Source of the DNA: a virus | Taxonomy: Duplodnaviria > Heunggongvirae > Uroviricota > Caudoviricetes | Length of the DNA: 17,794 bases | Direction: 5' to 3' (one strand) | Virus record (IMG/VR): IMGVR_UViG_2671180275_000001 | Shown here: positions 1-17,794 of the stretch, piece by piece | Position numbering within the stretch: the stretch's first letter is position 1 | Layout of the letters: each line of letters starts with the position of its first letter | Notes under the pieces: model-generated | What the model was told of the DNA's origin: nothing | What the model saw: the letters and a program-made list of their open reading frames with translations, nothing else | Database searches by the model: none | Translations under genes and position numbers: made by a program

Positions 1-11
1 CGTGGCCAATA

Positions 12-248
12 TTACTTGACCACTACAGTCCACTGAAATGCACGGACGCCACCGTGCCGTTCCAGAAAGGCTTTTAAAGATGGGTGTTCACATTTACGAA
101 CACGTATCGTCACGCTGTAAGTCGACAACTGGTTATTCAGTCCCGCCGCACGACGCTGTTCATAACCATCGCCCAGCTTCACTGTCACCACTTTCGGCTC
201 TGATACCACATTCATATCCGGGCGCACTTTCCAGTGAAACGTCTCCAT
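12..248 (-). CDS. M: minor tail protein, lambda gpM-like (78 aa; shorter than lambda M)
   Basis: Translation METFHWKVRPDMNVVSEPKVVTVKLGDGYEQRRAAGLNNQLSTYSVTIRVRK...FLERHGG is collinear with lambda M (MKTFRWKVKPGMDVASVP...GDGYSQRAPAGLNANLKTYSVTL...FLEEHGG). ATG at 248-246 overlaps the TAA stop of the upstream tape measure gene. Stop at 12-14. Confidence 0.8.
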   Translation of the reverse strand: METFHWKVRPDMNVVSEPKVVTVKLGDGYEQRRAAGLNNQLSTYSVTIRVRKCEHPSLKAFLERHGGVRAFQWTVVVK

Positions 249-3200
249 TACCGATATGCTCCACTTAACCGACCACCATCACGGGCCTGCTGTTGCATAA
301 AGTCCGCTGCCGCTTTTTTCCCGAGGTCATAAACCGCCTTCAGGGCAGCCGGACCTATCTGCCCGTTCGTGCCATCGTTATTGATCTCGATGTTGTACTG
401 CGGGGAAAACATCGCCATACCTGAACCCCCAATATCCGCCACAACCCCCAGCTTACCGTCAGCACCACGACGCAATGGCAGAATGGCTTCAGGTCCCGCT
501 TCCCCCATCACACCCGCGCCTTTTGCAAAAGCAAAAAACGTCGGACGGTTAACCACCGTGCCACTGTAACGACTCAAATCAGCAGACTGATAAATCCCCC
601 CATTGGCATTCAGGGAAAGGCTGCTGAGATCAAATCCCAGTACACTGCCAATCCCTTTTATCGATTTCATCATGGTTGCCTGCGCCAGGATTTTCGCCAT
701 ATCTGACAGCACAGAAGAGGTGAAGGATTTGAAATTGAGTTTGCCGGTAGTGACAAAAGTTGCCAGGCCATTTCCCATGTTGCTGAAGGCTGACGAGAAC
801 ACCTGTTCTGCTGTTTCTGCCGTATTATCTGCATCCACGGTAAAATCCTGAAATGCACGCAGGACTCCGTTTTTCCAGTTACCCTGCACAACTTCAAGCT
901 GTTGCCAGTAACGGCGATTCTCATTCAGTTGTCGGTTCAGGCTCTCCGTCAGCGCCTGCTCGGCCTTTCTGTAGTCATCCGTGTTATATGTCCCTTTCTG
1001 CTCACTATCCCGCCTCAACTGCTCCAGCTGTTGCTGGTATTTCTGGCGAAGACTCAGTTGTACCTGATATCGCTGTCGCTGCTGATCACCCATACCCACC
1101 GTGGCGATATCCAGGTCATGTTGCTGACGCTGAGCGCGCTCTTCTTCAGCCAGTTGACTGGTCAGCTGAATTGTTTTTTTCTTCAGCTCGTTGAGTGCCG
1201 TCTGTTTCTGAAGCTCCTGCTGTTTTACATCCAGCAGCGTCAGTGCCTGAATCAGTTCATCTTTACGGGCCAGCACACTCTTTTCATCTGCCGTAAGTTT
1301 TTTCCCGTCCAGGTCGCTGATGCGCTGCTGCAGAGCCAGAAGCTGTTTATGCGCTTCTGTCATCCTTTCCGTGGCAATGCCTGCTGACTGTCTGGCAGCA
1401 GCAATCTGTCCTTCCACCTGTGCCTGTTGCTGACTGTACTGCAGCAATAACCGGGTGGCCTCATCATTAAGGGTTTCGCGTGTTTTTTTCTTACCGGATG
1501 CCAGGGCTTTCTCGTAACGTTCATTTTCACGTTGTATCGCCGCATCCCTGACAGCCTGATCGGCGTACTGCATGGCATTAATACGCGCAATTTCACGCTG
1601 ATGTCGTGCTGCTTCCGTTTCATTCATCCGGTTCAGTGCAGCATTTTCAGCATTACGGCGTTTCTGTTGCTCCTGATAATTCCGCTCTGCCTGCTCTTTT
1701 GCATCCTGCAAATCCTTCTGGCGTTTTTTCTCCTGAAGATCGTTAAGACGCTGCTGATCGTATTCAACCTGAGAAGATGATGCCGTCCAGGGGAGTCTTT
1801 TCGCCCGCGACACTTTCTCCTGTAAAGCGGCAATCTGTTCATCCAGCGAGTCTTCACGACCAATATTCATGGCCGCATCCCAGAAACGACTCCACAAATC
1901 AGACAGATACTTCAGCGTACTGCCAAGCGCATTGAGGTTATTATCAATATCCGCAGTACGCCGACCGGTTTCCTCTGCCAGTGCAGACATGGCTATCCGT
2001 GCAGCATCACTGGACCGCCCCTGCTCCCCAAGGACGCGTATCTGCTCAAGCTGAGTGGCAGTAAGAAAATGCAGCTCATTGTCCAGAGCCTTCGCGGCAT
2101 TTACAGGATCATCCTTCAGCCGCTTAAACTGATTTATGGTATCGCTGACCGACTGGCCAACCGATCGCTCCATCTGTGCGGCAGCTCTCGCCACCATACC
2201 GATATCGTTTCCACGAAATGCACCACTCCCCACCACCTGAGCCAGCGCACCGGCTGCAGCATGTTGCGTGATACCATTCCCGGAAATAGCACGACTGAGC
2301 GTCCACAGCTGCCCGGCAGTGACTCCGGCATAATGCCCCGTCAGCGACAACTGGCGGTTAAATTCTTCCCCCTCCTTCTGACCGTCATACCAGGCTTTAC
2401 CCAGACCATAGACGGCCGCGGCAATACCGCCAATAACCCCGCCAAGCATCATGCCTTTCGGTGACATCAGTGTGTCTATCCATCCGGCACGGTTAGCCAG
2501 CGTTATCCCGGATCCCCTCAGCGCCCCTAAATTGCCGCGGGCCAGTTCACCTATCAGAACGCCTATCTCCTGGCGGGCTGATGCACTTTTCAGACCCAGC
2601 GAATGCGTGGCTTTTCCTGCCTGCTCCATTTTGCGGATATACACTTCTGCAGCACTGCTTACCCCCAGCTGGGCTGCCTTAGCACGAAGCAACTCAGAAG
2701 ATGAAAGATTCAGGCGGGTTGCCTGCTCTTTAAGCTGACGGATAAACGCCACTTTCTGTCGGGTAGCCTCTTCCTCAGCCTGTGTAAGAACACGGGTTTT
2801 CGCAGTAACCTCAGAAATCAGCGCCAGATAATCCTGCTGACCAATCCCGCCACTGTTTCTGGCCTGTCGGATCTGCTGCTGAATACGCTGTAATTCCTGC
2901 AGCCCCGCACTGGCCTGTTTCACACTGTCAATCTGACGATAAAACGCAGCAGCCGCTTTATCCTGAACCTCCGCCAGAGCCATGGCCTGCGCCTGTTCCT
3001 CGCGCATTTTCTGGCTCAGTGCCTCCATGCGCTGGCGGGTTTTCTCCACCTCGCGGGCCATGCGTTCATGAGCCTGTGCGTTCTTCTCCACCGTCTGCGC
3101 ATGGACGGATGCGGCTGTTGCAGCCGAAGAAGCTGCCTGCGTTGTCTGCCGGGCGGCCTGAGTCTGACGCTCCATAAAACGCTGCATACGGGCAGAAGAC

Positions 3201-3313
3201 CGTTCTGCATCGCTGGCTGCACCATTCAGAAGGTTTTTGATACGGGGAATTTCATTTTTAAACTCTGCCGCATCAATCCCCAAATCAATGACCAGGTTGG
3301 CTATCTGGTCCAT
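248..3313 (-). CDS. H: tail tape measure protein, lambda gpH-like (1021 aa from ATG at 3313)
   Basis: Long coiled-coil-rich ORF; C-terminus INNDGTNGQIGPAALKAVYDLGKK...DGGRLSGAYR matches the lambda H C-terminus. Start placed at internal ATG (MDQIANLVIDLG) preceded by GGAGGT about 7 nt upstream; the track ORF begins at an upstream TTG. Confidence 0.9.
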   Translation of the reverse strand: MDQIANLVIDLGIDAAEFKNEIPRIKNLLNGAASDAERSSARMQRFMERQTQAARQTTQAASSAATAASVHAQTVEKNAQAHERMAREVEKTRQRMEALSQKMREEQAQAMALAEVQDKAAAAFYRQIDSVKQASAGLQELQRIQQQIRQARNSGGIGQQDYLALISEVTAKTRVLTQAEEEATRQKVAFIRQLKEQATRLNLSSSELLRAKAAQLGVSSAAEVYIRKMEQAGKATHSLGLKSASARQEIGVLIGELARGNLGALRGSGITLANRAGWIDTLMSPKGMMLGGVIGGIAAAVYGLGKAWYDGQKEGEEFNRQLSLTGHYAGVTAGQLWTLSRAISGNGITQHAAAGALAQVVGSGAFRGNDIGMVARAAAQMERSVGQSVSDTINQFKRLKDDPVNAAKALDNELHFLTATQLEQIRVLGEQGRSSDAARIAMSALAEETGRRTADIDNNLNALGSTLKYLSDLWSRFWDAAMNIGREDSLDEQIAALQEKVSRAKRLPWTASSSQVEYDQQRLNDLQEKKRQKDLQDAKEQAERNYQEQQKRRNAENAALNRMNETEAARHQREIARINAMQYADQAVRDAAIQRENERYEKALASGKKKTRETLNDEATRLLLQYSQQQAQVEGQIAAARQSAGIATERMTEAHKQLLALQQRISDLDGKKLTADEKSVLARKDELIQALTLLDVKQQELQKQTALNELKKKTIQLTSQLAEEERAQRQQHDLDIATVGMGDQQRQRYQVQLSLRQKYQQQLEQLRRDSEQKGTYNTDDYRKAEQALTESLNRQLNENRRYWQQLEVVQGNWKNGVLRAFQDFTVDADNTAETAEQVFSSAFSNMGNGLATFVTTGKLNFKSFTSSVLSDMAKILAQATMMKSIKGIGSVLGFDLSSLSLNANGGIYQSADLSRYSGTVVNRPTFFAFAKGAGVMGEAGPEAILPLRRGADGKLGVVADIGGSGMAMFSPQYNIEINNDGTNGQIGPAALKAVYDLGKKAAADFMQQQARDGGRLSGAYR

Positions 3314-3635
3314 AACGCACACCTCCGGAAATACCTTCCCCAAGATGCATCAGTTCTTCGTCCGTTCGCTCCGGTATCCCGTTCTCTTCCGGTAAAAGGC
3401 TGAAATCAGCCACCGCAGCATCACTGCTGCCGGACACCATTCTCACGATCAATGCCTTCAGCGAGGCAAACTGCGCATCCATCCACACATCACTGAAGCT
3501 CTGCATCCGGAAATAATCGCCCCACTCACCAAGCTCAGTGGCCGACATTTCCGACAGCATCCGCCGCCAGTCTGCCCGCCGGAACTCCCGGGCAAGCCGC
3601 ATGACAAACTGCATTTCCCGCGTCAGGACTTTTCC
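3285..3635 (-). CDS. T: tail assembly chaperone, T-frame part of a G-T fusion made by programmed -1 frameshift (lambda gpT-like)
   Basis: ORF in the -1 frame relative to G, open upstream through the 3-prime end of G with no stop; position between G and H as in lambda. The standalone ATG at 3614 is probably not the functional start. Confidence 0.65.
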   Translation of the reverse strand, partial: GKVLTREMQFVMRLAREFRRADWRRMLSEMSATELGEWGDYFRMQSFSDVWMDAQFASLKALIVRMVSGSSDAAVADFSLLPEENGIPERTDEELMHLGEGISGGVRYGPDSQPGH

Positions 3636-4009
3636 GGCGTCAGCGCCTCATGCTCATCATCCACGGCATTATCAATGGCCCCCATACCGCTCAGCGACAG
3701 AACCATCTCCGCCCCCGCACCCAGGGCATCATACGACCATGTTGTAATAACGGATGCGCAAAGCGTCTCTACATCCTTAGACTGATCCGCATTCCACAGT
3801 GAGCGGGAAACCAGCCAGGCATTGATATCCATCCCCATCCGCAGAAAAGCAATCTGTCGTTCAGCCTCCGGCAGTTCTCCCTCCCCGGCATCAAACTTTG
3901 CCGTTCGCTGCTGAACAAACGTCAGATATTCAATTCTCTGCAGCCCGGACAGCTCACTGAGCACCACGGACTGTTTTTCATAATTAAACGTGTCCTGTTT
4001 CAGAAACAT
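3623..4009 (-). CDS. G: tail assembly chaperone, lambda gpG-like
   Basis: MFLKQDTFNYEKQSVVLSELSGLQRIEYL resembles lambda G N-terminus MFLKTESFEHNGVTVTLSELSALQRIEHL. GGAG lies 6 nt upstream of the ATG at 4009; the track ORF starts at an upstream TTG. Confidence 0.8.
   Translation of the reverse strand: MFLKQDTFNYEKQSVVLSELSGLQRIEYLTFVQQRTAKFDAGEGELPEAERQIAFLRMGMDINAWLVSRSLWNADQSKDVETLCASVITTWSYDALGAGAEMVLSLSGMGAIDNAVDDEHEALTPEKS
3629..3635 (-). other. candidate -1 ribosomal frameshift (slippery) site GGAAAAG at the end of G
   Basis: Minus-strand sequence ...ACG CCG GAA AAG TCC TGA in the G frame. Slipping back 1 nt at G-GAA-AAG puts tRNA-Lys on AAA and continues in the T frame (..GKVLTREMQFVMRL). 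Lambda uses G-GGA-AAG at the equivalent position. Confidence 0.5.
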
Positions 4010-4025
4010 CATGTTCTCCACCTGC

Positions 4026-4049
4026 AAAAAAGCCCCGCATAACCGGGGC
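4026..4049 (-). terminator. intrinsic terminator-like hairpin between V and G
   Basis: Minus strand reads GCCCCG-GTTATG-CGGGGC followed by TTTTTT, 20-45 nt downstream of the V stop codon. Confidence 0.5.
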
Positions 4050-4069
4050 AAATGATGAGTATCGTCCTG

Positions 4070-4813
4070 TTAACCTGCTGCGCTGACAGTCACCGCAGTC
4101 ACAGCCACAAAATTCCCGTCAGCGGTCATGCCCACAATGCTGACACTGCCCTGCTTCACGCCTTTTACCGTGGCCACAAGTCCGTTCAGGGTAACCGTGG
4201 CAGTCTGTGGATCTGACGAATGCACACTGATCGCTTTGTCACTGGCTCCGTCAGGTTTTACTGTAAAGGTCAGCGTGGTGGTTGCTCCCACTTTTACACT
4301 GGCAGACGCCGGTGATACTGTCAGCCCGGTAACGCTCACGGTTTCAGTGCCTTCCTCTGCCAGATACGGACGCCCCACACCGCTGATTTTCACAGTGCGG
4401 GTCATCACGTCTTTTGAGGCAATGGTTTTACCCAGTGAGCTCAGCCAGCCACGGAAAACATCAACAGTGCCGTTGGGATATTTGATACGAAACGCGCAGA
4501 CTTCACCGGAGTCGAACAACTGAACCAGTTTTTTCTGCCCGCTGTCACCCGGACGCCAGGCCAACGTCGCCGAAGTATCACCAACGGATTTCTGCCCCTG
4601 GGTTGTCGTTTTCCAGTCTGCATCTTCATCATCGAGATAAGTGTCATCTTCTGCATCAGCGGTCATTTCGCCAGGTTGCAGATCCTTCACCATCGCAAGA
4701 CGCAGCCAGTCAGTGTCCGACAAAGGGTTCGCAAACGCATCGCCGTTGCCGGTATACATCCAGAACGTCGTCCCCGCACCTTTCGTCTTTGCCAGTGGAT
4801 TTGGTGTGGTCAT
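4070..4813 (-). CDS. V: major tail protein, lambda gpV-like, with C-terminal Ig-like (Big_2-type) domain
   Basis: MTTPNPLAKTKGAGTTFWMYTGNGDAFANPLSDTDW...FRGWLSSLGK is collinear with lambda V ([36 protein letters not shown]...FRGWVSSIGK). C-terminal TVSPASASVKVGATTTLTFTVKP block is Ig-like. AAGGAGGT lies 5 nt upstream of the ATG at 4813. Confidence 0.92.
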   Translation of the reverse strand: MTTPNPLAKTKGAGTTFWMYTGNGDAFANPLSDTDWLRLAMVKDLQPGEMTADAEDDTYLDDEDADWKTTTQGQKSVGDTSATLAWRPGDSGQKKLVQLFDSGEVCAFRIKYPNGTVDVFRGWLSSLGKTIASKDVMTRTVKISGVGRPYLAEEGTETVSVTGLTVSPASASVKVGATTTLTFTVKPDGASDKAISVHSSDPQTATVTLNGLVATVKGVKQGSVSIVGMTADGNFVAVTAVTVSAAG

Positions 4814-4823
4814 TACCACCTCC

Positions 4824-5225
4824 TTAATTCGTGTACGTGATCTGGTACGTGATTTCCGCCATCGCCCAGGTGGCCATCTCATTATCACGTTGATAGTTAA
4901 AACCGAGTGGGATCAGGGTGTCGATGAGTCCGGAAAGTGCCGGTATATCATTCAGGGCAGGGAAAATGGTGCTCTCCATCCACATATCCAGCTCTGAATC
5001 CGGTGCCTGTGCCCGGATGAAGACGGCAATATGCAGAACAGCCTGCCAGTCATCTTCATCCGTCATTTTTCCGGTGTACTGAGCATCACTCAGCCACACC
5101 GCCACGGCAGGCAGTTCCTGCGCATCAATAAATGCCGGAAGCCCGTCAAAAAACGTGGCGCTGTCTCCACACTGTTCCCGAAGGCGTGCCAGTACGGCCT
5201 GGCGGATTTGTGTATGCCGGTTCAT
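4824..5225 (-). CDS. U: tail terminator protein, lambda gpU-like
   Basis: MNRHTQIRQAVLARL...ATFFDGLPAFIDAQELPAVAVWL...DSELDMWMES...DIPALSGLI matches lambda U. ATG at 5225 overlaps the Z stop in an ATGA arrangement. Confidence 0.85.
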   Translation of the reverse strand: MNRHTQIRQAVLARLREQCGDSATFFDGLPAFIDAQELPAVAVWLSDAQYTGKMTDEDDWQAVLHIAVFIRAQAPDSELDMWMESTIFPALNDIPALSGLIDTLIPLGFNYQRDNEMATWAMAEITYQITYTN

Positions 5226-5800
5226 CGGGTCAGCCATAACCTCAGTTGTTGTTTCAGTGCATACCCCAGCTGTTTCGGCATTTCCGCAGCAATGATGTGG
5301 TCGCGGGCATCTTCAAATGCCTGTGTCAGCGGTCCGGACAGCGGGATTTTCACCACATCAATGGGGTAACGATTTTTGCCATCAATACGCCGCATCACAT
5401 GCCAGCGACCATTCGCCAGTTGCTGAATAAACGCATCCCGGAAAAGATATTTACCCACCTTCAGCACACTGCCACGGTACTGCAGTTTTCCACCACGCCG
5501 GGCCAGTCTGACCCGGGCTGTCCCCAGCTTAATGGCGGGCAGATTGCCCCGGTTAACGCGGATCCTGGCCGTCATTTTTCCTGACGGACTGGCTTTAAAC
5601 ACCCGGACACGCTGACGTACCAGTTTCAGGGGGATCCCTTTCACCTGGTTATCTCCCGCAACGGTATTCCCGGCAACCTGCCGGGTGGCAACCGAGACCG
5701 CTTTCTGTGCCACACGGTTTATCGCCCATGCGCTGGCCTGTGGCACCATACGGGTATCAAGGCTGTTCAGATTGCGGATGGCATTCTCAAGCCCCTTCAT
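5222..5800 (-). CDS. Z: tail completion protein, lambda gpZ-like
   Basis: MKGLENAIRNL...NRGNLPAIKLGTARV...LKVGKYLFRDAFIQQLANGRWHVMRR...YPIDVVKIPLS matches lambda Z (192 aa). AGAGGTG precedes the ATG. Confidence 0.85.
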   Translation of the reverse strand: MKGLENAIRNLNSLDTRMVPQASAWAINRVAQKAVSVATRQVAGNTVAGDNQVKGIPLKLVRQRVRVFKASPSGKMTARIRVNRGNLPAIKLGTARVRLARRGGKLQYRGSVLKVGKYLFRDAFIQQLANGRWHVMRRIDGKNRYPIDVVKIPLSGPLTQAFEDARDHIIAAEMPKQLGYALKQQLRLWLTR

Positions 5801-5811
5801 CCCACACCTCT

Positions 5812-6087
5812 TTACTCAATAAAGATCATTGGCTTACCGTTAAAACGTTCATGCCGTGTGACCGTCCATTGTTGTCCGTCATAAACAACGCGATCCCCGC
5901 GCCGTGGGCGGTATCCCGAAGAAAACACCACCAGAGAGACCGCAGGTCCGGACAGAGCATTCAGCTCTGCCAGTGTTTCGCCCGGGATCACAGCCATATC
6001 GACATCATTAATCGAGGCTGTCTTTCCCATCTTTCTGACCGTGATCGCATCCATACGCGCTGCCAGCCGGGAAAAGGGATCAGACAT
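5812..6087 (-). CDS. FII: head-tail joining protein, lambda gpFII-like
   Basis: 91-aa ORF between the head genes and Z. C-terminal RRGDRVVYDGQQWTV resembles the lambda FII RRGDTLTIGEENFWV region. Start overlaps the stop of the upstream gene. Confidence 0.65.
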   Translation of the reverse strand: MSDPFSRLAARMDAITVRKMGKTASINDVDMAVIPGETLAELNALSGPAVSLVVFSSGYRPRRGDRVVYDGQQWTVTRHERFNGKPMIFIE

Positions 6088-6403
6088 TGAGTTTTACCGG
6101 CACTTCTTCTGCACTGGTTCCGGCATCTGCCCAGACAACCCCGACCAGCGGATCAGAGCCGCTGTTAGTCAGCTGAACTTTTCCGGACTTCAGATAAACC
6201 TTCTTACCCGTTTTCATGTCATCCGTTTTCAGTTTAGGCAGGATAAACACACCTTCGGTCATGCCGTCGCCTGTTTCACCCTGTGGAATATCGGTCAGCG
6301 CCACCGCAAAAACATCACCCACCTGCACCAGATCTCCGCTGCTGATGGCTGCACTGGCAACAATCGCCACCGTTTTTCCTTCTTCTACAAAATTCTTTGC
6401 CAT
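6080..6403 (-). CDS. small head protein of unknown role following the capsid gene (possible decoration or head-closure protein)
   Basis: 107-aa beta-rich ORF from internal ATG (MAKNFVEEGKTVAIVA...) with GGAG about 7 nt upstream. Sits directly after the capsid gene and its terminator. Function assigned from position only. Confidence 0.55.
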   Translation of the reverse strand: MAKNFVEEGKTVAIVASAAISSGDLVQVGDVFAVALTDIPQGETGDGMTEGVFILPKLKTDDMKTGKKVYLKSGKVQLTNSGSDPLVGVVWADAGTSAEEVPVKLNV

Positions 6404-6446
6404 AACTGTCTCCGCACAGCCCCGTTCAGAGGCTGATTTCAGGTAC

Positions 6447-6470
6447 AAAAAAAGCCCTTACGGGCCATCA
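6447..6470 (-). terminator. intrinsic terminator-like hairpin after the major capsid gene
   Basis: Minus strand GGCCC-GTAA-GGGCT followed by T7, about 20 nt after the capsid stop and just upstream of the next gene start. Confidence 0.5.
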
Positions 6471-6489
6471 GAGTTGTTGTCTGCGACGT

Positions 6490-8448
6490 TTACGCCGTAC
6501 ATTTCACCAGACCGCGGTGATCAACTGGCGCGACACCGGCGTCAATACGCACTTTCGTTGTCACGCCATCCACACTGAAGCCCTCCATCTGATCAATATA
6601 TGGCGTATCCACACCGTTGAGATAAGCCACTTCAATCGTATCGGAGCCTTTGGACGCAGCCAGGTAGAAGGTGGTCTGGCTGTTATCATCAAGACGAGGC
6701 TCTGCAATAACGGTCGCAAAATCTTTCACCGGGTTAATAATACCTGCGTTAATGTCAGCCCCCTTGACACTTGAGGAGCGAATGACCTGGTTAGCAACAG
6801 ACTCCATCGCCGTCGGTACCAGTACGAACGCAGGACGAATATTCAGATGACGCTCCCCCTCTTTCTGAACGCGCATCAACTGGCGGGCTTTATCCAGCGA
6901 TGCCACGTCCATTGCAGCGCTCTCCAGTACGTTTGCATGTTTCGCTTTATCGAACAGACTTACATTATCTGTGGAGATTTTCGGGTTAGACGTCAGAATG
7001 GCATAAACCAGATCGGCAATGGTGGATTTCGCCGCACGGCCCAGCTTCATCGGGACATCGGTCAGCATATTCAGATCATCATTGATAATGGCCTGACGGG
7101 TGATACTGAACAGCTCGCCATAGGTCGCCAGTGCAATAGTGGCCTGTTTATCTCCGGTGGTGACGTATTTATATTCCGCCCCTTCACGCACCTGACGCAG
7201 AGCACTGAAGCCCCCCATACCCACACGATGGGCAATTTTAAAATCAGACAACTGACCTTTCCGCGTCCACTGTTCATAGGTTTCAGGAGCATCTTCCCAG
7301 CCCTGCAGAATGGCTTTGTTCGCAACATCCAGCAGAATATTACCGAAGTCAGACGTACTGTGTGTGAACGCCGCACCGACCATCTGCATCGGGTTATAAC
7401 TGGAAACCCCAATACCCCGTTCAGTCAGTGACATACGGGCATATTCACGCAGGGTCATCCCGTTGTAGACATTATCACGTTCGGTTTTTTCAAATCCGGC
7501 ACGCGCCATCAGCGCCTGGCGGATCCCGTCCCCCACAAAATTACCGTTACCGGCATAAATATGAGCCGGGGTATTTTTATTGGATGGCGTGGACTCGCGC
7601 CCCATCTCGTTCAACAGCTTTTCGCGGGCCTGCTCCAGCGAACATTCAGGATCGGCAAGACACTGAGCCTGCAGAGTCTGATAACGCCCGCCAAACATGG
7701 CAAACAGATCATTAATACCGTTTACACGCGCTTTTTGCTCTGCCAGTACCTGCGCACGGATACTGTTTTCATCCACCACGGGTGCTGCTGCCTGCACTGG
7801 CGTCCGGGAGGCTGCAGGTTCATCATCCTGTACGCGTGGAGCACTGTTGCGTGGCGGAGTAATCATGTTTCGAATGGATTCCGGCATCTTTTTAAATTCC
7901 TCTGTACGTTTTGACTGAATACATGCCATTGCCTTAACGGCTGGCGTTACCTGATCAGCAAATCCATGTGCCAGACATTCGGCACCGGACATCCAGGTCT
8001 CATCCGCCAGCATGGCAGCAATTTCATCGGTGGTTTTCCCGGTTTTCTGTGCATAAGCGGGTAACAGAACCGCCTCAACTTTATCGAGCAGGTCGGCATA
8101 GGTGCGCATGTCCTCCGCATCACCGCCCGTAAAGCCAAATGGTTTATGAATCATCATGAAAGTGTTTTCCGGCATAATGACCGGGTTTCCCACCATCGCA
8201 ATGACCGACGCCATTGACGCCGCCACACCGTCGACATAAACGGTAATGGACGCACCATGTGTTTTCAGCGCATTAAAAATGGCGATGCCTTCAAAGACAT
8301 CGCCACCCGGTGAATTAATATGGAGATTAATGTGGGTGATATCGCCCAGTGCATTCAGATCACTGATAAACTGCTTCGCTGTAACACCCCAGAAACCAAT
8401 CTCGTCATAAATATAAATATCCGCGTCACTCTGGTGACCAGCCTGCAT
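6490..8448 (-). CDS. fused prohead protease (ClpP-like) / major capsid protein (HK97 fold), 652 aa
   Basis: N-terminus has ClpP-type motifs (IYDEIG, SPGGD, GVAASMAS, MMIHKPFG); C-terminal half has HK97-type capsid blocks (PEGAEYKY, FSITRQAIINDDL, TDTIEVAYLNG, KVRIDAGVA). Start set to the first ATG after the portal stop (MQAGHQSD...); the 739-aa track ORF would overlap the portal by about 250 nt. Confidence 0.9.
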   Translation of the reverse strand: MQAGHQSDADIYIYDEIGFWGVTAKQFISDLNALGDITHINLHINSPGGDVFEGIAIFNALKTHGASITVYVDGVAASMASVIAMVGNPVIMPENTFMMIHKPFGFTGGDAEDMRTYADLLDKVEAVLLPAYAQKTGKTTDEIAAMLADETWMSGAECLAHGFADQVTPAVKAMACIQSKRTEEFKKMPESIRNMITPPRNSAPRVQDDEPAASRTPVQAAAPVVDENSIRAQVLAEQKARVNGINDLFAMFGGRYQTLQAQCLADPECSLEQAREKLLNEMGRESTPSNKNTPAHIYAGNGNFVGDGIRQALMARAGFEKTERDNVYNGMTLREYARMSLTERGIGVSSYNPMQMVGAAFTHSTSDFGNILLDVANKAILQGWEDAPETYEQWTRKGQLSDFKIAHRVGMGGFSALRQVREGAEYKYVTTGDKQATIALATYGELFSITRQAIINDDLNMLTDVPMKLGRAAKSTIADLVYAILTSNPKISTDNVSLFDKAKHANVLESAAMDVASLDKARQLMRVQKEGERHLNIRPAFVLVPTAMESVANQVIRSSSVKGADINAGIINPVKDFATVIAEPRLDDNSQTTFYLAASKGSDTIEVAYLNGVDTPYIDQMEGFSVDGVTTKVRIDAGVAPVDHRGLVKCTA

Positions 8449-8461
8449 CCTGAACCAGGAA

Positions 8462-9970
8462 TTATTCTTCGGACTGGTCGTCGGTGTGCTGCGGCTCCTG
8501 TCGTTTCGTTGCGGCACTGCTGCCTCCTTTATCACTGGCCGGATCGGTATCAAATACCAGATCCAGCTTGCGGTTTTCATCAATTTCGGCCTTGCGCCGA
8601 CGTTTGACATCATCCGGATTACGACCACCAGCACGTACCCAGTCTGATTCTGTCGCCGCTCCACCACGAATCTGGATTTTCCAGGCCTCAGCCTCCTTAA
8701 CAGGGTCAATCCACGGCATCACTGGTCCGGAATACACCGCGGTATACAGTGAAGAACGGTCAAGATCGCGGGGTAGCCTGATAACACCGGATGCCACAGC
8801 CTGTTTCAGCCAGGCACGATACATCGGGCGGGTGACGGCACCAATAAACCAGTCCTGCAGGATCAGGTAGCCATCAGTAGACTCAACCAGTTCCTGACGC
8901 TGGGCGCTGTAAGTGCCGTTATAGTTGCGTGCCGTACTGGAAAAACTCAGACGACTGCCCGCCGCCACGGCACGCAACTGACCATTACGAAAAGTTTCAA
9001 GGTTAGGATTGGGACGATCCGACTTCACCATTCCGATTTCTTCGCCGGGTTTCAGATCGTCGTAAATAATGCCTGGCTGAATGGTAAGCTCGCGTTCATT
9101 CTCCTTGCTGTCATTACCATCCGTTTCATAGCTCTGTCCGTCGCCTTTCCGGATGTACATCCCCAGAGCAGCGGCGATCCTTGCTGCAGTCAGCTCAGAA
9201 TCTTCATACTCTTTCAGGGCGCTGAGGCGGATCAGCACACCGGACAATAAAGACGTCCCGCGCATCTGGTGCAGACGTCGAACAAATTTAAGATGCAGCA
9301 TTCGCTCTGCATCCACTTCTTTGGTTTCCATCTGCCGTCCGGATACAGGACGACTTTTATACACCAGATATTTTTCGGGACGCCCCCAGTCATCAACAAA
9401 CACGCCCTGATTCAGCCTGTTGCTCTCATCACTGGTCATGGGAATAAAGTCCGGCTCGAGCGCCTCCAGCCAGAAATGAACACCGGCAGAAGGCGTCAGG
9501 CTGTTTATGCGCCCGGAAACCATCTGGGCAAACACCTCACCATCGCGCAGCCAGGTACGCAGCATCAGACGTTCCAGCATCGGACGGGTAAACTGCCCGG
9601 TGACTTCCGGACTGACAGACCATTCACTCCATCGGGTACGTATCTCCGCTGCCAGGTCACGGGCAATGGCACCATTGCGTAATACCGGATGTGGCTCGAC
9701 AATAATCCCGTTTTTCCCCACCACCCGTTCTTCCAGCTTGTCAAATACACCAATGACCAGATCGTGGTTGTTATCAAGGTAACGGGCCTGCTCACGTAAC
9801 GACACGGCCCCGTACTGGCTTAACTGGTCGGCAGTTCGGTTCTCCCGTCGGGCTTTGTGTGTCCGCGTCGTTTTTACGGCCTCATAAGCTTGGATCACCG
9901 CTCGGGAACGCAGCCTTGCCGCTTTCCATCCTGGTGAAAAAACGCCAATCACATCATCAAGAATTGCCAT
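8462..9970 (-). CDS. B: portal protein, lambda gpB-like
   Basis: 502-aa ORF from MAILDDVIGVFSPGW with GAGG 5 nt upstream. Position between the W-like gene and the protease/capsid gene; length and overall composition resemble lambda B (533 aa). ATG overlaps the W-like stop (TGATG). Confidence 0.88.
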   Translation of the reverse strand: MAILDDVIGVFSPGWKAARLRSRAVIQAYEAVKTTRTHKARRENRTADQLSQYGAVSLREQARYLDNNHDLVIGVFDKLEERVVGKNGIIVEPHPVLRNGAIARDLAAEIRTRWSEWSVSPEVTGQFTRPMLERLMLRTWLRDGEVFAQMVSGRINSLTPSAGVHFWLEALEPDFIPMTSDESNRLNQGVFVDDWGRPEKYLVYKSRPVSGRQMETKEVDAERMLHLKFVRRLHQMRGTSLLSGVLIRLSALKEYEDSELTAARIAAALGMYIRKGDGQSYETDGNDSKENERELTIQPGIIYDDLKPGEEIGMVKSDRPNPNLETFRNGQLRAVAAGSRLSFSSTARNYNGTYSAQRQELVESTDGYLILQDWFIGAVTRPMYRAWLKQAVASGVIRLPRDLDRSSLYTAVYSGPVMPWIDPVKEAEAWKIQIRGGAATESDWVRAGGRNPDDVKRRRKAEIDENRKLDLVFDTDPASDKGGSSAATKRQEPQHTDDQSEE

Positions 9971-10182
9971 CAGAACCTCGCCAGCCGGTACCCGGGATGC
10001 CCCCGTCGTCGTGTAATCAGAGCCGCAAGGCGGCGCTCCCACTCCTGCCGCCCCTGCCGGATCTCAGATAAGTTTTCCATGGTCATCTGCTGACCATTAA
10101 AAGTGACGGATTTTCCGTCCAGCACTGCCATTTCAGCTTCCGTATAACGCTGAATCATGGCTTCAATATCATTCTGATTCAT
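9970..10182 (-). CDS. W: head-tail joining protein, lambda gpW-like
   Basis: 70-aa ORF (MNQNDIEAMIQRYTEAEMAVLDGKSVTF...RRRGHPGY). Lambda W is about 68 aa and ends ...QRRRGPAGFYV. ATGA overlap with the terminase stop, as for lambda A-W. GGAGG lies 6 nt upstream. Confidence 0.6.
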   Translation of the reverse strand: MNQNDIEAMIQRYTEAEMAVLDGKSVTFNGQQMTMENLSEIRQGRQEWERRLAALITRRRGHPGYRLARF

Positions 10183-11291
10183 AACCATCCTCCGGAAGTC
10201 AGCCAGGGGTTAACATCGTCAGTTACTGTTTTCTTCCGTTTTTGTTTTTTAACAGGCGTGGATACCGGTTCCGGTGTGGGTGACGGTTCGGTACTGTCCG
10301 GGACACACTCCAGCCAGGTTTCCCGGCTCGCCCACTCCGGTGCATCCGGCCAGCGGATCTTTTCGTATCCATGCAGAATGACCAGAGCCTCGGCATACAC
10401 CATCAGGTCAAAAGCTTCGTTGGCACCGCGACCCGGCTTACTCCATTTCCCGTCACTGCTCCGCTCTTCATACGTCAGTTCGTCGTAAAACCAGCTCCCC
10501 AGCCAGTCAGGGAAATGCACATAGCCGGGACCTGGCGAGTCACGCCATAACGCGTTATTCACCCTGTCTTTCAGGGCATCCGTCTGAAGAAGCCAGAGCG
10601 GTACATCACCTGCGGCCTGCGCCCGTCGGCCCGTTCGTCCGGTGTTATCAGGGAATGTACGGGTGATCAGTTTTGCGCGCCGGATGCTGTCGCCCTTAAA
10701 CAGGTAAATACGTTTACCAAGGCCATCACGACGGCAACGACGCCAGAATTTATAGGCATTATCAGTGACCCCGTCTTCACCGCCGGAGTCCACCGCCATT
10801 GCCATCAGTCGCATTTGTTGAGAAGGATCGGAGGCCAGCGGCCAGCTTTTATGAAAAACATCCGTCAGCAGGACATCCCAGTCTTCCGGATAGCTGGCCG
10901 GATCAATTCGCTGGCTCTCCCCGTCGCTGTCACCGCGCAATGACTGCGTGATGTTGTAACGATCAATAATCCAGCGTTCGCCACGGCTGCCATAGCCCGT
11001 TACCTGAACCACAAAACGGCGATGACGTCCCGCCTGCACATCCACTGTCGCCACAAGGAAATTAACGCCATCCGGCACACTGCGGGAAGGAACTGGCTCT
11101 GCCCGCTGCTCAAGCAATTCACTTTTTCGTTGCTCCATGCTGGCGCGGGGAAGATAAGGTAATCCCCAGTCGGTATTGATAACCGTCTTGAGTGTCTCTT
11201 CACTTCCGGTTGTCTCGTATTCCTGTTCTGCAGTAAGCAGTTTGTAAACGAGTTGCGAGAGTGTCTGATAAGCAGCTGCCGGCCCCTCCAT
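10179..11291 (-). CDS. A: terminase large subunit, gpA family, C-terminal portion only (5-prime truncated; probable pseudogene)
   Basis: 370-aa ORF matching the C-terminal part of lambda gpA (LVATVDVQ vs LTAGIDSQ; AVDSGG vs WDTGG; NEAFDLMVYAEAL vs NEALDCFVYALAA). Frame is closed by a stop 11 codons upstream of the ATG; no SD; upstream DNA is AT-rich and non-coding. No Walker-A N-terminal domain. Confidence 0.8.
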   Translation of the reverse strand: MEGPAAAYQTLSQLVYKLLTAEQEYETTGSEETLKTVINTDWGLPYLPRASMEQRKSELLEQRAEPVPSRSVPDGVNFLVATVDVQAGRHRRFVVQVTGYGSRGERWIIDRYNITQSLRGDSDGESQRIDPASYPEDWDVLLTDVFHKSWPLASDPSQQMRLMAMAVDSGGEDGVTDNAYKFWRRCRRDGLGKRIYLFKGDSIRRAKLITRTFPDNTGRTGRRAQAAGDVPLWLLQTDALKDRVNNALWRDSPGPGYVHFPDWLGSWFYDELTYEERSSDGKWSKPGRGANEAFDLMVYAEALVILHGYEKIRWPDAPEWASRETWLECVPDSTEPSPTPEPVSTPVKKQKRKKTVTDDVNPWLTSGGWL

Positions 11292-11313
11292 CCAGGAAGA
11301 AGTAAATAAAAGG

Positions 11314-11345
11314 TAACTAAATGATTATAAATAGTTATTTAGTTA
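11314..11345. repeat. AT-rich inverted repeat TAACTAAAT-N14-ATTTAGTTA next to the terminase truncation point
   Basis: Perfect 9-bp arms at about 11314-11322 and 11337-11345, within 25 bp of the ATG at 11291. Confidence 0.4.
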
Positions 11346-11659
11346 TACTACCTCCTACATAGTCCAAGATTTAGTACCTGCTTAAACGATAAAAAAAGAA
11401 ACAAAAGCAGCAATATTAATTAAAAGCTGAATGATGATGGGGGTACGCTTGTGTCTGATTCCGGTAACGCGGTGGATTAATCCCAGTATTTCGGCTTCTG
11501 TCATTGTGCCCCCATCGCGCTGGTGAAGAAAACAAGCTCAGATTTTTTGTAAAGAATCTGTCACGCTAAAAGATGTCGAACAAAAAATAACCTTCTTCAT
11601 CATCTTTTTCACATCAAAATAATTAAAAACAATCACTTACGCACATGATGATGATGACG

Positions 11660-11760
11660 ATAAAATCAAAAAAATGCGCTTTTTTCCGCGCCGCCCGCCC
11701 CGTGTTCAGGCCCACCCCACCAGGAGGACCCGCAAAAAAGGCGGCTGGTGCCGCCTTGTT
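11660..11760 (-). repeat. conserved ~100-bp element, copy A (terminator plus conserved distal block)
   Basis: Aligns at roughly 85% identity with 14198-14299 (ATAAAATCAAAAAATGCGC...TTTTTCCGCGCC...CCGCCCCGTG...CAGGCC...ACCCCACCAGGAG...AAAAAAG + hairpin). Identity is by eye. Confidence 0.6.
11733..11756 (-). terminator. intrinsic terminator after the second protease/capsid gene
   Basis: Minus strand GGCGG-CACCAG-CCGCC followed by TTTTTT, starting 6 nt after the stop at 11762. Confidence 0.6.
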
Positions 11761-11761
11761 G

Positions 11762-13651
11762 TCATAGTGAATCTGTCCCGCCTGATTTGACCATACCGCG
11801 ATAATCCAGAGCTGCCACACCTGCATCAATACGGACTTTCCAGGCCACGCCGTCAACGATAAAACCTTCCTGCTGTTCAAGGTAAGGCTCGTCATTGCCA
11901 TCAAGATAAGCCACCTCGATTGTGTCAGTTCCCTGTGCGGAAAGCATGTACCATTGTTTTTCGCTGATATCATCAAGGCGGGGATCGACGATGATATCAA
12001 GTAGCTTGTGGTACGGGTTAAAGATCCCGCTGTTTTTATCAGCCCCGAAAGGTGCGGTTGAGTTAATCATCTGCAACGCGCGATCTTCCAGTGCTGCCGG
12101 AACTAAAAGGAATTTAGGCGCAATATTCAGCACTTCGCCATTTTTGTCCTTCTGTGTGCGCATCAGGTGACGTGCTGCACTAAGTCCCGATGTTGTCAGT
12201 CCTGCTTCAATCAGGTTGCTGTGTTTTTTGTCAAACAGCGTTATTCCGTCAGAAAGTTTTACGTTGCCTGTAAGCACCAGATTAACCAGATTTCCCACCG
12301 TTCTTGATGCTGCACGGCCCATAGCCATTGGCACCGTTGATAACTGATCAAGGTCATCATTGATTATCGCCTGGCGGGTAATGCTGAAAATATTCCCGTA
12401 AGTAGCCAGCGCGATGGGTTCACCGCGATCGCTGGTGGTGATGTATTTATATTCTGCCCCTTCCGGCACTTTGCTTAACGTAGAGAAACCATTCAGGCCA
12501 ACGCGGCGGGCTTCACGAAAGTTTGAAAGGGAACCTTTTTTCGTCCACTGGCGGAATGTTTCGCCGCTGTGCTCCCAGCCTGCAAGCACTGATTTTTCAG
12601 CGCCACCAGCAAGGATATCGGTAAAATCGCTGCTGCTGTGGTTGAATGCCGCGTTTACTATCTGCGAGCGTGTGCCGTAGCTGCCCGTGCTTATACCACG
12701 ATGGGTTAATGATGCCTGTGCCATATCGAAAAGACTCATCATGGCGTAAGGATTACCGCGTTCGGCCCGTTCGTGACCAAGACGCGCATTAAGCCCCTGA
12801 CGCATGGCATCGCCAGTTATATTGCCGTTATCCGTGTACGCGTAGTAAAGATTTGCGGGGGTGGTTTTGTTTGTTGGCGTTGATTCTTTACCCATAGCGA
12901 GTAAAAGGCGTTCGCGTGCATTCTCAACGCTACATTCTGAATCCGCAAGACAACTTATAGCCAGGTCGTTATATCTTCCGTTGAAGGTGCCAAACAATTC
13001 ACGGATTCCGTTAAGTCGTTCCTGTTCGCCACTGCCAGTTTTCTGGCTGATCATGCTTTTAATTTTTTCCGGCATATTTGAAAAATCTCCGATTCGTTTT
13101 GATTCAATTCGGGCCATTGCTGTAATCGCGGGTATAACCTCATCTGCGAAGCCGTTAGCCTTACACTCATTGCCATCCATCCAGGTTTCCGCCTCCATCA
13201 TGGCGGTGATTTCCTGTTTGCTCCTGCCCGTTCTTCCGGCGTAGGTTTCTGCCATCGTGTCGCCCAGCTTGTCCATCAGGTCAGCAAAGCGGCGAACGTC
13301 GCCCGACACTCCGGCAGTAACACCACGGGGGGTATGTATCATCATCATCGCGTTTTCAGGCATAACGATGTGATCGCCACACATGGCAATAAACGAGGCC
13401 ATAGAAGCCGCCATGCCCTCAATGTGTACAATTTTCTTTGCCGGATGATTTTTCAGGGCGTTATAGATAGCCAGCCCTTCAAAGATGTCGCCACCAGGTG
13501 AATGGATGCGAAGATGGATTTCAGACGCATTACCACACGCGTTGATCTCGTCAGTAAGTGCCGATGCTTTTACACCGTACCCGCCGATCTCGTCATAAAT
13601 GCGCACATAGACAACATCTGCCATAGCCTTAATGGAAAACCATGTTTTCAT
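11762..13651 (-). CDS. second fused ClpP-like protease / HK97-fold major capsid protein (629 aa), divergent paralogue of 6490..8448
   Basis: Same domain order and motifs (RIYDEIG, HSPGGD, GMAASMAS, MMMIHTPRG, PEGAEYKY, FSITRQAIINDDL, TDTIEVAYLDG, KVRIDAGVA). AGGAGA lies 6 nt upstream of the ATG at 13651, which overlaps the stop of the upstream small ORF (ATGA). Confidence 0.85.
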   Translation of the reverse strand: MKTWFSIKAMADVVYVRIYDEIGGYGVKASALTDEINACGNASEIHLRIHSPGGDIFEGLAIYNALKNHPAKKIVHIEGMAASMASFIAMCGDHIVMPENAMMMIHTPRGVTAGVSGDVRRFADLMDKLGDTMAETYAGRTGRSKQEITAMMEAETWMDGNECKANGFADEVIPAITAMARIESKRIGDFSNMPEKIKSMISQKTGSGEQERLNGIRELFGTFNGRYNDLAISCLADSECSVENARERLLLAMGKESTPTNKTTPANLYYAYTDNGNITGDAMRQGLNARLGHERAERGNPYAMMSLFDMAQASLTHRGISTGSYGTRSQIVNAAFNHSSSDFTDILAGGAEKSVLAGWEHSGETFRQWTKKGSLSNFREARRVGLNGFSTLSKVPEGAEYKYITTSDRGEPIALATYGNIFSITRQAIINDDLDQLSTVPMAMGRAASRTVGNLVNLVLTGNVKLSDGITLFDKKHSNLIEAGLTTSGLSAARHLMRTQKDKNGEVLNIAPKFLLVPAALEDRALQMINSTAPFGADKNSGIFNPYHKLLDIIVDPRLDDISEKQWYMLSAQGTDTIEVAYLDGNDEPYLEQQEGFIVDGVAWKVRIDAGVAALDYRGMVKSGGTDSL

Positions 13652-13842
13652 AGCCAGTCTCCTAACGTTGCCCTGTACCAGTATTCAACCGCGCTTCTCG
13701 CAATCTGCCCTTTCGTGGGTACTGGCATTCCAGGGTGATTACTTTTAATGAACTGCTGATAGCGTTCTATCTTTTCCATAGTTCCGGCGTCTATGTGTAC
13801 CGTGGCACTTTTATCCGGCTTTCTGGTGTTGTTCTCTGGCAT
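13648..13842 (-). CDS. small protein (64 aa) translationally coupled to the second capsid gene; possible ribbon-helix-helix fold
   Basis: Start at internal ATG (MPENNTRKPDKSATVHIDAGTMEKIERYQQFIK...GQIARSAVEYWYRATLGDWL) with GGAGG 7 nt upstream. Strand-helix-turn-helix pattern is a guess from residue periodicity. Confidence 0.45.
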   Translation of the reverse strand: MPENNTRKPDKSATVHIDAGTMEKIERYQQFIKSNHPGMPVPTKGQIARSAVEYWYRATLGDWL

Positions 13843-14033
13843 AAATCCGCCTCCGTTTTGATTAACGGGCATCATTATTGATCGACAAAAGTAATAGATA
13901 AATCATTTTCTACCTGAAAATCAGATTATGTTTTTTCTGATTATTCTCAGAGAGGCAAAGCCATTGACGCATTTTTGCTATTGAAGCAATATTAAGACTC
14001 GTCATCATGGCGATAAAAACTCCTTTGTCGTGT

Positions 14034-14074
14034 AAAAGCGCCTCCGGTAACAGCAATCGGGGGCGCTTTTTTTT
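14034..14074 (+). terminator. plus-strand intrinsic terminator-like hairpin in an intergenic region
   Basis: Plus strand GCGCCTCCG-GTAACAGCAAT-CGGGGGCGC (9-bp stem including one G-U pair) followed by T8. In the minus orientation only TTTT follows. Confidence 0.5.
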
Positions 14075-14197
14075 GCGCCTGTTTTTTTGTAAATGTTTTC
14101 GGGAACGTTCCAGTGATGAACAAAAAACAACCTGATTCGACACTAAAAATTTTTATTCCTCAATATATCAATAGCTTATAGTGGTGGTGATGGTGCC

Positions 14198-14299
14198 ATA
14201 AAAATCAAAAAATGCGCCTTTTTCCGCGCCCCTCCGCCCCGTGGACAGGCCACCCCCACCAGGAGTACCTACAAAAAAGCCGGATTTCTCCGGCTGTTG
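14198..14299 (-). repeat. conserved ~100-bp element, copy B (terminator plus conserved distal block)
   Basis: Second copy of the element at 11660-11760; directly 3-prime of the PerC-like gene. Confidence 0.6.
14272..14296 (-). terminator. intrinsic terminator after the PerC-like gene
   Basis: Minus strand AGCCGGA-GAAA-TCCGGCT followed by TTTTTT, starting 5 nt after the stop at 14301. Confidence 0.6.
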
Positions 14300-14300
14300 A

Positions 14301-14573
14301 TTAGCTGTCTGGGTAATTACGCCATATTTCATCGCTTACACCATCTATACCCATTTCAGCATAAGTGCGATCGACTACCTTTCTCAGGTCTCCGAAGTTA
14401 TCCGGCGGCTCCGGTGGCCTCTGTGCCTTCCTGGAACATTCCAGCCGTCGCATCGTAACCTGATGCCGTTCCTTGTCTGTCTCCACCAGCTGCATGACTT
14501 CACCCCATCGCGCCGCCGCCCTCCGGTAAAATCCTTTCGCCTCGAGTTCCTCCGCTATGCGGTCATGTATCAT
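14301..14573 (-). CDS. PerC-family-like small transcriptional regulator (90 aa)
   Basis: N-terminal IAEELEAKGFYRRAAARWGEVM matches the AExLExKG-(F/W)-RRAAxRW signature I associate with PerC/Pch proteins. ATG at 14573 with GGAGAG upstream. Confidence 0.5.
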   Translation of the reverse strand: MIHDRIAEELEAKGFYRRAAARWGEVMQLVETDKERHQVTMRRLECSRKAQRPPEPPDNFGDLRKVVDRTYAEMGIDGVSDEIWRNYPDS

Positions 14574-14748
14574 CGCCTGACTCTCCGGTTTTTACGTTGA
14601 TGGTTGTTACCTGTTCCGCTTCGGCAATCTCCCGTTCTGTCAACGTGGCAAAGTTTGCCGCCGCTGTGGTCATGAATGCGCTTATCAGTTCGGGATGCTC
14701 CTTCGCGTATCCTTCCCCAGCGTGGCGGTCTATTACCCTGATTGCCAC
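14563..14748 (-). CDS. small acidic hypothetical protein (61 aa); frame and start uncertain
   Basis: Protein-like composition (MAIRVIDRHAGEGYAKEHPELISAF...); GTG start without a clear SD. An overlapping 77-aa Arg-rich frame (14570..14803) ends in an ATGA overlap with the PerC-like start and could be the real gene instead. Confidence 0.3.
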   Translation of the reverse strand: MAIRVIDRHAGEGYAKEHPELISAFMTTAAANFATLTEREIAEAEQVTTINVKTGESGDDT

Positions 14749-14785
14749 CTTTAAGGCGTGCTCTGTCTCTGCGCATTTTGGTTAT

Positions 14786-14990
14786 CTCCTCACTCATGCT
14801 CACTTTTACACCTCACTTTTTAAAGCGTCTCGCTTCGTCTCACTTGATATTTTTTGATGCTTTATGTGTGTGTTTCATAAGGATTTTTTTACTCCTCACT
14901 TTTGAGCATGTATACAGGTGAGAAAGTGAGTAATCGTGTTAATATTTTGTAAAAACCTCACCATTACTCACTTTTGCTACTCACTTTTTA
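14786..14990. repeat. iteron-like direct repeats (CTCACTTTT) flanking an AT-rich spacer; candidate replication origin
   Basis: At least six direct copies of (C)TCACTTTT plus one inverted copy (GTGAGAAAGTGAG) around an AT-rich stretch at about 14846-14892, immediately 3-prime of the helicase-like gene. Confidence 0.5.
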
Positions 14991-16388
14991 CAGTGGTCCT
15001 ACATCATCACCATCAATGTAAATCACGGCGTCTTTTTCCAGTTTGGCTAACCATCGCCGCATATTTTTCACGTCATACCCAAGCCGTTTCATGTCATCAC
15101 GTAACAGCGGGATCGTGCACTTGTCGCCGTTCTGTGTGCGTGAACGGATGCACCCCCATAGTGCGGTATGGTTTTCCGTCTTGTTGCCTGCCTCCTCGAT
15201 GCGTTCCAGTTCAACGGGAGGGCGCGGCTTATCCACCACCACCAGCGACGTGATTAACTCCCCGTCAGCGTCGGTAAACAGCTCCACCACGCGTAAGTCA
15301 TATGCGGCTTCTTTGAGTTCCTCCGCGTCCTTCATTTTGGTGCATGAGATAACCAGCGCTTCGCTTCCTGCGTCCTCCCTGCGTATCCGGTATTCAGCAT
15401 CCAGCGAAGCACGAAATGCACTGGAACCGCGCGCGCCTTTCGTCTCATCCTTGCCGGAATGGTGAACCACCAGCACCGTGGCCCCTGTGCGTCGTTTCAG
15501 TTCGTCACAACCACGGATAAACGCCCCCATATCACGGGAATCATTTTCATCATTCCCACCAAAGCAACGCGCCAGCGTATCCAGAATAATCATGCGTACA
15601 GGTTTACCCGTTTCCCGCTCCACCTGACGGGCAGCGATAACCATTTCATCAACATCAAGCGGGGCAGCCGGAAAGATGGGGCGGTTTACCAGATACAGAT
15701 TTTTCACCTGCTCATCGTGCACAACCTCCCAGGCTTTTACACGACGCGGAACACCTATACCGCCTTCACCAACCACATAGAGAACCGCACCATGTGCAAC
15801 CCTGCGGCCTCCCCACTGGCGACCAGTGGCAACATGGCACGCCCACGATCCGGCAAGGAATGATTTATAGGACCCGCTAGCCCCGTATATGCTGCACAGC
15901 GATACCGCCGGAATAATCCCCTTAACCACGTAATCAAGTTGTGTGTCGTATCCGGCAGATCCCACGCTCATTGGTAGCGTGGTTTTTCGCTGGTGGTGTT
16001 TTTCTTCCCCTGGCTTTTTCCCCCGCTCCCGTTCCAGATATTCGCGCCAGTTCTCCCGCTTCTGGCTGTGCATCCCTTCGGGGTAATAATTCGCATCAGT
16101 TACACCCGCCGCCGCCAGCTTGTGCGCAATGGCATTAATATTTGATGGCCTGATGTGGCCTGCCTTGTACAGCCGGACACAATAGCGCCCCTCGTCGATG
16201 ATTCTCAGGTCTGCCAGTTCATCCAGTTGATCATCAGCCAGCACAACGGGAGGCACATTATCGCCAGCCAGTCGCCCGTCCTGTTCCTGCCACTGTTTCG
16301 CATGTGCCCAGGCATCACTACCCGCAAAAATAATGACTTCGGTCATCTTGTCGTAAGGCTGTTTTTTTAAGTTCGGTGCGCTTTTCAT
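14988..16388 (-). CDS. replication protein: RepA/DnaB-like RecA-fold P-loop helicase (AAA_25-like) with an N-terminal domain of unclear type
   Basis: Walker A YGASGSYKSF and Walker B MIILDTLARCFGGNDEND, with LVVHHSGKDETKGARGSSAF downstream, as in RepA-type hexameric helicases. ATGA overlap with the upstream 99-aa ORF. Confidence 0.75.
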   Translation of the reverse strand: MKSAPNLKKQPYDKMTEVIIFAGSDAWAHAKQWQEQDGRLAGDNVPPVVLADDQLDELADLRIIDEGRYCVRLYKAGHIRPSNINAIAHKLAAAGVTDANYYPEGMHSQKRENWREYLERERGKKPGEEKHHQRKTTLPMSVGSAGYDTQLDYVVKGIIPAVSLCSIYGASGSYKSFLAGSWACHVATGRQWGGRRVAHGAVLYVVGEGGIGVPRRVKAWEVVHDEQVKNLYLVNRPIFPAAPLDVDEMVIAARQVERETGKPVRMIILDTLARCFGGNDENDSRDMGAFIRGCDELKRRTGATVLVVHHSGKDETKGARGSSAFRASLDAEYRIRREDAGSEALVISCTKMKDAEELKEAAYDLRVVELFTDADGELITSLVVVDKPRPPVELERIEEAGNKTENHTALWGCIRSRTQNGDKCTIPLLRDDMKRLGYDVKNMRRWLAKLEKDAVIYIDGDDVGPL

Positions 16389-16684
16389 TTCTTGCCCCTG
16401 AATCCGTTAATCATGGTTTTCAGCTTCTGGATGTTTGCCCGTGCCCTGGCGTTGCTGGTGGGCACGTTATGCGGCGCGGTCTGTACCAGAGAAAAATCAC
16501 GCCGGAACTGATAAACAGGCATCACGCAATCATATTCGTAACCTTCACGGCGGTAAGTTACGCACCGTCCCGCCACGCCCTTAATCATTACCGTACCGCC
16601 GTACTGGTCGCGGTAAATATCACCGCGCGTAAATTTAGGGTGAGTGTTGCCACTGGCAGTTAAGCCAGAATATTTAAGTTTCAT
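16385..16684 (-). CDS. hypothetical protein (99 aa)
   Basis: ATG start; stop overlaps the helicase start (ATGA). No recognised motif. Confidence 0.5.
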   Translation of the reverse strand: MKLKYSGLTASGNTHPKFTRGDIYRDQYGGTVMIKGVAGRCVTYRREGYEYDCVMPVYQFRRDFSLVQTAPHNVPTSNARARANIQKLKTMINGFRGKK

Positions 16685-16689
16685 TATTT

Positions 16690-16923
16690 TTATTCTCCGG
16701 TGTGCTGTTCTTTATATCTGTCGTGCAATAGATCTATTTCTTGCAGTTCCATTATTACATGCTCAAGAATCGTTATTAATGCCGTGGCAATTCTTGATTT
16801 TTGTTTGTCGCGTTCATTGTCGCCAAGTGTTTCAAGCCATATGCGCAATATTTCCATCATGCTTTCACTGTGAGAAAGTGCAAGAAATGCGCGGTCTATT
16901 GTTTCAAGATAAATATCACGCAT
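16690..16923 (-). CDS. hypothetical helical protein (77 aa)
   Basis: ATG one nt after the stop of the upstream ORF (TAAtATG); GGGGA upstream. No recognised motif. Confidence 0.45.
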   Translation of the reverse strand: MRDIYLETIDRAFLALSHSESMMEILRIWLETLGDNERDKQKSRIATALITILEHVIMELQEIDLLHDRYKEQHTGE

Positions 16924-16924
16924 A

Positions 16925-17359
16925 TTAATCCCCGTCCGTTGTTTTTCTTAAAACAGCTTCTGTCACGAAATCGGCATAGTTAGCGGCAATATCAAGAATA
17001 TTTAGCCCTGTATCTCTGTGCTCATCAGTGCAAAGAAAGAAAAAAGCCACCCGCATAATTTCAGATATTAACGAAAGCGCATCAACCGCATCATCAGGAA
17101 CGCCGGAAAATTCTTGTTTCAGGGAATTAAAACGATCATCACGCATAACCCCCCCATTTTCACAATCAGCAACAAGAATATTTTTAGCGTCATTCAGTGA
17201 CCGCGTTGCGGTGTATCGGATACATTCCAGGGCGAATAGTGTGTATTCTTCCCGTCCTTCCTTTTGTGCAAGCTCTGCTGTGCATTCAATATCAATAAGC
17301 GCGTGCATCAGCGTAGTGAGCGCGGCGGCTGCTGCGTCCGGTGTGGTTTTATTGCACAT
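16925..17359 (-). CDS. hypothetical protein (144 aa)
   Basis: Start at internal ATG (MCNKTTPDAAAAALTTLMH...) with GGAGGT 6 nt upstream. No recognised motif. Confidence 0.5.
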   Translation of the reverse strand: MCNKTTPDAAAAALTTLMHALIDIECTAELAQKEGREEYTLFALECIRYTATRSLNDAKNILVADCENGGVMRDDRFNSLKQEFSGVPDDAVDALSLISEIMRVAFFFLCTDEHRDTGLNILDIAANYADFVTEAVLRKTTDGD

Positions 17360-17540
17360 GGCACACCTCCTGACGAATACGGGCGGCGAATACAGCAACA
17401 CAACCGGACGGGCAACGGCTACGCGCTTCGCGTTCCGTCCAGGCGGTTACGTGGATGATTTGAGATTCTGACGCGCCAAAGATGATAAAGCGCCAGATAA
17501 ATGCGGTTTGAGAATGTACAAGGGTAGGGATAGTAGCCAT
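17349..17540 (-). CDS. hypothetical small protein (63 aa) with a Cys-x3-Cys ... Cys-His pattern
   Basis: Internal ATG (MATIPTLVHSQTAFIWRF...RCPSGCVAVFAARIRQEVCHVQ) with GGAGG 7 nt upstream; first gene after the terminator-like hairpin at about 17702-17725. Confidence 0.4.
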   Translation of the reverse strand: MATIPTLVHSQTAFIWRFIIFGASESQIIHVTAWTEREARSRCPSGCVAVFAARIRQEVCHVQ

Positions 17541-17701
17541 GTTGGCAGCCTCCTCAGTGTGGTTAAGATAACCGCCACGCAAAAGGCTAATTTCGCTGGT
17601 GGCGGACTGTACAGGGTTAGCCTTACCGGACACTGAAGAAACCGGCGCGGATTGCTCCGCCCCCGTACAGCCCACCATTGATAAGGTGTGACTATGCGGC
17701 A

Positions 17702-17725
17702 CAAAAAAACACGCGGGGCGCGTGC
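17702..17725 (-). terminator. intrinsic terminator-like hairpin closing a transcription unit that lies beyond the window end
   Basis: Minus strand CACGCG-CCC-CGCGTG followed by T7. Confidence 0.4.
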
Positions 17726-17794
17726 TGTGCGCTTCAGTTGTTTTCAGGAGGCTAATCCCGACACCCGTTTTATGAGGTGCGCGGGAATCATAGC

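Follow-up and report, generated by a model that had tools for sequence, protein, structure and literature searches.

A predicted programmed −1 frameshift site of known kind, conserved at the G-T junction of an mEp460-like Escherichia coli prophage

Frameshifting between the tail genes G and T of phage lambda, and with it a ratio of about 30:1, is essential and widely conserved (PMC5009743). Several GenBank records of related phages carry traces of the same arrangement. In N15, a misc_feature at 10027..10033 is described as a "slippery sequence for -1 translational frameshift", and these seven nucleotides read GGAAAAG. The T homologue of Gifsy-2 is recorded as part of a G+G' frameshift hybrid, and HK225 has a product named "tail assembly protein GT". 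The records of N15, Gifsy-2 and HK225 thus indicate that the G-T frameshift and the GGAAAAG motif have already been recognised in homologues, apparently by prediction. A search of open-access full texts returned no relevant paper on GGAAAAG as a phage slip site, and the PRFect supplement contained nothing relevant.

Two other groups of frameshift sites are useful for comparison. At the dnaX site of E. coli, A_AAA_AAG, the single E. coli tRNA-Lys slips from AAG to AAA in the A site of a fully cognate heptamer; a strong Shine-Dalgarno (SD)-like element lies 10 nt upstream of the heptamer, a strong hairpin lies downstream, and the shift amounts to about 50%. The second group is formed by recognised intermediate slip sites, namely NNA_AAG hexamers and "G_GA"-type partial heptamers, with G_CGA_AAG of IS1222, A_CGA_AAG of Bacillus cdd and G_GAU_UUU of RNA viruses as examples in which the A site re-pairs perfectly and the P site partly (PMC5009743). 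These examples belong to IS elements, to a cellular gene or to viruses of eukaryotes, and the majority depend on a 3' structure. The tetramer A_AAG is the most shift-prone in E. coli; as a bare tetramer lacking any stimulator it gave 0.147% frameshifting in E. coli reporters, against a background of 0.112%, and 5.6% when a pseudoknot was present (PMC4066793). Since the bare tetramer remains so near to background, partial re-pairing in the P site or a stimulator is probably needed.

The window, by which we mean the whole stretch of 17,794 nt that was analysed (IMG/VR record IMGVR_UViG_2671180275_000001, Caudoviricetes), carries the genes V, G, T and H in the same order as lambda, all on the minus strand. 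Pfam matches place the G-T pair between a major tail tube gene and a tape measure gene. The major tail tube protein V (4813..4070; Phage_TTP_12, E = 5e-67, plus Big_2) is encoded upstream of G, and the tape measure protein H (3313..248; TMP_2, Tape_meas_lam_C and TMP_4) downstream of T. Gene G (4012..3623) encodes a tail assembly chaperone of 129 aa that matches PF06894 (Phage_TAC_2, E = 3.8e-40) over profile positions 1-123 of 126. It begins at ATG 4012, with GGAG just before it, and ends at TGA 3625..3623; where identical DNA is annotated in phages or in E. coli genomes, its product is labelled gpG or tail assembly chaperone G. The T frame, which is −1 relative to G, opens at 3647, stops at 3287..3285 and matches PF06223 (Phage_tail_T, E = 5e-15). 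At its end T is overlapped for 29 nt by H, if H starts at ATG 3313 as in the mEp460 annotation. Between V and G, an intrinsic-terminator-like hairpin, GCCCCGGTTATGCGGGGC, followed by TTTTTT, is found at 4049..4022 on the minus strand. Equivalents of this feature are annotated in mEp460, Ayreon, N15 and HK225, and it may cause G, T and H to be expressed less strongly than V.

A 901-nt segment spanning the V-G-T-H junction is 99-99.9% identical to mEp460, mEp460_ev081, PhiR55_1, Tritos and HannyBb, and 97.6-98.6% identical to cdtI and Ayreon. Among 5426 complete E. coli genomes, 1847 carry the junction at an identity of at least 95%; prophage Sp3 of O157:H7 Sakai is one example.

Direct reading and a script both show that the G and T frames overlap by 25 nt (3647..3623, minus strand). 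A TGA at 3650..3648 precedes the opening of the −1 frame, and the overlap closes with the stop codon of G, whose terminal codons are ACG CCG GAA AAG TCC TGA (3640..3623). The script identified the predicted slippery heptamer G_GAA_AAG (3635..3629, with the zero-frame codons GAA 3634..3632 and AAG 3631..3629) as the sole in-frame motif of the overlap that permits re-pairing of an A-site tRNA. No other slip site was found in the overlap, whose 25 nt include just one homopolymeric motif. The initial annotation had described the T frame as open through the end of G, with the slip just before the G stop, and had given the codon changes as AAG to AAA and GAA to GGA. Its coordinates are exact, and the codon arithmetic is correct on direct reading. 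The heptamer does not conform to X_XXY_YYZ, as positions 1-3 are not all alike; the A-site half, A_AAG, is canonical and the identity of the first two bases (N1 = N2) is kept. The window contains six copies of GGAAAAG where 2.7 would be expected, and a count of six was reached in 10 of 200 shuffles. The count by itself is statistically unremarkable, so the significance of the site must come from its frame, position and conservation.

Comparison with lambda shows homologous G and T proteins, with 34.8% identity over the fusion and the same Pfam families, and the slip at a homologous Xaa-Lys codon pair with T in the −1 frame. A single transition, from G to A at position 3, separates the heptamer from the G_GGA_AAG of lambda and places Glu where lambda has Gly; P-site re-pairing would accordingly be near-cognate in the window, whereas it is cognate in lambda. 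The amino acid context of the slip is also kept, reading ...EPVSAGK in lambda, ...EPVTAEK in N15 and ...EALTPEK in the window. Other differences lie in the surrounding lengths. The G stop follows the heptamer after one codon in the window and after five in lambda, the G/T overlap is 25 nt rather than 64 nt, and the T part contributes 114 residues after the slip as against 139. A closer match at the heptamer itself is seen in N15 (genes 14/15), HK225, mEp237, phi80, mEp213 and Gifsy-2, all of which have the identical GGAAAAG at the homologous position. Protein identity of these phages to the window is 37-55%, and their overlaps are mostly longer than that of the window. As a motif that deviates from X_XXY_YYZ is annotated as the slip site of N15 as well, strict canonicity is not required of members of the G/GT family.

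We searched phage records with the predicted 242-aa G-T fusion by using tblastn and obtained matches to 186 of them. All of the 60 matches listed were split into two pieces, apart from one partial match in Vibrio phage HY01, a pattern that fits the location of G and T in different frames. For a wider census, loci were taken from 18 diverse phages, N15, 80 IMG/VR records and 64 bacterial assemblies chosen as one genome per species. A motif-blind script placed the G/T overlap in 159 of 165 sequences (the fetched loci and the window junction), yielding 54 distinct overlaps. Counted as distinct sequences with no phylogenetic correction, and in proportions that are not unbiased for the family because the census was seeded with the window's own T sequence, these comprised GGAAAAG (41 overlaps), GGGAAAG (7; lambda, 21 and others), AAAAAAG (2; Stx phages), GGCAAAA (2), GGGAAAA (1) and CCCAAAA (1). 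Every one of the 54 overlaps has, at the homologous codon pair, a heptamer that allows A-site re-pairing, and N1 equals N2 in every one, whatever the type of heptamer. Alignment of homologous G-T junctions, which the initial annotation had proposed as a check, thus gives good support to its suggestion that the G/GT −1 shift of the lambda type has been kept, with G_GAA_AAG as its site. Its description of the heptamer as non-canonical holds as far as X_XXY_YYZ is concerned; the motif is no peculiarity, however, being the commonest form in the census (41 of 54) and annotated in N15.

Constancy of the heptamer extends to a position that the protein sequence leaves variable. The base 5' of the in-frame GAA AAG is G in all 41 distinct GGAAAAG junctions, and this G is supplied by six different codons for five amino acids (CCG, GCG, CTG, TTG, ACG and GTG). 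The chance of a constant first G is about 0.01, calculated as the product of the frequencies of G-ending codons in the same G genes, with one event per amino acid. A first G that is constant across such varied codons favours a slip of two tRNAs and disfavours a pure single-tRNA slip. Prophages bearing GGAAAAG were found in Escherichia, Salmonella (Gifsy-2), Citrobacter, Kosakonia, Kluyvera, Klebsiella, Enterobacter, Providencia, Sodalis and other hosts, and their homologues are just 37-66% identical to the window at the protein level.

Two minor groups of loci emerged from the census. In the loci L122, L154 (Providencia), L138, L108 and L110 the G stop follows the heptamer directly, as GAA AAG TAG, GGA AAA TAG or GCA AAA TAG. 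A slowly decoded stop codon in the A site could favour slippage of tRNA-Lys in the P site of these relatives, which would constitute a different sub-mechanism within the same family. Junctions identical to that of lambda (L140-L152) were recovered from assemblies labelled Kitasatospora, Neobacillus, Oceanobacillus, Leeuwenhoekiella, Enterococcus and others. They lie mostly on short, low-coverage contigs and are almost certainly contamination with lambda control or vector DNA, not real prophages.

Sequences on both sides of the heptamer were analysed for possible stimulators. The 69 nt that follow it (3628..3560) have a predicted minimum free energy of −24.2 kcal/mol, compared with a mean of −26.6 kcal/mol for shuffled sequences (z = +0.72). 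A second fold test, on 70-nt stretches of 33 relatives, gave z = +0.32 for the window and likewise no signal of a 3' structure there. The site in the window differs from the NNA_AAG and "G_GA" examples described above both in having no detectable 3' structure and in being located in a phage tail chaperone gene. A GC-rich hairpin was observed at about +34 to +70 nt past the heptamer in N15, phi80, lambda and many of the genome loci. Its arms correspond to conserved T codons, CTG-GCG-CG(N) (L-A-R) and TGG-CGC-GCC (W-R-A), and its z-scores, based on mononucleotide shuffles, are −2 to −3.5 in many relatives; in the window (3595..3560) it is weak and non-significant. Because this hairpin begins some 34 nt past the heptamer, it is too distant to be a classical frameshift stimulator, for which a hairpin or pseudoknot would be placed 5-9 nt downstream.

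Upstream, direct reading finds an SD-like GAGG at 3649..3646 (minus strand), 10 nt from the heptamer, which is the spacing of the dnaX element. GAGG with the 10-nt spacer also occurs in Gifsy-2 and in prophages of Leclercia, Phytobacter, Symbiopectobacterium and Ewingella, and is mostly absent from the other named phages that share the heptamer. In the mEp460-type allele that is most frequent, GAGGTG is spaced 8 nt from the heptamer. Of 49 distinct GGAAAAG contexts, 17 have an SD core 7-14 nt upstream, compared with a background of 9.3%, an enrichment that is confounded by shared ancestry; the element is missing from the N15, phi80 and lambda types. Hypothetically, the weak GAGG at −10 might act as an upstream frameshift stimulator. 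Compared with dnaX, which combines a fully cognate heptamer, a strong SD element and a hairpin, the site in the window has GAGG only and no hairpin, and a low rate of frameshifting would be expected.

We interpret the site as a programmed −1 ribosomal frameshift site that serves a tail assembly chaperone pair of the lambda type, in a lambdoid E. coli prophage resembling mEp460, and assign this reading a probability of about 0.8. Judged by sequence comparison, it is a conserved frameshift site of an already known kind. The anatomy, homology and conservation of the junction are observed, and from them we infer the slippage itself, its rate and the tRNA geometry, as follows. Most ribosomes would read G to its stop and produce the 129-aa chaperone. 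A small fraction would slip back by one base on G_GAA_AAG, with tRNA-Glu on GAA in the P site and tRNA-Lys on AAG in the A site. As in dnaX, tRNA-Lys would move from AAG to AAA and re-pair perfectly, while tRNA-Glu would move from GAA to GGA, where pairing is predicted to be near-cognate (C36-G, a central U35·G wobble and U34-A). Base 3629 would be read twice, and translation would continue in the T frame for 114 codons, from GTC 3629..3627 to GGG CAT and then the stop (3629..3285), to give a G-T fusion of 242 aa. By analogy with lambda, the fusion would hold the tape measure protein H through its G part and recruit the tail tube protein V through its T part.

More broadly, we suggest tentatively, at slightly less than even odds, that G_GAA_AAG and not the G_GGA_AAG of lambda is the predominant, selected G-T slip site across Enterobacterales; that slippage there involves two tRNAs, with a central G·U pair in the P site; and that GAGG(UG) 8-10 nt upstream assists the shift in one subclade, to which the window belongs. 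On this reading, pipelines would miss the slip site because it breaks the X_XXY_YYZ rule, and T would for that reason be annotated as a free-standing gene in 1847 of the 5426 complete E. coli genomes, or about one third. The consequences concern chiefly annotation and frameshift prediction, since T is misannotated as free-standing in very many E. coli genomes; our understanding of tail assembly is unchanged. The junctions compared represent a clear natural case of an A_AAG site at which P-site re-pairing would be near-cognate and yet the first base is strictly conserved. Models of −1 frameshifting, and tools restricted to X_XXY_YYZ, could usefully be tested on it.

How the slip occurs can be read in another way. 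The initial annotation had considered a weaker or single-tRNA slip site. A weakened variant is not supported, since the motif was the commonest in the census and its first base is conserved. In a single-tRNA slip, tRNA-Lys alone would shift, as in the NNA_AAG mechanism, and the tRNA-Glu in the P site would free the third base without re-pairing itself. Low-level −1 shifting does occur in bacteria on NNA_AAG hexamers such as CGA_AAG (PMC5009743), A_AAG is the best shifting tetramer (PMC4066793), and re-pairing of tRNA-Glu from GAA to GGA would be non-cognate. A single-tRNA slip would, however, leave the base 5' of GAA free, whereas G was observed there in 41 of 41 junctions across six codons, and the identity of N1 and N2 in all 54 junctions also argues against it. 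In addition, tetramers lacking a stimulator shift at about background level (PMC4066793), and the window has no downstream stimulator. We therefore regard a slip of tRNA-Lys alone as unlikely and favour the slip of both tRNAs. Slippage of RNA polymerase on the A run of the heptamer would be another way to make the fusion, and one to which we give next to no weight. A runs known to be prone to such slippage are considerably longer than the four A's present here. Moreover, it is the flanking G's that are conserved and not the length of the run, a pattern that fits tRNA re-pairing better than transcriptional slippage.

A further alternative is that no frameshift takes place and that T is a separate protein of 109 aa, translated from the ATG annotated as its start (3614..3612, minus strand; residue 7 of the T part), perhaps by termination and reinitiation after the G stop. 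With this ATG only 8 nt past the G stop, a degree of independent translation or reinitiation of T is conceivable in this lineage. The four records of the mEp460-type lineage that were opened (mEp460, Ayreon, PhiR55_1 and E. coli C5) all annotate T as an independent gene, with no ribosomal slippage; the start chosen is the equivalent of ATG 3614 in mEp460, PhiR55_1 and E. coli C5, and a later ATG in Ayreon. Alignment of the T parts points the other way. The series of invariant residues, E5, F8, L12-A13-R14-E15 and W21-R22, starts at the fifth residue past the slip, so that an invariant Glu and conserved positions upstream of ATG 3614 would fall into a non-coding spacer if T started there. The ATG is itself lineage-specific, its position being occupied by Leu or Ile in other lineages. 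The initial annotation had named an independent T start with a ribosome binding site in relatives as the finding that would speak against a fusion. No conserved start was found, and in five relatives (Gifsy-2, mEp213, phi80, Kp4865-4 and Enterobacter phage MStein) the T frame contains no ATG, GTG or TTG until 75 nt past the heptamer, where a start would delete the conserved T motif. The sole purine-rich stretch before ATG 3614, GGGAA, abuts the ATG directly, and this spacing is too close for anything but a poor ribosome binding site. Furthermore, the heptamer is conserved at synonymous positions, for which an independently translated T would have no need. We consider a free-standing T very improbable. 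Given that conserved T residues precede the annotated ATG and that a start codon is missing there from several relatives, the 242-aa fusion (128 aa from G and 114 aa from T) is most likely the sole form in which T is made, and ATG 3614 is probably a mere internal Met codon of GT. A last alternative concerns the window copy, which could be a silent relic, with neither G nor GT made in a productive cycle. The large terminase is represented by its nuclease domain only (10179..11291, minus strand, 370 aa, PF20454); E. coli C5 carries an intact homologue of 700 aa. This remnant abuts a second ClpP-protease/major-capsid fusion gene (11762..13651, minus strand), which is 51% identical to the copy at 6490..8709. 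Among complete E. coli genomes, 66 share this terminase-capsid junction, including O121:H19 and O111:H21, and the rearrangement at 10179..13651 suggests that the prophage is tandem, recombinant or defective. As the prophage is rearranged and its terminase truncated, the window copy may fail to be expressed during a productive cycle. The V-G-T-H DNA is, however, 99.9% identical to the deposited phage records mEp460_ev081 and PhiR55_1, and all the ORFs are intact. We judge a silent copy to be somewhat unlikely, though a serious possibility; it would bear on the expression of one copy and not on the nature of the predicted frameshift site. Upstream of the second capsid gene, 14988..16388 (minus strand) encodes a 466-aa protein with an AAA_25 domain (E = 9e-44).

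Follow-up and report, generated by a model that had tools for sequence, protein, structure and literature searches.

A satellite apparently embedded in the large terminase gene of a lambdoid prophage

Helper-embedded satellites and the locus under study

HE-PICIs (helper-embedded PICIs), whose prototype is Eco567.11capE in E. coli NRG857c, insert within late genes of their helpers (Tommasini, Mageeney & Williams 2023, PMC10111431). The published catalogue lists 14 late-gene sites, with those in A-gene cognates lying in Terminase_1, at positions 132 and 245/246 (PMC10111431). Both a model of these elements and data on their excision have been published, and many of the helpers appear truncated (PMC10111431). 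A doubled TGTATTGC motif that flanks the centre of their attP, at about 81 bp on the upstream side and 132 bp on the downstream side, was described as unique to HE-PICIs (PMC10111431). A literature search for an earlier description of an insertion in a gpA-type terL turned up only this general paper, and the term GpA has zero occurrences in its text and its six supplement files.

The window considered here is the whole stretch of DNA that was analysed, the 17,794-bp contig LNFU01000070.1 of a draft assembly (GCA_001608315.1), both ends of which lie in repeated phage or satellite DNA. Within it, the large terminase gene (terL) of a prophage is represented only by its C-terminal part. The gene was very probably split, at a site-specific core, by a P4/PICI-like satellite of about 10 kb, the excision of which would rebuild it. 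The features nearest the split are these:

6490..10188 (-): helper prophage head genes, comprising a W-like adaptor, a lambda-family portal and the helper ClpP-capsid fusion (PF05136, PF00574, PF25209)
10179..11291 (-): C-terminal fragment of the helper prophage GpA-type large terminase, 370 aa, residues 331-700, the nuclease domain
11295..11289 (-): attR crossover core CTGGATG, 7 bp, spanning terL codons F329 (third base), W330 and M331
11296..11422 (-): right arm of the satellite attachment site, 27% GC, conserved with relatives L001 and L002 up to 11422
11393..11384 (-): candidate arm-type motif TTTATCGTTT, inside the right arm

The split terL sits directly upstream of the helper head genes. 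As in HE-PICIs, the element lies inside a late gene of the helper and is co-oriented with it (attR at 11289..11295 within terL). Unlike in HE-PICIs, the target is a GpA-family terL, entered at about position 5 of PF20454, which is outside the 14 catalogued sites.

The terminase fragment and the crossover site

The only Pfam match of ORF 10179..11291 is GpA_nuclease (PF20454; E 3.4e-83, profile positions 6-294 of 294). Its product matches the 700-aa TerL of phage mEp460 at residues 331-700 with 99.7% identity. Intact TerL has its ATPase domain at residues 41-304 and its nuclease domain at 326-644. Mapped against the full-length protein, the breakpoint falls at Met331. A preliminary description of this DNA had stated that only the C-terminal part of terL is kept, and so it is, but the figure given there, about 60% of lambda gpA, was too high: alignment with gpA (641 aa) begins at about residue 320, with 28% identity over gpA 345-598, and the ORF covers about 50% of lambda gpA and 53% of its own full-length protein. 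The same description had the ATPase half and terS missing from the window, and a tblastn search of the window with mEp460 TerS and TerL residues 1-330 indeed gave no match (best E 0.72). The GpA_ATPase domain (PF05876) is absent from the window; in relatives, a fragment of its own, 330 aa long and situated upstream of the satellite, carries it. When the window was scanned in all six frames for the Walker-A motif [AG]xxxxGK[ST], there were zero hits. The scan misses even the RepA helicase of the satellite and is therefore informative only as confirming that the window has no terminase ATPase. The ends of the frame read as had been described: the stop TGA and the start ATG of the 70-aa W-like gene overlap (TTATGA), 11 open codons and then an in-frame TAA lie upstream of the ATG, and no purine-rich Shine-Dalgarno sequence precedes it (...TTTACTTCTTCCTGGATG).

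That ATG (at 11291) falls inside the 7-bp core. CTGGATG is common to attB of mEp460, attR of the window and of L002, and attL of L001 and L002. L044 has TTGGATG at both ends, in step with the TTT codon of the host. With the core set off by hyphens, the sites are:

attB (mEp460): GCGTCATT-CTGGATG-GAGGGGCC
attR (window): TTACTTCTTC-CTGGATG-GAGGGGCC
attL (L001, L002): GCGTCATT-CTGGATG-TAGGGTACATTT

The attL junction reads ...TTCTGGATGTAGGGTACATTTC... (degenerate form TCATT(C/T)TGGATGTAGGGTACATTTCTTACC), and excision would be expected to yield the attP junction ...ACTTCTTCCTGGATGTAGGGTAC... and the restored attB ...CATTCTGGATGGAGGGG.... The attP reconstructed for L002 has TTTATCGCTT at -98 and +111, and this motif may be an arm site to which the integrase binds. 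The candidate motif in the window has one substitution; the core and the adjoining 127-bp arm are intact. The spacer between the terminase ORF and the next large gene (11292..11761) has a GC content of 40%, below the 52% of the whole window, and this falls to 27% in the 129 bp adjoining the ORF. The upstream 400 bp or so are AT-rich, as had been noted, but they are not featureless: they contain a cos-like site, a hairpin and the remnant of a gene.

Relatives that carry the same junction locate the rest of terL. There, the N-terminal fragment (GpA_ATPase, E 8.4e-82) is 330 aa long and ends ...SFWM-stop, with a DUF1441 terS beside it, both of them past the integrase; the integrase adjoins the terL N-fragment in six of the seven full-length rows listed. 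In complete genomes having the junction, the satellite with its integrase measures 9.7-10.4 kb. Three relatives (L001, L002 and L044) are complete composites. Complete elements between the two terL halves encode an integrase (399-412 aa), an HTH protein, Bro-N, an Icd-like protein, DUF4222, RepA or a primase, SSB and a ClpP-capsid fusion. When the halves were joined in silico at the shared 7-bp core, all three terL alleles gave uninterrupted ORFs of 699-707 aa: 700 aa for L001 (99.4% identical to mEp460 TerL), 699 aa for L002 and 707 aa for L044. By precise excision, terL would be made whole again. Compared with mEp460 TerL, the three alleles have identities of 66-99% for the N half and 72-99% for the C half. 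L002 TerL is 72% identical to it before the site and 98% after it, so halves of terL may also be exchanged among phages by recombination at the embedded satellite.

This is a site-specific junction, found again in several alleles of terL. Among left-arm junction loci in IMG/VR, 33 of 34 lie within ...RIASFWM. The integrase together with the left arm is found in about 84 of 5,426 complete E. coli genomes, and the element occurs in Shiga-toxin-producing E. coli, including O121, O111 and O157-type strains. In closed genomes, the junction was recovered 28 times with at least 80% coverage of a 140-bp probe and 12 times over a 2.2-kb span; about 1,350 further genomes match only partially, the rows sampled being mostly the terL side alone, with terL annotated as uninterrupted. 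At least five terL alleles that differ in nucleotide sequence carry insertions, and there are off-target sites as well, which argues that the integrase has been active recently. Searched with one genome per species, relatives of the integrase reach only 46% identity or less and are mostly from marine Gammaproteobacteria.

The satellite and its genes

All satellite genes share their strand with terL and with the genes for W, portal and capsid. The part of the element that lies in the window contains:

11382..11504 (-): 40-aa remnant of a 93-aa satellite gene (phrog_1561), its first 16 residues matching the L002 protein
11686..11731 (-): satellite cos-like site, GGGTCCTCCTGGTGGGGTGGGCCTGAACACG|GGGCGGGCGGCGCGG
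11738..11757 (-): hairpin AAGGCGGC-ACCA-GCCGCCTT followed by TTTTGCGG, after the satellite capsid gene, read from the sequence
11762..13651 (-): satellite fusion of a ClpP-like prohead protease and a major capsid protein, 629 aa (PF00574 and PF25209, phrog_133)
13648..13875 (-): small satellite protein (phrog_4934)
14301..14573 (-): PerC-family transcriptional activator (PF06069, E 3.9e-44)
14988..16388 (-): RepA-like replicative helicase, AAA_25 (PF13481, E 9.2e-44), called 'helicase RepA family protein' in relatives
16385..16684 (-): DUF4222 protein (PF13973), the conserved partner upstream of the primase/helicase gene in the satellite backbone
17349..17794 (-): Icd-like/Ash-family gene, reaching the contig end (NF033153, E 8.4e-16; PF10554)
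17595..17682 (-): C4 antisense RNA (Rfam RF01695, 75.4 bits; gathering score 45)
17704..17780 (-): isrK-like RNA (Rfam RF01394, 61.8 bits; gathering score 50)

The window thus covers the zones of immunity RNA and Icd, replication, and late genes; the integrase, a 67-aa HTH protein and Bro-N are seen in relatives only. The HTH protein matches an excisionase PHROG (E 9e-7); Pfam Phage_AlpA is not matched. In L002, no terminator is predicted between attL and the int-HTH genes, and one is predicted after the HTH gene, an arrangement that fits read-through into int. Sister elements with the same backbone and a different integrase reside at chromosomal tRNA-Pro, in the manner of ordinary PICIs.

The remnant gene marks a 473-bp deletion, whose junction lies at about 11422..11452 (an alignment gap relative to L002 and L003). 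The 93-aa gene is intact in L001-L004, L044 and L045, and its protein has no Pfam match and no meaningful match to solved structures.

The satellite cos-like site aligns with sequence upstream of terS in mEp460, in cdtI and in the L002 helper and is homologous to the helper cos region. The cdtI record ends ...GGTGGGGTGGCCTGCCACG and begins GGGCGGGAGCGTCGCGG; lambda begins GGGCGGCGACCT. Phage records match the satellite in one stretch only, 11537..11738, the matches (at 86%) being to unannotated regions of Stx phages. The adjacent hairpin looks like a terminator and may act as one; a terminator and promoter scan of 11100..11900 made no calls, the hairpin included. The protease-capsid fusion that follows is 51% identical to the fusion of the helper.

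Origin of the split and how it might operate

How did the truncation arise? PGAP gives the fragment the product name 'terminase gpA endonuclease subunit', and a gene with an ATG start that is translationally coupled to the W-like gene might be taken to stand alone, its nuclease domain functioning separately. This is extremely improbable, as the ATG lacks a Shine-Dalgarno sequence and is the internal Met331 of a 700-aa TerL in cultured phages, whose records annotate the terminase at full length; PGAP itself, when annotating relatives, treats this fragment as a pseudogene, 'incomplete; missing N-terminus'. A chimeric contig, joining unrelated regions at about 11300, might come from a draft assembly whose ends lie in repeated DNA, but the same junction in at least 28 complete E. 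coli genomes rules out the misassembly against which the preliminary description had cautioned, and the chance of such an artefact is practically nil. Slightly better placed, though still highly improbable, is a simple deletion, by which a degenerate prophage lost terS together with the 5' half of terL, the upstream module being neighbouring DNA of no relation to it. The window, having neither the ATPase domain nor terS, fits this account, but the breakpoint falls at the same 7-bp core in dozens of genomes, the missing half lies on the far side of an element bearing an integrase, and the rejoined halves give a full ORF. Accordingly, of the two kinds of junction proposed earlier for the edge of the upstream module, an insertion holds and a deletion does not. 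Nor is there support for the idea that the ATPase half and terS were lost, leaving a packaging-defective module, for complete relatives keep both beyond the satellite integrase. The N-terminal half is expected outside the window, as was considered, but on the other side of the satellite, some 10 kb off, and not contiguous with the fragment. The truncation was observed correctly, then, and its interpretation was partly right: since terL is split by a potentially excisable element, any packaging defect is conditional.

There is another possibility, that the insertion was site-specific but is now a fossil, this copy and perhaps many others being unable to excise and the prophage permanently deficient in terminase, packaged only with terminase that another resident prophage provides in trans, which was the second option of the preliminary description. 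Several observations point that way and count against an active element in the case of this copy: the 473-bp deletion takes with it a gene that six other copies have kept, and the candidate arm motif differs by a substitution. Relatives are decaying as well (IS1 disrupts int in L001, and a 1-nt frameshifting indel lies at the junction in L068), an exact-pattern search of viral and metagenome contigs did not find the excised attP junction, and the truncated look of many HE-PICI helpers agrees with such decay. On the other hand, in each of the three composites tested both terL halves remain open and can be joined in frame, the core and adjacent arm of the window are intact, and the spread over terL alleles and off-target sites is that of a recently active integrase. 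A fossil seems to us unlikely, although much less so than the preceding alternatives.

The favored account, a satellite that splits terL and could leave it, runs as follows. The tyrosine integrase would insert the satellite, co-oriented with the late operon, at the core (C/T)TGGATG, within the conserved motif ...RIASFWMEGP... between the ATPase and nuclease domains; the integrase, attL, terL ATPase half and terS of this copy would lie beyond the contig end. On the HE-PICI model, a helper with the satellite integrated could not make terminase. Upon induction, late transcription would run on from terS and the 5' half of terL to take in int and the alpA-like gene. Excision of the satellite would follow, and the restored terL would provide terminase to package satellite and helper alike. 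The satellite's own protease-capsid fusion would probably divert assembly towards capsids of satellite size.

Much else besides position recalls HE-PICIs. The reconstructed attP carries no replacement sequence, so the target stays broken until precise excision; correspondingly, SFWM-stop closes the N fragment, start signals are lacking from the C fragment, and the ORFs made by excision run to 699-707 aa. The backbone is that of 11capE (int, HTH, YlcI, Icd-like, DUF4222, primase/helicase, SSB and an element-encoded capsid homologue), the order of DUF4222 and the primase/helicase gene included. Shared also are P4-type C4 and isrK RNAs, a cos region in common with the helper and occasional off-target insertions. 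The integrase, however, is only 25% identical (87 bits) to that of 11capE, and by pairwise scores alone it is closer to that of P4 (34%, 201 bits) and to that of a tRNA-Pro satellite (39%, 291 bits). Within 260 bp on either side of the reconstructed attP, a search for the doubled TGTATTGC, one mismatch allowed, found only one TTTATTGC, at +254. The late gene captured by the satellite encodes a ClpP-capsid fusion, unlike the lambda E/D-type genes of 11capE-type elements, and the HE-PICI identity block C:CLP_protease:110 (ATGATGATCCAT) is in neither ClpP-capsid gene of the window. We therefore raise, tentatively, the possibility of a second, independently evolved helper-embedded lineage, in which a P4-type integrase that acquired specificity for the conserved FWMEGP-coding stretch of a GpA-type terL, where the ATPase and nuclease domains meet, holds the packaging of the helper hostage. 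There would be no terminase until excision, and packaging would then proceed through a helper-like cos into capsids made partly of the satellite protease-capsid fusion.

With Gram-negative PICIs, the element shares a four-zone layout (integration/AlpA, Bro/immunity RNA, replication, late), the integration zone being supplied by relatives. Further details of PICIs of the EcCICFT073 type are given by Fillol-Salom et al. (2018/2019). The order integrase-AlpA-replication-late, a lambdoid helper and cos packaging by the helper terminase are those of such Gram-negative cos PICIs (EcCICFT073; PMC10111431), but these integrate in chromosomal genes and act on the helper only in trans. No packaging-redirection protein of the Rpp type was identified in the satellite. 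Of the full cf-PICI set (capsid, protease, portal, connectors, terminase/HNH), only the ClpP-capsid fusion was found, to which some relatives add a DUF1441 TerS homologue; a search for a satellite portal or connectors found neither. Satellite P4 has in common with this one the C4 (CI) immunity RNA with an isrK/seqA-like element, the type of integrase, an Icd-like gene and cos packaging by a helper; it differs in having the alpha primase instead of a RepA helicase, a P2-like instead of a lambdoid helper, and a tRNA gene, not a site within the helper, as integration site. No Sid, Psu or Delta gene was found in the scanned ORFs of the window (Pfam, NCBIfam, PHROGs) or in the annotations of complete relatives. 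SaPIbov5 encodes a capsid homologue, Ccm, that reportedly makes small capsids. That satellite, too, is packaged at cos and carries a paralogue of the HK97-fold capsid protein of its helper; the protein here includes a protease domain as well.

Genes whose integrity is regulated by an integrative element (active lysogeny) include sigK of Bacillus, split by the skin element, and comK of Listeria, split by phi10403S. Here, as there, an element divides a gene and its excision rebuilds it, a switch in effect, but the gene that is split is part of a second mobile element, the helper phage, and it is the satellite, not the cell, that would benefit from the switch.

A prophage whose terminase is truncated is routinely taken to be defective, above all in Shiga-toxin-producing E. 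coli, and annotation pipelines mislabel both halves of terL. If the truncation is one half of a split, rebuildable gene, then such prophages may be conditionally competent. The idea of the helper-embedded satellite would also be extended to the packaging motor and to an integrase outside the single described clade, which suggests more than one evolutionary origin for the targeting of phage late genes. The PerC family is linked to the activation of virulence genes in pathogenic E. coli, so the mobility of a satellite carrying a regulator of this family could bear on virulence regulation.

The two halves of a terminase gene

Every long ORF of the window is on the minus strand. Among these ORFs is a gene whose product the preliminary description took to be the C-terminal part of a large terminase subunit (TerL):

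10179..11291 (-), terL C-terminal fragment, 370 aa; sole match PF20454, the GpA-type nuclease domain (E 3.4e-83, profile 6-294 of 294)

The description also noted ATGA-type coupling to a W-like gene, a closed frame without a Shine-Dalgarno sequence, and the absence of both the ATPase half and terS from the window. All of this holds. The stop codon overlaps the start of the 70-aa W-like gene (TTATGA), which is followed by a lambda-family portal gene and the ClpP-capsid fusion of the helper prophage. Upstream of the ATG, 11 open codons lead back to TAA, no Shine-Dalgarno sequence precedes the ATG, and TerS and TerL residues 1-330 of a near-identical phage find no match anywhere in the window by tblastn. 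The 470-bp spacer 5' of the fragment has 40% GC, compared with 52% in the window. The fragment was said to match the C-terminal ~60% of lambda gpA; it is indeed C-terminal, but the alignment starts near residue 320 of 641, giving ~50%; the fragment accounts for 53% of the full-length protein to which it belongs. Cultured phage mEp460 and relatives have a 700-aa TerL whose residues 331-700 share 99.7% identity with it, and the "first ATG" is therefore an internal methionine of terL.

In complete genomes with the same junction, the module upstream of the fragment turns out to be a 9.7-10.4-kb element. Its parts, in the order of late transcription, are attL (the integrase-side junction), a tyrosine integrase, a small HTH protein, Bro-N, YlcI, an Icd-like gene, small ORFs, DUF4222, RepA helicase or primase, SSB and/or PerC, a ClpP-capsid fusion, sometimes a DUF1441 TerS homologue, a 93-aa protein, and attR (the far-side junction). 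Directly past the integrase lies a 330-aa fragment annotated "phage terminase large subunit, missing C-terminus", a GpA_ATPase (E 8.4e-82) that ends in SFWM-stop and is preceded by a DUF1441 terS. Removing the element at its core in silico gives uninterrupted ORFs of 700, 699 and 707 aa, three terL alleles whose N halves are 66-99% and C halves 72-99% identical to mEp460 TerL. RefSeq labels the halves differently ('terminase gpA endonuclease subunit' and 'phage terminase large subunit family protein') and flags both as pseudogenes, so that one restorable gene in two halves stays hidden.

Site-specific insertion into terL

The empty site (attB) in intact mEp460 reads ...GCGTCATT CTGGATG GAGGGGCCGGC..., attR in the window ...TTACTTCTTC CTGGATG GAGGGGCCGGC..., and attL in two complete E. 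coli genomes (L001 and L002) ...GCGTCATT CTGGATG TAGGGTACATTTCTTACC.... The aligned sites have in common:

11295..11289 (-), 7-bp core CTGGATG

This pattern is the signature expected of tyrosine-integrase insertion at the core. In a third genome (L044), both junctions carry TTGGATG, matching the TTT codon of that host. In intact TerL, residues 41-304 form the ATPase domain and 326-644 the nuclease domain, so the insertion sits at the boundary between the two, in the conserved RIASFWMEGP motif. The aligned junctions show that insertion is site-specific and splits terL, and removal of the element in silico that precise excision would restore it.

A probe for the attR junction matches 28 complete genomes at 80% coverage or more; in most sampled rows of the other ~1,350 matching genomes, the match runs from the core onward only and terL is annotated as uninterrupted. 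Integrase plus left arm occur in 84 of 5,426 complete E. coli genomes, and the integrase adjoins the terL N-fragment in six of the seven full-length matches listed. The left-arm junction falls in ...RIASFWM at 33 of 34 IMG/VR loci, representing at least five nucleotide-distinct alleles. At the remaining locus (IMGVR_UViG_2737471855_000016, 1..1330), the same integrase module has inserted off target in the chromosome, at core TTGGATG in AT-rich intergenic DNA downstream of a LysR-family gene. In strain OkiPb01677 (NZ_AP042483.1, 11444..23465), a Mu-like (Sp18-like) prophage has the same integrase and satellite in its large-terminase gene, close to the 3' end and at a core (C/T)TGGATG; the rejoined halves encode a 554-aa TerL (phrog_2, E 9e-43). 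This insertion was found in one of 5,426 genomes, and the site is empty in all other sampled rows matching that gene, and so it is apparently a rare off-target, though again one in a terL.

Immunity, packaging and sister elements

The part of the satellite within the window encodes an Icd-like/Ash gene, DUF4222 and RepA helicase, besides the following:

17595..17780 (-), C4 and isrK-like RNAs, P4-type immunity (75.4 and 61.8 bits, both above Rfam gathering scores)
14301..14573 (-), PerC-family transcriptional activator (PF06069, E 3.9e-44)
11731..11686, cos-like sequence GGGTCCTCCTGGTGGGGTGGGCCTGAACACG|GGGCGGGCGGCGCGG, just downstream of the hairpin of the ClpP-capsid gene
11382..11504, 40-aa remnant of a 93-aa gene (phrog_1561), deletion junction 11422..11452

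The RNAs, of which C4 is antisense, overlap or precede the Icd-like/Ash ORF, which extends to the contig end; by their Rfam matches they constitute a P4-style RNA immunity system. PerC proteins are associated with virulence-gene activation in pathogenic E. coli; at this position relatives have SSB, PerC or both. No solved structure matched the 93-aa protein. The 629-aa ClpP-capsid fusion of the satellite is 51% identical to that of the helper, and this paralogue probably redirects capsid assembly, by analogy with Ccm, the satellite capsid homologue of SaPIbov5.

The sequence at 11731..11686 aligns with regions 5' of terS in helper-type phages. Also, the record of phage cdtI ends in ...GGTGGGGTGGCCTGCCACG and starts with GGGCGGGAGCGTCGCGG, and lambda starts with GGGCGGCGACCT. 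Together these likenesses make it very probably a cos site, and on alignment a cos-like site is common to satellite and helper. It lies inside 11537..11738, the only part of the satellite in the window to match any phage record.

Other strains have this backbone at tRNA-Pro between yejM and yejO, a chromosomal site, as in ordinary PICIs; there it comes with another integrase (39% identity). Two such backbones (L003 and L004) show 93-97% nucleotide identity over 5-6 kb, and the integration module appears to have been swapped between otherwise similar satellites. Backbone matches occur in 1,812 of 5,426 complete genomes, at no more than eight places per genome.

Relation to helper-embedded PICIs

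HE-PICIs are satellites in late genes of lambdoid prophages, co-oriented with them, and the gene that each one interrupts becomes whole again on excision; for the prototype, 11capE, induction was shown to lead to excision (Tommasini, Mageeney & Williams 2023, PMC10111431). The terL-inserted element shares its gene order with 11capE and so is an HE-PICI by configuration, though it departs from the group in three published features. The 14 catalogued sites do not include the GpA terL site; those in A genes belong to the Terminase_1 family, and neither the text nor the supplements mention "GpA" (PMC10111431). The integrase shares just 25% identity with that of 11capE and is closer to those of P4 (34%), which falls outside the HE-PICI clade (PMC10111431), and of the tRNA-Pro satellites (39%). 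The doubled TGTATTGC motif of attP (the junction of the excised circle), said to be unique to HE-PICIs (PMC10111431), is absent from the reconstructed attP of the present element, which has a different repeat, TTTATCGCTT, at -98 and +111.

The satellite is co-oriented with the late operon, and in L002 no terminator is predicted from attL to int-HTH; one is predicted after the HTH gene. If the published model (PMC10111431) applies, late transcription of the helper would enter int and drive excision, terminase would be made only after excision, and the satellite would then be cos-packaged. Perhaps the present copy can no longer excise, an unlikely but not negligible reading: relative to six other copies, the satellite in the window lacks 473 bp, which cuts to 40 aa the 93-aa gene conserved in them; some relatives are decaying (e.g., L001, its integrase broken by IS1); and public viral or metagenome contigs yielded no excised form. 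In this copy, the integrase end would lie outside the window, which is an entire contig (LNFU01000070.1) of a draft assembly, starting inside the tail tape-measure gene and stopping within the immunity region of the satellite. E. coli genomes contain multiple copies of both, the probable reason for the breaks in the assembly.

In L001 (NZ_CP023815.1, 22471..23580), IS1 leaves a 133-aa arm-binding fragment of the integrase; the satellite there has its own DUF1441 TerS homologue (14048..14533). In L002 (NZ_CP077477.1), the terL halves lie at 23130..24119 and 12277..13398, and once joined they encode a TerL whose mosaic breakpoint falls exactly on the att site: identity to mEp460 TerL is 72% in the N half and 98% in the C half. 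Such a pattern suggests that terL halves are shuffled between prophages by recombination at or within embedded satellites.

Follow-up and report, generated by a model that had tools for sequence, protein, structure and literature searches.

A 32-bp near-palindrome beside a split terminase gene probably lies in the attachment arm of a satellite embedded in a lambdoid prophage

The closest described systems are the helper-embedded PICIs (HE-PICIs), in which a PICI occupies a lambdoid late gene and has the same orientation (Tommasini, Mageeney & Williams 2023, PMC10111431). The founding member is Eco567.11capE of E. coli NRG857c, and excision has been demonstrated for 11capE (PMC10111431). Insertion involves a short identity block and no replacement sequence, and the attP carries a doubled motif approximately 81 nt upstream and approximately 132 nt downstream of its centre (PMC10111431). 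The 11capE clade is delimited by an integrase score of 400 bits or more against the 11capE enzyme, by the doubled motif tgTGTATTGCantgTGTATTGCa and by 14 catalogued late-gene sites (PMC10111431). [quoted passage not shown]

The window analyzed here is a stretch of 17,794 nucleotides from the IMG/VR virus record IMGVR_UViG_2671180275_000001, in which all genes lie on the minus strand. An inverted repeat close to the start of a terminase reading frame had been noticed in it by an earlier, first-pass annotation. Based on comparison with related loci, the repeat was placed in the int-distal attachment arm of a PICI/P4-like satellite that is inserted, in the same orientation, into a lambdoid prophage's gene for the large terminase, a reading to which we give a probability of roughly 85%. 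The features around the junction are as follows.

10179..11291, minus strand: C-terminal endonuclease fragment of a lambda-GpA-type large terminase of the helper prophage (Pfam GpA_nuclease)
11289..11295: attachment core CATCCAG (coding strand CTGGATG), an identity block and the presumed strand-exchange region
11296..11422: int-distal attachment arm (the attR arm in satellite orientation), from homology to loci L001, L004 and L005
11314..11326, minus strand: IHF-consensus-like element AATCATTTAGTTA, which contains the core-proximal arm of the repeat
11314..11345: near-palindrome of 32 bp (the inverted repeat), from arm complementarity
11338..11348, plus strand: TTTAGTTATAC (distal repeat arm), identical to the arm motif of a tRNA-Pro-type integrase
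11360..11378, plus strand: doubled candidate arm-type integrase site TAGTCC-N6-TAGTACC (minus strand GGTACTA-N6-GGACTA), repeated upstream of int
11383..11505, minus strand: remnant ORF of 40 aa, in which the N-terminal part of a satellite protein of 93 aa runs on into arm sequence
11537..11738: cos-like DNA in the satellite, with homology to helper sequence just upstream of terS

The ORF at 10179-11291 (minus strand) encodes 370 amino acids and matched GpA_nuclease only (Pfam, E 3e-83, residues 1-314). Downstream of it are genes for gpW-like, portal, ClpP/capsid fusion and tail proteins, including a tape-measure protein. The first-pass annotation had taken this terminase to be truncated. Its ATG at 11291 was instead found to be an internal methionine of a split gene (...RIASFW/MEGPAAAYQ), at position 6 of the GpA_nuclease profile, and not the edge of a deletion. 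Alignments with the intact terL of hundreds of E. coli prophages and of phage mEp460 all end exactly at 11295, and everything from 11296 onward is satellite DNA. In complete E. coli loci the order is terL C-terminal fragment, a satellite of approximately 9.5 kb, and terL N-terminal fragment with terS (DUF1441); the latter two genes were located beyond the integrase in L001, L002, L004 and L005. Since related loci carry both halves of terL around the satellite, the terminase is split by insertion, not truncated. In related genomes RefSeq labels the fragment 'terminase gpA endonuclease subunit, missing N-terminus', the N-terminal piece being approximately 9.5 kb further on.

The site of insertion is CATCCAG, at the boundary between the ATPase and nuclease domains. 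The window around the junction reads ...ccggcccctcCATCCAGgaagaagtaaataaaaggTAACTAAATgattataaatagttATTTAGTTAtac..., and CATCCAG is present on both junctions in L001, L002 and L004. The attB reads ccctc-CATCCAG-aatgac, the int side ccta-CATCCAG-aatgac and the capsid side cctc-CATCCAG-gaagaag, while a helper variant of O157:H7 has CATCCAA at both junctions. The window ends before the int end of the element, and the second junction is known from relatives only; there, at attL, the N-terminal frame of terL runs ...FWM and then meets TAG immediately past the core. The identity block is 7 bp and the satellite brings no replacement sequence for terL, which is therefore disrupted until the satellite excises. 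The first-pass suggestion that an upstream module had joined the structural operon here was borne out, the joining being by site-specific recombination at this shared 7-bp core. The repeat itself had been offered as the recombination core; it is not, as the core at 11289-11295 lies 19 bp away from it. The base composition shift described at the junction was confirmed, with a GC fraction of 0.52-0.57 upstream and 0.40 over 11251-11700.

An illegitimate deletion or rearrangement that cut the terminase and left the AT-rich repeat as unrelated junk at the scar was also considered. A single junction is visible in the window, and a real deletion of approximately 470 bp occurred in the same intergenic region. 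Against this stand the base-exact recurrence of this breakpoint in 84 E. coli genomes, in Salmonella and in Rahnella, the position of the other terL half beyond the integrase gene, and the 7-bp core common to both junctions, which together leave this explanation scarcely credible. The deletion itself was mapped by BLAST against L001, L005 and L030 and by translation. The window is approximately 470 bp shorter than L001, L002 and L005, with the breakpoint between 11422 and 11452, and most of a conserved 93-aa ORF (MTEAEILGLIRRVAG...) was removed. The 40-aa ORF had been considered as a small toxin, based on its hydrophobic tail; this was rejected, the ORF being the deletion remnant of the 93-aa satellite protein.

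The integration of a co-oriented element inside a late gene, with a short core and no replacement sequence, is as in HE-PICIs. The gene organization is also that of a PICI, taking the window together with the BRO-N, HTH and integrase genes of relatives, whose satellite genes comprise the capsid fusion, a helicase or primase, an Icd-like gene, BRO-N, HTH and a tyrosine integrase. Those identified within the window are listed here, and the C4/isrK pair is seen at the window edge, in the Bro/regulatory zone of the satellite.

11762..13651, minus strand: ClpP-protease/major-capsid fusion gene of the satellite, late zone (Pfam CLP_protease and Phage_capsid_4)
14301-14573, minus strand: PerC regulator of the satellite (Pfam)
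14988-16388, minus strand: RepA/AAA_25 helicase, replication zone (Pfam)
16385-16684, minus strand: DUF4222, replication zone (Pfam)
17595-17682, minus strand: C4 RNA, P4-type immunity (Rfam, 75.4 bits, above the gathering score)
17704-17780, minus strand: isrK RNA, P4-type immunity (Rfam, 61.8 bits, above the gathering score)

The cos-like region of approximately 200 bp is approximately 86% identical to the Rz-terS intergenic DNA of Stx-converting phages and of the O157 helper prophage, and 11537-11738 is presumably a cos region. On its minus strand is ACGGGGCGGGCGGCGCGG, which we take to resemble lambda cosN. A second cos-like copy (99 nt, 74% identity, 14185-14283 against 11646-11744) was observed beyond the capsid gene, at a distance of 2.5 kb; L001, L002 and L005 have it too, so that there are two such elements in one 9.5-kb satellite. 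Some satellites encode a terS-like gene of their own which is of the helper's family (L004, 14299-14784; L032, 18451-18675; L034, 19084-19614), namely DUF1441 in the terL-embedded elements and Phage_Nu1 in the lambda-E-type one. The satellite capsid genes are also of the helper's type, and this match in both terS-like and capsid genes fits with the capture of helper late genes.

The repeat was present as first described, a perfect 9-bp inverted repeat consisting of TAACTAAAT (11314-11322) and ATTTAGTTA (11337-11345) with a spacer of 14 bp, and its closeness to the start of the terminase ORF was confirmed at 23-54 bp from the ATG (11291). A tandem AGTTAT had been reported as well; two copies exist, at 11333-11338 and 11341-11346, but they are not strictly tandem, their starts being 8 bp apart with a gap of 2 nt. 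The inverted repeat extends to 15-nt arms (11314-11328 and 11331-11345) which are 87% complementary and separated by 2 nt. Over the whole window, perfect 9-bp inverted repeats with a loop of up to 20 nt gave four hits in three places against approximately 0.9 expected, and when the AT-rich stretch was dinucleotide-shuffled, 3-5% of the shuffles held such a repeat, so that by itself the repeat is modestly non-random. It lies 19-50 bp into the satellite, between the core and the doubled motif at 11360-11378.

Of 5426 complete E. coli genomes, 84 have the arm, with a terminase fragment next to it in almost every case. In 80 of the 84 its sequence is identical, an imperfect version of the L001 type; the best match to the window's arm among complete E. 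coli genomes was 89.7%. Owing to this low diversity the E. coli copies carry little weight, and the conservation argument rests on four arm lineages. Scans of viral and metagenome collections gave 23 loci, of which L023 and L028 were unrelated chance matches, leaving 21 true junctions. No excised attP junction was found among these 21 contigs, and an exact-pattern junction scan of one-genome-per-species contigs gave no match. Sister satellites at tRNA-Pro have the same cargo with a tRNA-Pro integrase and are devoid of this arm, their homology to the window starting at 11452; judged from sequence, this shows that the arm (the first ~127 bp) travels with one particular tyrosine integrase and not with the cargo.

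The two halves of the repeat differ in how they are conserved. Positions 11296-11330 are identical in 19 of the 21 other junctions, although part of this stretch was fixed by the search pattern, and L007 and L022 have one substitution inside TAACTAAAT, at an N position of the IHF consensus. The most variable stretch of the arm is 11331-11356. In other elements the distal repeat arm reads ATTGAGTTA, ATTTAGTTG or ATTTTGCTA, differing from the window in all 21 junctions, and nothing evidently corresponding to it occurs in the Salmonella terL-type arm. Among junctions with this arm the perfect palindrome was found in the analyzed window only. The first-pass annotation had proposed comparison with homologous junctions and a search for second copies. 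At homologous junctions the proximal half is kept (in nearly all, two having a single substitution) but the symmetric repeat is not, as the distal arm varies; related copies of TTTAGT type were identified at 11372-11378 and, in complete relatives, upstream of int. With the proximal motif kept and related copies in the attachment site, the earlier finding survives in modified form.

The integrase of the relatives is a protein of 412 aa with Arm-DNA-bind_3 (Pfam, E 5e-23), Phage_int_M and catalytic domains. In the reconstructed attP the doubled TAGTCC-N6-TAGT(A)CC is present on both arms and co-oriented, with copies at +68/+80 and -150/-138 from the core centre. These are centred at approximately +77 and -142, compared with 81 and 132 nt for the co-oriented doubled motifs of HE-PICIs (PMC10111431). 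The int-proximal doubled copy of complete relatives is directly upstream of the int ribosome-binding site, and GGACTA-N6-GGACTA or a GAACCA variant was identified 10-35 bp upstream of the int ATG in every relative examined (41-76% identity). For 11capE, taken as a positive control, the same display showed the published doubled motif TGTATTGC upstream of int. The two marks of an arm-dependent attP of lambda type, an arm-binding domain and repeated candidate motifs on both arms, thus appear to be present. For L038, a relative at 50% identity, the core was not located, the sole shared 9-mer having given an implausible arm, and this locus was used for the int-proximal motif only.

Between the core and the doubled motif of the int-proximal arm, L002 has three direct ATGAGTT repeats (18640-18700). 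The same arm has an IHF-consensus-like site, TTTCAATGAGTTG, and the Salmonella locus L032 has a perfect AATCAATATGTTG. The ATGAGTT repeats and the IHF-like site are candidate excisionase and IHF sites of the long arm. Upstream of int in the tRNA-Pro relatives the arm motifs (TTTAGTTATACG in L030 of E. coli, GGACTA in L041 of Pectobacterium) occur as two direct and two inverted copies, and the helper-embedded clade has the direct pair only in the displayed ~120 nt upstream of int.

It might be supposed from such arrangements that both arms of the repeat are themselves inverted arm-type integrase sites of TTTAGT type, the proximal one then being a site for integrase and not for IHF. Each arm contains TTTAGTTA, which resembles the candidate arm motifs TTTAGTACC and ATAGTCC, and the distal arm is exactly the TTTAGTTATAC motif of a tRNA-Pro integrase of 39% identity. 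Moreover, paired direct and inverted placement is what L030 and L041 have. TTTAGTTATAC was found as a single copy in the window; in L030 and L031 it occurs upstream of int in the two direct and two inverted copies, and in their distal arm once, in doubled form, with the partner TTTGGTTATAC. Other terL-type arms, for example those of L001 and L004, match 9 of its 11 positions. However, the letters that are invariant across att types are TCA-N4-GTTA and not TTTAGT (L034 has TTCAACTTGTTA and L036 TTCAAATGGTTA), the distal arm is not conserved, and the clade-wide motif GGACTA is absent from both repeat arms. An arm-type role for both halves is accordingly considered unlikely. The window's arm may, though, have acquired an exact TTTAGTTATAC site of the tRNA-Pro-type integrase, which would hint at arm-site exchange or cross-recognition between integrase modules on one backbone.

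The reading preferred here, an attachment arm whose core-proximal half belongs to an IHF-type site, is based upon the comparison of aligned attR arms. These represent four lineages with three core types, namely E. coli terL, Salmonella terL, another lambda late gene of E. coli (core TCTCTTTCG) and a Salmonella protease/capsid gene (core ATCCCCAAACAAACAG); in L034 and L036 the core boundary is fixed only to within a few bases. TCA-N4-GTTA and the doubled motif were the sole invariants across the four lineages, the flanks being fully diverged. The TCA-N4-GTTA element keeps its strand throughout and lies 27-31 nt from the core; it is the sole same-strand match in all but one arm, Salmonella L032 having a second. 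The chance of an IHF-like match at this position is approximately 0.9% per arm. In the window, AATCATTTAGTTA agrees with WATCAANNNNTTR at 12 of 13 positions (8 of the 9 specified ones) and has an AT-rich flank, although such matches are common in AT-rich DNA; it is unchanged in 19 of the 21 other terL-type junctions. The core-proximal repeat arm is the TTR end of this element. The first-pass suggestion of an IHF-type site therefore fits the comparative evidence for the core-proximal half, but not for the distal half, which is not conserved, and the conserved half is best read as a putative IHF-type bend site. As the proximal half is this TTR end and the distal half a less constrained flank, the perfect palindrome is probably incidental and not a functional symmetric site. 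The repeat is an ordinary feature of an attachment arm.

The short (P') arm of lambda attP consists of the core, the IHF site H' and the arm-type sites P'1-P'3, and it adjoins int. The arm described here would have the same order, with an IHF-like element ~20-35 bp out (+22..+34) and repeated arm-type sites ~65-85 bp out (+68..+86), and the integrase likewise has a separate N-terminal arm-binding domain. Unlike lambda, the short arm is far from int and has two arm-type copies, not three, and there is no sequence similarity between lambda and the present arm.

The palindrome might alternatively be the operator of a dimeric regulator, either the 67-aa HTH/excisionase-like protein or a repressor, which would control excision or transcription into the terL fragment. 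A 32-bp near-palindrome with a chance expectation of 3-5%, situated at the element's terminus, where transcription would read through into the C-terminal part of terL, is what could be claimed for it. The symmetry is lost in nearly all copies, however, and the L001 type (80 of the 84 E. coli arms) keeps 9 of 15 palindromic positions; a scan of 11100-11900 gave no promoter-like site. Excisionase sites of lambda-type systems are on the long arm, and the long arm here is the int-proximal one with its three ATGAGTT repeats. Nothing was found in favour of the operator that the first-pass annotation had put forward, the symmetric unit not being conserved, and we regard a regulatory site as quite improbable.

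Less probable still is that the repeat is transcribed and folds into a hairpin, serving as a terminator or RNA element where satellite and terminase meet. The plus-strand RNA folds at -12.8 kcal/mol (z = -3.7), but every gene here is read from the minus strand, whose RNA folds weakly (-5.4 kcal/mol, z = -0.3). The prevalent variant of the family is without structure (z = +0.35), there is no U-tract, and a terminator scan of 11100-11900 was empty.

With the repeat assigned to the attachment arm, the following scheme is proposed. From the core outward the arm would comprise a conserved core-adjacent segment, an IHF-type bend site with its AT-rich flank, and a doubled arm-type site. The bend introduced by IHF would bring integrase bound at the doubled site (11360-11378) back to the core, in integration as well as in excision, and excision would restore the terminase gene. 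The circular junction is predicted to read GTACCCTACATCCAGGAAGAAGT, the attP GAAATGTACCCTACATCCAGGAAGAAGTAAAT and the restored attB CCCCTCCATCCAGAA..., while the int-side junction beyond the window is predicted to be ...GTACCCTA-CATCCAG, followed by the N-terminal half of terL and terS.

In several respects the element differs from the published HE-PICIs. Its integrase is 25% identical to that of 11capE and scores 87 bits against it (cutoff 400), and the tested members of its own clade have integrases 22-33% identical to the 11capE integrase. The doubled motif is of GGACTA type and not TGTATTGC, of which no doubled copy was found near the junction, its counts in the window being at chance. The target is a GpA-family terminase, whereas the terminase sites given in the accessible part of the survey are Terminase_1:132 and :246 (PMC10111431), and the core and arm sequences of the present element were not among the attL/attR entries listed in that part of its supplement. 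A positionally conserved IHF-like element, as described above, is not reported for HE-PICIs (PMC10111431).

The nearest non-embedded relatives of the integrase are the chromosomal tRNA-Pro and CP4-57/IntA-like integrases (38-45% identity). The tRNA-Pro PICIs on the yejM side (L030, L031) resemble the present satellite in their capsid fusion, helicase, DUF4222, PerC and cos-like region, 93-97% identical from 11452, and in having doubled arm motifs next to int. They differ in their integrase/att module, in their chromosomal tRNA target and in their motif, which is TTTAGTTATAC in E. coli and not GGACTA. All seven of the sampled relatives at 44-76% integrase identity lie within phage late operons, the targets being GpA terL (Salmonella, Rahnella), a protease/capsid fusion, a lambda head-tail or tail gene, a PF09950 major capsid gene and a tail-tip region. 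On balance these data slightly favour a second satellite-integrase lineage directed at late genes of prophages, independent of the 11capE clade and with its own GGACTA motif and a position-locked IHF-like site. This integrase clade is probably previously unreported; a limited literature search for terminase-embedded satellites returned only the Tommasini paper and a preprint, which is not proof of novelty.

The arrangement, a helper-embedded satellite, is a known one, here with a target site and an integrase lineage that are not listed in the accessible part of the one published survey. The satellite, with its place in a terminase gene and its uncatalogued integrase clade, extends that phenomenon modestly. 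Its target is the packaging motor gene of lambdoid prophages of the mEp460/Stx type, and the element is present in approximately 1.5% of complete E. coli genomes, including strains of O157, O121, O145, O111 and O103. Pseudogenes labelled 'terminase gpA endonuclease subunit' in RefSeq are thus often not decay and can be one half of a reversibly split gene, and in Shiga-toxin-producing strains calls of prophage completeness may err where terL is split in this way. If the tropism for late genes is convergent in two clades, the targeting of late genes by integrases is open to comparative study.

Two minor observations concern the satellite genes. Just past the stop codon of the satellite capsid gene, at 11733-11760 (minus strand), GGCGGC-ACCA-GCCGCC is followed by a run of six T, which looks like an intrinsic terminator; it is absent from the consensus-scan list and its fold has a z of -1.1. 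Just upstream of the RepA helicase gene is a 49-nt direct repeat (14777-14825 and 14945-14993, 73% identity) rich in CTCACTTTT units, which may represent iterons or an origin.

Follow-up and report, generated by a model that had tools for sequence, protein, structure and literature searches.

The repeated element in this viral DNA is read, with a probability of about 0.85, as two lambda-type cos sites of a helper-embedded PICI lying in the gpA gene of a prophage, and the two sites most likely serve two terminase specificities. The window (the whole stretch of DNA that was analysed, 17,794 nucleotides) carries the two copies, A and B, in direct orientation, 2.54 kb apart and on either side of a capsid cassette. 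Regions homologous to both are found directly upstream of the small terminase gene (terS) in lambdoid phages, and the pair is conserved among related islands, in which the two members always differ from each other in one short block.

A direct repeat on either side of the capsid cassette

The initial annotation had recognized two copies of a ~100-bp element, and the repeat is real. A repeat finder placed it at 11646-11744 (copy A) and 14185-14283 (copy B), 99 nt each, as the single outstanding direct repeat, with 74% identity ungapped over 99 nt. With gaps the identity is 82-83%, as given by cross-matches between the window and its relatives L003 and L004 (E 4e-20 to 1e-26). A 32-nt core pattern has two exact matches in the window against 0.00 expected (0/200 shuffles matched).

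Pairwise alignment showed that a weaker similarity runs ~110 bp further to lower coordinates, giving ~220 bp per copy. This extension ends at TTTTTTGTAAA, at ~11544 and ~14082, and the whole similarity spans TTTTTTGTAAA .. GAACAAAAAA.AACC. Identity is uneven, ~90% around the cosQ-cosN core and ~60% beyond a trinucleotide block, and the two copies diverge at 11644-11659 versus 14181-14197. A longer duplicated segment of uniform identity had been named beforehand as evidence against a discrete element; the segment is longer, ~220 bp, but its identity is not uniform.

Copy A is located just 3' of a minus-strand gene for a ClpP-capsid fusion (11762-13651) and copy B just 3' of the PerC gene (14301-14573). 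These ORFs bear out the earlier placement of the copies behind minus-strand genes for "capsid 2" and a PerC-like protein. The bracketing of the capsid-2 cassette by direct repeats was also seen correctly, and the same arrangement is found in relatives.

Identity of the two copies

Base-by-base alignment with lambda cosQ and cosN identifies copy A as a cos site on the minus strand, the downstream ("D") site, which extends from cosQ to the distal end of a cosB-like region (11540..11731). Its cosQ (11725..11731) is GGGTCCT, the canonical lambda heptamer, at a lambda-like spacing to the nick position; GGGTCCT stands at the place of cosQ in lambda. The cosN sequence GGGCGGGCGGCG (11689..11700) aligns as the equivalent of the 12-nt lambda cohesive end GGGCGGCGACCT, and the predicted nick falls between 11701 and 11700. 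At +42 to +57 from this nick there is an ATC-repeat block, CGTCATCATCATCATG (11644..11659). Copy B, the upstream ("U") cos site (14082..14270, minus strand), has AGGTACT as cosQ (14264..14270), GGGCGGAGGGGC as cosN (14228..14239), which differs from that of copy A at 4/12 positions, and an ACC-repeat block, GGCACCATCACCACCAC (14181..14197), at +43 to +59. The ACC and ATC blocks thus have about equal offsets from the predicted nicks, and both are roughly at the position of R3 in lambda.

Read 5' to 3' on the minus strand, each copy opens with a hairpin rich in G+C and its T6 run, after which copy A has GCGGGTCCT and copy B GTAGGTACT. After ~24 nt and CACG comes GGGCGGGCGGCG or GGGCGGAGGGGC, respectively, and then CGGAAAAA.GCGCATTTTT, the trinucleotide-repeat block and an A+T-rich stretch finishing ..TTTTTTGTTC..TTTACAAAAAA. 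The joined lambda ends read ..ACGGGTCCTTTCCGGTGATCCGACAGGTTACG on the left of the junction and GGGCGGCGACCTCGCGGG.. on its right; the lambda record NC_001416 starts at GGGCGGCGACCT, which is preceded by ..TTACG when the ends are joined. Alignment of the joined lambda ends and four lambdoid phages with the window showed the cosN core ACG^GGGCGG in both copies, as at the lambda left end, and agreement with lambda in sequence and spacing across the cosQ heptamer, the ~24 nt and ACG^GGGCGG.

BLAST against phage genomes located the homologues of these regions. Copy A is 85.8% identical over 195 nt to the region of VT1-Sakai between Rz and the small terminase gene, and its homologue in mEp043 and mEp213 lies in the 36-150 nt before the terS start codon, where those records begin. 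The homologue of copy B is directly upstream of terS in 1720a-02 (89.9% over 168 nt) and, similarly, in CP-1639. Overall the phage homologues sit 119-245 nt upstream of terS. The deposited mEp460_4F5 record ends 4 nt from the lambda-equivalent nick. Because of the lambda match and these phage homologues upstream of terS, the conserved block is assigned to cosQ-cosN and the weaker extension to the cosB side. An additional function distal to the hairpin had been suspected earlier; of the roles then suggested, a packaging site fits, but an RNA, processing, antitermination or promoter function is unsupported.

The AGGTACT heptamer of copy B is a second natural cosQ allele. At least 119 IMG/VR stretches contain it together with the cosN core, and in most loci examined it lies 119-199 nt upstream of the TerS start, with TerL next where the sequence is long enough. 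The idea that this heptamer marks copy B as a decayed cos was rejected because AGGTACT is a common phage allele upstream of terS. The upstream cos of L004, an otherwise near-identical relative, has the canonical GGGTCCT instead.

The island and its insertion in gpA

The two sites belong to an island. On gene content and insertion point, the window from ~11307 rightward is identified as a ~10-kb Gram-negative helper-embedded PICI in the gpA gene of a lambdoid prophage. The in-window part (11307..17794, minus strand) holds genes for a RepA-type helicase and PerC, the capsid cassette, and two RNAs, C4 and isrK; the integrase end is outside the window. The complete island, ~9.7 kb in total with integrase and HTH gene present, is found in L004 and L003; over the capsid-cos part these two relatives share 97-98% identity with the window. 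L003 has the same island inserted in tqsA. The features by which PICIs are recognized, namely an integrase, an AlpA-like HTH protein, a primase/replicase and genes mostly in one direction, are all found across the window, L004 and L003, the window itself contributing a RepA-type AAA_25 helicase and PerC. Insertion in the same orientation in a prophage late gene, which defines the helper-embedded type, is seen at gpA. HE-PICIs, described in 2023, target prophage late genes, gene A included (PMC10111431), and the island-split gpA agrees with this published idea.

The gpA fragment next to the island (10179..11306, minus strand) is the C-terminal nuclease part of the large terminase, without the ATPase domain (Pfam GpA_nuclease 3e-83); its 370-aa ORF, 10179-11291, is the nuclease domain only. 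Residues 330-707 of VT1 TerL map to window positions 11306-10182, so that gpA is split at about residue 330 with the junction at ~11307. With gpA split and only its nuclease domain in the window, the prophage would be without TerL until the island excises. L004, a chromosomal segment closely related to the window, has, in gene orientation, prophage cos, terS, N-terminal gpA fragment, integrase, HTH protein, BRO-N, Icd-like and DUF4222 genes, followed by RepA helicase, SSB, cos, small ORF, capsid fusion, cos, 94-aa ORF, C-terminal gpA fragment and portal.

The cassette between the cos sites (11762..13875, minus strand) consists of a 75-aa ORF (13648-13875) whose end overlaps the start of the fusion of a ClpP-like protease to a major capsid protein (11762-13651; Pfam Phage_capsid_4 6e-55, CLP_protease 3e-33). 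The 75-aa protein is 36% identical in a relative and has no Pfam match. At 629 aa, the island capsid fusion shares 51% identity with its prophage counterpart, listed as a 739-aa ORF at 6490-8709. The two align from residue 84 of the prophage ORF onward, the island protein being without the first ~80 residues; this ORF is the longest possible one, with a TTG start, and the prophage capsid gene as annotated in L004 is ~64 aa shorter.

Several other features of the island were observed. The window is without ~445 bp present in relatives (window 11423-11451 versus L004 12223-12695), a deletion after which a conserved 94-aa ORF on the downstream side of copy A retains just its first ~17 codons, in ORF 11382-11504. 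This 94-aa ORF starts at +197 of copy A, which is exactly the terS start position in phages and in terS-bearing islands. A C4 antisense RNA (17595-17682, minus strand; 75 bits, E 2e-13) and an isrK Hfq-binding RNA (17704-17780, minus strand; 62 bits, E 2e-11) are side by side in the island; Icd-like and BRO-N/antirepressor genes adjoin them in relatives, and the region looks like a P1 immI or P4-like immunity module in a PICI. At 14034-14076, immediately beyond the cosB side of copy B and ahead of the small cassette ORF, a G+C-rich hairpin between an A-run and a T-run resembles a two-way terminator and gives a sub-threshold match to ctRNA_p42d (24 bits, E 0.2). Direct repeats at 14777-14825 and 14945-14993, rich in CTCACTTTT units, are found just downstream of the RepA-type helicase gene (14988-16388). 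PICI replication origins have been reported downstream of RepA-type helicase genes, and the CTCACTTTT-rich repeats are likely origin iterons.

Conservation and heterotypy of the pair

A search of IMG/VR with the island capsid gave 80 loci, the proteins being 58-99% identical. In 43 of them the two cos sites are both present and directly oriented, so the element passes the test of conservation in relatives on which the initial annotation had staked it. In these 43 the upstream site is 529-590 bp before the capsid start, and the downstream site is mostly 63-70 bp past the capsid stop, or ~850 bp past it in two. The downstream site stands alone in 22/80 loci and neither site is present in 2/80; in the remaining 13 the flanking sequence is too short to score. 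A capsid search of genome contigs returned mostly true phage capsids of other genera and no E. coli island, with the capsid-then-cos arrangement at three loci only (Kluyvera, Buttiauxella).

Removal of duplicates left 32 distinct pairs, and every one (32/32) is heterotypic at the +42 to +60 block. The downstream site has ATC repeats in 30/32. The upstream site follows the capsid: it has ACC repeats in the group with capsids at least 92% identical (mostly 98-99%), to which the window belongs, and GGCGGCGGCAGC (GCA class) in 18/19 pairs of the group with 58-63% capsid identity. The 12-nt cohesive-end equivalents of the two sites differ in the window and in 11/13 distinct pairs of the former group, and are identical in 16/19 pairs of the latter. 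Since the cohesive-end equivalents differ, productive molecules in the ≥92% lineage would be expected to have the same type of site at both ends.

Among themselves the island capsids have 62-80% identity, against 51-57% with the resident prophage capsid; on this greater mutual similarity, the idea that the cassette was recently captured from the resident prophage was rejected. Islands with 58-63% capsid identity encode their own terS at +198 of the downstream site. Among these, L133 (6475-7441) and others in L119-L156, with capsids ~62% identical, have a TerS ~65% identical to that of mEp460, with a homologue of the 94-aa ORF after the island terS; L133 shares its gpA site with the island of the window.

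Block class and TerS family

The class of the block goes together with the family of the neighbouring TerS. Among phage-like sites before terS, in a sample that was partly chosen by sequence pattern and in which related phages count as separate cases, the GCA class occurs with L004-type TerS in 25/25 and the ATC class with VT1-type TerS in 13/13 and with mEp043-type TerS in 42/43. Phage sites with 1720a- or mEp460-type TerS have ACC in all three classified. Twenty-one cases that seemed to break this rule are terS genes belonging to islands of the 58-63% group, where they are located at +198 of the downstream site.

The ATC block of copy A is as in VT1-Sakai and the Stx2a phages. The ACC block of copy B is that of 1720a-02, with a similar block in mEp460. 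The TerS proteins of VT1-Sakai and 1720a-02 are identical in the C-terminal ~90 residues and differ in the N-terminal DNA-binding domain, a pattern that is also seen between the packaging specificities of lambda and phage 21. The ATC block is put forward as a candidate TerS recognition determinant of copy A. In L004 the block of the resident prophage is of a third type, GGCGGCGGCAGC (GCA class), and the prophage TerS is only 37% identical to that of VT1; neither island site has the resident block type.

A model for packaging from two cos sites

During helper growth, the helper terminase would cut at cosN and package concatemers of the island, TerS on the cosB side positioning TerL for the cut. 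Copies A and B point the same packaging way and carry different presumed TerS-recognition blocks and different cosQ alleles. Since the blocks differ while the orientation is the same, the pair most likely opens the island to packaging by terminases of two specificities, which would mean two types of helper. In the window these specificities resemble two groups of Stx-type lambdoid phages, and in the relatives that encode a TerS the second specificity would be that of the island TerS as opposed to the helper TerS of the resident-prophage type. A stricter proposal is that the pair is obligately heterotypic, each site being matched to a different TerS family, that of a second helper or the island's own, as set by the +42 to +60 block and the cosQ allele. 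This stricter form is tentative and is given somewhat less than an even chance.

Certain observations go against a two-specificity reading. The blocks of the island sites are both unlike that of the L004 resident prophage. The upstream site can be dispensed with, as it is absent from 22/80 loci, and a molecule cut at an A-type site on the left and a B-type site on the right would have unmatched ends. A second cos is not necessarily beneficial either, as deletion of cos2 raised the transfer of EcCICFT073 (PMC6092414).

The most serious alternative is that only copy A works, copy B being either a relic inherited together with the capsid cassette or a decoy that interferes with the helper by occupying its terminase. 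The cos2 deletion (PMC6092414) and the 22 loci with the downstream site alone speak for it, as does the presence of the copy A type in nearly all relatives. So do the TerS genes encoded at +198 of the downstream site in the 58-63% group, and the way the upstream class follows capsid lineage (ACC at ≥92%, mostly GCA at 58-63%), as a co-inherited module would. Against this, the upstream site keeps an intact cosQ allele, cosN, block and distal cosB and is 90% identical to a phage cos. Its position is fixed across islands with capsids only 62% identical, and these capsids were not recently captured from the resident prophage (51-57% to it, 62-80% mutual). A single working copy is thus considered unlikely, with perhaps one chance in three or slightly less, and use of both sites by two terminase specificities is preferred.

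Hairpins, transcription and recombination

Both sites are preceded by a terminator-like hairpin on the minus strand. The copy A hairpin, AAGGCGGC-ACCA-GCCGCCUU plus T6 (11734..11757), is 3' of the capsid-2 gene and abuts cosQ; its last two stem pairs use the first two T's of T6. The copy B hairpin, AGCCGGA-GAAA-TCCGGCT followed by T6 (14272..14295), is 3' of PerC. As RNA they fold with -14.8 kcal/mol (z -5.0) and -12.6 kcal/mol (z -4.0), respectively, and 0/200 shuffles were as stable. A consensus terminator scan detected the copy B hairpin and missed that of copy A, whereas folding shows copy A to be the stronger. A G+C-rich stem-loop, a T-run and a position 3' of a same-strand gene, as expected of Rho-independent terminators, are found at both.

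The compensatory stem changes reported in the initial annotation do not hold up. Across relatives there are two unrelated hairpin families, GGCGGC..GCCGCC at the downstream site and GCCGGAG..TCCGGC at the upstream site, each stable and each keeping its own position. Pairwise alignment showed that the similarity of A and B starts only at the T-run, outside the stems.

Nor are the hairpins part of cos. Over the 40 nt 5' of cosQ, the minimum folding energy has medians of -15.1 and -12.6 kcal/mol at the island sites and -3.6 kcal/mol at phage sites; because folding is strong at the islands and weak at the phages, strong hairpins are a feature of the islands, not of cos itself. The equivalent phage position has a weak A+T-rich palindrome (AAATGATAACCATTATCATTT in VT1; GATGATAATCATTATCAC in lambda). 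Such Fur-box-like palindromes directly 5' of cosQ in lambda and lambdoids (GATGATAATCATTATCAC, AAATGATAACCATTATCATTT, TTGATAATTATTATCAAA) were located at 4196-4216 in L001, at ~48456-48473 in L006 (lambda) and in many of L169-L248; in the islands, G+C-rich hairpins occupy this position instead. Phage late transcription would have to cross cos to reach the head genes, and the island hairpins would simply end the capsid and PerC transcripts. The G+C-rich hairpins with T6 are probably ordinary intrinsic terminators of these transcripts that abut cosQ by chance.

The earlier terminator reading is therefore right in that both hairpins fold as good intrinsic terminators, but the element is not mainly a terminator. 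It is very improbable that it is chiefly a transcription signal, with a terminator and a downstream RNA-level or promoter element for the capsid and PerC operons. The strength of both hairpins with their T6, and the fact that hairpins are the rule at island sites, would suit such a signal; the block, however, is common to lambda cos and to phage sites without strong hairpins, and the two stems are not homologous. Neither copy has an Rfam match at E<=1, on which a structured RNA was rejected as the identity of the block (within the window the Rfam matches are C4 and isrK elsewhere and the weak ctRNA_p42d at 14034-14076), and a consensus scan found no promoter-like site in copy A or copy B. A small peptide or leader ORF (plus-strand ATG run, 11645-11767, 40 aa) was rejected as well, as single-base indels between A and B break every frame and at copy B a stop follows after 6 codons. 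The RNA, processing, antitermination and promoter roles offered in the initial annotation are thus dropped, and no ORF is conserved from one copy to the other.

A role in recombination or excision, with the 2.5-kb cassette moved or lost by homologous recombination or a double terminase cut, would account for direct repeats around the cassette and for relatives without the upstream site, but it is equally improbable, as only ~100 bp at ~80% is shared, a poor substrate for homologous recombination, the cohesive-end equivalents differ in the window's lineage and single-site relatives retain the capsid gene.

Significance

Two cos sites on a PICI are an already established feature. Literature searches gave no match for the conserved direct arrangement around a capsid cassette or for strict heterotypy of the pair, and none for the link of block class to TerS family or for the second cosQ allele. 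The rule of heterotypic pairs and the link of block to TerS together form a concrete hypothesis for why PICIs keep two cos sites.

Which phages can mobilize a satellite depends on its cos sites. The island is common in genomes of Shiga-toxin-producing E. coli, and both of its sites resemble cos regions of Stx-converting phages (VT1-Sakai, Stx2a phages, 1720a-02). Should both sites be functional, Stx phages of more than one kind could spread the island and suffer its interference; if the obligately heterotypic reading is true, the Stx-converting phages would be helpers of this island. The block class may serve as a simple sequence marker for predicting helper-satellite pairs, and in annotation "intergenic repeats with terminators" of this sort should carry the label of cos sites.

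Comparison with known systems

The sites in the window share with lambda cos the cosQ heptamer, the nick spacing, a cohesive end beginning GGGCGG and a place upstream of terS. They differ from it in that the cosB sequence is unrelated to the lambda R sites (R3-I1-R2-R1), the R3-equivalent block is a trinucleotide repeat of the ATC, ACC or GCA class, and the cohesive-end sequence is different.

SaPIbov5 (PMC5052747, PMC8569155) is likewise a satellite with its helper's cos and a homologue of the helper capsid, Ccm. It is a cos-type staphylococcal island from a different phylum and unrelated in sequence.

The HE-PICIs (PMC10111431) are closer: ~10-kb PICIs in a prophage late gene, in the same orientation and with their own capsid gene, gene A being a reported target. 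A cos-like sequence is common to island and helper in that work (PMC10111431). The model island 11capE differs in having one shared 258-bp cos-like sequence, with no heterotypic pair described (PMC10111431), and in the window, as judged from L004, neither site has the block type of the resident prophage.

In EcCICFT073 two functional cos sites both support transfer, and their cosQ and cosN are like those of lambda and phi80 (PMC6092414, PMC6739421). Its cosB is unlike phage cosB, and Rpp-TerS heterodimers recognize cos1 (PMC6092414, PMC6739421). A scan of the CFT073 genome showed that its sites are inverted, ~740 bp apart and flank an rpp-like gene, the gene-strand cos being directly upstream of a 144-aa gene, presumably rpp. 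The PerC gene of EcCICFT073 also ends in a hairpin, one that closely resembles the GCCGGAGAAATCCGGC hairpin preceding the gene-strand cos, and no cos follows it. A tblastn search of the window with the CFT073 rpp-like protein found no homologue at E<=1, and an Rpp-type mechanism was rejected for the window's sites. As there is no Rpp homologue and both cos regions, cosB side included, are 85-90% phage-like over 168-195 nt, the Rpp mechanism is probably not used by this island; its cosB is phage-like where that of EcCICFT073 is reported as non-phage-like and Rpp-TerS-dependent. In other respects the two islands are alike. Both are Gram-negative PICIs that encode PerC and a capsid protein and have two cos sites with lambdoid-like cosQ and cosN. 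In EcCICFT073 the hairpin GCCGGAGAAATCCGGC plus T7, the same hairpin as that of copy B, precedes the forward-strand cosQ, and cos1 has GACACCACCACCAC at the position of the ACC block of copy B. EcCICFT073 also has a 93-aa ORF at the island end, common to the relatives of the window, in which it is 94 aa long in L004.

Follow-up and report, generated by a model that had tools for sequence, protein, structure and literature searches.

A ClpP-like protease/major capsid protein fusion gene of a PICI-type satellite predicted to reside in the terL of a lambdoid prophage

The capsid gene and its neighbours

The viral DNA analysed here (Caudoviricetes; IMG/VR record IMGVR_UViG_2671180275_000001; 17,794 nt, hereafter the window) carries two genes for fusions of a ClpP-like prohead protease with a major capsid protein (MCP), Table 1. 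One belongs to a lambdoid prophage, referred to below as the helper, and the other to an element that we interpret as a satellite. A first interpretation made without database searches (the sequence-only reading) had described the second gene as a full-length paralogue of the first, with a shared architecture and roughly half of the residues changed. Pfam indeed assigns one and the same domain architecture to both products, and BLASTP aligns the 629-aa and 652-aa proteins over their full length with 331 of 645 residues identical (51%, E = 0).

Table 1. Features of the satellite and of the adjoining helper prophage in the window.
Feature	Position	Strand	Remarks
Helper prophage ClpP/MCP fusion head gene	6490..8448	-	652 aa; paralogue used for comparison
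3' half of helper large terminase	10179..11291	-	GpA nuclease domain, residues 331-700; PF20454, E = 3e-83
attR crossover core CTGGATG	11289..11295	.	Satellite/helper terL junction, 7 bp
Satellite right arm (attP P-arm side)	11296..11645	-	Contains inverted repeat 11314-11345
cos-like site 2 (cosQ/cosN-like)	11646..11744	-	Downstream of capsid gene; direct repeat D1
Terminator-like hairpin	11738..11757	-	8-bp GC-rich stem, then U6
Satellite ClpP-like prohead protease/scaffold-linker/MCP fusion	11762..13651	-	629 aa, ATG start
Coupled small ORF	13648..13842	-	64 aa; mechanical ORF extends to 13875
cos-like site 1	14185..14283	-	Downstream of PerC
PerC-family regulator of satellite	14301..14573	-	PF06069, E = 4e-44
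Iteron cluster, putative satellite ori	14799..14988	.	5 exact and 1 near copy of CTCACTTTT
RepA-like helicase (AAA_25)	14988..16388	-	PF13481, E = 9e-44; phrog_2850
DUF4222 protein	16385..16684	-	PF13973
ORF with Icd-like C-terminal domain	17349..17702	-	NF033153, E = 8e-16
C4 antisense (P4 CI-like immunity) RNA	17595..17682	-	Rfam RF01695, 75.4 bits (gathering threshold 45)
isrK (P4 seqA-like) RNA	17704..17780	-	Rfam RF01394, 61.8 bits (gathering threshold 50)
attL boundary, predicted for the window's genome	beyond 17794		...TTCTGGATG/TAG... (boundary at the slash)
Restored terL attB sequence, predicted			...TCATTCTGGATGGAGGGG...

In the 629-aa fusion, PF00574 (CLP_protease) covers residues 41-173 (E = 2.7e-33) and PF25209 (Phage_capsid_4) residues 330-623 (E = 6e-55). 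Its match to the NCBIfam family NF045540 ('ClpP-like prohead protease/major capsid protein fusion protein') reaches 889 bits, for a curated cutoff of 475 bits, and it also matches phrog_133 (E = 2.5e-279). The ClpP Ser motif (AAS83MAS) and His motif (MMIH106), whose conservation had been recognized at the outset, are invariant across a 12-sequence alignment. With a full-length match to the fusion family and both Ser83 and His106 kept, the ORF is, as judged from its sequence, an intact gene. AlphaFold2, with the 12-sequence alignment as input, gave a mean pLDDT of 52.7; confident predictions were confined to residues 1-175, which form the ClpP domain, and to a portion of the helical middle, and no usable model of the satellite MCP domain was obtained (pLDDT < 50 there). 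A sequence search of the PDB with the fusion matched cellular ClpP chains only.

The gene has its own expression signals, as had been proposed. An AGGAG ribosome-binding site lies 7 nt upstream, and the hairpin begins 4 nt past the stop codon, at the 5' edge of cos-like site 2. Direct folding of the hairpin gave an energy of -16.3 kcal/mol (z = -2.25); a consensus terminator scan did not pick it up. The small ORF upstream overlaps the capsid gene in the sequence ATGA, through which the two are predicted to be translationally coupled. This part of the sequence-only reading stands, although the true start is probably 13842 rather than 13875. The small ORF has its own GGAGG ribosome-binding site, matches phrog_4934 (E = 6e-49), and is also annotated and kept in two relatives of the element (L001 and L002, described below).

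The remaining satellite genes of the window include a PerC-family regulator, a type frequent in Gram-negative PICIs (PMC11773190), and a RepA-like helicase. The iterons lie directly 3' of the helicase gene, and the ori of PICIs sits 3' of the replication gene (PMC6092414); the helicase is predicted to be the satellite replication initiator, with a putative ori immediately 3'. The DUF4222 protein is conserved 5' of the replication gene in PICIs and is identically placed in the islands L004-L007.

Insertion into terL and occurrence elsewhere

The ORF next to the satellite right arm encodes the GpA nuclease domain alone and matches an intact 700-aa large terminase in another genome (L008); the protein is broken at Trp330/Met331. 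Sequence comparison showed that the core CTGGATG is common to attL, attR and attB. The junction is spanned in 82 of 5,426 complete genomes, and in approximately 1,400 genomes whose terL is intact an exact match ends at position 11295. For attL, the integrase and the 5' part of terL, which lie beyond the window, the evidence comes from 95-98% identical genomes, which have the terminal integrase together with attL and attR. The sequence-only reading had treated the 'truncated terminase' as an incidental neighbour of the capsid gene. The att comparison indicates instead that the satellite's own site-specific integration split an mEp460-like terL, of which this ORF is the 3' half; the split is probably reversible. 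Genes of the GpA type are found in approximately 1,500 of the 5,426 complete E. coli genomes. The head module to which this type of terL belongs is common to Stx-converting and mEp460-like phages.

The block consisting of the Icd-like, DUF4222, RepA helicase, SSB/PerC, small ORF and ClpP/MCP genes travels with an integrase as an element of approximately 10 kb. In L001 (∼ 10.4 kb) it occupies tRNA-Pro/yejM as a stand-alone island that has its own integrase, and no phage genes lie in the vicinity. In O111:H21 15A and JNEC-KY179 it lies within a prophage terL, and the integrase and the 5' part of terL are found at its opposite end; the element in L002 measures ∼ 9.7 kb. The ClpP/MCP fusion is the sole structural gene in every satellite copy (window, L001, L002 and sister islands), and genes for portal, terS, tail or lysis were absent from all copies examined. 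The sequence-only reading had remarked on the missing portal, small terminase and tail genes, had asked whether the block travels as a unit without tail genes, and had suggested a gene of separate origin belonging to a capsid-encoding satellite; the synteny of the island at tRNA-Pro and within terL bears this out.

At face value, a window with two genes for head proteins and an incomplete terminase resembles prophage debris, and a leftover of another, degraded prophage that recombined beside the first had been offered as an alternative. We regard this as extremely improbable. Because the block occurs with an integrase alone at tRNA-Pro and also inside terL, synteny (L001, L002 and sister islands) refutes it. 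The block has its own integrase and att sites and P4-type immunity RNAs; terL is interrupted exactly at a site-specific junction that recurs in 82 genomes with both terL halves retained, and portal, terS, tail and lysis genes are missing from all copies.

From its gene content and synteny, the capsid gene is thus placed as a late-zone gene of a Gram-negative PICI-type satellite of ∼ 10 kb. The satellite appears to sit in the GpA-type terL of an mEp460-like lambdoid prophage, its likely helper, which is the helper-embedded PICI configuration. The helper head module (6490-11288) is 99% identical to that of the viable phage mEp460, and the satellite ORFs, terL, portal and MCP share one orientation, all on the minus strand. 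Some composites are decaying: JNEC-KY179 has a pseudogenized satellite capsid gene and an IS in the helper.

Divergence and selection of the capsid gene

The proportion of synonymous differences between the two head genes is 0.76. Since synonymous sites are saturated, the second head gene is not a duplication artefact: assembly error and recent segmental duplication are ruled out, the check for near-identity at the DNA level was negative, and the earlier view that this is no recent tandem duplication holds. Among 50,697 phage records the closest match to the satellite capsid gene is 51.6% identical, and none exceeds 52%. By this comparison the lineage is satellite-specific, absent from every sequenced phage. 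A second PICI capsid lineage, 62% identical, occurs in classical islands with the order int-AlpA-primase-SSB-MCP, and the flexible linker that follows the protease domain is shorter by 29-34 residues in both satellite lineages. The dN/dS values of 0.05-0.14 among orthologues, and of 0.18 between the two lineages (dS ∼ 1.5), indicate purifying selection on the satellite capsid gene.

These values bear on whether the gene is a dispensable captured late gene, a passenger contributing little or nothing, which seems to hold for the capsid homologue of EcCICFT073. Deletion of that homologue left interference unrelieved (PMC6092414), and Tommasini et al. state that it is not required for transfer (PMC10111431). 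The late zone of PICIs is dynamic and contains captured late-gene clusters (PMC10111431), and the pseudogene in JNEC-KY179 also fits a passenger. However, dN/dS remains within 0.05-0.18 across the satellite orthologues and between the lineages, and 143 complete genomes have the gene, with its coupled upstream ORF conserved. The divergence of more than 48% from every sequenced phage homologue argues for an old lineage maintained in satellites rather than a recent capture. We therefore consider a passenger role quite improbable.

Relation to known satellites and proposed function

Among the late genes of Gram-negative PICIs, those for capsid proteins are the most frequent (Fillol-Salom 2018, PMC6092414), and 21 of 29 reference PICIs have one (PMC10111431); helper-embedded PICIs (HE-PICIs) were described by Tommasini, Mageeney & Williams 2023 (PMC10111431). 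Elements of this kind are thus already published; the novelty lies in the target, a GpA-type terL, and in the integrase, which falls outside the clade described there. The element resembles HE-PICIs in its four-zone order (integration, Bro with C4/isrK RNAs, replication, late) and in a late-zone capsid gene of the helper's own type. With the HE-PICI prototype, Eco567.11capE of E. coli NRG857c (PMC10111431), it has DUF4222 (48% identical), Icd-like, YlcI/YnfO and SSB proteins in common. The capsid type pairs with the helper in both cases: the fusion type occurs in helpers with fusion-type heads (window; L002), and 11capE, whose helper is lambda-type, has the lambda E plus D type. The replication gene encodes a RepA-like helicase here, whereas 11capE has a D5-type primase, and the ClpP-scaffold-MCP fusion contrasts with lambda E plus D.

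The target, Trp330/Met331 of GpA-type terL, is outside the 14 published late-gene sites. The published HE-PICI terminase sites (A:Terminase_1:132, 245 and 246) are all in the Terminase_1 family (PMC10111431), and the text and supplements of Tommasini 2023 gave zero matches for a GpA-family site. The L002 and 11capE integrases are both Arm-DNA-bind_3 plus Phage_integrase proteins, yet they are only 25% identical (87 bits; the integrase cutoff for inclusion in the Tommasini 2023 survey was 400 bits). In Gram-negative PICIs an AlpA-type regulator adjoins int. A 67-aa 'helix-turn-helix transcriptional regulator' follows int in L002 and has no Pfam hit at E ≤ 1e-3; its 11capE counterpart matches PF05930. 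The doubled TGTATTGC attP motif of the HE-PICI clade, which is set at constant distances from the attP centre, is absent from 11296-11645, which is the attR arm only, even when one mismatch is allowed. The HE-PICI att core C:CLP_protease:110 (ATGATGATCCAT) is found with one mismatch in each ClpP domain, with no sign of insertion there.

Gram-negative PICIs measure some 10-15 kb and have a terminal tyrosine integrase with a specific att site. The classical ones, of which EcCICFT073 is an example (Fillol-Salom 2018 and 2019; PMC6092414, PMC6739421), are likewise integrase-bearing islands with unidirectional genes, an ori 3' of the replication gene (here the putative iteron ori), a PerC-like gene, two cos sites (PMC6739421; here the cos-like sites) and a capsid homologue 3' of the replication module. 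EcCICFT073 differs in being chromosomal rather than prophage-embedded and in carrying lambda E and D homologues without a protease-MCP fusion, and no Rpp homologue was detected in the present satellite. The two cos-like sites of the latter flank the capsid gene, are 74% identical and resemble the helper cos; site 2 can be aligned to the helper cos 5' of terS in L002, and both copies are kept in L001 and L002. PHROG and PDB searches found no Rpp or TerS-like packaging-redirection gene in the satellite, so preferential packaging of the satellite is not accounted for. The 158-aa ORF 16925..17401 has no PDB match to RppC, and in PHROG it matches families of unassigned function only. In the sister PICI lineage the MCP is followed by a DUF1441 gene of the TerS family; for its product, too, no PDB match to RppC was found.

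The capsid-forming cf-PICIs (EcCIEDL933; Alqurainy 2023, bioRxiv 10.1101/2022.09.08.507074) also have their own HK97-type capsid protein and maturation protease, with a capsid lineage set apart from phage homologues. They additionally encode HNH, TerS, TerL, portal and head-tail connectors, none of which was found in the satellite part of the window, L001 or L002. As the protease-MCP is its single gene of this class, the satellite must borrow portal, terminase, connectors and tails. Of P4-like satellites, with their core of psu, sid, delta and alpha primase, the element shares only the C4/isrK RNAs and the Icd-like ORF; Psu, Sid and alpha homologues are absent from Pfam and PHROG scans of the window. 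By analogy, the best mechanistic precedent for the capsid gene would be SaPIbov5 Ccm, a helper-MCP homologue in a cos-packaged island (Carpena 2016; Hawkins 2021, PMC8569155). Ccm is incorporated in pentamers and forces small T=4 SaPI capsids (PMC8569155). Ccm belongs to a Gram-positive system, is unrelated in sequence and has no fused protease, and size redirection by the E. coli element is only hypothetical.

Taken together, we consider it probable that the gene is a PICI capsid gene in a helper-embedded satellite, for which the following life cycle and function are proposed. On induction of the composite, helper late transcription would run into the satellite. Its excision by Int, together with an AlpA-like partner, would restore terL, RepA would replicate the satellite from the iteron origin, and helper terminase would cut its cos sites. 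With moderate confidence, we suggest by analogy that the polyprotein of protease, scaffold and MCP uses the helper portal for assembly, by itself or together with helper MCP. The capsids so made or reshaped may, as for SaPIbov5 Ccm, favour the satellite and lower helper yield. A capsid-building or size-redirecting role cannot be generalized.

Alternatively, the satellite MCP could be an interference-only decoy that co-assembles with or titrates helper portal or MCP and poisons assembly, contributing nothing to satellite particles. It is a full-length homologue that retains those assembly blocks of the helper MCP that are best conserved, its shortened linker might change co-assembly, and PICIs in general interfere with their helpers (PMC6092414). 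However, a pure decoy could dispense with the catalytic Ser/His and the entire protease domain, both of which are conserved, and interference persisted in EcCICFT073 after loss of its capsid gene. Pure poisoning would harm the satellite too, because its transfer depends on heads, the helper's or its own. We judge the decoy unlikely.

We advance a further pair of linked propositions only tentatively, and jointly they seem doubtful: that helper-embedding evolved a second time, and that one gene suffices for satellite-specific shells. Here a P4/PICI-type integrase unrelated to the published HE-PICI clade would target the hinge between ATPase and nuclease of GpA-type terL, leaving the helper packaging-dead while the satellite stays there, and the single protease-scaffold-MCP gene would build satellite-specific, possibly smaller, shells on the helper portal. 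If true, the one-gene satellite would be a minimal intermediate between classical and capsid-forming PICIs.

For annotation, an apparent 'prophage with debris' becomes a helper-satellite composite and its second capsid gene a maintained satellite gene. Helper-embedded satellites would be extended to a new target, GpA-type terL, and to a second integrase lineage. The element may also offer a tractable system for asking why most Gram-negative PICIs have a capsid homologue: its helper is known by embedding, it has one self-contained capsid gene with testable catalytic residues, and natural variants, stand-alone and pseudogenized, exist.

Two protease/capsid fusion genes

The minus strand carries every long ORF of the window, two of which encode head proteins of the same architecture. 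The sequence-only reading had described the 629-aa protein as a full-length paralogue of the canonical 652-aa head protein. Indeed, the two share the same domains and align end to end with 51% identity, and the 629-aa protein matches NCBIfam NF045540 ('ClpP-like prohead protease/major capsid protein fusion protein') with 889 bits (cutoff 475), confirming a second fusion gene. When the two genes are aligned by codon, synonymous differences reach a saturated proportion of 0.76 (pN 0.31). This excludes an assembly artefact or a recent duplication, in line with the earlier claim that the pair did not arise by recent tandem duplication. The sequence confirms both an AGGAG ribosome-binding site and an ATGA overlap with the ORF upstream, and direct folding gives an 8 bp hairpin followed by U6 (11738-11757) that begins 4 nt past the capsid stop codon; the expression signals ascribed to this gene are thus all present. 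The hairpin is absent from the output of the consensus terminator scan, where a homologous hairpin after PerC is present; direct folding recovers both.

Features of the satellite and its helper in the window
Feature	Coordinates	Strand	Description
Helper head gene	6490..8448	-	652 aa; architecture equal to 629-aa protein
terL 3' part	10179..11291	-	GpA nuclease domain only
cos-like repeat 2	11646-11744 (extends 11578-11598)		99 nt; after capsid gene
Satellite capsid fusion	11762..13651	-	629 aa; N-terminal ClpP protease PF00574, residues 41-173; C-terminal HK97-type capsid PF25209, residues 330-623
64-aa ORF	directly upstream of capsid gene	-	PHROG; coupled to capsid gene
cos-like repeat 1	14185-14283 (extends 14118-14138)		99 nt; after PerC
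Small ORF, then PerC-family regulator	3' of iterons	-	small ORF with PHROG match only; Pfam, PHROG
Iteron cluster	14799-14988		190 bp, directly 3' of RepA-like helicase gene; six CTCACTTTT (5 exact, 1 near)
DUF4222, then RepA-like AAA_25 helicase		-	gene order
Icd-like ORF, then two hypothetical proteins	downstream of isrK/C4	-	NCBIfam
C4 antisense RNA	17595-17682	-	full-length Rfam match above gathering score
isrK RNA	17704-17780	-	full-length Rfam match above gathering score

A satellite inserted in the terminase gene

The capsid gene belongs to a satellite inserted in the large terminase gene (terL) of a mEp460-like lambdoid prophage, its likely helper. The sequence-only reading had noted a truncated terminase beside the capsid gene; only the nuclease domain is indeed present, but the truncation is not incidental. 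The attL (…GCCAGTTTCTGGATG|TAGGGTAC…), attR (…TACTTCTTCCTGGATG|GAGGGGCC…) and intact terL (…GCGTCATTCTGGATGGAGGGGCC…) sequences share the core CTGGATG (11289-11295; ∼36003-36009 in E. coli O111:H21 15A, L002), which encodes Trp330/Met331 of a 700-aa terL; this point separates the ATPase domain of the protein from its nuclease domain. In 82 genomes, 80% or more of a 400-bp junction probe was matched; in ∼1,400 only its terL side was, with matches ending exactly at 11295; among the matches listed, the latter genomes are annotated with an intact large terminase. The precise junction and the intact-terL genomes show that the terminase was truncated when the satellite integrated site-specifically. 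Three viable phages, mEp460, cdtI and Ayreon, have head modules 99% identical to that of the helper (6490-11288). At the attL crossover a TAG stop immediately follows terL Met331, and at attR the core places an ATG (Met331) in frame with the nuclease-domain half, with no obvious ribosome-binding site. Within the satellite, 20-50 bp from the att core, is a 15-nt inverted repeat (11314-11345; TAACTAAATGATTAT / ATAGTTATTTAGTTA), a possible integrase-arm or accessory-protein site; it differs from the TGTATTGC motif published for helper-embedded PICIs (HE-PICIs).

Among 5,426 complete E. coli genomes, megablast with 11300-17794 as query found 41 near-full-length copies. In JNEC-KY177 (L001) the block lies within a ∼10.4-kb island that is integrated at tRNA-Pro, next to yejM, and has no phage genes around it (order: int, HTH, YlcI, Icd, hypotheticals, DUF4222, RepA, SSB, PerC, small ORF, ClpP/MCP, two small ORFs). 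In 15A a lambdoid prophage at ydfJ houses the island: terS (DUF1441), a 5' terL fragment ('missing C-terminus') and int through to ClpP/MCP are followed by the 3' terL fragment ('terminase gpA endonuclease subunit, missing N-terminus'), gpW-like, portal, a further ClpP/MCP and tail genes. The embedded arrangement recurs in JNEC-KY179, O121:H19 strains and others, and embedded copies with different replication modules (D5-type primase versus RepA) imply several independent insertions. This synteny supports the earlier suggestion of a capsid-encoding satellite. The alternative, a remnant of a second prophage, is rejected on the island at tRNA-Pro and the site-specific terL junction.

Gene content and capsid lineage

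The isrK and C4 RNAs form a P4/P1-type seqA/CI immunity RNA pair directly upstream of the Icd-like ORF; such RNAs were reported in the PICI Bro zone (Tommasini et al., 2023; PMC10111431). The iteron cluster, which includes an inverted pair at 14923-14974, is the probable replication origin. No Rpp-like protein was found in the element. The two cos-like direct repeats are 74% identical, 2,539 bp apart, and bracket the small ORF and capsid module. Each of them can be aligned to the cosQ/cosN region that precedes terS in a related helper prophage, and both are kept in JNEC-KY177 and 15A; EcCICFT073 likewise has two cos sites (PMC6739421).

The nearest relatives of the 629-aa protein are 90-99% identical E. 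coli proteins of 628/629 aa. A second group (62-63% identity, 637-638 aa) is encoded by classical PICIs at chromosomal sites, without other head or tail genes (order: int, AlpA, DUF4222, D5 primase, SSB, small ORF, MCP, DUF1441). In our collection this lineage (L004-L007, e.g. L004 10001-12940; 637 aa, 62% identical) accounts for 520 listed blocks. Its DUF1441 protein, which belongs to the helper TerS family, is a candidate packaging-redirection gene that the window satellite lacks. Among 50,697 phage genome records none exceeded 51.6% identity to the 629-aa protein; the best matches, Stx-converting phages, mEp460 and cdtI, have helper-type heads.

The capsid module is present in ∼143 complete genomes. 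Orthologues give dN/dS values of 0.05-0.14, and a comparison of the two satellite lineages gives 0.18 (dS ∼1.5). Ser83 (AASMAS) and His106 (MMIH) are invariant, so the ClpP motifs are kept, as first read. In both satellite lineages, 29-34 residues are missing from a Pro/Ala/Gln-rich stretch that directly follows the protease domain; AlphaFold confidence for this stretch is low, as fits a flexible linker. In JNEC-KY179 (L009 18205-19211, 4806-6019) the capsid fusion is reduced to pseudogene fragments and an IS3 element interrupts a helper tail gene, so some composites are decaying.

Relation to known PICIs and proposed role

The kind of element is already known, since capsid genes, embedding and PerC have all been published. 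Gram-negative PICIs were defined, and capsid homologues noted, by Fillol-Salom et al. (2018; PMC6092414), who suspected the PmCI172 MCP homologue of small-capsid formation. Among the late genes of Gram-negative PICIs, the one for the major capsid protein is the most frequent (21/29 reference elements), and HE-PICIs occupy 14 sites in lambda-cognate late genes (Tommasini et al., 2023; PMC10111431); their four-zone gene order matches the satellite here. For SatelliteFinder, genes for a capsid or for capsid modification count among the core components of a PICI, and PerC-like genes are common in PICIs (PMC11773190). Three features fall outside the published work. The text and supplements of Tommasini et al. 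(2023) hold no GpA-family terminase site, the published terminase sites all being in Terminase_1-family genes, whereas the satellite here sits in a GpA-type terL. The integrase, taken from the embedded 15A copy, is of a different lineage, with 25% identity (87 bits; survey cutoff 400 bits) to that of the prototype HE-PICI 11capE and 39% to that of the tRNA-Pro sister island. The doubled TGTATTGC attP motif, clade-specific in HE-PICIs, is absent from the attR arm (11296-11645), even with one mismatch allowed. ATGATGATCCAT, published as the att core of HE-PICI group C:CLP_protease:110, occurs with one mismatch at the MMIH codons of both ClpP domains (8146-8157 and 13334-13345, minus strand), so that each of the two capsid genes may be a near-target for another embedded satellite.

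By analogy with what is published on HE-PICIs and PICIs, late transcription of the helper would run into the satellite, which has the same orientation. Int would excise the satellite and restore terL, RepA and the iterons would support its replication, and the helper terminase would cut its cos sites. The capsid protein might build separate shells, reshape helper shells or act by interference only. The best-supported idea is that it would join head assembly on helper components, because it is a complete protease-scaffold-MCP unit, its head type equals the helper's both here and in 11capE, its gene is under selection, and there is a precedent in SaPIbov5, where Ccm forms the pentamers of small capsids (PMC8569155).

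Follow-up and report, generated by a model that had tools for sequence, protein, structure and literature searches.

A candidate small-RNA gene facing a lambda-type cos site in a helper-embedded phage satellite of Escherichia coli

What would an intrinsic terminator serve if every gene around it lies on the other strand? The question is raised by a hairpin at positions 14036 to 14075 (+ strand) of a caudoviricete DNA of 17,794 nucleotides (IMG/VR record IMGVR_UViG_2671180275_000001), which was analyzed in its entirety and is called the window below. The first-pass annotation had placed every gene of the region on the − strand, which we confirm for all real genes around the hairpin, and had suggested that a short + strand RNA, antisense to the leader of the capsid operon, ends there.

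The satellite and its cos sites

[quoted passage not shown] 2023), the late gene here being terL. The C-terminal half of terL (10179 to 11291, − strand; Pfam GpA_nuclease), which encodes a lambda gpA-type large terminase, abuts the island, and in O157:H7 strain F3113 the same island is flanked by both terL halves; in E. coli JNEC-KY208, an identical island sits in the chromosomal gene tqsA. HE-PICIs are laid out in four zones, namely, integrase/AlpA, Bro/immunity RNA, replication, and late (Tommasini et al. 2023). The integrase end of the present island lies outside this window, which holds, all on one strand, a C4 antisense RNA (17595 to 17682, −; Rfam, 75 bits) with an IsrK RNA beside it (17704 to 17780, −; Rfam, 62 bits), a helicase (14988 to 16388, −; Pfam AAA_25), PerC (14301 to 14573, −; Pfam), a cos site, and a capsid gene. 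C4 and IsrK presumably make up the satellite's immunity RNA system of the P4 CI/seqA type, and P4 CI/seqA-like immunity RNAs have been reported for Gram-negative PICIs (PMC10111431). Pfam also finds DUF4222 in the satellite, and a search of the window for tRNA and tmRNA found none.

The late operon begins with a gene for a 75-aa protein (13648 to 13875, −), which belongs to phrog_4934, a family whose function is not known, and which had no match in Pfam; with this protein as the probe, we fetched 76 IMG/VR loci at 54 to 96% identity. The gene that follows encodes a ClpP-like prohead protease/major capsid fusion (11762 to 13651, −), according to Pfam (CLP_protease and Phage_capsid_4) and to the RefSeq label of an identical gene. 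The 75-aa gene, which is widely conserved, is invariably followed by the protease-capsid fusion gene; no Shine-Dalgarno sequence is visible ahead of it, and directly adjoining its start codon is a conserved TTGATCAAT motif.

The intergenic gap between the PerC gene and this operon spans 425 bp (13876 to 14300), the length given by the first-pass annotation, and the − strand terminator that it assigned to the PerC (replication-zone) operon was recovered by terminator scans at 14295 to 14278. The same annotation took the gap for the place of the capsid operon's promoter and leader; this holds for a late-promoter and leader block at 13876 to 13945 (−), which can be aligned with relatives down to 54% protein identity, whereas most of the gap is occupied by a lambda-type cohesive-end site, cos1 (14112 to 14277, −), recognized by homology to the phage region upstream of terS. 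Over 14110 to 14277, identity is 90% to the Stx-type phage 1720a-02 and to CP-1639 and 75% to mEp460, and the cos1-like stretch of those phages is located between the lysis genes and terS, stopping ~30 nt short of the start codon of the latter. The cos1 core reads CCACGGGGCGGAGGGGCGCGG on the − strand (pattern CCACGGGGCGG..GGCGCGG), with a cosN-like GGGCGGAGGGGC at ~14240 to 14229, and resembles the cosN of lambda, GGGCGGCGACCT. In a multiple alignment, the phage homology ends near 14090 to 14110, so that the hairpin falls outside the homologous stretch and begins where phage terS would begin; it thus lies at the junction between the phage-derived cos and satellite-specific DNA.

Two further observations concern the cos sites themselves. 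A second site, cos2 (~11560 to 11735, −; cosN-like sequence at 11700 to 11689), directly follows the capsid-gene terminator (11755 to 11740) and aligns with cos1 up to ~14076; the two are direct copies that flank the 2.5-kb capsid operon, as in EcCICFT073. The gene upstream of cos1 is PerC here and in JNEC-KY208 and SSB in O157-type copies (L082). Since this upstream gene varies while the segment from cos1 to the capsid gene is constant, modules have been exchanged at the terminator just upstream of cos1.

With a packaging site this close, the hairpin could be an element of DNA rather than of RNA, namely, an extension of cosB that binds TerS, IHF, or a satellite factor and looks like a terminator only incidentally. 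Counted in the packaging direction, it lies ~155 to 200 bp beyond the cosN-like site, directly after the phage-homologous cos; GCGCC motifs occur at 14040, 14076, 14214, and 14226; and E. coli PICIs carry a satellite-specific cosB (PMC6739421). We nevertheless regard this as very unlikely. The phage homology already spans the normal length of cosB, up to ~30 nt before the phage terS start; neither cos2 nor the cos of two close relatives (L114 and L115) is accompanied by the hairpin; nine satellite or flanking ORFs gave no terminase-small-subunit match, the signature to be expected of an Rpp-like DNA-binding domain, in Pfam, which holds no dedicated Rpp model; and a palindrome for protein binding would leave the long T-run on one strand unexplained.

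The hairpin and its orientation

The + strand letters at 14036 to 14075 are AAAAGCGCCTCCGGtaacagcaaTCGGGGGCGCTTTTTTTT (also given as AAAAGCGCCTCCGGTAACAGCAATCGGGGGCGCTTTTTTTT), that is, AAAA followed by the arm GCGCCTCCG, a loop, the arm CGGGGGCGC, and T8. The hairpin can be drawn as the GC-rich 9-bp stem with an 11-nt loop that the first-pass annotation described, and its minimum-energy fold has ~13 to 15 pairs and a 7-nt loop; in either form it has the shape of an intrinsic terminator, with a stem of 9 to 13 bp, 8 G-C pairs, and T8 directly behind. The folding check suggested with the original description gave −32.3 kcal/mol for the + strand RNA from 13995 to 14080 (z = −4.0), and none of 200 dinucleotide shuffles was as stable. 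Our own terminator scan required a stem of 8 bp or more with 6 or more G-C pairs and, in the 8-nt tail, 7 or more T; across both strands of the 17.8-kb window no other site passed, and 60 dinucleotide shuffles of the whole window yielded 0.017 sites of this kind on average. A standard terminator scan, which allows loops of up to 8 nt, passed over this main hairpin for that reason and reported an overlapping second one at 14061 to 14080 (+; GGGCGC-T8-GCGCCT and then GTTTTTTT, with the T-run extending to 14090), which may be an alternative or back-up terminator. The main hairpin is therefore a real feature, beyond chance, and the strongest terminator-like structure in the window, and we consider it a putative + strand intrinsic terminator. 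Read from the other side it is weaker: the reverse-strand fold reaches −18.1 kcal/mol (z = −2.0), an A.C mismatch takes the place of the U.G wobble found on the + strand, and the stem is followed by UUUUAC, the mere four T's that had been pointed out for this strand.

The relatives bear on the question of which strand the hairpin serves. Of 5,426 complete E. coli genomes, 144 carry the 236 bp of 13876 to 14111, always in the chromosome and always whole, many of the carriers being O157, O111, O103, O121, and O145 STEC, and in none of these genomes does the segment bear an annotated feature. The carriers include EAEC 042 (predicted RNA at complement 945311..945389 of NZ_CP042934.2), JNEC-KY208 (NZ_AP045181.1, near 2,362,5xx), and O157:H7 F3113 (NZ_CP038374.1, near 2,568,0xx). 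Scans for more variants by sequence pattern, in IMG/VR and in metagenome contigs, brought up no context or lineage beyond these. Among 77 loci from capsid-fusion relatives in other genera, we found no equivalent reverse-facing terminator upstream of the fusion gene, and there the noncoding DNA is too diverged for alignment. Strain Sakai is absent among the matches listed for the O157-type copy as the query (60 of 62 records, at least 99% identity), and, with the Sakai prophages Sp12, Sp13, Sp6, and Sp10 inspected, the element appears to be absent from this strain, which would put it outside the published EHEC RNA maps and the reach of the Sakai Hfq-CRAC/EcOnc data.

The original proposal was to be given up if the hairpin proved not to be conserved in homologues; of the 28 distinct close sequences, only L114 and L115 lack the hairpin and T-run. 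Among the others are two diverged lineages. In SCU-111 (83.6% identity; L081), the stem arms are identical, and in L116/L119 one G has been lost from the 3′ arm, leaving a bulged T (a score of 5/10 reflects the alignment shift caused by this deletion). The + strand T-run measures T6 to T9 in every copy that bears the hairpin, while the − strand tail, TTTT in the window, decays to TTT(A/G) in SCU-111 and L116. The U.G wobble of the stem, present in all copies, pairs only in the + strand RNA, and so does the G.U pair that replaces the outermost G-C pair in L286; a G-to-A change in L084/L095 creates a C.A mismatch on the + strand and a G.U pair on the − strand, and among four metagenome copies, T9 and one G-C to G.U change were found in addition. 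The second hairpin is likewise kept in all close copies, and the third GC block of SCU-111, GTGCC, gives G.U pairing on the + strand only. Because the T-run is always T6 to T9, the − strand tail decays, and the wobble and the L286 pair form only on the + strand, we favor the + strand as the one that the hairpin serves. The covariation analysis suggested at the outset covered only three lineages, across which the stem is either invariant or altered by wobbles and a bulge, with no double compensatory change, so that covariation neither supports nor contradicts the fold.

The relatives also indicate where the late promoter must lie. In L114 and L115 (92% protein identity), the order is a terminator, cos, a sense terminator (GCCGGATTTTTTCCGGC + TTTTTTGC), a conserved block of ~65 nt, and the 75-aa gene, and in relatives at 54 to 65% identity a sense terminator is found 75 to 135 nt upstream of the 75-aa gene, with the same block immediately behind it. 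These sense terminators would confine the late promoter of the present island to ~13876 to 13945, and a + strand unit at 13964 to 14075 would then lie upstream of it and point away from it rather than run over the leader. The part of the first-pass proposal in which the RNA is antisense to the capsid-operon leader is thus not borne out by this layout, in which the predicted unit starts only at 13964, upstream of the late-promoter block. A promoter scan of 13876 to 13945 found no sigma-70 consensus promoter, and for this reason the late promoter probably depends on an activator. Within the same block, an inverted repeat, AATCAGA-N10-TCTGATT (13918 to 13942), may be an operator or activator site, for which the adjacent PerC is a candidate regulator.

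In this comparison, the hairpin occupies the position that a sense terminator holds in the relatives. Since the distant relatives have a plain sense terminator there and no + strand unit, the segment from 13950 to 14110 behaves as a sublineage-specific, moron-like insert with a predicted promoter and terminator of its own. The same comparison can also be read in another way, in that the hairpin may be an insulating or bidirectional terminator without a dedicated RNA, which separates cos1 from the late promoter. It would then stop transcription from both sides, residual early read-through beyond cos as well as stray antisense transcripts that run from the capsid region toward cos, and any promoter upstream of it would be fortuitous or unimportant. 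An ordinary sense terminator between cos and the late promoter in L114/L115, and one directly before the late-promoter block in the distant relatives too, are what such a function would lead one to expect. The A4 and T8 flanks recall the bidirectional intrinsic terminators reportedly described by Ju and colleagues in Nature Microbiology in 2019, which share the GC-rich hairpin between an A-tract and a T-tract, and the − strand does fold, at −18 kcal/mol with a UUUU tail. Bidirectional terminators, however, are usually found between convergent genes, whereas here there is no annotated + strand gene and the two tracts are unequal. The − strand version is weak (A.C mismatch, four U, z = −2) and its tail decays to three U, while the + strand always keeps at least T6; the PerC operon already has a good terminator upstream of cos; and a conserved −35 element, −10 element, and spacing ~70 nt upstream would go unexplained. 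We therefore consider an insulator without an RNA unlikely, though it is the main rival reading.

The predicted unit and its conservation

The promoter in question, ~70 bases upstream of the hairpin on the same strand, is sigma-70-like (13964 to 13992, +) and consists of a −35 element TTGACG (13964 to 13969), a 17-nt spacer, and a −10 element CAATAT (13987 to 13992). The first-pass annotation had noticed the TTGACG at about 13964 and found its −10 spacing poor, an objection that is lifted by CAATAT, whose spacing is acceptable and kept in diverged copies; the promoter scan itself returned an alternative reading, with TTGACG at 13964, an 18-nt spacer, and AATATT. With 3 to 4 of 6 consensus bases, the −10 element is weak, and the site is one of only 6 promoter-like sites in the whole window, where 17 are expected from shuffles. 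The chance that such a site precedes a given terminator by no more than ~80 positions, and in the right orientation, is ~0.04 by our own arithmetic from the shuffle rate (17 sites per 35.6 kb). TTGACG is kept in all close copies and becomes TTGACT in L116; where the window has CAATAT as its −10 element, the O157 type has CAGTAT and L116 has CACAAT, with A2, A5, and T6 invariant; and the spacer stays at 17 nt even though L116 differs at 8 of these 17 positions. The spacer's inverted repeat (TTGCT-N5-AGCAA), considered as an operator, was rejected because it is not kept in the O157 variant.

Transcription from this promoter would start near 13997 to 14001 and end at the 14036 to 14075 terminator, at ~14070 to 14075, with the second T-run as a backup that could extend the transcript to ~14090. 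The predicted product would be an RNA of ~70 to 78 nt, whose 5′ part (13997 to 14037, +) varies between lineages and folds into little structure, with only a weak AU-rich hairpin. A short + strand unit that ends at the hairpin, as originally envisaged, thus remains the best reading of the predicted promoter and terminator.

We judge this unit to be noncoding because its sole + strand ORF (42 codons, 14007 to 14135) runs through the terminator and a − strand ORF beneath it is truncated in most copies; the statement that no convincing + strand ORF ends at the hairpin accordingly stands, and in the O157 variant the ATG of the + strand ORF is lost. The − strand ORF (14008..13910, 32 codons) deserves a word of its own, as the + strand RNA could be the antisense partner of a type I toxin. 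AAGGAG precedes this ORF, its ribosome-binding site and start would be covered by the predicted RNA, and it is open in SCU-111 and L116. It shrinks, however, to 14 codons in the O157 type, which accounts for 14 of the 28 distinct sequences, and stops at codon 22 or 27 in others; the peptide is neither conserved nor consistently hydrophobic, and the one part of it that is conserved, the C-terminus, falls on the conserved promoter DNA. Truncated as it is in the majority variant, the ORF was rejected as a toxin gene, and we give a type I toxin-antitoxin pair hardly any credence.

Divergence across the segment is uneven. In comparison with SCU-111 and L116, identity is 63 to 66% over the 41 nt that precede the stem, 93 to 95% over the T-run region, and complete (11/11 positions) in the 5′ arm; the first predicted transcribed bases, AAGACTC, are kept across lineages. 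Among 23 close sequences, the body of the predicted RNA has 2 variable sites in 71 and the flanks 30 in 229 (Fisher p = 0.014), a low diversity of the main lineage that may, against a gene, reflect recent ancestry rather than constraint. The uneven divergence also bears on the idea of a neutral relic, according to which the hairpin once terminated a gene that was lost in module shuffling. Its location exactly at the module junction, between phage-derived cos and satellite-specific DNA, and a target search without a significant hit (see below) would suit a relic. Stem and long T-run, however, were kept while the adjacent 41 nt diverged, and so was the promoter geometry (the loss of one G in L116/L119 notwithstanding), and we regard a functionless remnant as quite improbable.

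Because the promoter geometry, AAGACTC, and the T-run are kept while the 5′ body varies by lineage, the reading that we prefer, tentatively and somewhat short of calling it probable, is that 13964 to 14075 is a hitherto undescribed orphan sRNA gene and is expressed. We infer both the transcription of this unit and a function of its RNA from sequence features.

Possible roles and related systems

As an sRNA gene, the unit would be a moron-like insert between cos1 and the late promoter, opposed to all late genes of the satellite and of its helper; it is aimed at cos and stops ~35 nt before the phage-homologous cos region. Two functions can be envisaged. The RNA could act in trans, probably in association with Hfq, like the prophage sRNAs that are set against a late operon. 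Alternatively, the unit could act by its convergent orientation, with RNA and hairpin keeping early read-through that crosses cos out of the late operon, and the terminator would also shield cos from the unit's own transcription. In the second case, the relevant property would be that the RNA is complementary to sense transcripts crossing cos1, be they early read-through or Q-modified late transcription of the helper. A more specific version, which we think improbable yet worth stating, is that of a satellite regulatory RNA in the conflict between satellite and helper. The RNA would then pair in trans with mRNAs of the helper or the host, or, alternatively, convergent transcription would trigger the processing of transcripts crossing cos1, either read-through or Q-antiterminated late transcripts of the helper; such processing would uncouple the expression of the satellite's capsid gene from helper transcription.

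Searches for a family and for a target yielded neither, which counts against the sRNA reading. For the hairpin, Rfam gave no family, whether the window was searched at gathering thresholds or 13850 to 14320 at permissive E-values, the best match in the latter interval being ctRNA_p42d with 24.3 bits against a threshold of 50, and none of the papers searched in full text contained the hairpin sequence. A target search over 13 translation-initiation regions (11 in the window and 2 in phage 1720a-02) gave none that was significant after multiple testing. The best region was the Shine-Dalgarno sequence of the capsid gene, which would pair with CUCCUUUGUCG of the RNA at −25 kcal/mol; 1% of shuffles reach this value, and SCU-111 has not kept the pairing. 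An 11-mer at 12736 also matches, but no better than expected by chance.

Small RNAs carried by prophages, such as AgvB, AsxR, StxS, and HnrS, are emerging regulators of physiology and virulence in Shiga-toxin-producing E. coli. In position and architecture, the closest analogue of the predicted unit is HnrS (EcOnc10/11/12), a verified, Hfq-associated EHEC sRNA of 66 nt with an intrinsic terminator and the target hha (Poudyal et al. 2026, PMC13502914). In three Sakai prophages (Sp9, Sp10, and Sp12), its locus occupies the space between Rz and HNH/terS, on the strand that the late genes do not use (PMC13502914). Like the predicted unit, it encodes a short RNA with its own promoter and terminator, opposite the late genes and between lysis and packaging genes; in Sp12, all neighboring late genes are on the other strand; and both are found mainly in the same STEC/EPEC population. 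They differ in that HnrS sits by HNH/terS in HK97-type prophages and the present unit by a lambda-type cos in a satellite, in that the two share no sequence similarity, and in that HnrS is experimentally verified with a target whereas the present RNA is predicted. The anti-sRNAs AgvB and AsxR (51 to 60 nt) combine a conserved 3′ terminator with a variable 5′ part and are likewise inserted against a late operon (Tree et al. 2014, PMC4104026). The pattern of a conserved 3′ and a variable 5′ part recurs in the predicted unit, but AgvB and AsxR occupy the PR′ moron site downstream of Q rather than cos, there is no homology, and Hfq binding has been shown for them while our RNA is a prediction. Searching with blastn-short against the Sakai loci of HnrS and AgvB returned only chance words of 11 to 16 nt.

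On the side of the satellite, the counterpart is EcCICFT073, a PICI with cos1 and cos2 and with helper-like cosQ and cosN (Fillol-Salom et al. 2018, 2019; PMC6739421). Both satellites have two lambda-like cos sites. EcCICFT073, however, has its own cosB, read by Rpp-TerS, whereas here the phage homology continues through the length of cosB and the nine ORFs searched have no domain of the terminase-small-subunit type in Pfam (again, without a dedicated Rpp model). We know of no antisense unit described beside the cos sites of EcCICFT073, and, to our knowledge, phage satellites have been studied almost wholly at the protein level, the P4-type immunity RNAs aside.

The present unit is a candidate for one of two kinds of element that are already known, a phage or satellite sRNA moron or an insulating terminator. 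If it is a terminator only, it would be an ordinary insulating element. If its RNA takes part in the conflict between satellite and helper, it would be the first sRNA shown to act in the late/packaging module of a PICI. More generally, should the unit prove to be a conserved RNA that is transcribed independently beside the packaging site, it would add an RNA layer to the biology of these satellites.

Follow-up and report, generated by a model that had tools for sequence, protein, structure and literature searches.

Why should a G-rich sequence with some resemblance to the lambda cos region occur twice in the same orientation, once on either side of a capsid gene, in phage DNA whose resident terminase gene is incomplete? 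The DNA concerned is a 17,794-nt stretch of a Caudoviricetes record (IMGVR_UViG_2671180275_000001), called here the window. From sequence comparisons, we conclude that the repeated element is very probably a pair of cos sites carried by an EcCICFT073-family satellite, or phage-inducible chromosomal island (PICI), which is inserted in terL of a lambdoid (mEp460-like) prophage.

A repeated element with the layout of a cos site

Searching the window for the 9-mer ACGGGGCGG gives two exact matches, which lie on the minus strand as the preliminary description states, at 14242-14234 (copy B) and 11703-11695 (copy A); 0.18 occurrences are expected by chance, and two or more were seen in 3 of 200 shuffles. 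The core sequences on the minus strand are ACGGGGCGGGCGGCGCGGAAAAAAGCGC in copy A and ACGGGGCGGAGGGGCGCGGAAAAAGGCGC in copy B, and the strings quoted earlier for both copies proved right on re-reading the sequence. In both, the 9-mer is followed by CGCGG and an A-run (14242-14224 in copy B, 11703-11686 in copy A), also as described, although the distance of about 6 nt given for CGCGG was slightly generous: copy A has 4 nt in between, copy B 5 nt, and lambda 6 nt. The lambda sequence quoted there agrees with the reference: NC_001416 ends in ...GGGTCCTTTCCGGTGATCCGACAGGTTACG (...ACGGGTCCTTTCCGGTGATCCGACAGGTTACG) and starts with GGGCGGCGACCTCGCGGGTTTTCGC. The cores lie in a direct repeat of 99 nt (11646-11744 and 14185-14283) whose units are 74% identical and 2539 nt apart, and the likeness between the copies extends beyond it to about 190 nt (alignment A1).

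On the minus strand, each copy has a layout of the lambda type. A terminator hairpin is followed by the cosQ position and the G-rich cosN core, and an A/T-rich cosB of about 150 nt completes the element. For the cosQ, cosN, and R sites of lambda we used the definitions in Fig. S5 of PMC6092414. The cosN-like core of both copies reads ACG/GGGCGG.../CGCGG followed by AAAAA (slashes bound the predicted overhang), with a lambda-like left half-site and the flanking CGCGG both present.

In copy A, the hairpin GGCGGC-ACCA-GCCGCC and its T-run (11738-11757, minus strand; RNA fold -15.1 kcal/mol, z -3.4; inverted repeat I4) follow the capsid gene and stand directly 5' of the copy. The heptamer GGGTCCT at 11725-11731 (minus strand) is the same as the cosQ heptamer of lambda and lies 21 nt upstream of the ACG, compared with 20 nt in lambda. 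A search for heptamer and 9-mer at such a distance (GGGTCCT-N18-23-ACGGGGCGG) found one match in the window and none in 200 shuffles. The cosN-like core, ACG/GGGCGGGCGG/CGCGG (11686-11703, minus strand), is the same as that of phage 1720a-02, and the cosB-like segment at 11537-11685 (minus strand; alignment A1) is of the VT1-Sakai type, containing the inverted repeats CGTCATCATCATC / GATGATGAAGA, 42-45 nt apart, and also TTATTTTTTGTTCGAC (inverted repeats I2, I3, and I9).

In copy B, the Rho-independent terminator hairpin AGCCGGAGAAATCCGGCT with its T-run (14278-14295, minus strand; terminator scan; RNA fold -12.6 kcal/mol, z -4.8) comes after the PerC gene and directly 5' of the copy. The cosQ position holds the degenerate heptamer AGGTACT (14264-14270, minus strand) where lambda and copy A have GGGTCCT. 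Sequence comparison places the cosN-like core, ACG/GGGCGGAGGGG/CGCGG, at 14224-14242 (minus strand), and the cosB-like segment that follows at 14105-14223 (minus strand; CACCATCACCACCAC ... AGTGTCGA ... TTGTTTTTTGTTC; alignment A1) is of the 1720a-02/CP-1639 type.

The predicted 5' overhangs are GGGCGGGCGG for copy A (11700-11691, 10 nt) and GGGCGGAGGGG for copy B (14239-14229, 11 nt), with nick positions placed by analogy with lambda and with the ends of the cdtI and Tritos sequence entries. ACG and CGCGG are separated by 10 nt in copy A, by 11 nt in copy B, and by 12 nt in lambda; across the alleles surveyed this spacer ranges from 9 to 12 nt, which makes the precise nick positions and the length of the overhangs uncertain. 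Such variation among otherwise alike cos alleles implies differing cohesive-end lengths or nick positions. A spacer difference of 3 nt was also seen between mEp460 (648-671 of locus L004) and its derivative mEp460_4F5 (1-20 of locus L005).

A strong terminator hairpin right before each copy, together with the presence of copy B on the upstream side of the capsid operon, at a natural place for a promoter, would also suit a transcriptional control element (a terminator plus a promoter or antitermination region) that had been duplicated around the capsid operon and whose cos likeness was incidental. We regard this as highly improbable, given that neither copy has a sigma-70-like promoter on the minus strand, that the RNA fold of the core is ordinary (z -0.7 and 0.0) and has no Rfam match, and that in phages the same sequence stands at the cos position and not at an operon start. 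A structured RNA was rejected as well: the core, folded on both strands, gave no signal, and Rfam searches with permissive thresholds found none in either copy.

Kinship with phage cos regions and an indirect link to lambda

Searched against phage genomes with blastn, copy A matches VT1-Sakai and other Stx phages best (85% over 201 nt, E 1e-55) and copy B matches 1720a-02/CP-1639 best (88% over 128 nt, E 2e-37), with a further match of copy B to mEp460 (E 5e-14). In a shuffle test, both copies scored z 24-67 against the cos regions of cdtI, mEp460, VT1-Sakai, and 1720a-02. Within the cosB part, copy A is 83% identical to VT1-Sakai and copy B 89% identical to 1720a-02, compared with a background of 70-78% for such A/T-rich DNA. 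The cos regions of VT1-Sakai/Stx, 1720a-02/CP-1639, mEp460/phi458, and cdtI/Tritos are direct homologues of the element, at 85-88% identity. In every phage checked (lambdoid phages with gpA-type terminases, among them VT1-Sakai, 1720a-02, mEp460, phi458, and cdtI), the matching segment has the lysis genes (Rz or endopeptidase) on one side and terS on the other, and this interval is the canonical cos position of lambdoid phages. These homologies, and the cosQ heptamer in copy A, sustain the earlier proposal that cos-like signals stand beside the module's own capsid gene. Next to no credence is left for the reading that the likeness is a chance one between G-rich sequences, or that the copies are att or ori repeats of the island. 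Taken alone, the 9-mer match to lambda does fall within the shuffle range, as chance would have it, but the E-values of the phage matches, down to 1e-55, and the shuffle z-scores refute chance.

The relationship to lambda itself is of another order. Local alignment of the copies to the whole circularised lambda genome gave best matches away from cos (z 0.5-1.2), and alignment to the 180-nt cos junctions of lambda, P2, HK97, and EcCICFT073 gave z 0.7-3.2, within the range of shuffles, P2 cos yielding no alignment (z 1.5-3.2); the lambda R3, R2, and R1 sequences are absent from both copies. The preliminary description was apt in calling the likeness to lambda limited, the direct alignment being not significant (z 0.7-1.2), and the comparison that it proposed with the cos sites of lambda, HK97, and P2 returned no significant match to any of them (z 0.7-3.2). 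The cos regions of cdtI, VT1-Sakai, and 1720a-02 do align to lambda cosQ-cosN, at z 8-11 and in 0 of 1000 shuffles. The lambda link is transitive, because only these intermediates align to lambda, and the comparisons first suggested would look negative because the intermediate phages are absent from them. Shared with lambda are the order and approximate spacing of GGGTCCT (in copy A), ACG/GGGCGG, CGCGG, and a following A/T-rich region with inverted repeats, as well as the gpA terminase family, which the surrounding prophage encodes (GpA_nuclease); different are the right half of cosN, the entire cosB, and the predicted overhang, 10-11 nt here and 12 nt in lambda.

On these comparisons, the G-rich core is the putative cosN of a cos site of the lambda supergroup. 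In GenBank, the cdtI and Tritos entries begin at GGGCGGGAGCGT, and the cdtI entry ends in ...CCACG; the start of these records coincides with the position equivalent to the lambda nick, ACG/GGGCGG. A literature search returned no end mapping, and no packaging data, for the cdtI, mEp460, Sakai, or 1720a cos subtype, and for that reason we infer the cos identity of these phage regions.

An EcCICFT073-family island inside a prophage terminase gene

The window joins two elements. Positions 28-11295 are 99% identical to 1506-12773 of mEp460 and carry tail and head genes, the portal gene, and the 3' part of terL, a C-terminal gpA nuclease fragment at 10179-11291 (minus strand; Pfam GpA_nuclease 3.4e-83). 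The match ends at window position 11295, which is mEp460 position 1506, within terL, and the junction lies at about 11296/11297, after approximately codon 329 of mEp460 terL, with both elements on the minus strand. From 11297 to 17794 (minus strand), tblastn, Rfam, Pfam, and annotated relatives identify part of a PICI of the family of EcCICFT073, the prototype Gram-negative PICI. The N-terminal side of terL, with terS, and the integrase fall beyond the end of the window; in all four relatives that show this side (W24, O111:H21 15A, O121 2014C-4423, and O45:H2 FWSEC0003) an N-terminal terL fragment and terS lie just past the island integrase. The resident terminase had been described as truncated, and it is true that the C-terminal fragment stands alone in the window, but the four relatives indicate a gene interrupted by site-specific insertion of an island and not a simple truncation. 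In four E. coli lineages besides that of the window (L001, L016, L017, and L018), the terL insertion is found in prophages with at least two terS/cos types, and strain 88-3493 has a related island at tRNA-Pro. A search for an att core by longest common substring gave only a chance 10-mer.

On the minus strand, the island genes run in the order Icd-like gene, C4/isrK RNAs, DUF4222, RepA-type helicase, ori iterons, PerC, copy B, 75-aa ORF, capsid gene, copy A. According to tblastn, Pfam, PHROGs, and Rfam, the regulatory and replication genes follow the order of a PICI, are unidirectional, and include no terS; relative to EcCICFT073, proteins including DUF4222, PerC, and those of several small ORFs are 74-91% identical in amino acids (tblastn). 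The full island is about 10 kb in relatives, and only there are its integrase and HTH genes seen. A C4 antisense RNA (17595-17682, minus strand; 75.4 bits) and an isrK RNA (17704-17780, minus strand; 61.8 bits), both above the Rfam gathering score, are the P4/P1-type immunity RNA module of the island, a module reported for PICIs (PMC10111431). Just 3' of the RepA-type helicase gene are two 49-nt direct repeats rich in CTCACTTTT (14777-14825 and 14945-14993), which are probably the iterons of the island replication origin. An ori role for the cos-like copies would thus compete with iteron-like repeats located elsewhere (14777-14993), and an att role is at odds with the internal position of both copies whether the island is in terL or at tRNA-Pro; both roles were rejected on these grounds.

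The gene between the two copies (11762-13651, minus strand) encodes a fusion of a ClpP-like prohead protease and a major capsid protein (Pfam CLP_protease 2.7e-33, Phage_capsid_4 6.2e-55) that is 51% identical to the corresponding fusion of the resident prophage (6490-8709, minus strand). Compared with the resident protein, it lacks about 34 aa of the linker/scaffold region, a shortening that could change capsid assembly or size.

Several smaller features surround the two copies. The 75-aa ORF between copy B and the capsid gene (13648-13875, minus strand) belongs to phrog_4934 (PHROGs E 6e-49), is annotated as hypothetical in relatives, and had no match in a Pfam search; judged by eye, it has the look of a ribbon-helix-helix DNA-binding protein, and EcCICFT073 has a different ORF, of 68 aa, at this place. 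Right after the cosB of copy B, on the plus strand, there are a promoter-like sequence (TTGACG-18-AATATT, 13964-13993), a terminator-like hairpin (14061-14080), and a weak match to ctRNA_p42d (14034-14076; 24.3 bits, below the threshold of 50); taken together, the features at 13964-14080 suggest that the capsid operon leader is faced by a short antisense RNA. The phrog_1561 ORF that follows copy A (11382-11504, minus strand) is reduced to 40 aa and has a hydrophobic tail of unrelated sequence, the version after the cos site in EcCICFT073 and other islands being 93 aa, and the island end near this ORF is about 440 nt shorter in the window than in strain W24.

The insertion in terL is, as far as its sequence tells, the published configuration of helper-embedded PICIs (HE-PICIs), which occupy sites in lambda gene A such as A:Terminase_1:245/246 (PMC10111431). 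Like the published elements, the island combines C4/isrK RNAs with Bro and replication zones and a late zone that has captured a capsid gene, and a cos-like segment common to an HE-PICI and its helper has been noted (PMC10111431). Two points differ: that publication has no description of a cos pair with two cosB types around a capsid gene, and in 3 of 5 embedded relatives the cosB types of the island are unlike the cdtI-type cos of the surrounding prophage.

Two putative cosB types in a conserved arrangement

The two copies differ in cosB, and so do the TerS proteins of the phages that they resemble. Between VT1-Sakai (3239-3715 of locus L010) and 1720a-02 (3198-3674 of locus L009), TerS identity is 95% over the C-terminal 88 aa and drops to 54% over the N-terminal 70 aa. 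The N-terminal region of lambda Nu1 is its DNA-binding domain. The N-terminal divergence of TerS fits two cosB specificities, in what would be a classic cosB/TerS mosaic.

Both cos sites are found in every island whose contig covers both positions (6 genome and 24 IMG/VR loci), always in direct orientation and 2517-2540 nt apart, with the 1720a-type cosB upstream and the Sakai-type downstream. Because probes taken from the window served to pick these loci, and because the islands are close relatives of one another (92-98% identical), conservation of the two sites is weak evidence of selection. At the cosQ position of copy B, 5 of the 6 genome-derived islands (the window and 4 of 5 others) have AGGTACT, and GGGTCCT is found in O111:H21 15A and in 4 IMG/VR loci fetched with the copy A probe; the tally leaves out those IMG/VR loci that the copy B probe retrieved, since they contain AGGTACT by construction. 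Lacking a consensus cosQ heptamer, copy B may be a site at which termination is not supported.

The surrounding prophage has a cos of the cdtI type in W24, O111 15A, and O121 and of the 1720a type in O45:H2; in an unannotated locus (L027), a Sakai-type site about 8.7 kb from the island pair was taken as the prophage's own. In 3 of the 5 embedded cases, then, the prophage has a third, cdtI-type cosB, and since the cos type differs in these cases the embedding prophage is not necessarily the packaging helper. We also scanned IMG/VR for packaged island contigs ending at cos and found cos to be internal in 24 of 24 loci, nearly all of which appear, judging by their contig names, to be prophage predictions from isolate genomes; the loci are uninformative on DNA ends.

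The copies might alternatively be non-functional relics, one or both of them scraps of cos DNA brought in with the captured protease-capsid gene, with packaging through one site or none. Late zones of PICIs have been proposed to capture late genes of helpers (PMC10111431), the copies resemble two phage lineages as separate acquisitions would, the cosQ heptamer of copy B is degenerate, and in EcCICFT073 one of two cos sites, cos2, is dispensable and its deletion even raises transfer (PMC6092414). Against this, an intact cosN core and similarity over the full length of cosB are seen at both sites in every island examined, the order cos-capsid-cos matches that of no phage (phages have cos-terS-terL-portal-capsid), and the island has neither terS nor a pac alternative, so that a mobile island would need a minimum of one working cos. 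We consider relics unlikely, and return to two cos sites as the preferred reading.

Comparison with cos-packaged elements

The nearest counterpart is EcCICFT073, in which deletion and plasmid-transfer experiments demonstrated two functional cos sites (PMC6092414). Transfer by lambda and phi80 requires its cos1, and removal of cos2 raises transfer (PMC6092414); its cosB is unlike that of the helper and is read by a complex of Rpp and TerS (PMC6739421). We located the two sites at 7555 (plus strand) and 8311 (minus strand) of its locus, L012, in inverted orientation about 750 nt apart. The 144-aa ORF between them (L012 7659-8093) is probably c1503/rppA, and a tblastn search of the window with this ORF found no match at E <= 1e-3. 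The window island agrees with EcCICFT073 in family and gene order, in the absence of terS, in having two cos sites in the late zone beside a satellite capsid gene, and in the terminator hairpin (GCCGGAGAAATCCGGC) that precedes copy B here and abuts a cos site there. The sites of EcCICFT073 differ in being lambda-type (cosN GGGCGGCGACCT) and inverted and in flanking c1503/rppA, whereas those of the window island are of the Sakai and 1720a types, are co-oriented 2539 nt apart, flank the ClpP-protease/capsid fusion gene, and each have a phage-like cosB, with no Rpp homologue found. The EcCICFT073 cosB beside rppA (L012 7555-7640, plus strand) contains GACACCACCACCAC, similar to the CACCATCACCACCAC block of copy B.

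The genes that follow the sites also set the island apart from phages: in phages the site precedes terS, and in the island copy B precedes the 75-aa ORF and the capsid gene, and copy A the small phrog_1561 ORF. The satellites P4 and SaPIbov5, which lack their own terminase and are packaged via a copy of the helper's cos, follow the strategy proposed for the island, but their sequences and the terminase families of their helpers are unrelated to those considered here.

A packaging model

If the two copies are cos sites, packaging might proceed as follows. Upon induction of a helper, the island would excise and replicate from its own origin into concatemers. A helper TerS of the Nu1/DUF1441 type would bind cosB, and a gpA-type helper TerL would nick cosN to leave 5' cohesive ends of about 10-12 nt; packaging would then run toward decreasing window coordinates and stop at a downstream cos that carries cosQ. 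Unmodified helper TerS would most likely recognise cosB directly, because the island has no terS or Rpp homologue and because both cosB are phage-like and of two types. The two sites would probably admit helpers of two TerS DNA-binding specificities.

These steps lead to a more specific and tentative proposal, which we regard as possible but would not favor over its failure: that the pair is a dual-specificity packaging device serving two helper lineages that differ in their TerS DNA-binding domains, with no need for an Rpp-like adaptor. Copy A would be a complete cos (cosQ, cosN, and a Sakai-type cosB), and copy B would be competent for initiation (cosN and a 1720a/mEp460-type cosB) with a weakened cosQ. 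Two co-oriented cos sites 2.5 kb apart could in principle lead to abortive short packaging, and under this proposal the asymmetry in cosQ would block early termination 2.5 kb after a start at copy B.

Distribution and implications

Among 5426 complete E. coli genomes, copy A-type sequence is present in 549, about 340 of them with matches at 80-90% identity that probably represent cos sites of Stx phages of the O157 type. For copy B-type sequence the count is 143 of the same genomes, and the entire segment from copy B through the capsid gene to copy A is present in 82.

That PICIs have cos sites, that an island may have two, and that PICIs can be embedded in helpers is already published, and current concepts are unchanged by our results. 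New here is this cos pair itself: co-oriented, placed around a protease-capsid gene, and of two cosB types. The analysis accounts for a prominent repeat in a common element associated with STEC and points to the likely packaging signals of a subfamily of PICIs found inside prophage terminase genes (in O157, O121, O111, O45, and other strains). If the two sites match two TerS specificities, they would represent a simple way to a wider helper range without an adaptor protein, and this reading, if true, predicts which phages, Stx-type or other lambdoid ones, would mobilise the island.

What the first reader, a model, noticed from the sequence alone, without database searches (positions are those of the whole stretch)
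14301..14803. PerC-family-like regulator inside the module, preceded by an ambiguous overlapping small ORF
The 90-aa protein carries the N-terminal signature I associate with PerC/Pch activators, which in EPEC/EHEC are carried on plasmid or prophage-like elements and activate host virulence regulators. Here it is the last gene of a short operon and is followed by the conserved terminator element. Two overlapping upstream frames (61-aa acidic; 77-aa Arg-rich) both end at the PerC-like start, one with an ATGA overlap, so the true partner gene is unresolved.
Basis: partly seen in the sequence, partly recalled or inferred. Interest (0 to 1): 0.45.

Follow-up and report, generated by a model that had tools for sequence, protein, structure and literature searches.

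The report
PchE-type PerC regulator in a phage satellite
The 90-residue gene is a real PerC-family regulator, 96% identical to the already studied PchE of E. coli O157:H7, carried as cargo by a phage satellite; the two puzzling upstream frames are one small gene broken by a 35-base deletion.

Summary

**The PerC gene.** The ORF at 14301..14573 (-) matches Pfam PerC over its full length (E 3.9e-44, 149 bits against a cut-off of 22.6). It is 86/90 identical to PchE (ECs_1588) of O157:H7 Sakai element Sp7, which from Sp7/OI-51's published 15.4 kb size and gene content I take to be the cf-PICI EcCIEDL933. It is 42% identical to EPEC PerC.

**Setting.** Gene order matches Sp7: replication gene, iteron origin, small gene, (SSB), perC, a conserved terminator, then capsid genes. 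The host element is a Gram-negative PICI embedded in the terminase gpA gene of a lambdoid prophage.

**The upstream puzzle.** Relatives carry one 82-94 aa gene (phrog_1231, the ECs1586 family) in the acidic frame. The window has a 35-bp deletion between GACAGA repeats. This joins the gene's true start to an out-of-frame Arg-rich reading.
- None of the 15 listed matches, of 42 complete E. coli genomes matching the junction, shows the deletion.
- The openness of the Arg-rich frame is not unusual (shuffle p 0.09-0.39).

**Status.** PerC genes in PICIs are already described, and perC is absent from some close relatives, so it is accessory cargo. Published work on PchE reports no LEE1 activation, repression of curli and adhesion, and increased flagella. 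This is known biology and of low interest.

The parts
14301..14573 (-). perC/pchE-type gene, 90 aa
   Evidence: Pfam PF06069 E 3.9e-44, profile positions 1-89 of 90. phrog_994 E 1.5e-45. 86/90 identical to Sakai PchE ECs_1588. This exact protein is listed in 161 blocks of public assemblies. AF2 model is all-helical with pLDDT 84.6.
14581..14586 (-). Shine-Dalgarno GGAGAG, 7 nt before the perC ATG
   Evidence: Read directly from the sequence. It lies inside the 3' end of the upstream gene.
14563..14803 (-). One small gene (phrog_1231 / ECs1586 family) broken by a frameshift. Native start region is 14776 (ATG) to 14803 (GTG). The conserved C-terminal 61 codons are 14563..14748.
   Evidence: phrog_1231 E 2.9e-37 at profile 26-81 of 83. 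93% identical to ECs1586. Intact 85-94 aa genes are present in relatives.
14762..14767 (-). Junction of the 35-bp deletion, inside a GACAGA microhomology
   Evidence: Alignment A1 and direct comparison. All 15 listed matches in complete E. coli genomes span 121 bp against the 86-bp query, in two pieces.
14273..14295 (-). Intrinsic terminator ending the replication-zone transcript
   Evidence: Conserved after perC, or after SSB where perC is absent.
14170..14272 (-). G-rich conserved tail that follows the terminator, with a second weak hairpin and T-run
   Evidence: 81% identical to the stretch after the satellite capsid gene, 11650..11755. Its fold is not clearly better than shuffles (z -1.8).
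14800..14990 (-). AAGTGAG iteron cluster (PICI-type origin) between repA and the small gene
   Evidence: Repeat families D1, D2, I4, I5, I9 and I18. GC 0.35. An origin downstream of the replication gene is the published PICI layout (PMC10111431, PMC6092414).
14988..16388 (-). RepA-type helicase (AAA_25), the satellite replication gene
   Evidence: Pfam E 9.2e-44. phrog_2850 E 1.6e-260.

Best explanation
The gene is an allele of pchE, the group 3 PerC homologue of EHEC. It is carried as accessory cargo at the junction between the replication zone and the late zone of a Gram-negative phage-inducible chromosomal island (PICI). Here that island sits inside the terminase gene of a lambdoid prophage.

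Shown:
- Family membership, near-identity to PchE and conserved synteny.
- The gene has its own Shine-Dalgarno site.
- Its start overlaps the end of the upstream small gene.
- A conserved intrinsic terminator follows it.
- The upstream gene is inactivated in this window by a 35-bp deletion. The shifted frame stays open up to the ATGA at the perC start, so ribosomes would still arrive there.

Inferred from published work on the family:
- The product is a small all-helical regulator without a classical DNA-binding domain.
- It probably acts by remodelling nucleoid-protein (H-NS/Hha-type) silencing complexes, or by binding other regulators, as shown for PchA-C at LEE1.
- For the PchE type, the reported output is repression of csgD/curli and adhesion and increased flagella. 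LEE activation is not reported for it.

Transcription probably comes from the long unidirectional satellite transcript or from a weak promoter in the origin region. This is not shown.
For: Family: Pfam PerC 149 bits, full length; EPEC PerC 41.6% identity over 99% of the query; motif alignment.

Identity and synteny: 86/90 identical to ECs_1588 PchE, with the order primase - ECs1586 - SSB - pchE - ECs1589 - capsid in Sakai Sp7.

Distribution: 654 complete E. coli genomes hold at least 80% of the 530-bp region. The exact protein is listed in 161 assembly blocks, and the 8 contexts shown all have the layout DUF4222 - primase - small gene - PerC - ClpP/capsid fusion.

Satellite setting: truncated terminase gpA next to the satellite capsid gene. 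Relative 15A shows terminase N-terminal part / int / HTH / Bro / RepA / ... / capsid / terminase C-terminal part. This matches the published helper-embedded PICIs (PMC10111431).

Fold: five helices, pLDDT 84.6. No DNA-binding fold was found in the PDB. There is a sub-threshold ANR-like N-terminus.

Literature: PICIs encode PerC variants (PMC6092414, PMC11773190); Pch displaces H-NS at LEE1 (PMC4764244); PchE phenotypes (PMC6265319, PMC7369912).
Against: No experiment concerns this allele, which differs from Sakai PchE at 4 residues. The mechanism was shown for PchA-C, not for PchE. The PchE phenotypes come from plasmid over-expression; deletion had little effect (PMC6265319). dN/dS between close alleles is poorly determined (0.17-0.83, from 4-16 differences). 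No promoter was identified. The upstream gene is broken, so the local operon is not in its native state.
Confidence: 0.8

Rival explanations
1. The PerC-type protein serves the satellite itself. For example, it could relieve silencing of the AT-rich origin or late region, switch on the downstream capsid genes, or tune the helper prophage. Its effects on host genes would then be side effects.
For: It holds a fixed position between the origin and the late zone in several PICI types. It is flanked by AT-rich stretches with GC 0.35-0.37. The family's only known mechanism is anti-silencing (PMC4764244).
Against: perC is absent from close relatives that keep the same capsid module and terminator (strain 15A). 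The presence of PerC among EcCIMP1-like elements is described as variable (PMC11773190). No paper read here links PerC to satellite induction or transfer.
Confidence: 0.15
2. It activates the LEE (ler) promoter, as EPEC PerC and EHEC PchA-C do.
For: Same Pfam family and the same N-terminal motif.
Against: It is 96% identical to PchE. PchE is reported not to be needed for, or to affect, ler/LEE1 expression (PMC6265319; PMC11773190 citing Porter 2005). Identity to EPEC PerC is only 42%. Another PICI PerC-like protein represses LEE1 (PMC11773190).
Confidence: 0.05
3. The 77-aa Arg-rich frame is a real gene: an overlapping gene or a frameshift product that partners PerC.
For: It is open for 77 codons and ends in an ATGA overlap with perC. 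The same frame is open in relatives. An independent +1 G frameshift in L010 also runs into it.
Against: It has no family hit in Pfam or PHROGs. Its first 13 codons are simply the native N-terminus of the acidic-frame gene, joined by a deletion seen in none of the listed matches among 42 complete genomes. Codon shuffles leave this frame open as often as observed (p 0.09-0.39).
Confidence: 0.03
4. The 35-bp gap is an assembly or sequencing error, and the upstream gene is intact in the real genome.
For: It was not seen in any listed match from the complete genomes that match the junction.
Against: The gap is flanked by a 6-bp direct repeat, as expected of a slippage deletion. Thirty-five bases is unusual for a read-level error. 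An independent disruption of the same gene exists in another assembly (L010).
Confidence: 0.15

Closest known systems
PchE (ECs_1588 / OI-51, Sakai Sp7, which I equate with cf-PICI EcCIEDL933)
   Same: 86/90 residues are identical and the length is the same. The neighbours match (ECs1586-family gene upstream, conserved terminator downstream) and both sit in a PICI replication/late junction.
   Different: Four substitutions (V2I, L28Q, K52R, A66V). There is no SSB gene between the small gene and perC. The replication gene is a RepA-type helicase instead of a P4-alpha-like primase. The late zone is a single ClpP/capsid fusion gene instead of a full capsid and packaging set. The island is embedded in a prophage terminase gene instead of a chromosomal site.
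PerC of EPEC (pMAR2 / EAF plasmid perABC operon)
   Same: Same Pfam family, the same size of about 90 aa, and the shared motif LExKGFYRRAAxRW plus a C-terminal (W/F)RNY.
   Different: 42% identity. It is plasmid-borne, last in perA-perB-perC, and activates LEE1. The PchE type is reported not to do so.
EcCIMP1_025, the PerC-like gene of PICI EcCIMP1
   Same: A PerC-family accessory gene of an E. coli PICI (PMC11773190).
   Different: About 40% identical to the PerC-like proteins of EcCIEDL933 and EcCICFT073, according to that paper. It represses LEE1-lux in Citrobacter rodentium. It was not compared directly here.
Helper-embedded PICIs (PMC10111431)
   Same: The satellite is co-oriented with the late genes and interrupts a lambda-like late gene (terminase A). 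It has Bro/immunity-RNA, replication and late zones and carries its own capsid gene.
   Different: Only one junction lies in the window. The int/alpA side was seen only in relative 15A.

Membership tests
PerC family (Pfam PF06069) | Full-length match to the family profile above the gathering score | tested here: met
   149.3 bits against a cut-off of 22.6, residues 1-89 on profile positions 1-89 of 90.
PerC family (Pfam PF06069) | Homology to the prototype EPEC PerC, including the N-terminal motif | tested here: met
   tblastn to pMAR2 perC: 41.6% identity, 99% coverage, E 4e-13. KGFYRRAA.RW is shared and invariant in 18 homologues.
PerC family (Pfam PF06069) | Transcriptional effect on LEE1/ler or other targets | not testable with these tools
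   Literature only. PchE type: no LEE1 effect, csgD repression, flagella increased (PMC6265319, PMC7369912, PMC11773190).
PchE (group 3 Pch) | Near-identity to ECs_1588 and the same genomic neighbourhood | tested here: met
   96% identity. Synteny with Sp7. Shared terminator.
Gram-negative PICI / helper-embedded PICI | Replication gene followed by an iteron origin, with unidirectional genes | tested here: met
   RepA helicase at 14988..16388, AAGTGAG iterons at 14800..14990, and all genes on the minus strand.
Gram-negative PICI / helper-embedded PICI | Integrase plus AlpA at the 5' end | tested here: inconclusive
   This part lies outside the window. It is present (integrase plus HTH regulator) in the 97%-identical relative 15A.
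Gram-negative PICI / helper-embedded PICI | Insertion inside a helper prophage late gene | tested here: met
   Only the gpA nuclease domain (370 aa) follows the satellite capsid gene in the window. In relative 15A the two terminase halves flank the island.
ANR (AraC negative regulator) family, NF033650 | Match above the curated cut-off | tested here: not met
   18.2 bits against a cut-off of 32, E 0.0016, residues 7-52. This is a resemblance only.

The most novel reading that the evidence does not exclude
PchE-type PerC proteins may be kept by satellites for their own benefit, for example as anti-silencers of the AT-rich origin or late region, or of helper genes. On this reading, selection acts on perC expression rather than on the upstream gene. 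That gene is broken independently in two lineages, and each time the shifted frame still delivers ribosomes to the ATGA at the perC start.
Probability: 0.12. Interest if true: 0.5.

Novelty: already known. Interest (0 to 1): 0.15.

Why it matters
The result has limited reach. It ties a named EHEC regulator (PchE) to its carrier, a phage satellite, in this case one embedded in its likely helper prophage. It also shows that perC is swappable cargo at one hotspot, which appears as small gene with or without SSB and with or without perC. Finally, it corrects a gene-calling ambiguity that automated annotation would turn into two spurious small ORFs.

Tried and rejected
- **RNA families.** Rfam on the whole window and, at permissive E-values, on 13600..15100 gave no credible RNA near perC. 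Only C4 and isrK were found, far upstream.
- **Promoter.** The scan found no minus-strand promoter upstream of the small gene.
- **Solved structures.** The PDB sequence search and a Foldseek search with the AF2 model gave nothing below E = 1, only weak TPR/MIT-like helical hits.
- **NCBIfam.** It gave no PerC-model hit, only a sub-threshold ANR match.
- **Phage records.** tblastn found just 5 weak PerC hits, so the family is rare in sequenced phage genomes.
- **Selection.** dN/dS on four close alleles was too noisy to be useful.
- **Overlapping-gene idea.** For the Arg-rich frame, it was rejected by codon shuffling.
- **Missing paper.** Porter et al. 2005 (PMC543544) is not held. Its results are cited only through later papers.

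Full report
**Observation.** On the minus strand the window holds three ORFs at the stated coordinates. A 90-aa ORF lies at 14301..14573. A 61-aa acidic ORF at 14563..14748 overlaps its start by 11 nt. A 77-aa Arg-rich ORF at 14570..14803 has its TGA overlapping the ATG (ATGA). A GGAGAG Shine-Dalgarno site lies 7 nt before the ATG. The hairpin AGCCGGAGAAATCCGGC followed by T6 sits at 14273..14295, a few bases (5) past the stop codon (-12.6 kcal/mol, z -2.9).

**Identity of the 90-aa protein.**
- It matches Pfam PerC (PF06069) end to end: E 3.9e-44, 149.3 bits against a gathering score of 22.6. It also matches phrog_994.
- The prototype PerC of EPEC plasmid pMAR2 aligns over 99% of it at 41.6% identity. 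The two share LExKGFYRRAAxRW and a C-terminal (W/F)RNY.
- One database homologue was named PchE, so I fetched the Sakai chromosome. ECs_1588, annotated 'transcriptional regulator PchE', is 86/90 identical.
- The exact window protein is listed in 161 blocks of public assemblies. A total of 654 complete E. coli genomes hold at least 80% of the 530-bp region.
- An AlphaFold model built from 18 homologues is all-helical: five helices, pLDDT 84.6, with a less confident Pro-rich linker at residues 51-59.
- Neither PDB sequences nor a Foldseek search gave any significant relative. The only other family signal is a sub-threshold ANR-like N-terminus.

**The upstream frames.**
- The acidic frame hits phrog_1231 (E 2.9e-37), but only from profile position 26. 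It is 93% identical to residues 25-80 of Sakai ECs1586. The Arg-rich frame hits nothing.
- Aligned with two relatives, the window lacks 35 bp that they have. The gap lies between two GACAGA repeats, and the junction is at 14762..14767.
- The two frames are therefore the halves of one 82-94 aa gene. Its true start region (ATG 14776, GTG 14803) now reads out of frame into the Arg-rich sequence.
- Forty-two complete E. coli genomes match the junction. All 15 listed matches are in two pieces spanning 121 bp rather than 86, which is the undeleted form.
- Assemblies with the identical PerC have an intact 87-94 aa gene, apart from L010. L010 carries an independent +1 G frameshift in a G-run of the same gene.
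- Codon shuffles show that the alternative frame is open no more than expected (p 0.09-0.39). There is no case for an overlapping gene.

**Setting.** Reading the minus strand, the window contains:
- isrK and C4-type immunity RNAs, followed by an Ash-family gene and small genes.
- A DUF4222 gene that is 78% identical to RgdR/ECs1581 and keeps the RGD motif (PMC3378721).
- A RepA-type helicase.
- An AT-rich cluster of AAGTGAG iterons.
- The broken small gene, perC and the terminator.
- A roughly 400-bp conserved spacer, a 75-aa gene and a ClpP/capsid fusion gene.
- Then only the C-terminal nuclease domain of a lambda-type terminase gpA, followed by a complete lambdoid head and tail gene set with its own ClpP/capsid fusion.

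In the 97%-identical relative 15A, the N-terminal terminase fragment, an integrase and an HTH regulator lie on the far side of the island. This is the 'helper-embedded PICI' arrangement already described (PMC10111431).

Sakai Sp7 has the order primase - ECs1586 - SSB - pchE - ECs1589 - capsid genes. From the published descriptions of Sp7/OI-51 and of EcCIEDL933, a 15.4 kb element of strain EDL933 with int, alpA, rep and a full capsid and packaging set, I take them to be the same cf-PICI (PMC3378721; bioRxiv 10.1101/2022.09.08.507074). No source I read states this identity outright.

**perC is cargo.** Three layouts occur at this spot:
- small gene - perC (the window and 88-3493);
- small gene - SSB - perC (Sakai, KY177 and the other listed relatives that retain perC);
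- small gene - SSB with no perC (15A).

The same terminator hairpin closes all three.

**How it probably works.** No step of the mechanism is shown here. Published work gives the following:
- PchA-C activate LEE1 by displacing H-NS from a silencing complex (PMC4764244).
- pchE, the group 3 gene, is reported as not needed for ler expression (PMC6265319).
- When over-expressed, pchE represses csgD, curli and HEp-2 adhesion and raises flagellar expression (PMC6265319, PMC7369912).
- The PerC-like genes of EcCIEDL933 and EcCICFT073 had no effect on LEE1 fusions, and that of EcCIMP1 represses LEE1 (PMC11773190).
- PerC variants are already listed as PICI genes (PMC6092414, PMC13612085).

The helical model, with no recognisable DNA-binding fold, fits action through protein partners or nucleoid complexes.

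For expression, the separate Shine-Dalgarno site and the overlap with the upstream reading frame suggest translational coupling. In this window the shifted frame still ends on the perC ATG, so the deletion need not be polar. The promoter is unknown.

**Verdict.** The ambiguity is resolved as a frameshifted single gene. The feature is already known biology (PchE in a PICI) and deserves a low score.

Noticed in passing
window 10179..11291 and 11292..17794: The satellite is embedded in the terminase gpA gene of a lambdoid prophage. Only the gpA nuclease domain follows the satellite capsid gene. In relative L005 the N-terminal terminase part lies beyond the integrase. This is a helper-embedded PICI as in PMC10111431.
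   Followed up: partly
window 14170..14295 and 11650..11755 (minus strand): A roughly 110-nt element occurs twice: after perC and after the satellite capsid gene. It consists of a terminator hairpin plus a G-rich tail (CCTGGTGGGG..GGCCTG..CACGGGGCGG..GCGCGGAAAAA.GCGCATTTTTTGATTTT). The tails are nearly identical. The hairpin stems differ by compensating changes (AGCCGG/CCGGCT against AGGCGG/CCGCCT). Its function is unknown, and the fold is not clearly better than shuffles.
   Followed up: partly
window 16385..16684 (-): The DUF4222 gene just upstream of repA is 78% identical to RgdR (ECs1581), a published regulator of type III secretion and motility from OI-51. The RGD motif is kept.
   Followed up: yes
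window 17595..17682 and 17704..17780 (-): C4 antisense RNA (75 bits) and isrK (62 bits) matches. These are the P4 CI/seqA-like immunity RNA pair described for PICI Bro zones.
   Followed up: no
window 11381..11503 (-): A small ORF, MTEAEILGLIHRVTGIRHKRTPIIIQLLINIAAFVSFFIV (40 aa, hydrophobic tail), lies in the AT-rich stretch between the satellite capsid gene and the terminase remnant. Relatives carry a 93-aa hypothetical gene there instead.
   Followed up: no
window 13964..14080 (+): A promoter-like site (TTGACG-18-AATATT) is followed about 70 nt later by a plus-strand terminator-like hairpin (GGGCGC T8 GCGCC). It lies in the conserved spacer below perC and is antisense to the satellite genes. 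It could be a small antisense transcript. There was no Rfam match above threshold.
   Followed up: partly
window 6490..8709 and 11762..13651 (-): Two ClpP/major-capsid fusion genes lie in one window: the prophage's (739 aa) and the satellite's (629 aa). Both match the same Pfam families.
   Followed up: no
L010 2700..3011: An independent +1 G frameshift in a G-run of the same small upstream gene, in an assembly whose PerC is identical to the window's.
   Followed up: partly

Follow-up and report, generated by a model that had tools for sequence, protein, structure and literature searches.

A Predicted RepA-Type Initiator-Helicase and Its 3′ Iterons in the Probable Replication Zone of a PICI Embedded in a Prophage Terminase Gene

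SaPI Rep proteins are initiator and helicase in one, and their C-terminal winged helix reads short iterons downstream of rep (Qiao et al. 2022, PMC9371898). In the SaPI ori, iterons flank an AT-rich region, and some of them are in the opposite orientation (Ubeda/Novick work, via PMC9371898). The pri-rep-ori module of EcCICFT073 is an experimentally validated Gram-negative PICI replicon, and PerC, a usual PICI accessory gene, has been reported in E. coli PICIs (PMC6092414). The general layout of an initiator-helicase followed by a 3′ origin studded with repeats is already published for E. coli PICIs. The origin of phage lambda is internal to the O gene, whose product brings in host DnaB by way of P, and the iterons of RSF1010 are recognised by a separate initiator, RepC.

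The viral DNA examined here has 17,794 nucleotides, and this whole stretch is called the window. A sequence-only reading had proposed that it holds a RepA-like replicative helicase with an iteron and AT-rich origin directly 3′ of the gene, in SaPI/PICI style. This proposal is borne out by family membership, by about 80 homologous loci and by identity with the catalogued E. coli PICI EcCIRM12579. Region 14777..16388 (Table 1) is very probably the replication zone of a Gram-negative phage-inducible chromosomal island (PICI), which interrupts the large-terminase gene (terL) of a lambdoid prophage. Window positions 14500-16700 share 94.2% DNA identity over 2.2 kb with a stretch inside EcCIRM12579 (NC_017656.1 1438155-1449376; coordinates from Table S1 of PMC6092414), whose "helicase RepA family protein" is the Pri-Rep according to Figure S10 of the same paper. 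The comparison with PICI pri-rep proteins and origins that had been recommended for this locus returned the same allele (94% DNA), listed there as Pri-Rep. This rep allele, the AAAAGTGAG iterons and the architecture also occur in EcCIRM12579 and in related elements from O157, O55, O26 and O103 strains (PMC6092414). The flanking genes of EcCIRM12579 are also those of the window (DUF4222, a hypothetical gene, SSB, PerC), except that the window copy lacks SSB. The 14500-16700 stretch is furthermore 97% identical to a stretch of a cf-PICI-like island in tqsA, and a megablast search with it against the phage collection gave no match; the element is a chromosomal satellite rather than a sequenced phage. 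The gene order DUF4222-rep-ori-hyp-SSB-PerC-capsid is the same in EcCICFT073. Iteron layout, island context and identity with a catalogued PICI all agree with what has been described for Gram-negative PICI replication zones (Fillol-Salom 2018, PMC6092414).

The island backbone in the window differs from that of EcCIRM12579 in that it sits in a prophage terL, whose C-terminal fragment abuts the island, and carries a ClpP-protease/capsid fusion gene. In the closest full-length relative (L002, 97%), the N-terminal fragment of terL lies beyond the island int, and all of this is on the same strand. Such a split of terL around the island, with everything co-oriented, is what defines helper-embedded PICIs (Tommasini 2023, PMC10111431). 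The L002 island contains, all in one orientation, int, an HTH/AlpA-type gene, BRO-N, an Icd-like gene, DUF4222, rep, SSB and the capsid fusion gene. Since int and alpA fall outside the window, L002 provides the PICI-type gene content (int, alpA and unidirectional genes, with lysis and tail genes absent from the island), which is likewise found in L001 and L085-L089. DUF4222 is a constant neighbor of rep in E. coli PICIs regardless of the rep allele, and occupies the same position in L001, L002, EcCICFT073, EcCIRM12579 and L085-L089.

As judged from these sequence comparisons, the rep-ori module is the PICI's and lies outside the lambdoid phage's own genome. The module had been called unlike lambda O/P. 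This holds insofar as no lambda O/P-type proteins were matched in Pfam or PHROG and the origin is intergenic, but the difference arises because the module belongs to a PICI embedded in the prophage terL and is not the phage's replication module. The lambda O/P-ori also combines iterons with an AT-rich region, whereas the locus in the window has an intergenic origin, an initiator that is itself of helicase type and a location in an island inserted in terL. The window makes better sense as a satellite nested in its helper prophage than as an unusual lambdoid phage that carries a replication module from elsewhere, and this reading changes the annotation of the whole window.

Table 1. Window coordinates of the rep-ori module, its predicted domains and the neighboring genes
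Feature	Position	Strand	Remarks
rep	14988..16388 (incl. stop codon)	minus	466-aa initiator-helicase, PICI "Pri-Rep" allele of RepA/AAA_25 type; single ORF; Pfam, PHROG
N-terminal domain (aa 1-125)	16014..16388	minus	Toprim-like fold; also present in EcCICFT073 Pri-Rep, which is otherwise unrelated
RecA-like ATPase core (aa 147-315)	15444..15950	minus	Walker A GASGSYKS, Walker B IILDT, HHSGK; GARGSS just past it
C-terminal winged-helix domain (aa 405-466)	14991..15176	minus	predicted iteron reader
Predicted recognition helix	15033..15068	minus	K441-N442-M-R-R-W-L-A-K-L-E-K; residue 442 co-varies with the iteron base that differs between loci
ori	14777..14987		whole intergenic iteron/AT-rich region, 211 bp, rep stop codon to next start codon
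Proximal iteron block	14957..14988	minus	3 direct: AAAAAGTGAG 14980-14988, AAAAGTGAG 14967-14975, GGTGAG 14957-14962
Dyad element, palindrome I1	14895..14930		inverted iterons 14917-14930 facing direct iteron 14895-14903
AT-rich spacer	14846..14894		candidate unwinding region between dyad and distal iterons; GC 27-35%
Distal iteron block	14789..14845	minus	5 direct: 14839-45, 14829-35, 14812-20, 14799-07, 14789-95
DUF4222 gene	16385..16684	minus	Pfam PF13973 E 2e-23; upstream of rep, translationally coupled
Remnant of first gene after ori	14570..14776	minus	35-bp deletion causing a frameshift; aligned with EcCIRM12579 and L001
PerC-family regulator gene	14301..14573	minus	Pfam PF06069 E 4e-44; downstream of ori and the gene remnant
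terL C-terminal fragment	10179..11291	minus	abuts the island

The neighborhood of ori raises the question of whether this copy is alive. According to one alternative, which we consider unlikely, the rep-ori sequence is a non-functional relic and the island a decaying, immobile remnant in a defective prophage. The frameshifting deletion just downstream of ori, the deletion of the SSB gene that comes next in relatives, the split terL of the host prophage and a BRO-N pseudogene in L002 would all fit such decay. Against this, rep is complete, with 94-97% identity to intact alleles, ori is base-for-base the same in L001 (and conserved in EcCIRM12579), and a split terL is normal for a helper-embedded PICI and no sign of decay (PMC10111431). 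Because the SSB gene is lost and its neighbor frameshifted, the island may be decaying while rep and ori are intact.

The rep gene is a single frame with the boundaries given in the sequence-only reading; it lies on the minus strand, so that 3′ of rep means lower window coordinates. The adjoining ori contains about nine direct and two inverted copies of an A-tract followed by GTGAG. The plus-strand form of this unit, CTCACTTTT, occurs in five exact copies (at 14799, 14812, 14895, 14967 and 14980) and nowhere else in the 17.8-kb window. The earlier count of at least six direct repeats and one inverted copy thus needs revision: exact copies number five, direct copies reach about nine with the degenerate ones included, and there are two inverted iterons, namely CTCACTTTC on the minus strand at 14922-14930 and a degenerate one at 14917-14922. 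The CTCAC core is present in eight direct and two inverted copies in a 213-bp intergenic stretch, where its frequency in the remaining window would predict 0.145 copies (Poisson P ~1e-15). The best 8-mer family has nine members; in 200 dinucleotide shuffles it averaged 3.35 and never exceeded 5. GC content drops to 27-37% in 14820-14980 from about 55% in the flanks, and the repeats do flank an AT-rich spacer, as had been described. The AAAAAGTGAG iteron shares 1 nt with the rep stop codon, and the dyad is centered on TGTATACA (14909-14916). No DnaA box with up to two mismatches was found in ori.

EcCICFT073 resembles the window in that two sets of iterons, separated by an AT-rich region, form an origin directly 3′ of rep, and in that the module occupies the same island position, with DUF4222 upstream and PerC downstream (SSB is also downstream in EcCICFT073). 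The two proteins share only their N-terminal 125 aa, which are 65% identical. The EcCICFT073 motor is of the D5_N/DUF5906/Pox_D5 type (TIGR01613; P4-family, SF3-type), whereas window Rep has a RecA-fold AAA_25 core and does not show the D5_N, DUF5906 and Pox_D5 signature of P4 alpha and the D5 family. The iterons are TGTCTACC/GGTAGA in EcCICFT073 and AAAGTGAG in the window. Since motor and iterons of this validated E. coli PICI origin are different, its validation carries over by analogy only. We rejected the shared N-terminal domain as a candidate iteron reader, because EcCICFT073 has the same domain yet unrelated iterons.

Conservation of the repeats in homologous loci, on which the origin proposal had been made to depend, came out in its favor. 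Some 80 homologous loci from across the Enterobacterales share this repeat architecture (Xenorhabdus, Pectobacterium, Serratia, Pantoea, Morganella, Yersinia, Kosakonia and others), while the repeat sequence varies, with lineage-specific cores that co-vary with the C-terminal domain of Rep. Counted from the rep stop codon, the proximal iterons in other genera lie at about +2, +13 and +23, the dyad copies at about +55 (inverted) and +85, and the distal iterons at about +145, +155, +172, +185 and +195. An iteron-free gap of about 50-60 nt keeps its position in all loci. The dyad center TGTATA[CT]A is conserved in 12 aligned loci from eight genera and also in the Klebsiella circular element L091.

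The covariation can be narrowed to a single position, in the third helix of the predicted winged-helix domain. Helix and iteron core pair as KNF/TGAGG in 22/22 loci, KHF/TGGGG in 8/8, KKF/TGGGG in 29/29 and KSF/TGCGG in 8/8, counts that are phylogenetically non-independent, with only a handful of independent switches evident. This pattern suggests a rule by which Rep residue 442 specifies the fourth base of GTGNG through a predicted protein-DNA recognition. The rule was derived across genera, and the E. coli alleles fetched afterwards obeyed it, as does L091. The window does not enter these counts; direct inspection of its sequence shows a KNM helix together with GTGAG iterons.

These observations bear on the function of the repeat block, which does lie upstream of a PerC-family gene, as the sequence-only reading had pointed out. 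If the array were mainly a transcriptional operator or promoter that controls the downstream PerC (SSB) genes, with some regulator besides Rep binding to it and no origin inside, this would explain why it sits directly upstream of the next ORF and why its last degenerate copy (14789-95) overlaps the ribosome-binding site of that ORF, and it would fit the PerC-family and AlpA regulators that such islands encode. This explanation is nevertheless very improbable: a scan of 14300-15200 found no sigma-70-like promoter, and the iteron core co-varies with the C-terminal helix of Rep and with no neighboring regulator. In addition, the array stays with rep even where the downstream genes differ (a toxin-antitoxin pair in Pectobacterium L054, other genes in L087, the deleted neighborhood in the window), and the published PICI origin shares this layout. 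The milder suggestion that the repeats double as an operator has likewise found no support so far, given the promoter scan and the attachment of the repeats to rep rather than to the downstream genes. Rep itself may bind the array for autoregulation.

With the origin reading preferred, we consider how the initiator may work. The HMM search recommended for the protein returned Pfam AAA_25 (E 9e-44, 149.8 bits versus a cutoff of 27), the match to PHROG 2850 spans the full length, and Rep is 94-97% identical to E. coli PICI proteins named "helicase RepA family protein". Both Walker motifs previously claimed for a RecA-like core are present. Walker B is conserved in 76/78 relatives together with HHSGK and GARGSS, whereas Walker A is deviant, with an aromatic residue before the Lys where Gly is canonical. 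This deviant form, G[AP]SGS[YF]KS, is kept across the whole Rep family. The protein belongs to the RepA/AAA_25 type, since its profile score exceeds the curated threshold and its ATPase motifs are conserved, with Walker A as the deviation. The best PDB relative of the core is RSF1010 RepA (1g8y), and fold searches lead to T7 gp4 and also to Rad51, RadA and KaiC; AF2 models the core with low confidence (mean pLDDT 59.8). That Rep is instead some other RecA-fold ATPase (recombinase, KaiC-like, defence or packaging) with repeats serving that role is scarcely credible, despite the Rad51, RadA and KaiC hits, the RadA matches in NCBIfam (all sub-threshold) and the deviant Walker A, since Rep groups with AAA_25, RSF1010 RepA and primase-helicase fusions and not with non-replicative ATPases, the outcome that was to count against a replicative role. 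On sequence grounds, the Rep motor is RecA-like and SF4-like, of the RSF1010 RepA/T7 gp4 type. The N- and C-terminal domains were assigned by fold only; searched alone against PDB and Pfam, they gave nothing significant (Cas2 E 0.1, HTH_36 E 0.12, Atg16 E 0.12).

RSF1010 RepA shares the Walker A/B, HHxxK and Arg-finger motifs with window Rep, but it is a bare helicase of 279 aa, whereas window Rep adds a predicted origin-binding winged helix and an N-terminal domain. Relatives of Rep include phage proteins that carry DnaB-like helicase or helicase-primase annotations, and proteins of 680-700 aa with Zn_Ribbon_Prim, Toprim_3 and AAA_25 followed by a winged helix. These long primase-fused relatives are 55-70% identical to Rep over the helicase and winged-helix parts, and have the T7 gp4-type order (Zn ribbon, Toprim, RecA-fold helicase) plus the winged helix. 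T7 gp4 itself lacks an origin-binding domain, whereas window Rep lacks the zinc-ribbon primase and Toprim arrangement N-terminal to the helicase, its N-terminal domain being Toprim-like by fold. Without zinc ribbon and without a Toprim Pfam signature, the window protein is probably not a primase.

Compared to SaPI Reps, window Rep has the same design of initiator-helicase, C-terminal winged helix (predicted here, including its role in specifying the iterons) and 3′ iterons. The AAA+ motors of SaPI Reps are of the SF3 or MCM-like (SF6) kind and run 3′→5′, whereas window Rep contains an SF4-like RecA-fold RepA core in place of such a motor, and the proteins have no detectable sequence homology. 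Because its core is a RecA-fold AAA_25 domain, window Rep would work like a SaPI Rep while standing outside the SaPI Rep protein family.

In the following model we infer that the origin fires, that Rep acts as a helicase with a given polarity and oligomeric state, and that its winged helix binds the iterons. Replication would begin with induction of the helper phage. This would switch on the single rightward operon of the PICI and make Rep available to bind the iterons through its winged helix, where Asn442 would read the A of GTGAG. Like RSF1010 RepA and further SF4 helicases, Rep probably translocates 5′→3′. Host DnaG and Pol III would supply priming and synthesis, since this Rep allele lacks the zinc-ribbon primase of its 700-aa relatives. 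The outcome would be amplification of the excised island for packaging.

We propose, with the chances about evenly balanced, that RecA-fold (SF4-like) RepA-type proteins with a C-terminal winged helix form a distinct class of self-loading initiator-helicases in Enterobacterales PICIs, cf-PICIs and other integrative islands, with origin specificity set largely by one residue of the recognition helix. Within this putative class, Asn would read GTGAG, His or Lys GTGGG and Ser GTGCG, and the head-to-head dyad around TGTATACA would be the site of loading and melting. If so, one substitution combined with iteron drift would create a new replicon specificity group, and co-resident satellites could avoid cross-talk by differing in specificity. 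By its predicted motor, window Rep adds at least one further helicase superfamily (RecA-fold, SF4-like) to those that PICI initiators place in the design of initiator-helicase, winged helix and 3′ iterons known from SaPIs. The gain for the field is limited yet tangible: the RepA-type PICI origin is now mapped throughout its family, and a simple residue 442/GTGNG rule could predict which satellites cross-activate each other's origins.

As to the insertion site, gene-A sites in the covered part of the PMC10111431 supplement correspond to the Terminase_1 profile, and the string Terminase_GpA does not occur in that part; the target in the window is a lambda-gpA-type terL. The ends of the L002 island carry no long att direct repeats (seed 12), and its att core comprises just about 7-9 bp, CATCCAG(G/A)AA.

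The RepA-like helicase gene proposed by the sequence-only reading is real: rep is a single open reading frame for 466 amino acids on the minus strand, so its 3′ flank lies below position 14988. In gene sense, the iteron in this region (ori) is an A-tract followed by GTGAG, which reads CTCACTTTT on the plus strand. This exact 9-mer starts at 14799, 14812, 14895, 14967 and 14980, and no exact copy was found outside ori in the whole 17.8-kb window. The direct repeats are thus confirmed as an array, with eight direct and two inverted copies of the 5-nt core in 213 bp, where 0.145 would be expected from the remainder of the window (P ~1e-15), but the exact copies number five and not at least six as first counted. 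The best 8-mer family has nine members in ori compared to at most five in 200 dinucleotide shuffles. The suspected AT-rich tract is also present, with iteron blocks on both sides and a GC content of 27–37% in ori vs ~55% in the flanks.

Features of the replication module and its surroundings, in window coordinates
Feature	Position	Strand	Description
Lambdoid prophage late region	1 to ~11290		tape measure, tail, head, ClpP-protease/capsid fusion, portal, terL fragment
Helper ClpP-protease/major-capsid fusion	6490-8709	-	739 aa
terL fragment, lambda-gpA-type large terminase	10179..11291		C-terminal 370 codons only
Island	~11295 to window end		inserted into terminase gene
Island ClpP-protease/major-capsid fusion	11762-13651	-	629 aa
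First gene after ori	14570..14776		frameshifted
rep-to-next-gene intergenic region	stop codon 14988-14990 to next ATG 14776		contains ori
Distal block			five direct iterons; last overlaps ribosome-binding site of next ORF
AT-rich spacer	14846-14894		~50 nt
Dyad	14895-14930		two inverted iterons face one direct iteron across palindrome TGTATACA (14909–14916)
Spacer between proximal block and dyad			~25 nt
Proximal block			three direct iterons; first overlaps rep stop codon
rep	14988..16388	-	466 aa
Walker A	15861-15884		Rep aa 169-176
N-domain	16014-16388		Rep aa 1-125
C4 antisense RNA (Rfam)	17595-17682	-	75 bits; island upstream end
isrK (Rfam)	17704-17780	-	62 bits; island upstream end

The proposed profile search of the protein returned Pfam AAA_25 (aa 147–315, E 9e-44), and Foldseek places the Rep core among the RecA-fold ATPases T7 gp4, Rad51/RadA and KaiC. 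The Walker B motif IILDT, HHSGK and GARGSS are kept in 76 of 78 relatives. The Walker A motif of the family is a variant, G[AP]SGS[YF]KS, with Tyr or Phe replacing the canonical Gly before Lys in all 76 relatives in which the motif was found, primase-fused ones included. Residues 405–466 are confidently modeled by AlphaFold2 as three helices and a beta hairpin, a predicted winged helix; fold matches were assigned to this domain by inference from aligned length and topology. The first 125 residues fold confidently in isolation (pLDDT 85.8). Sequence searches of this part detected no Toprim or zinc-ribbon signature; its modeled fold appears Toprim-like.

Could Rep be an ATPase with a non-replicative role? 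Many relatives are 680–700 aa long and combine Zn_Ribbon_Prim, Toprim_3 and AAA_25 with the same C-terminal domain as Rep. This is the arrangement of the T7 gp4 primase-helicase, to which these relatives add the predicted origin-binding domain. Phage proteins with DnaB-like helicase or replicative helicase/primase annotations share 31–41% identity with the Rep core, and Rep fills the slot of the replication initiator (Pri-Rep) in phage-inducible chromosomal islands (PICIs). Because of these three observations a non-replicative role is unlikely; Rep groups with DnaB-like and primase-helicase proteins.

To ask whether the repeats are conserved, we scanned one genome per species and obtained 80 homologous loci with 51–71% identity to Rep, from Xenorhabdus, Photorhabdus, Pectobacterium, Dickeya, Serratia, Pantoea, Erwinia, Morganella, Yersinia pestis, Kosakonia, Citrobacter and others. 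Nearly all carry repeats at matching positions within 200 nt 3′ of the stop codon: at ~+2, +13 and +23, inverted at ~+55, direct at ~+85 and, after a gap of ~60 nt, from ~+145 to +195. The repeat sequence itself varies by lineage (AAAGTGAG(G), AAGTGGGGGAA, AAGTGGGGA or TAAGTGCGGCA). Such a fixed architecture with changing sequence would be expected if the array were a set of binding sites that evolves together with the protein recognizing it. Between the inverted and the direct copy, the center TGTATA[CT]A is conserved in 12 aligned representative origins. This element, flanked by head-to-head iterons in E. coli, Xenorhabdus, Pectobacterium, Morganella and Klebsiella, is not itself an iteron and could be a melting/loading site or a host-factor site.

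The suggestion that the repeat block serves as an operator region found no support, since a sigma-70 scan of 14300–15200 revealed no promoter-like site near the array, and the array stays with rep where the downstream genes differ (Pectobacterium polonicum L054 and E. coli island L087). Autoregulation by Rep through the array is possible. With repeat conservation and protein family both in its favor, the reading as a PICI-type initiator with a 3′ iteron origin is supported.

When C-terminal domains were grouped according to iteron class, a single position where the third helix begins (K-x-F-x-R-W-L) proved to track the variable iteron base. The helix–iteron pairs are KNF with GTGAG, KHF with GTGGGGA, KKF with GTGGGGG and KSF with TGCGGC. 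From these pairs we predicted that E. coli alleles with KHF or KHL, in a C-terminal domain otherwise near-identical to that of the window, have iterons with G in place of A. The origins of the E. coli alleles P0007, P0096 and P0037, obtained after this prediction, contain AAAAGTGGGGA and AAAAGTGGG[C/T/A] in an unchanged architecture. A Klebsiella cf-PICI-like circular element (17 kb, deposited as a "plasmid") combines RKSF with TAAGTGCGGCA. Among loci with at least four scorable iteron copies, KNF/TGAGG occurs 22 times, KHF/TGGGG 8, KKF/TGGGG 29 and KSF/TGCGG 8 with zero exceptions, counts that are not phylogenetically independent. The window lies outside this automated tally; direct reading of its sequence shows a KNM helix with GTGAG iterons. 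The pairings recur on differing domain backgrounds (KNF in E. coli and Xenorhabdus, KHF in E. coli and Pantoea/Kluyvera). Common contact preferences are Asn with adenine and His or Lys with guanine. Comparison of sequences thus yields a candidate one-residue rule for recognition, and the prediction drawn from it held.

Alongside the observed domain composition, origin anatomy, conservation and covariation, analogy with SaPI Reps (PMC9371898) and RSF1010 RepA suggests how the module may work. Rep would bind the iterons through its winged helix and form hexamers flanking the AT-rich region; the likely nucleation or melting point would be the head-to-head dyad around TGTATACA. Rep may open the DNA without DnaA; no DnaA box was detected in ori with up to two mismatches allowed. 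It would then serve as its own replicative helicase, moving 5′ to 3′ if it resembles other SF4 enzymes, whereas SaPI Reps are SF3/MCM-type with the opposite polarity. Since this allele lacks the primase domains of the long relatives, priming is presumably by host DnaG.

In a comparison with published PICIs, the rep-ori stretch matched a segment of NC_017656.1 at 94.2% identity. This segment lies inside EcCIRM12579, which Fillol-Salom et al. 2018 catalogued as a PICI and whose RepA-family protein stands in their Pri-Rep tree (PMC6092414); the layout is shared. The evidence supports a PICI replication zone of a catalogued type with a published general origin layout, to which we add a family-wide origin map and the assignment of a RecA-fold (SF4-like) motor and winged helix. 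A cloned rep-ori of EcCICFT073 sustained a thermosensitive plasmid (PMC6092414). The gene order of this PICI is the same (DUF4222, Pri-Rep, ori, hyp, SSB, PerC), but its Pri-Rep is 65% identical to Rep in the first 125 aa only, continues as a P4/D5-family protein instead of the RepA/AAA_25 type, and accompanies unrelated iterons (TGTCTACC). Because motor and iterons differ, the experimental validation would extend to the window allele solely by analogy. The shared N-domain can be eliminated as iteron reader, since EcCICFT073 has the same domain and unrelated iterons. This domain (L083 5242–5616 in EcCICFT073) heads two unrelated motors and always lies 3′ of the DUF4222 gene, which suggests an interchangeable module; its partner may be DUF4222 or a host factor.

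The same rep-ori module occurs in cf-PICI-like islands (L001, inserted in tqsA; L087; L088) as well as in chromosomal PICIs carrying a protease/capsid fusion (L085 and L089). The K. pneumoniae record L091 (CP018459.1, circular, 16,971 bp, deposited as plasmid) is gene-for-gene cf-PICI-like (int, DNA-binding gene, Rep homolog with iteron origin, capsid, adaptor, terS/terL), also has a gene annotated tape measure, and probably represents an excised satellite that was assembled as a replicon. In Pectobacterium L054 (5400–12700), a homologous primase-helicase-ori module resides in an island that lacks capsid genes and encodes two integrases, an Ash-family protein, a KAP NTPase and a Gp49/HTH toxin-antitoxin pair. 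This island does not resemble PICIs, and the replicon is therefore common to PICIs and non-PICI-looking islands.

The module was correctly described as unlike lambda O/P, because it is owned by a satellite; its owner is not the lambdoid phage but a PICI embedded in terL. The closest full-length relative of this island, in E. coli 15A (L002), contains int, an AlpA-type HTH gene, BRO-N, Icd-like and small genes, DUF4222, rep, ori and SSB, plus a 629-aa ClpP-protease/capsid fusion of its own, all co-oriented, with the N-terminal half of terL beyond the integrase. This arrangement matches what Tommasini, Mageeney and Williams call a helper-embedded PICI (PMC10111431). Each island junction bears a short core sequence, CATCCAG(G/A)AA (window 10179–11300 region; L002 23264–23275 and ~33000). 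In the portion searched of the HE-PICI supplement (PMC10111431), gene-A sites fall under the Terminase_1 profile, with no occurrence of the string "Terminase_GpA"; the lambda-gpA-type terL site may be an uncatalogued one.

Relative to EcCIRM12579 and L001, the first gene past ori is frameshifted by the loss of 35 bp. SSB, a gene carried by these two islands and by L002, is deleted (gap before 14573), which placed PerC near ori. These deletions may mean that the island is decaying; rep and ori themselves are intact, and ori matches that of L001 base for base. Two ClpP-protease/major-capsid fusions are present in the window, one in the island and one in the helper prophage. A satellite version of a helper head gene fits late-gene capture or capsid redirection. 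The C4 antisense RNA and isrK are P4-type CI/seqA-like immunity RNA elements of the kind reported for Gram-negative PICIs.

Follow-up and report, generated by a model that had tools for sequence, protein, structure and literature searches.

The four small genes that precede the helicase gene in the analysed stretch of DNA (17,794 nt, IMG/VR record IMGVR_UViG_2671180275_000001; hereafter, the window) correspond to the already known leading part of the replication operon in a described family of Escherichia coli islands of the phage-inducible chromosomal island (PICI) type, and the new point is that a P1-style antisense RNA switch located directly upstream most likely controls all four. The reading that we consider probable is that an immI-type RNA switch gates the translationally coupled early/replication operon of an EcCICFT073-family PICI. 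Overall, the operon belongs to a known kind of element, with modestly new wiring. The coordinates of the RNA features, genes and putative origin are collected in Table 1.

Table 1. RNA features, genes and putative origin in the window
Feature	Position	Strand	Details
-10 hexamer TATGAT of the putative isrK/C4/icd promoter	17787..17792	minus	Consensus match only; -35 outside the window
IsrK-like RNA (c4-a1b1 element)	17704..17780	minus	Rfam RF01394, full-length, 61.8 bits vs gathering 50
a1, UUAGCCU	17755-17749	minus	Within IsrK-like RNA (isrK position 25); complementary to C4
b1, ACUGAAG	about 17738-17732	minus	Within IsrK-like RNA (isrK position 42); complementary to C4
Intrinsic terminator of IsrK-like RNA	17726-17708 (stem) plus T-run	minus	Terminator scan
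C4 antisense RNA, 88 nt	17595..17682	minus	Rfam RF01695, 75.4 bits vs gathering 45, model positions 1-87 of 87
b', 12-nt C4 loop, UUUCUUCAGUGU	17641-17630	minus	
a', single-stranded C4 segment, AAGGCUAA	17624-17617	minus	
Operon leader with C4 target sites, 54 nt	17541..17594	minus	Complementarity to C4
a2, UUAGCCUU	17590-17583	minus	Pairs with a', -9.3 kcal/mol
b2, ACACUGAGGAGG	17560-17549	minus	Pairs with b', -15.0 kcal/mol; includes SD GAGGAGG (17555-17549)
ORF1, 63 aa	17540..17349	minus	SD GAGGAGG 8 nt upstream of ATG
ORF2, 144 aa	17359..16925	minus	SD AGGAGG; ATG overlaps ORF1 end by 11 nt
ORF2 fusion junction, G7 run	17155-17149	minus	Internal ATG at 17146-17144
ORF3, 77 aa	16923..16690	minus	ORF2/ORF3 junction TAAtATG
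ORF4, 99 aa	16684..16385	minus	Start 5 nt past ORF3 stop
RepA-family (AAA_25) helicase	16388..14988	minus	ATGA overlap of helicase start and ORF4 stop
Putative replication origin	14799..14988		Six CTCACTTTT iterons: two flanking sets and a central inverted pair, at and just past the helicase 3' end
ClpP-capsid fusion	11762-13651		

The main regulatory feature of the locus is the IsrK/C4 cassette, the regulatory action of which is predicted from its sequence. The window ends inside the promoter; in L006, a related locus with a 100% identical cassette, the corresponding sequence reads TTGATC-18-TATGAT and ends 7 nt ahead of the first base of the isrK model. A terminator-like hairpin had been placed just before the gene cluster in an earlier, sequence-only reading of this DNA. 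The G+C hairpin with its T-run is indeed present and is the terminator of the IsrK-like RNA, but the C4 RNA and the leader intervene between it and the first gene. In the minimum free energy fold of C4, a long outer stem encloses two hairpins, and the 3' end of the RNA carries a GCCACCA motif resembling the 3' end of a tRNA. Given that unrestricted RNAduplex analysis of the whole RNA unfolds C4 and is hence uninformative, it was replaced by a loop-only complement search, in which a2 and b2 were the top complements of a' and b', respectively, across positions 17340-17794 (455 nt).

These pairings covary strongly among relatives. In each of 12 loci, b' finds its partner in the cognate leader at +34/35 nt, with a mean energy of -14.0 for cognate versus -6.3 for non-cognate combinations. 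Across 37 distinct sequences, eight of the 12 b'-b2 pairs and five of the eight a'-a2 pairs have both partners altered; 95% and 88% of the cells, respectively, are paired, compared to 35-46% in slid controls, and the C4 stems likewise covary through compensatory changes (37 sequences). The a1 and b1 elements of isrK covary with C4 as well, the cognate pairing being the best in 30 of 33 rows for a'-a1 and in 32 of 33 rows for b'-b1.

The specificity segments come in 13 b' types and 10 a' types that are joined in 24 combinations, and one full a/b specificity is common to Rha-type phages, L011-type elements and an icd-DUF4222-primase satellite. The first gene of the L011-type elements encodes a 77-aa protein of unknown family. 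Such sharing could be taken to mean that the cassette is a combinatorial RNA 'immunity code' common to helper-type prophages and satellites, by which a satellite senses its helper through RNA cross-talk, instead of or besides AlpA. If so, phages would gate Rha or Ant antirepressors and satellites would gate icd and the replicase; a resident phage C4 of the same a/b specificity would silence the satellite, which would be derepressed once the IsrK/C4 balance of the phage flips on induction. We regard this extension as speculative and rather improbable; the specificity of the window itself was seen only in icd-type elements, within a limited sample.

The region upstream of ORF1 also can be read as protein. 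The ORF1 frame is open upstream to the window end (the 'ash' frame), and a 117-aa frame matches Pfam Phage_ASH (PF10554; 39.4 bits against a cut-off of 26), with the matched residues corresponding to translated isrK and C4. It could be argued that a genuine Ash-Icd protein, a transcriptional repressor of 109-188 aa, is encoded by the upstream sequence and that the RNA matches are incidental: phrog_29966 represents proteins of 188 aa, the label 'transcriptional repressor' is given to PHROGs related to it, 'Icd-like' proteins of 241-246 aa are annotated over the region in some genomes, and in Gifsy-1, orf45, which overlaps a C4-like RNA, is translated (PMC4825925). An extended protein of this kind could be made here because the conserved C4 AUG frame runs in-frame into icd. 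However, this frame is broken or shifted in five of the 12 loci, being out of frame with icd in three and stopping within C4 in P1 and L010, and NCBI PGAP flags the ash ORF of L001, L006, L012 and L014 as an incomplete pseudogene and likewise marks a 'hypothetical protein' over the ash stretch of L009. Moreover, the variation tracks RNA pairing, with compensatory changes in stems and loops that shift together with distant target sites, which is unexpected for a protein, and 24 codons left over from an icd 5' end make up the N-terminus of 'Ash'. A genuine Ash-Icd repressor is thus highly improbable, and the 'ash family' annotation appears to be translated RNA. The RNA switch, if real, would explain the 'ash family' pseudogene found at this locus in hundreds of genomes.

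Downstream of the cassette, the lengths of the four ORFs and the overlapping or abutting junctions that chain them into the helicase gene were confirmed, and the proposal that they belong together as one tightly coupled unit, part of a satellite-type element and located 5' of its replicative helicase, is supported. At least 80% of the window segment 14900-17794, which covers the four ORFs and the helicase gene, is present in 495 complete E. coli genomes. The ORFs are kept intact in these relatives as well as in hundreds of homologue clusters identified by protein searches (395 for ORF2 and 517 for ORF3), which supports the coding capacity of the cluster. A terminator/promoter scan found no minus-strand terminator-like sites and one weak promoter-like match only between 17540 and 14988, which was counted in favour of a single transcription unit.

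The four genes had been described as unknown and lacking recognizable motifs, which does not hold for two of them: ORF1 belongs to the Icd-like family (NCBIfam NF033153; 59.6 bits against a cut-off of 25) and ORF4 is a DUF4222/RgdR protein (Pfam PF13973; 82.1 bits against a gathering threshold of 27). The pattern FIWRF...TE.EARS..P.G..F.AR is common to ORF1 and residues 11-49 of P1 Icd, a protein that kills cells by blocking FtsZ and the core of which (residues 12-51) suffices for division inhibition (PMC11897509). By alignment, ORF1 keeps this core, so that an action on FtsZ may be expected by analogy. A tblastn search with ORF1 against 50,697 phage records did not recover P1 or any link to it at E<1e-3, the sole match being a 16.5-kb induced element; accordingly, the homology to P1 Icd rests on the HMM and the shared motifs. 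In one-genome-per-species data, a locus search with a narrow Icd alignment returned two loci only, and at this level of similarity, the Icd-like family is essentially one of Escherichia and Shigella.

The one motif that the sequence-only reading had recognized in the cluster, a Cys-x3-Cys ... Cys-His pattern in the 63-aa protein, had been taken for a possible zinc site like those of small phage late-gene activators. ORF1 does contain C43-x3-C47 and C60-H61, as might be anticipated for a small Ogr/Delta-type activator of transcription that binds zinc. However, only 11 of the 90 close relatives retain C60, C43 is replaced by Ser in CFT073 and by Leu in P1, and C47 alone is broadly kept; in several relatives the whole motif is changed to LPHTHL or LPYAHL, and others have no Cys in that stretch. 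Because the pattern is not conserved, the zinc site is unsupported, and ORF1 matches the Icd-like model instead, so that an activator of this type is almost certainly not what ORF1 encodes. The Ogr/Delta zinc finger, which needs four conserved zinc-ligand Cys/His residues, was rejected as an assignment for ORF1 on conservation.

ORF4 is 91% identical to C1493 of CFT073, an experimentally tested functional variant of RgdR. RgdR (ECs1581), encoded in O-island 51/CP-933C, activates LEE/T3SS and represses motility in EHEC, the only functions for which it was assayed, with residues RGD 20-22 and K35 being important for activity (Flockhart et al. 2012, PMC3378721). Both proteins are 99-aa DUF4222 members, and R20-G21-D22 and K35 are present in ORF4. 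RgdR has been reported in all E. coli PICIs analysed. Across DUF4222, the RGD motif is not conserved, the commonest form being PGD. A match to a 797-aa 'DUF4222 repeat' protein was dismissed as spurious. In the structural model of ORF4, a small beta-barrel precedes a basic C-terminal helix, and the modelled fold is similar to that of the Tudor domains at the C-termini of the helicases UvrD and PcrA. The DUF4222 gene lies immediately 5' of the replicase gene, usually with a 4-nt overlap, and this link holds across three unrelated replicases, namely, RepA helicase, primase and DUF927. The modelled fold and the genomic link would both also fit a scheme in which ORF2, ORF3 and RgdR merely assist replication in a routine way, for example as helicase loaders, origin-binding proteins or helpers of priming, and none of them acts on regulation or on the host. 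We consider this scheme unlikely. RgdR, invariably encoded directly ahead of the replicase, is likely to be a small Tudor/KOW-like beta-barrel that probably acts as a transcription or replication co-factor.

ORF2 and ORF3 are likely variable accessory proteins of the operon. Residues 1-70 of ORF2 are 89% identical to C_RS06965 of CFT073 and residues 72-144 are 74% identical to C_RS06970, and by this comparison, ORF2 is an in-frame fusion, mediated by a poly-G run, of two genes for ~73-aa proteins that are separate in CFT073. The run is G7 in the window, G8 in CFT073, where the genes are split, and G10 in L001, where they are fused. ORF2 matches PHROG families 2512, 5146 and 24341, whereas ORF3 matches phrog_2196 and is 83% identical to C_RS06975 of CFT073. 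Homologues of both are almost exclusively from E. coli, and nearly all those of ORF3 are 77 aa long. The AF2 model of ORF2 (37 sequences) is poor, with a pLDDT of 55, and its N-terminal half is a helical hairpin; ORF3 is a predicted all-helical acidic protein conserved beside rgdR. No match to ORF3 was found in Pfam, NCBIfam, PADLOC or PDB, PDB sequence searches with ORF2, ORF3 and ORF4 returned nothing usable, and profile comparison detected no relationship between ORF3 and ORF2. The ORF3 alignment is 96% identical, and the differences from L001 comprise 10 non-synonymous and 2 synonymous changes, an excess that was weighed against the satellite-operon reading.

Regulators or anti-defence genes had been anticipated at this position. 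RgdR is a published regulator and the founder of the ORF1 family, P1 Icd, acts on host FtsZ, but none of the defence-protein models of PADLOC-DB 2.0 matched the four ORFs, the helicase or the larger proteins of the element. It is conceivable that the cluster serves primarily in abortive infection or superinfection exclusion, in which case the Icd-like protein would be the toxic effector released on phage sensing, with ORF2, ORF3, RgdR and the replicase as required partners. In architecture, as far as the description goes, the window operon closely resembles an ECOR61 system that is encoded by a prophage (Silas et al., bioRxiv 10.1101/2023.04.06.535777), and the lethal FtsZ block by P1 Icd, the variability of the small ORFs between icd and DUF4222 and the high non-synonymous to synonymous ratio in ORF3 are consistent with such a role. 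Nevertheless, apart from the lack of PADLOC matches, the conserved link to a replicase and an origin is more simply explained by the life cycle of a satellite, and we deem a primarily defensive function improbable. The abortive-infection and satellite-operon readings are mutually compatible.

The satellite identity of the element is apparent from its gene complement. The helicase matches PF13481 (149.8 bits) and phrog_2850 and is labelled 'helicase RepA family protein' in relatives; based on these matches, this RepA-family helicase is the predicted replication initiator of the satellite. The layout of the putative origin agrees with that of the PICI origin described previously (PMC6092414). 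All genes from 17540 to 11762 are on one strand, and several hallmarks of Gram-negative PICIs (Fillol-Salom et al. 2018) are present, namely, an initiator with an iteron origin, unidirectional transcription and capsid-related genes without tail or lysis genes of its own. In relatives, the gene order is int, AlpA/HTH, the RNAs, icd, small ORFs, DUF4222 and replicase, with the int and AlpA/HTH genes occupying the expected place in L001, L006, L009, L012 and L015. The small ORFs between icd and DUF4222 differ in number and sequence among elements.

Under the RNA switch scenario, transcription would start at the promoter that straddles the window end, and its first product would be the IsrK-like RNA with its two decoys, a1 and b1, a fraction of transcripts ending at the terminator of this RNA. 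Read-through transcripts would continue into C4, the leader with a2 and b2, the icd-like gene, ORF2, ORF3, rgdR, the repA helicase gene, the origin iterons and perC. C4 is presumably excised by RNase P, as in P1, upon which a' and b' would pair with their targets a2 and b2. As the Shine-Dalgarno sequence of the icd-like gene lies within b2, this pairing would block translation of the first cistron. The later cistrons all have their starts at the stop of the one before or only a few bases from it, so that without icd translation the whole chain should be silenced through loss of coupling and polarity, as in P1, where ant expression apparently needs icd translation. An excess of IsrK-type RNA would titrate C4 through a1 and b1 and thereby open the operon, whereupon the Icd-like protein would probably arrest host division and the helicase would fire the adjacent iteron origin.

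E. coli PICIs are regarded as repressor-free elements that AlpA activates. Placing a P1-type antisense RNA lock upstream of the icd-rgdR-replicase operon would superimpose a second layer of control, one that is specific in sequence. If the switch is real, RgdR, an activator of EHEC type III secretion, would be placed under RNA control in a mobile satellite; this, along with the genetic tie of RgdR to the replicase, bears on the tuning of virulence by prophage-like islands.

A close parallel for the cassette is the immI locus of phages P1 and P7, which displays the same order of a1-b1, c4, a2-b2 and icd, the same C4 secondary structure with a' and b' at the same structural positions, and the same spacing of 22 nt between a2 and b2. 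In both systems, b2 coincides with the ribosome-binding site of an Icd-family first cistron, and the next gene overlaps the icd stop; furthermore, the P1 record annotates icd as apparently needed for ant expression. By contrast, the a/b specificity sequences are entirely different, and the a1b1 element of the window belongs to the isrK type (RF01394) rather than to RF03163 and has a terminator of its own. Whereas P1, a plasmid prophage, carries the antirepressor ant1/2 behind icd, the window element, an integrated satellite, carries three small proteins and the replicative helicase with an origin.

The isrK - orf45 (STnc1160) - anrP region of Salmonella Gifsy-1 is similarly arranged, with IsrK and its leaky terminator followed by a conserved RNA of ~80 nt and a translationally coupled downstream gene, which Gifsy-1 IsrK, acting in trans on the read-through transcript, activates via translational coupling (PMC4825925). 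Unlike in the window, however, the downstream gene encodes an antirepressor that switches on the antiterminator AntQ, and the published model invokes IsrK activation and orf45 translation rather than repression by C4.

The operon itself is most similar to those of EcCICFT073 and related PICIs, which share with the window an icd-like gene, small ORFs, the 77-aa ORF, rgdR, a replicase, origin iterons, perC and a capsid homologue (PMC6092414). The EcCICFT073 replicase is a primase-type Pri-Rep in place of the RepA helicase, and two separate 73-aa genes correspond to the fused ORF2. Neither isrK nor C4 was detected in EcCICFT073, including by a permissive Rfam search of the CFT073 leader, and control of this element is by the activator AlpA (PMC6092414). 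Given that the experimental archetype of the family lacks both RNAs, the RNA switch would be an optional layer.

The four small genes upstream of the RepA-type helicase gene (ORF1–ORF4), which the sequence-only reading had described as a chained cluster of 63-, 144-, 77- and 99-aa ORFs, are indeed arranged in this way, as confirmed by their junctions and by the conservation of intact ORFs across relatives. From ORF1 to the end of the helicase gene, the terminator scan detected no terminator-like site on the coding strand, and the same interval contains a single, weak promoter-like match. At least 80% of window 14900–17794, which comprises all four ORFs plus the helicase gene, is present in 495 complete E. 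coli genomes, and protein searches yielded 395 homologue clusters for ORF2 and 517 for ORF3.

Features of the satellite's RNA cassette, replication gene cluster and downstream region
Feature	Position	Strand	Length	Details
isrK	17780-17704	minus (coding)		Rfam full-length, 61.8 bits (gathering score 50)
C4 antisense RNA	17682-17595	minus (coding)		Rfam full-length, 75.4 bits (gathering score 45)
ORF1	17540-17349	minus	63 aa	GAGGAGG, 8 nt, ATG
ORF2	17359-16925	minus	144 aa	AGGAGG, 6 nt, ATG; 11-nt overlap with ORF1 end
ORF3	16923-16690	minus	77 aa	junction TAAtATG
ORF4	16684-16385	minus	99 aa	GGAGA upstream; start 5 nt past ORF3 stop
Helicase	16388-14988	minus	466 aa	ATGA overlap with ORF4
PerC-family transcriptional activator homologue	14301-14573		90 aa	149 bits; downstream of origin
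ClpP-protease/major-capsid fusion (satellite)	11762-13651		629 aa	after PerC homologue

Directly upstream of ORF1, Rfam places isrK and C4 RNAs. The terminator-like hairpin thought to precede the cluster is present, as a G+C hairpin with a T-run at 17726–17708, but it belongs to isrK as its terminator. The fold of C4 consists of one long stem and two inner hairpins, in which b′ is a 12-nt loop and a′ an 8-nt single strand. In the whole 455-nt region, the best complement of b′ is ACACUGAGGAGG (17560–17549, −15.0 kcal/mol), which includes the Shine–Dalgarno sequence (SD), and that of a′ is UUAGCCUU (17590–17583, −9.3 kcal/mol); isrK itself contains second target copies, a1 and b1. In all 12 fetched loci, pairing between C4 and its own leader occurs at a constant position, with a mean energy of −14.0 kcal/mol for cognate versus −6.3 for non-cognate combinations. 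The window and its relative L001 have b′ in common and differ in a′, with both a1 and a2 changed to match. A pattern scan of IMG/VR retrieved 123 cassettes (38 distinct sequences), and in a 37-sequence alignment, both-sided changes occur in 8 of the 12 b′–b2 pairs and 5 of the 8 a′–a2 pairs. Paired cells amount to 95% for b′–b2 and 88% for a′–a2, compared to 35–46% in slid controls, and the pairing score was reached by none of 500 shuffles. The a1 and b1 copies also co-vary, and 13 b′ types and 10 a′ types are found in 24 combinations.

The ORF1 frame is open up to the window end and matches the Pfam family Phage_ASH, so that the region could alternatively be read as encoding an Ash–Icd protein. 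This reading is weaker. Counted from the conserved C4 AUG, the reading frame agrees with that of the main ATG in 9 of 12 loci, is shifted in three of the 12, and ends inside C4 in phage P1 and L010; the ash ORF is marked as an incomplete pseudogene in four loci by NCBI PGAP, as is a ‘hypothetical protein’ covering this stretch in L009. Variation in the stretch tracks RNA pairing across the 37-sequence alignment, and the upstream extension of ORF1 is most likely translated RNA sequence, although a minor extended product might be made, because the equivalent orf45 of Salmonella Gifsy-1 is translated (PMC4825925). In L006, a CFT073-like promoter precedes the ash ORF, whose first 24 codons are a remnant of an icd 5′ end and whose remainder spans isrK and C4. 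The widely annotated ‘ash family protein’ at this position (PF10554; window 17541–17794, L006 8886–9224) equals this remnant plus translated isrK/C4, and PF10554 may be partly built on translated RNA.

The sequence-only reading had recognized no motif in the four ORFs except a possible zinc site in ORF1. However, ORF1 matches the NCBIfam family “host cell division inhibitor Icd-like” (59.6 bits, cut-off 25), and ORF4 matches DUF4222 (82.1 bits, cut-off 27). Aligned to P1 Icd, ORF1 keeps FIWRF...TE.EARS..P.G..F.AR, a stretch corresponding to the P1 core (residues 12–51), which by itself can block division via FtsZ (PMC11897509). The Cys-x3-Cys...Cys-His pattern, on which the weaker zinc-finger reading rests, is not a conserved ligand set: C60 is retained by only 11 of the 90 close relatives, the C43 position holds Ser in CFT073 and Leu in P1, and some relatives lack Cys from this stretch. 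By analogy, the cluster might also represent an abortive-infection module, as prompted by Silas et al. (bioRxiv 10.1101/2023.04.06.535777), which would be compatible with RNA-based control.

ORF2 and ORF3 could be assigned only to PHROG families without known function, with no match in Pfam, NCBIfam, PADLOC or PDB. ORF2, for which AlphaFold2 gave a poor model, joins into one gene what in CFT073 are two separate, overlapping genes (89% identity over aa 1–70, 74% over aa 72–144). The junction is a homopolymeric G run at 17149–17155: the genes are fused in the window (G7) and in L001 (G10, which adds one Gly) and split in CFT073 (G8), so that the length of the run toggles between one 144/145-aa protein and two overlapping 73-aa proteins. 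These differences could reflect slipped-strand variation or, in some records, errors of sequencing. ORF3 and its CFT073 counterpart share 83% identity, and a comparison of ORF3 with L001 gives 10 non-synonymous and 2 synonymous codon differences.

[quoted passage not shown] It carries RGD at residues 20–22 and K35, and is 91% identical to CFT073 C1493, whose expression in EHEC activates type III secretion (PMC3378721). The AlphaFold2 model, built from 25 diverse homologues (mean pLDDT 76.5, core ~90), predicts a small beta-barrel of five strands with a basic helix after it. Across DUF4222, conservation does not extend to the RGD triplet, PGD being commonest. In relatives, DUF4222 nearly always overlaps the replicase start, and DUF4222/RgdR directly precedes three unrelated replicase types (RepA helicase, primase and DUF927) in L002, L006, L007, L009, L012, L015 and the window (16385–16684), suggesting that its native role is tied to replication rather than virulence regulation. 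Considering ORF2, ORF3 and RgdR as pure replication accessories would share this tie, but is a weaker reading. In L013 (3869–4495), a ‘ubiquitin family protein’ gene occupies the usual DUF4222 position, between small ORFs and a TOPRIM/DUF927 replicase.

The element is an EcCICFT073-family satellite with its left end beyond the window. Relatives display the order int, HTH/AlpA, (RNAs), icd-like, 1–4 small ORFs, DUF4222 and replicase (RepA helicase, primase or DUF927 protein), followed by variable genes, including small ORFs, SSB, PerC, small terminase subunit and capsid genes. Six CTCACTTTT iterons, arranged as two flanking sets and a central inverted pair, follow the helicase gene at its 3′ end (14799–14988); helicase followed by iterons is the PICI origin layout (PMC6092414), and this region is likely the replication origin. 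PICI members of the PerC family can activate the LEE island (Fillol-Salom et al., PMC6092414). The insertion site of the satellite appears to lie within the large terminase gene of a lambdoid prophage (window 10179–11291, 11291–17794; L015 9777–21619). Only the 3′ nuclease half of terL adjoins the satellite right end in the window, the 5′ half lies just past the satellite integrase in L015, and the same junction is present in 64 complete E. coli genomes. The prophage has its own ClpP-protease/major-capsid fusion (6490–8709, 739 aa), which is 51% identical to that of the satellite over the whole length.

Of 5426 complete E. coli genomes, 2781 match the cassette. In the IMG/VR set of 123 cassettes, ~60 are followed by a Rha-type regulator, ~21 by a 77-aa gene of the L011 kind, whose family is unknown, 4 by icd then ant, and ~33 by icd then a primase/DUF927/RepA replicase (or incompletely resolved); 5 have no recognized gene behind. 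The first 5–7 codons past the C4 target site (MATIPTL-like) are conserved in L008, L011, L013, L014 and the IMG/VR loci L016–L131, whether Icd-like, Rha, 77-aa or 156-aa unknown proteins follow; hence, the first gene contains the cassette boundary. One E. coli genome (L010 1–3718) has the cassette immediately downstream from a large RNA-directed DNA polymerase gene and ahead of a 156-aa unknown protein beside tRNA-Thr.

The best-supported model for operon control is an immI-type switch, in which RNA family membership, covarying target complementarity, gene junctions and synteny are observed, and processing, repression, polarity and titration would operate by analogy with P1 and Gifsy-1. C4 would block the SD of icd-like by pairing and, because all downstream cistrons are coupled to icd-like, the operon, including the replicase, would stay off; an IsrK-type RNA carrying a1b1 could titrate C4. 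Annotated P1 immI has the same order (a1, b1, c4, a2, b2, icd, then ant in P1), an identical 22-nt a2–b2 spacing and a′/b′ at matching structural positions, although the a/b sequences are unrelated. Each of the parts falls into a family already described, and the gene cluster itself is known from a published island family; given that our literature search found no papers linking C4/IsrK RNAs to PICIs or satellites, the wiring of such a switch to a satellite replication operon appears undescribed, but unsurprising. The studied archetype EcCICFT073 is without the cassette and is activated by AlpA (PMC6092414), which makes the RNA layer an alternative or additional module.
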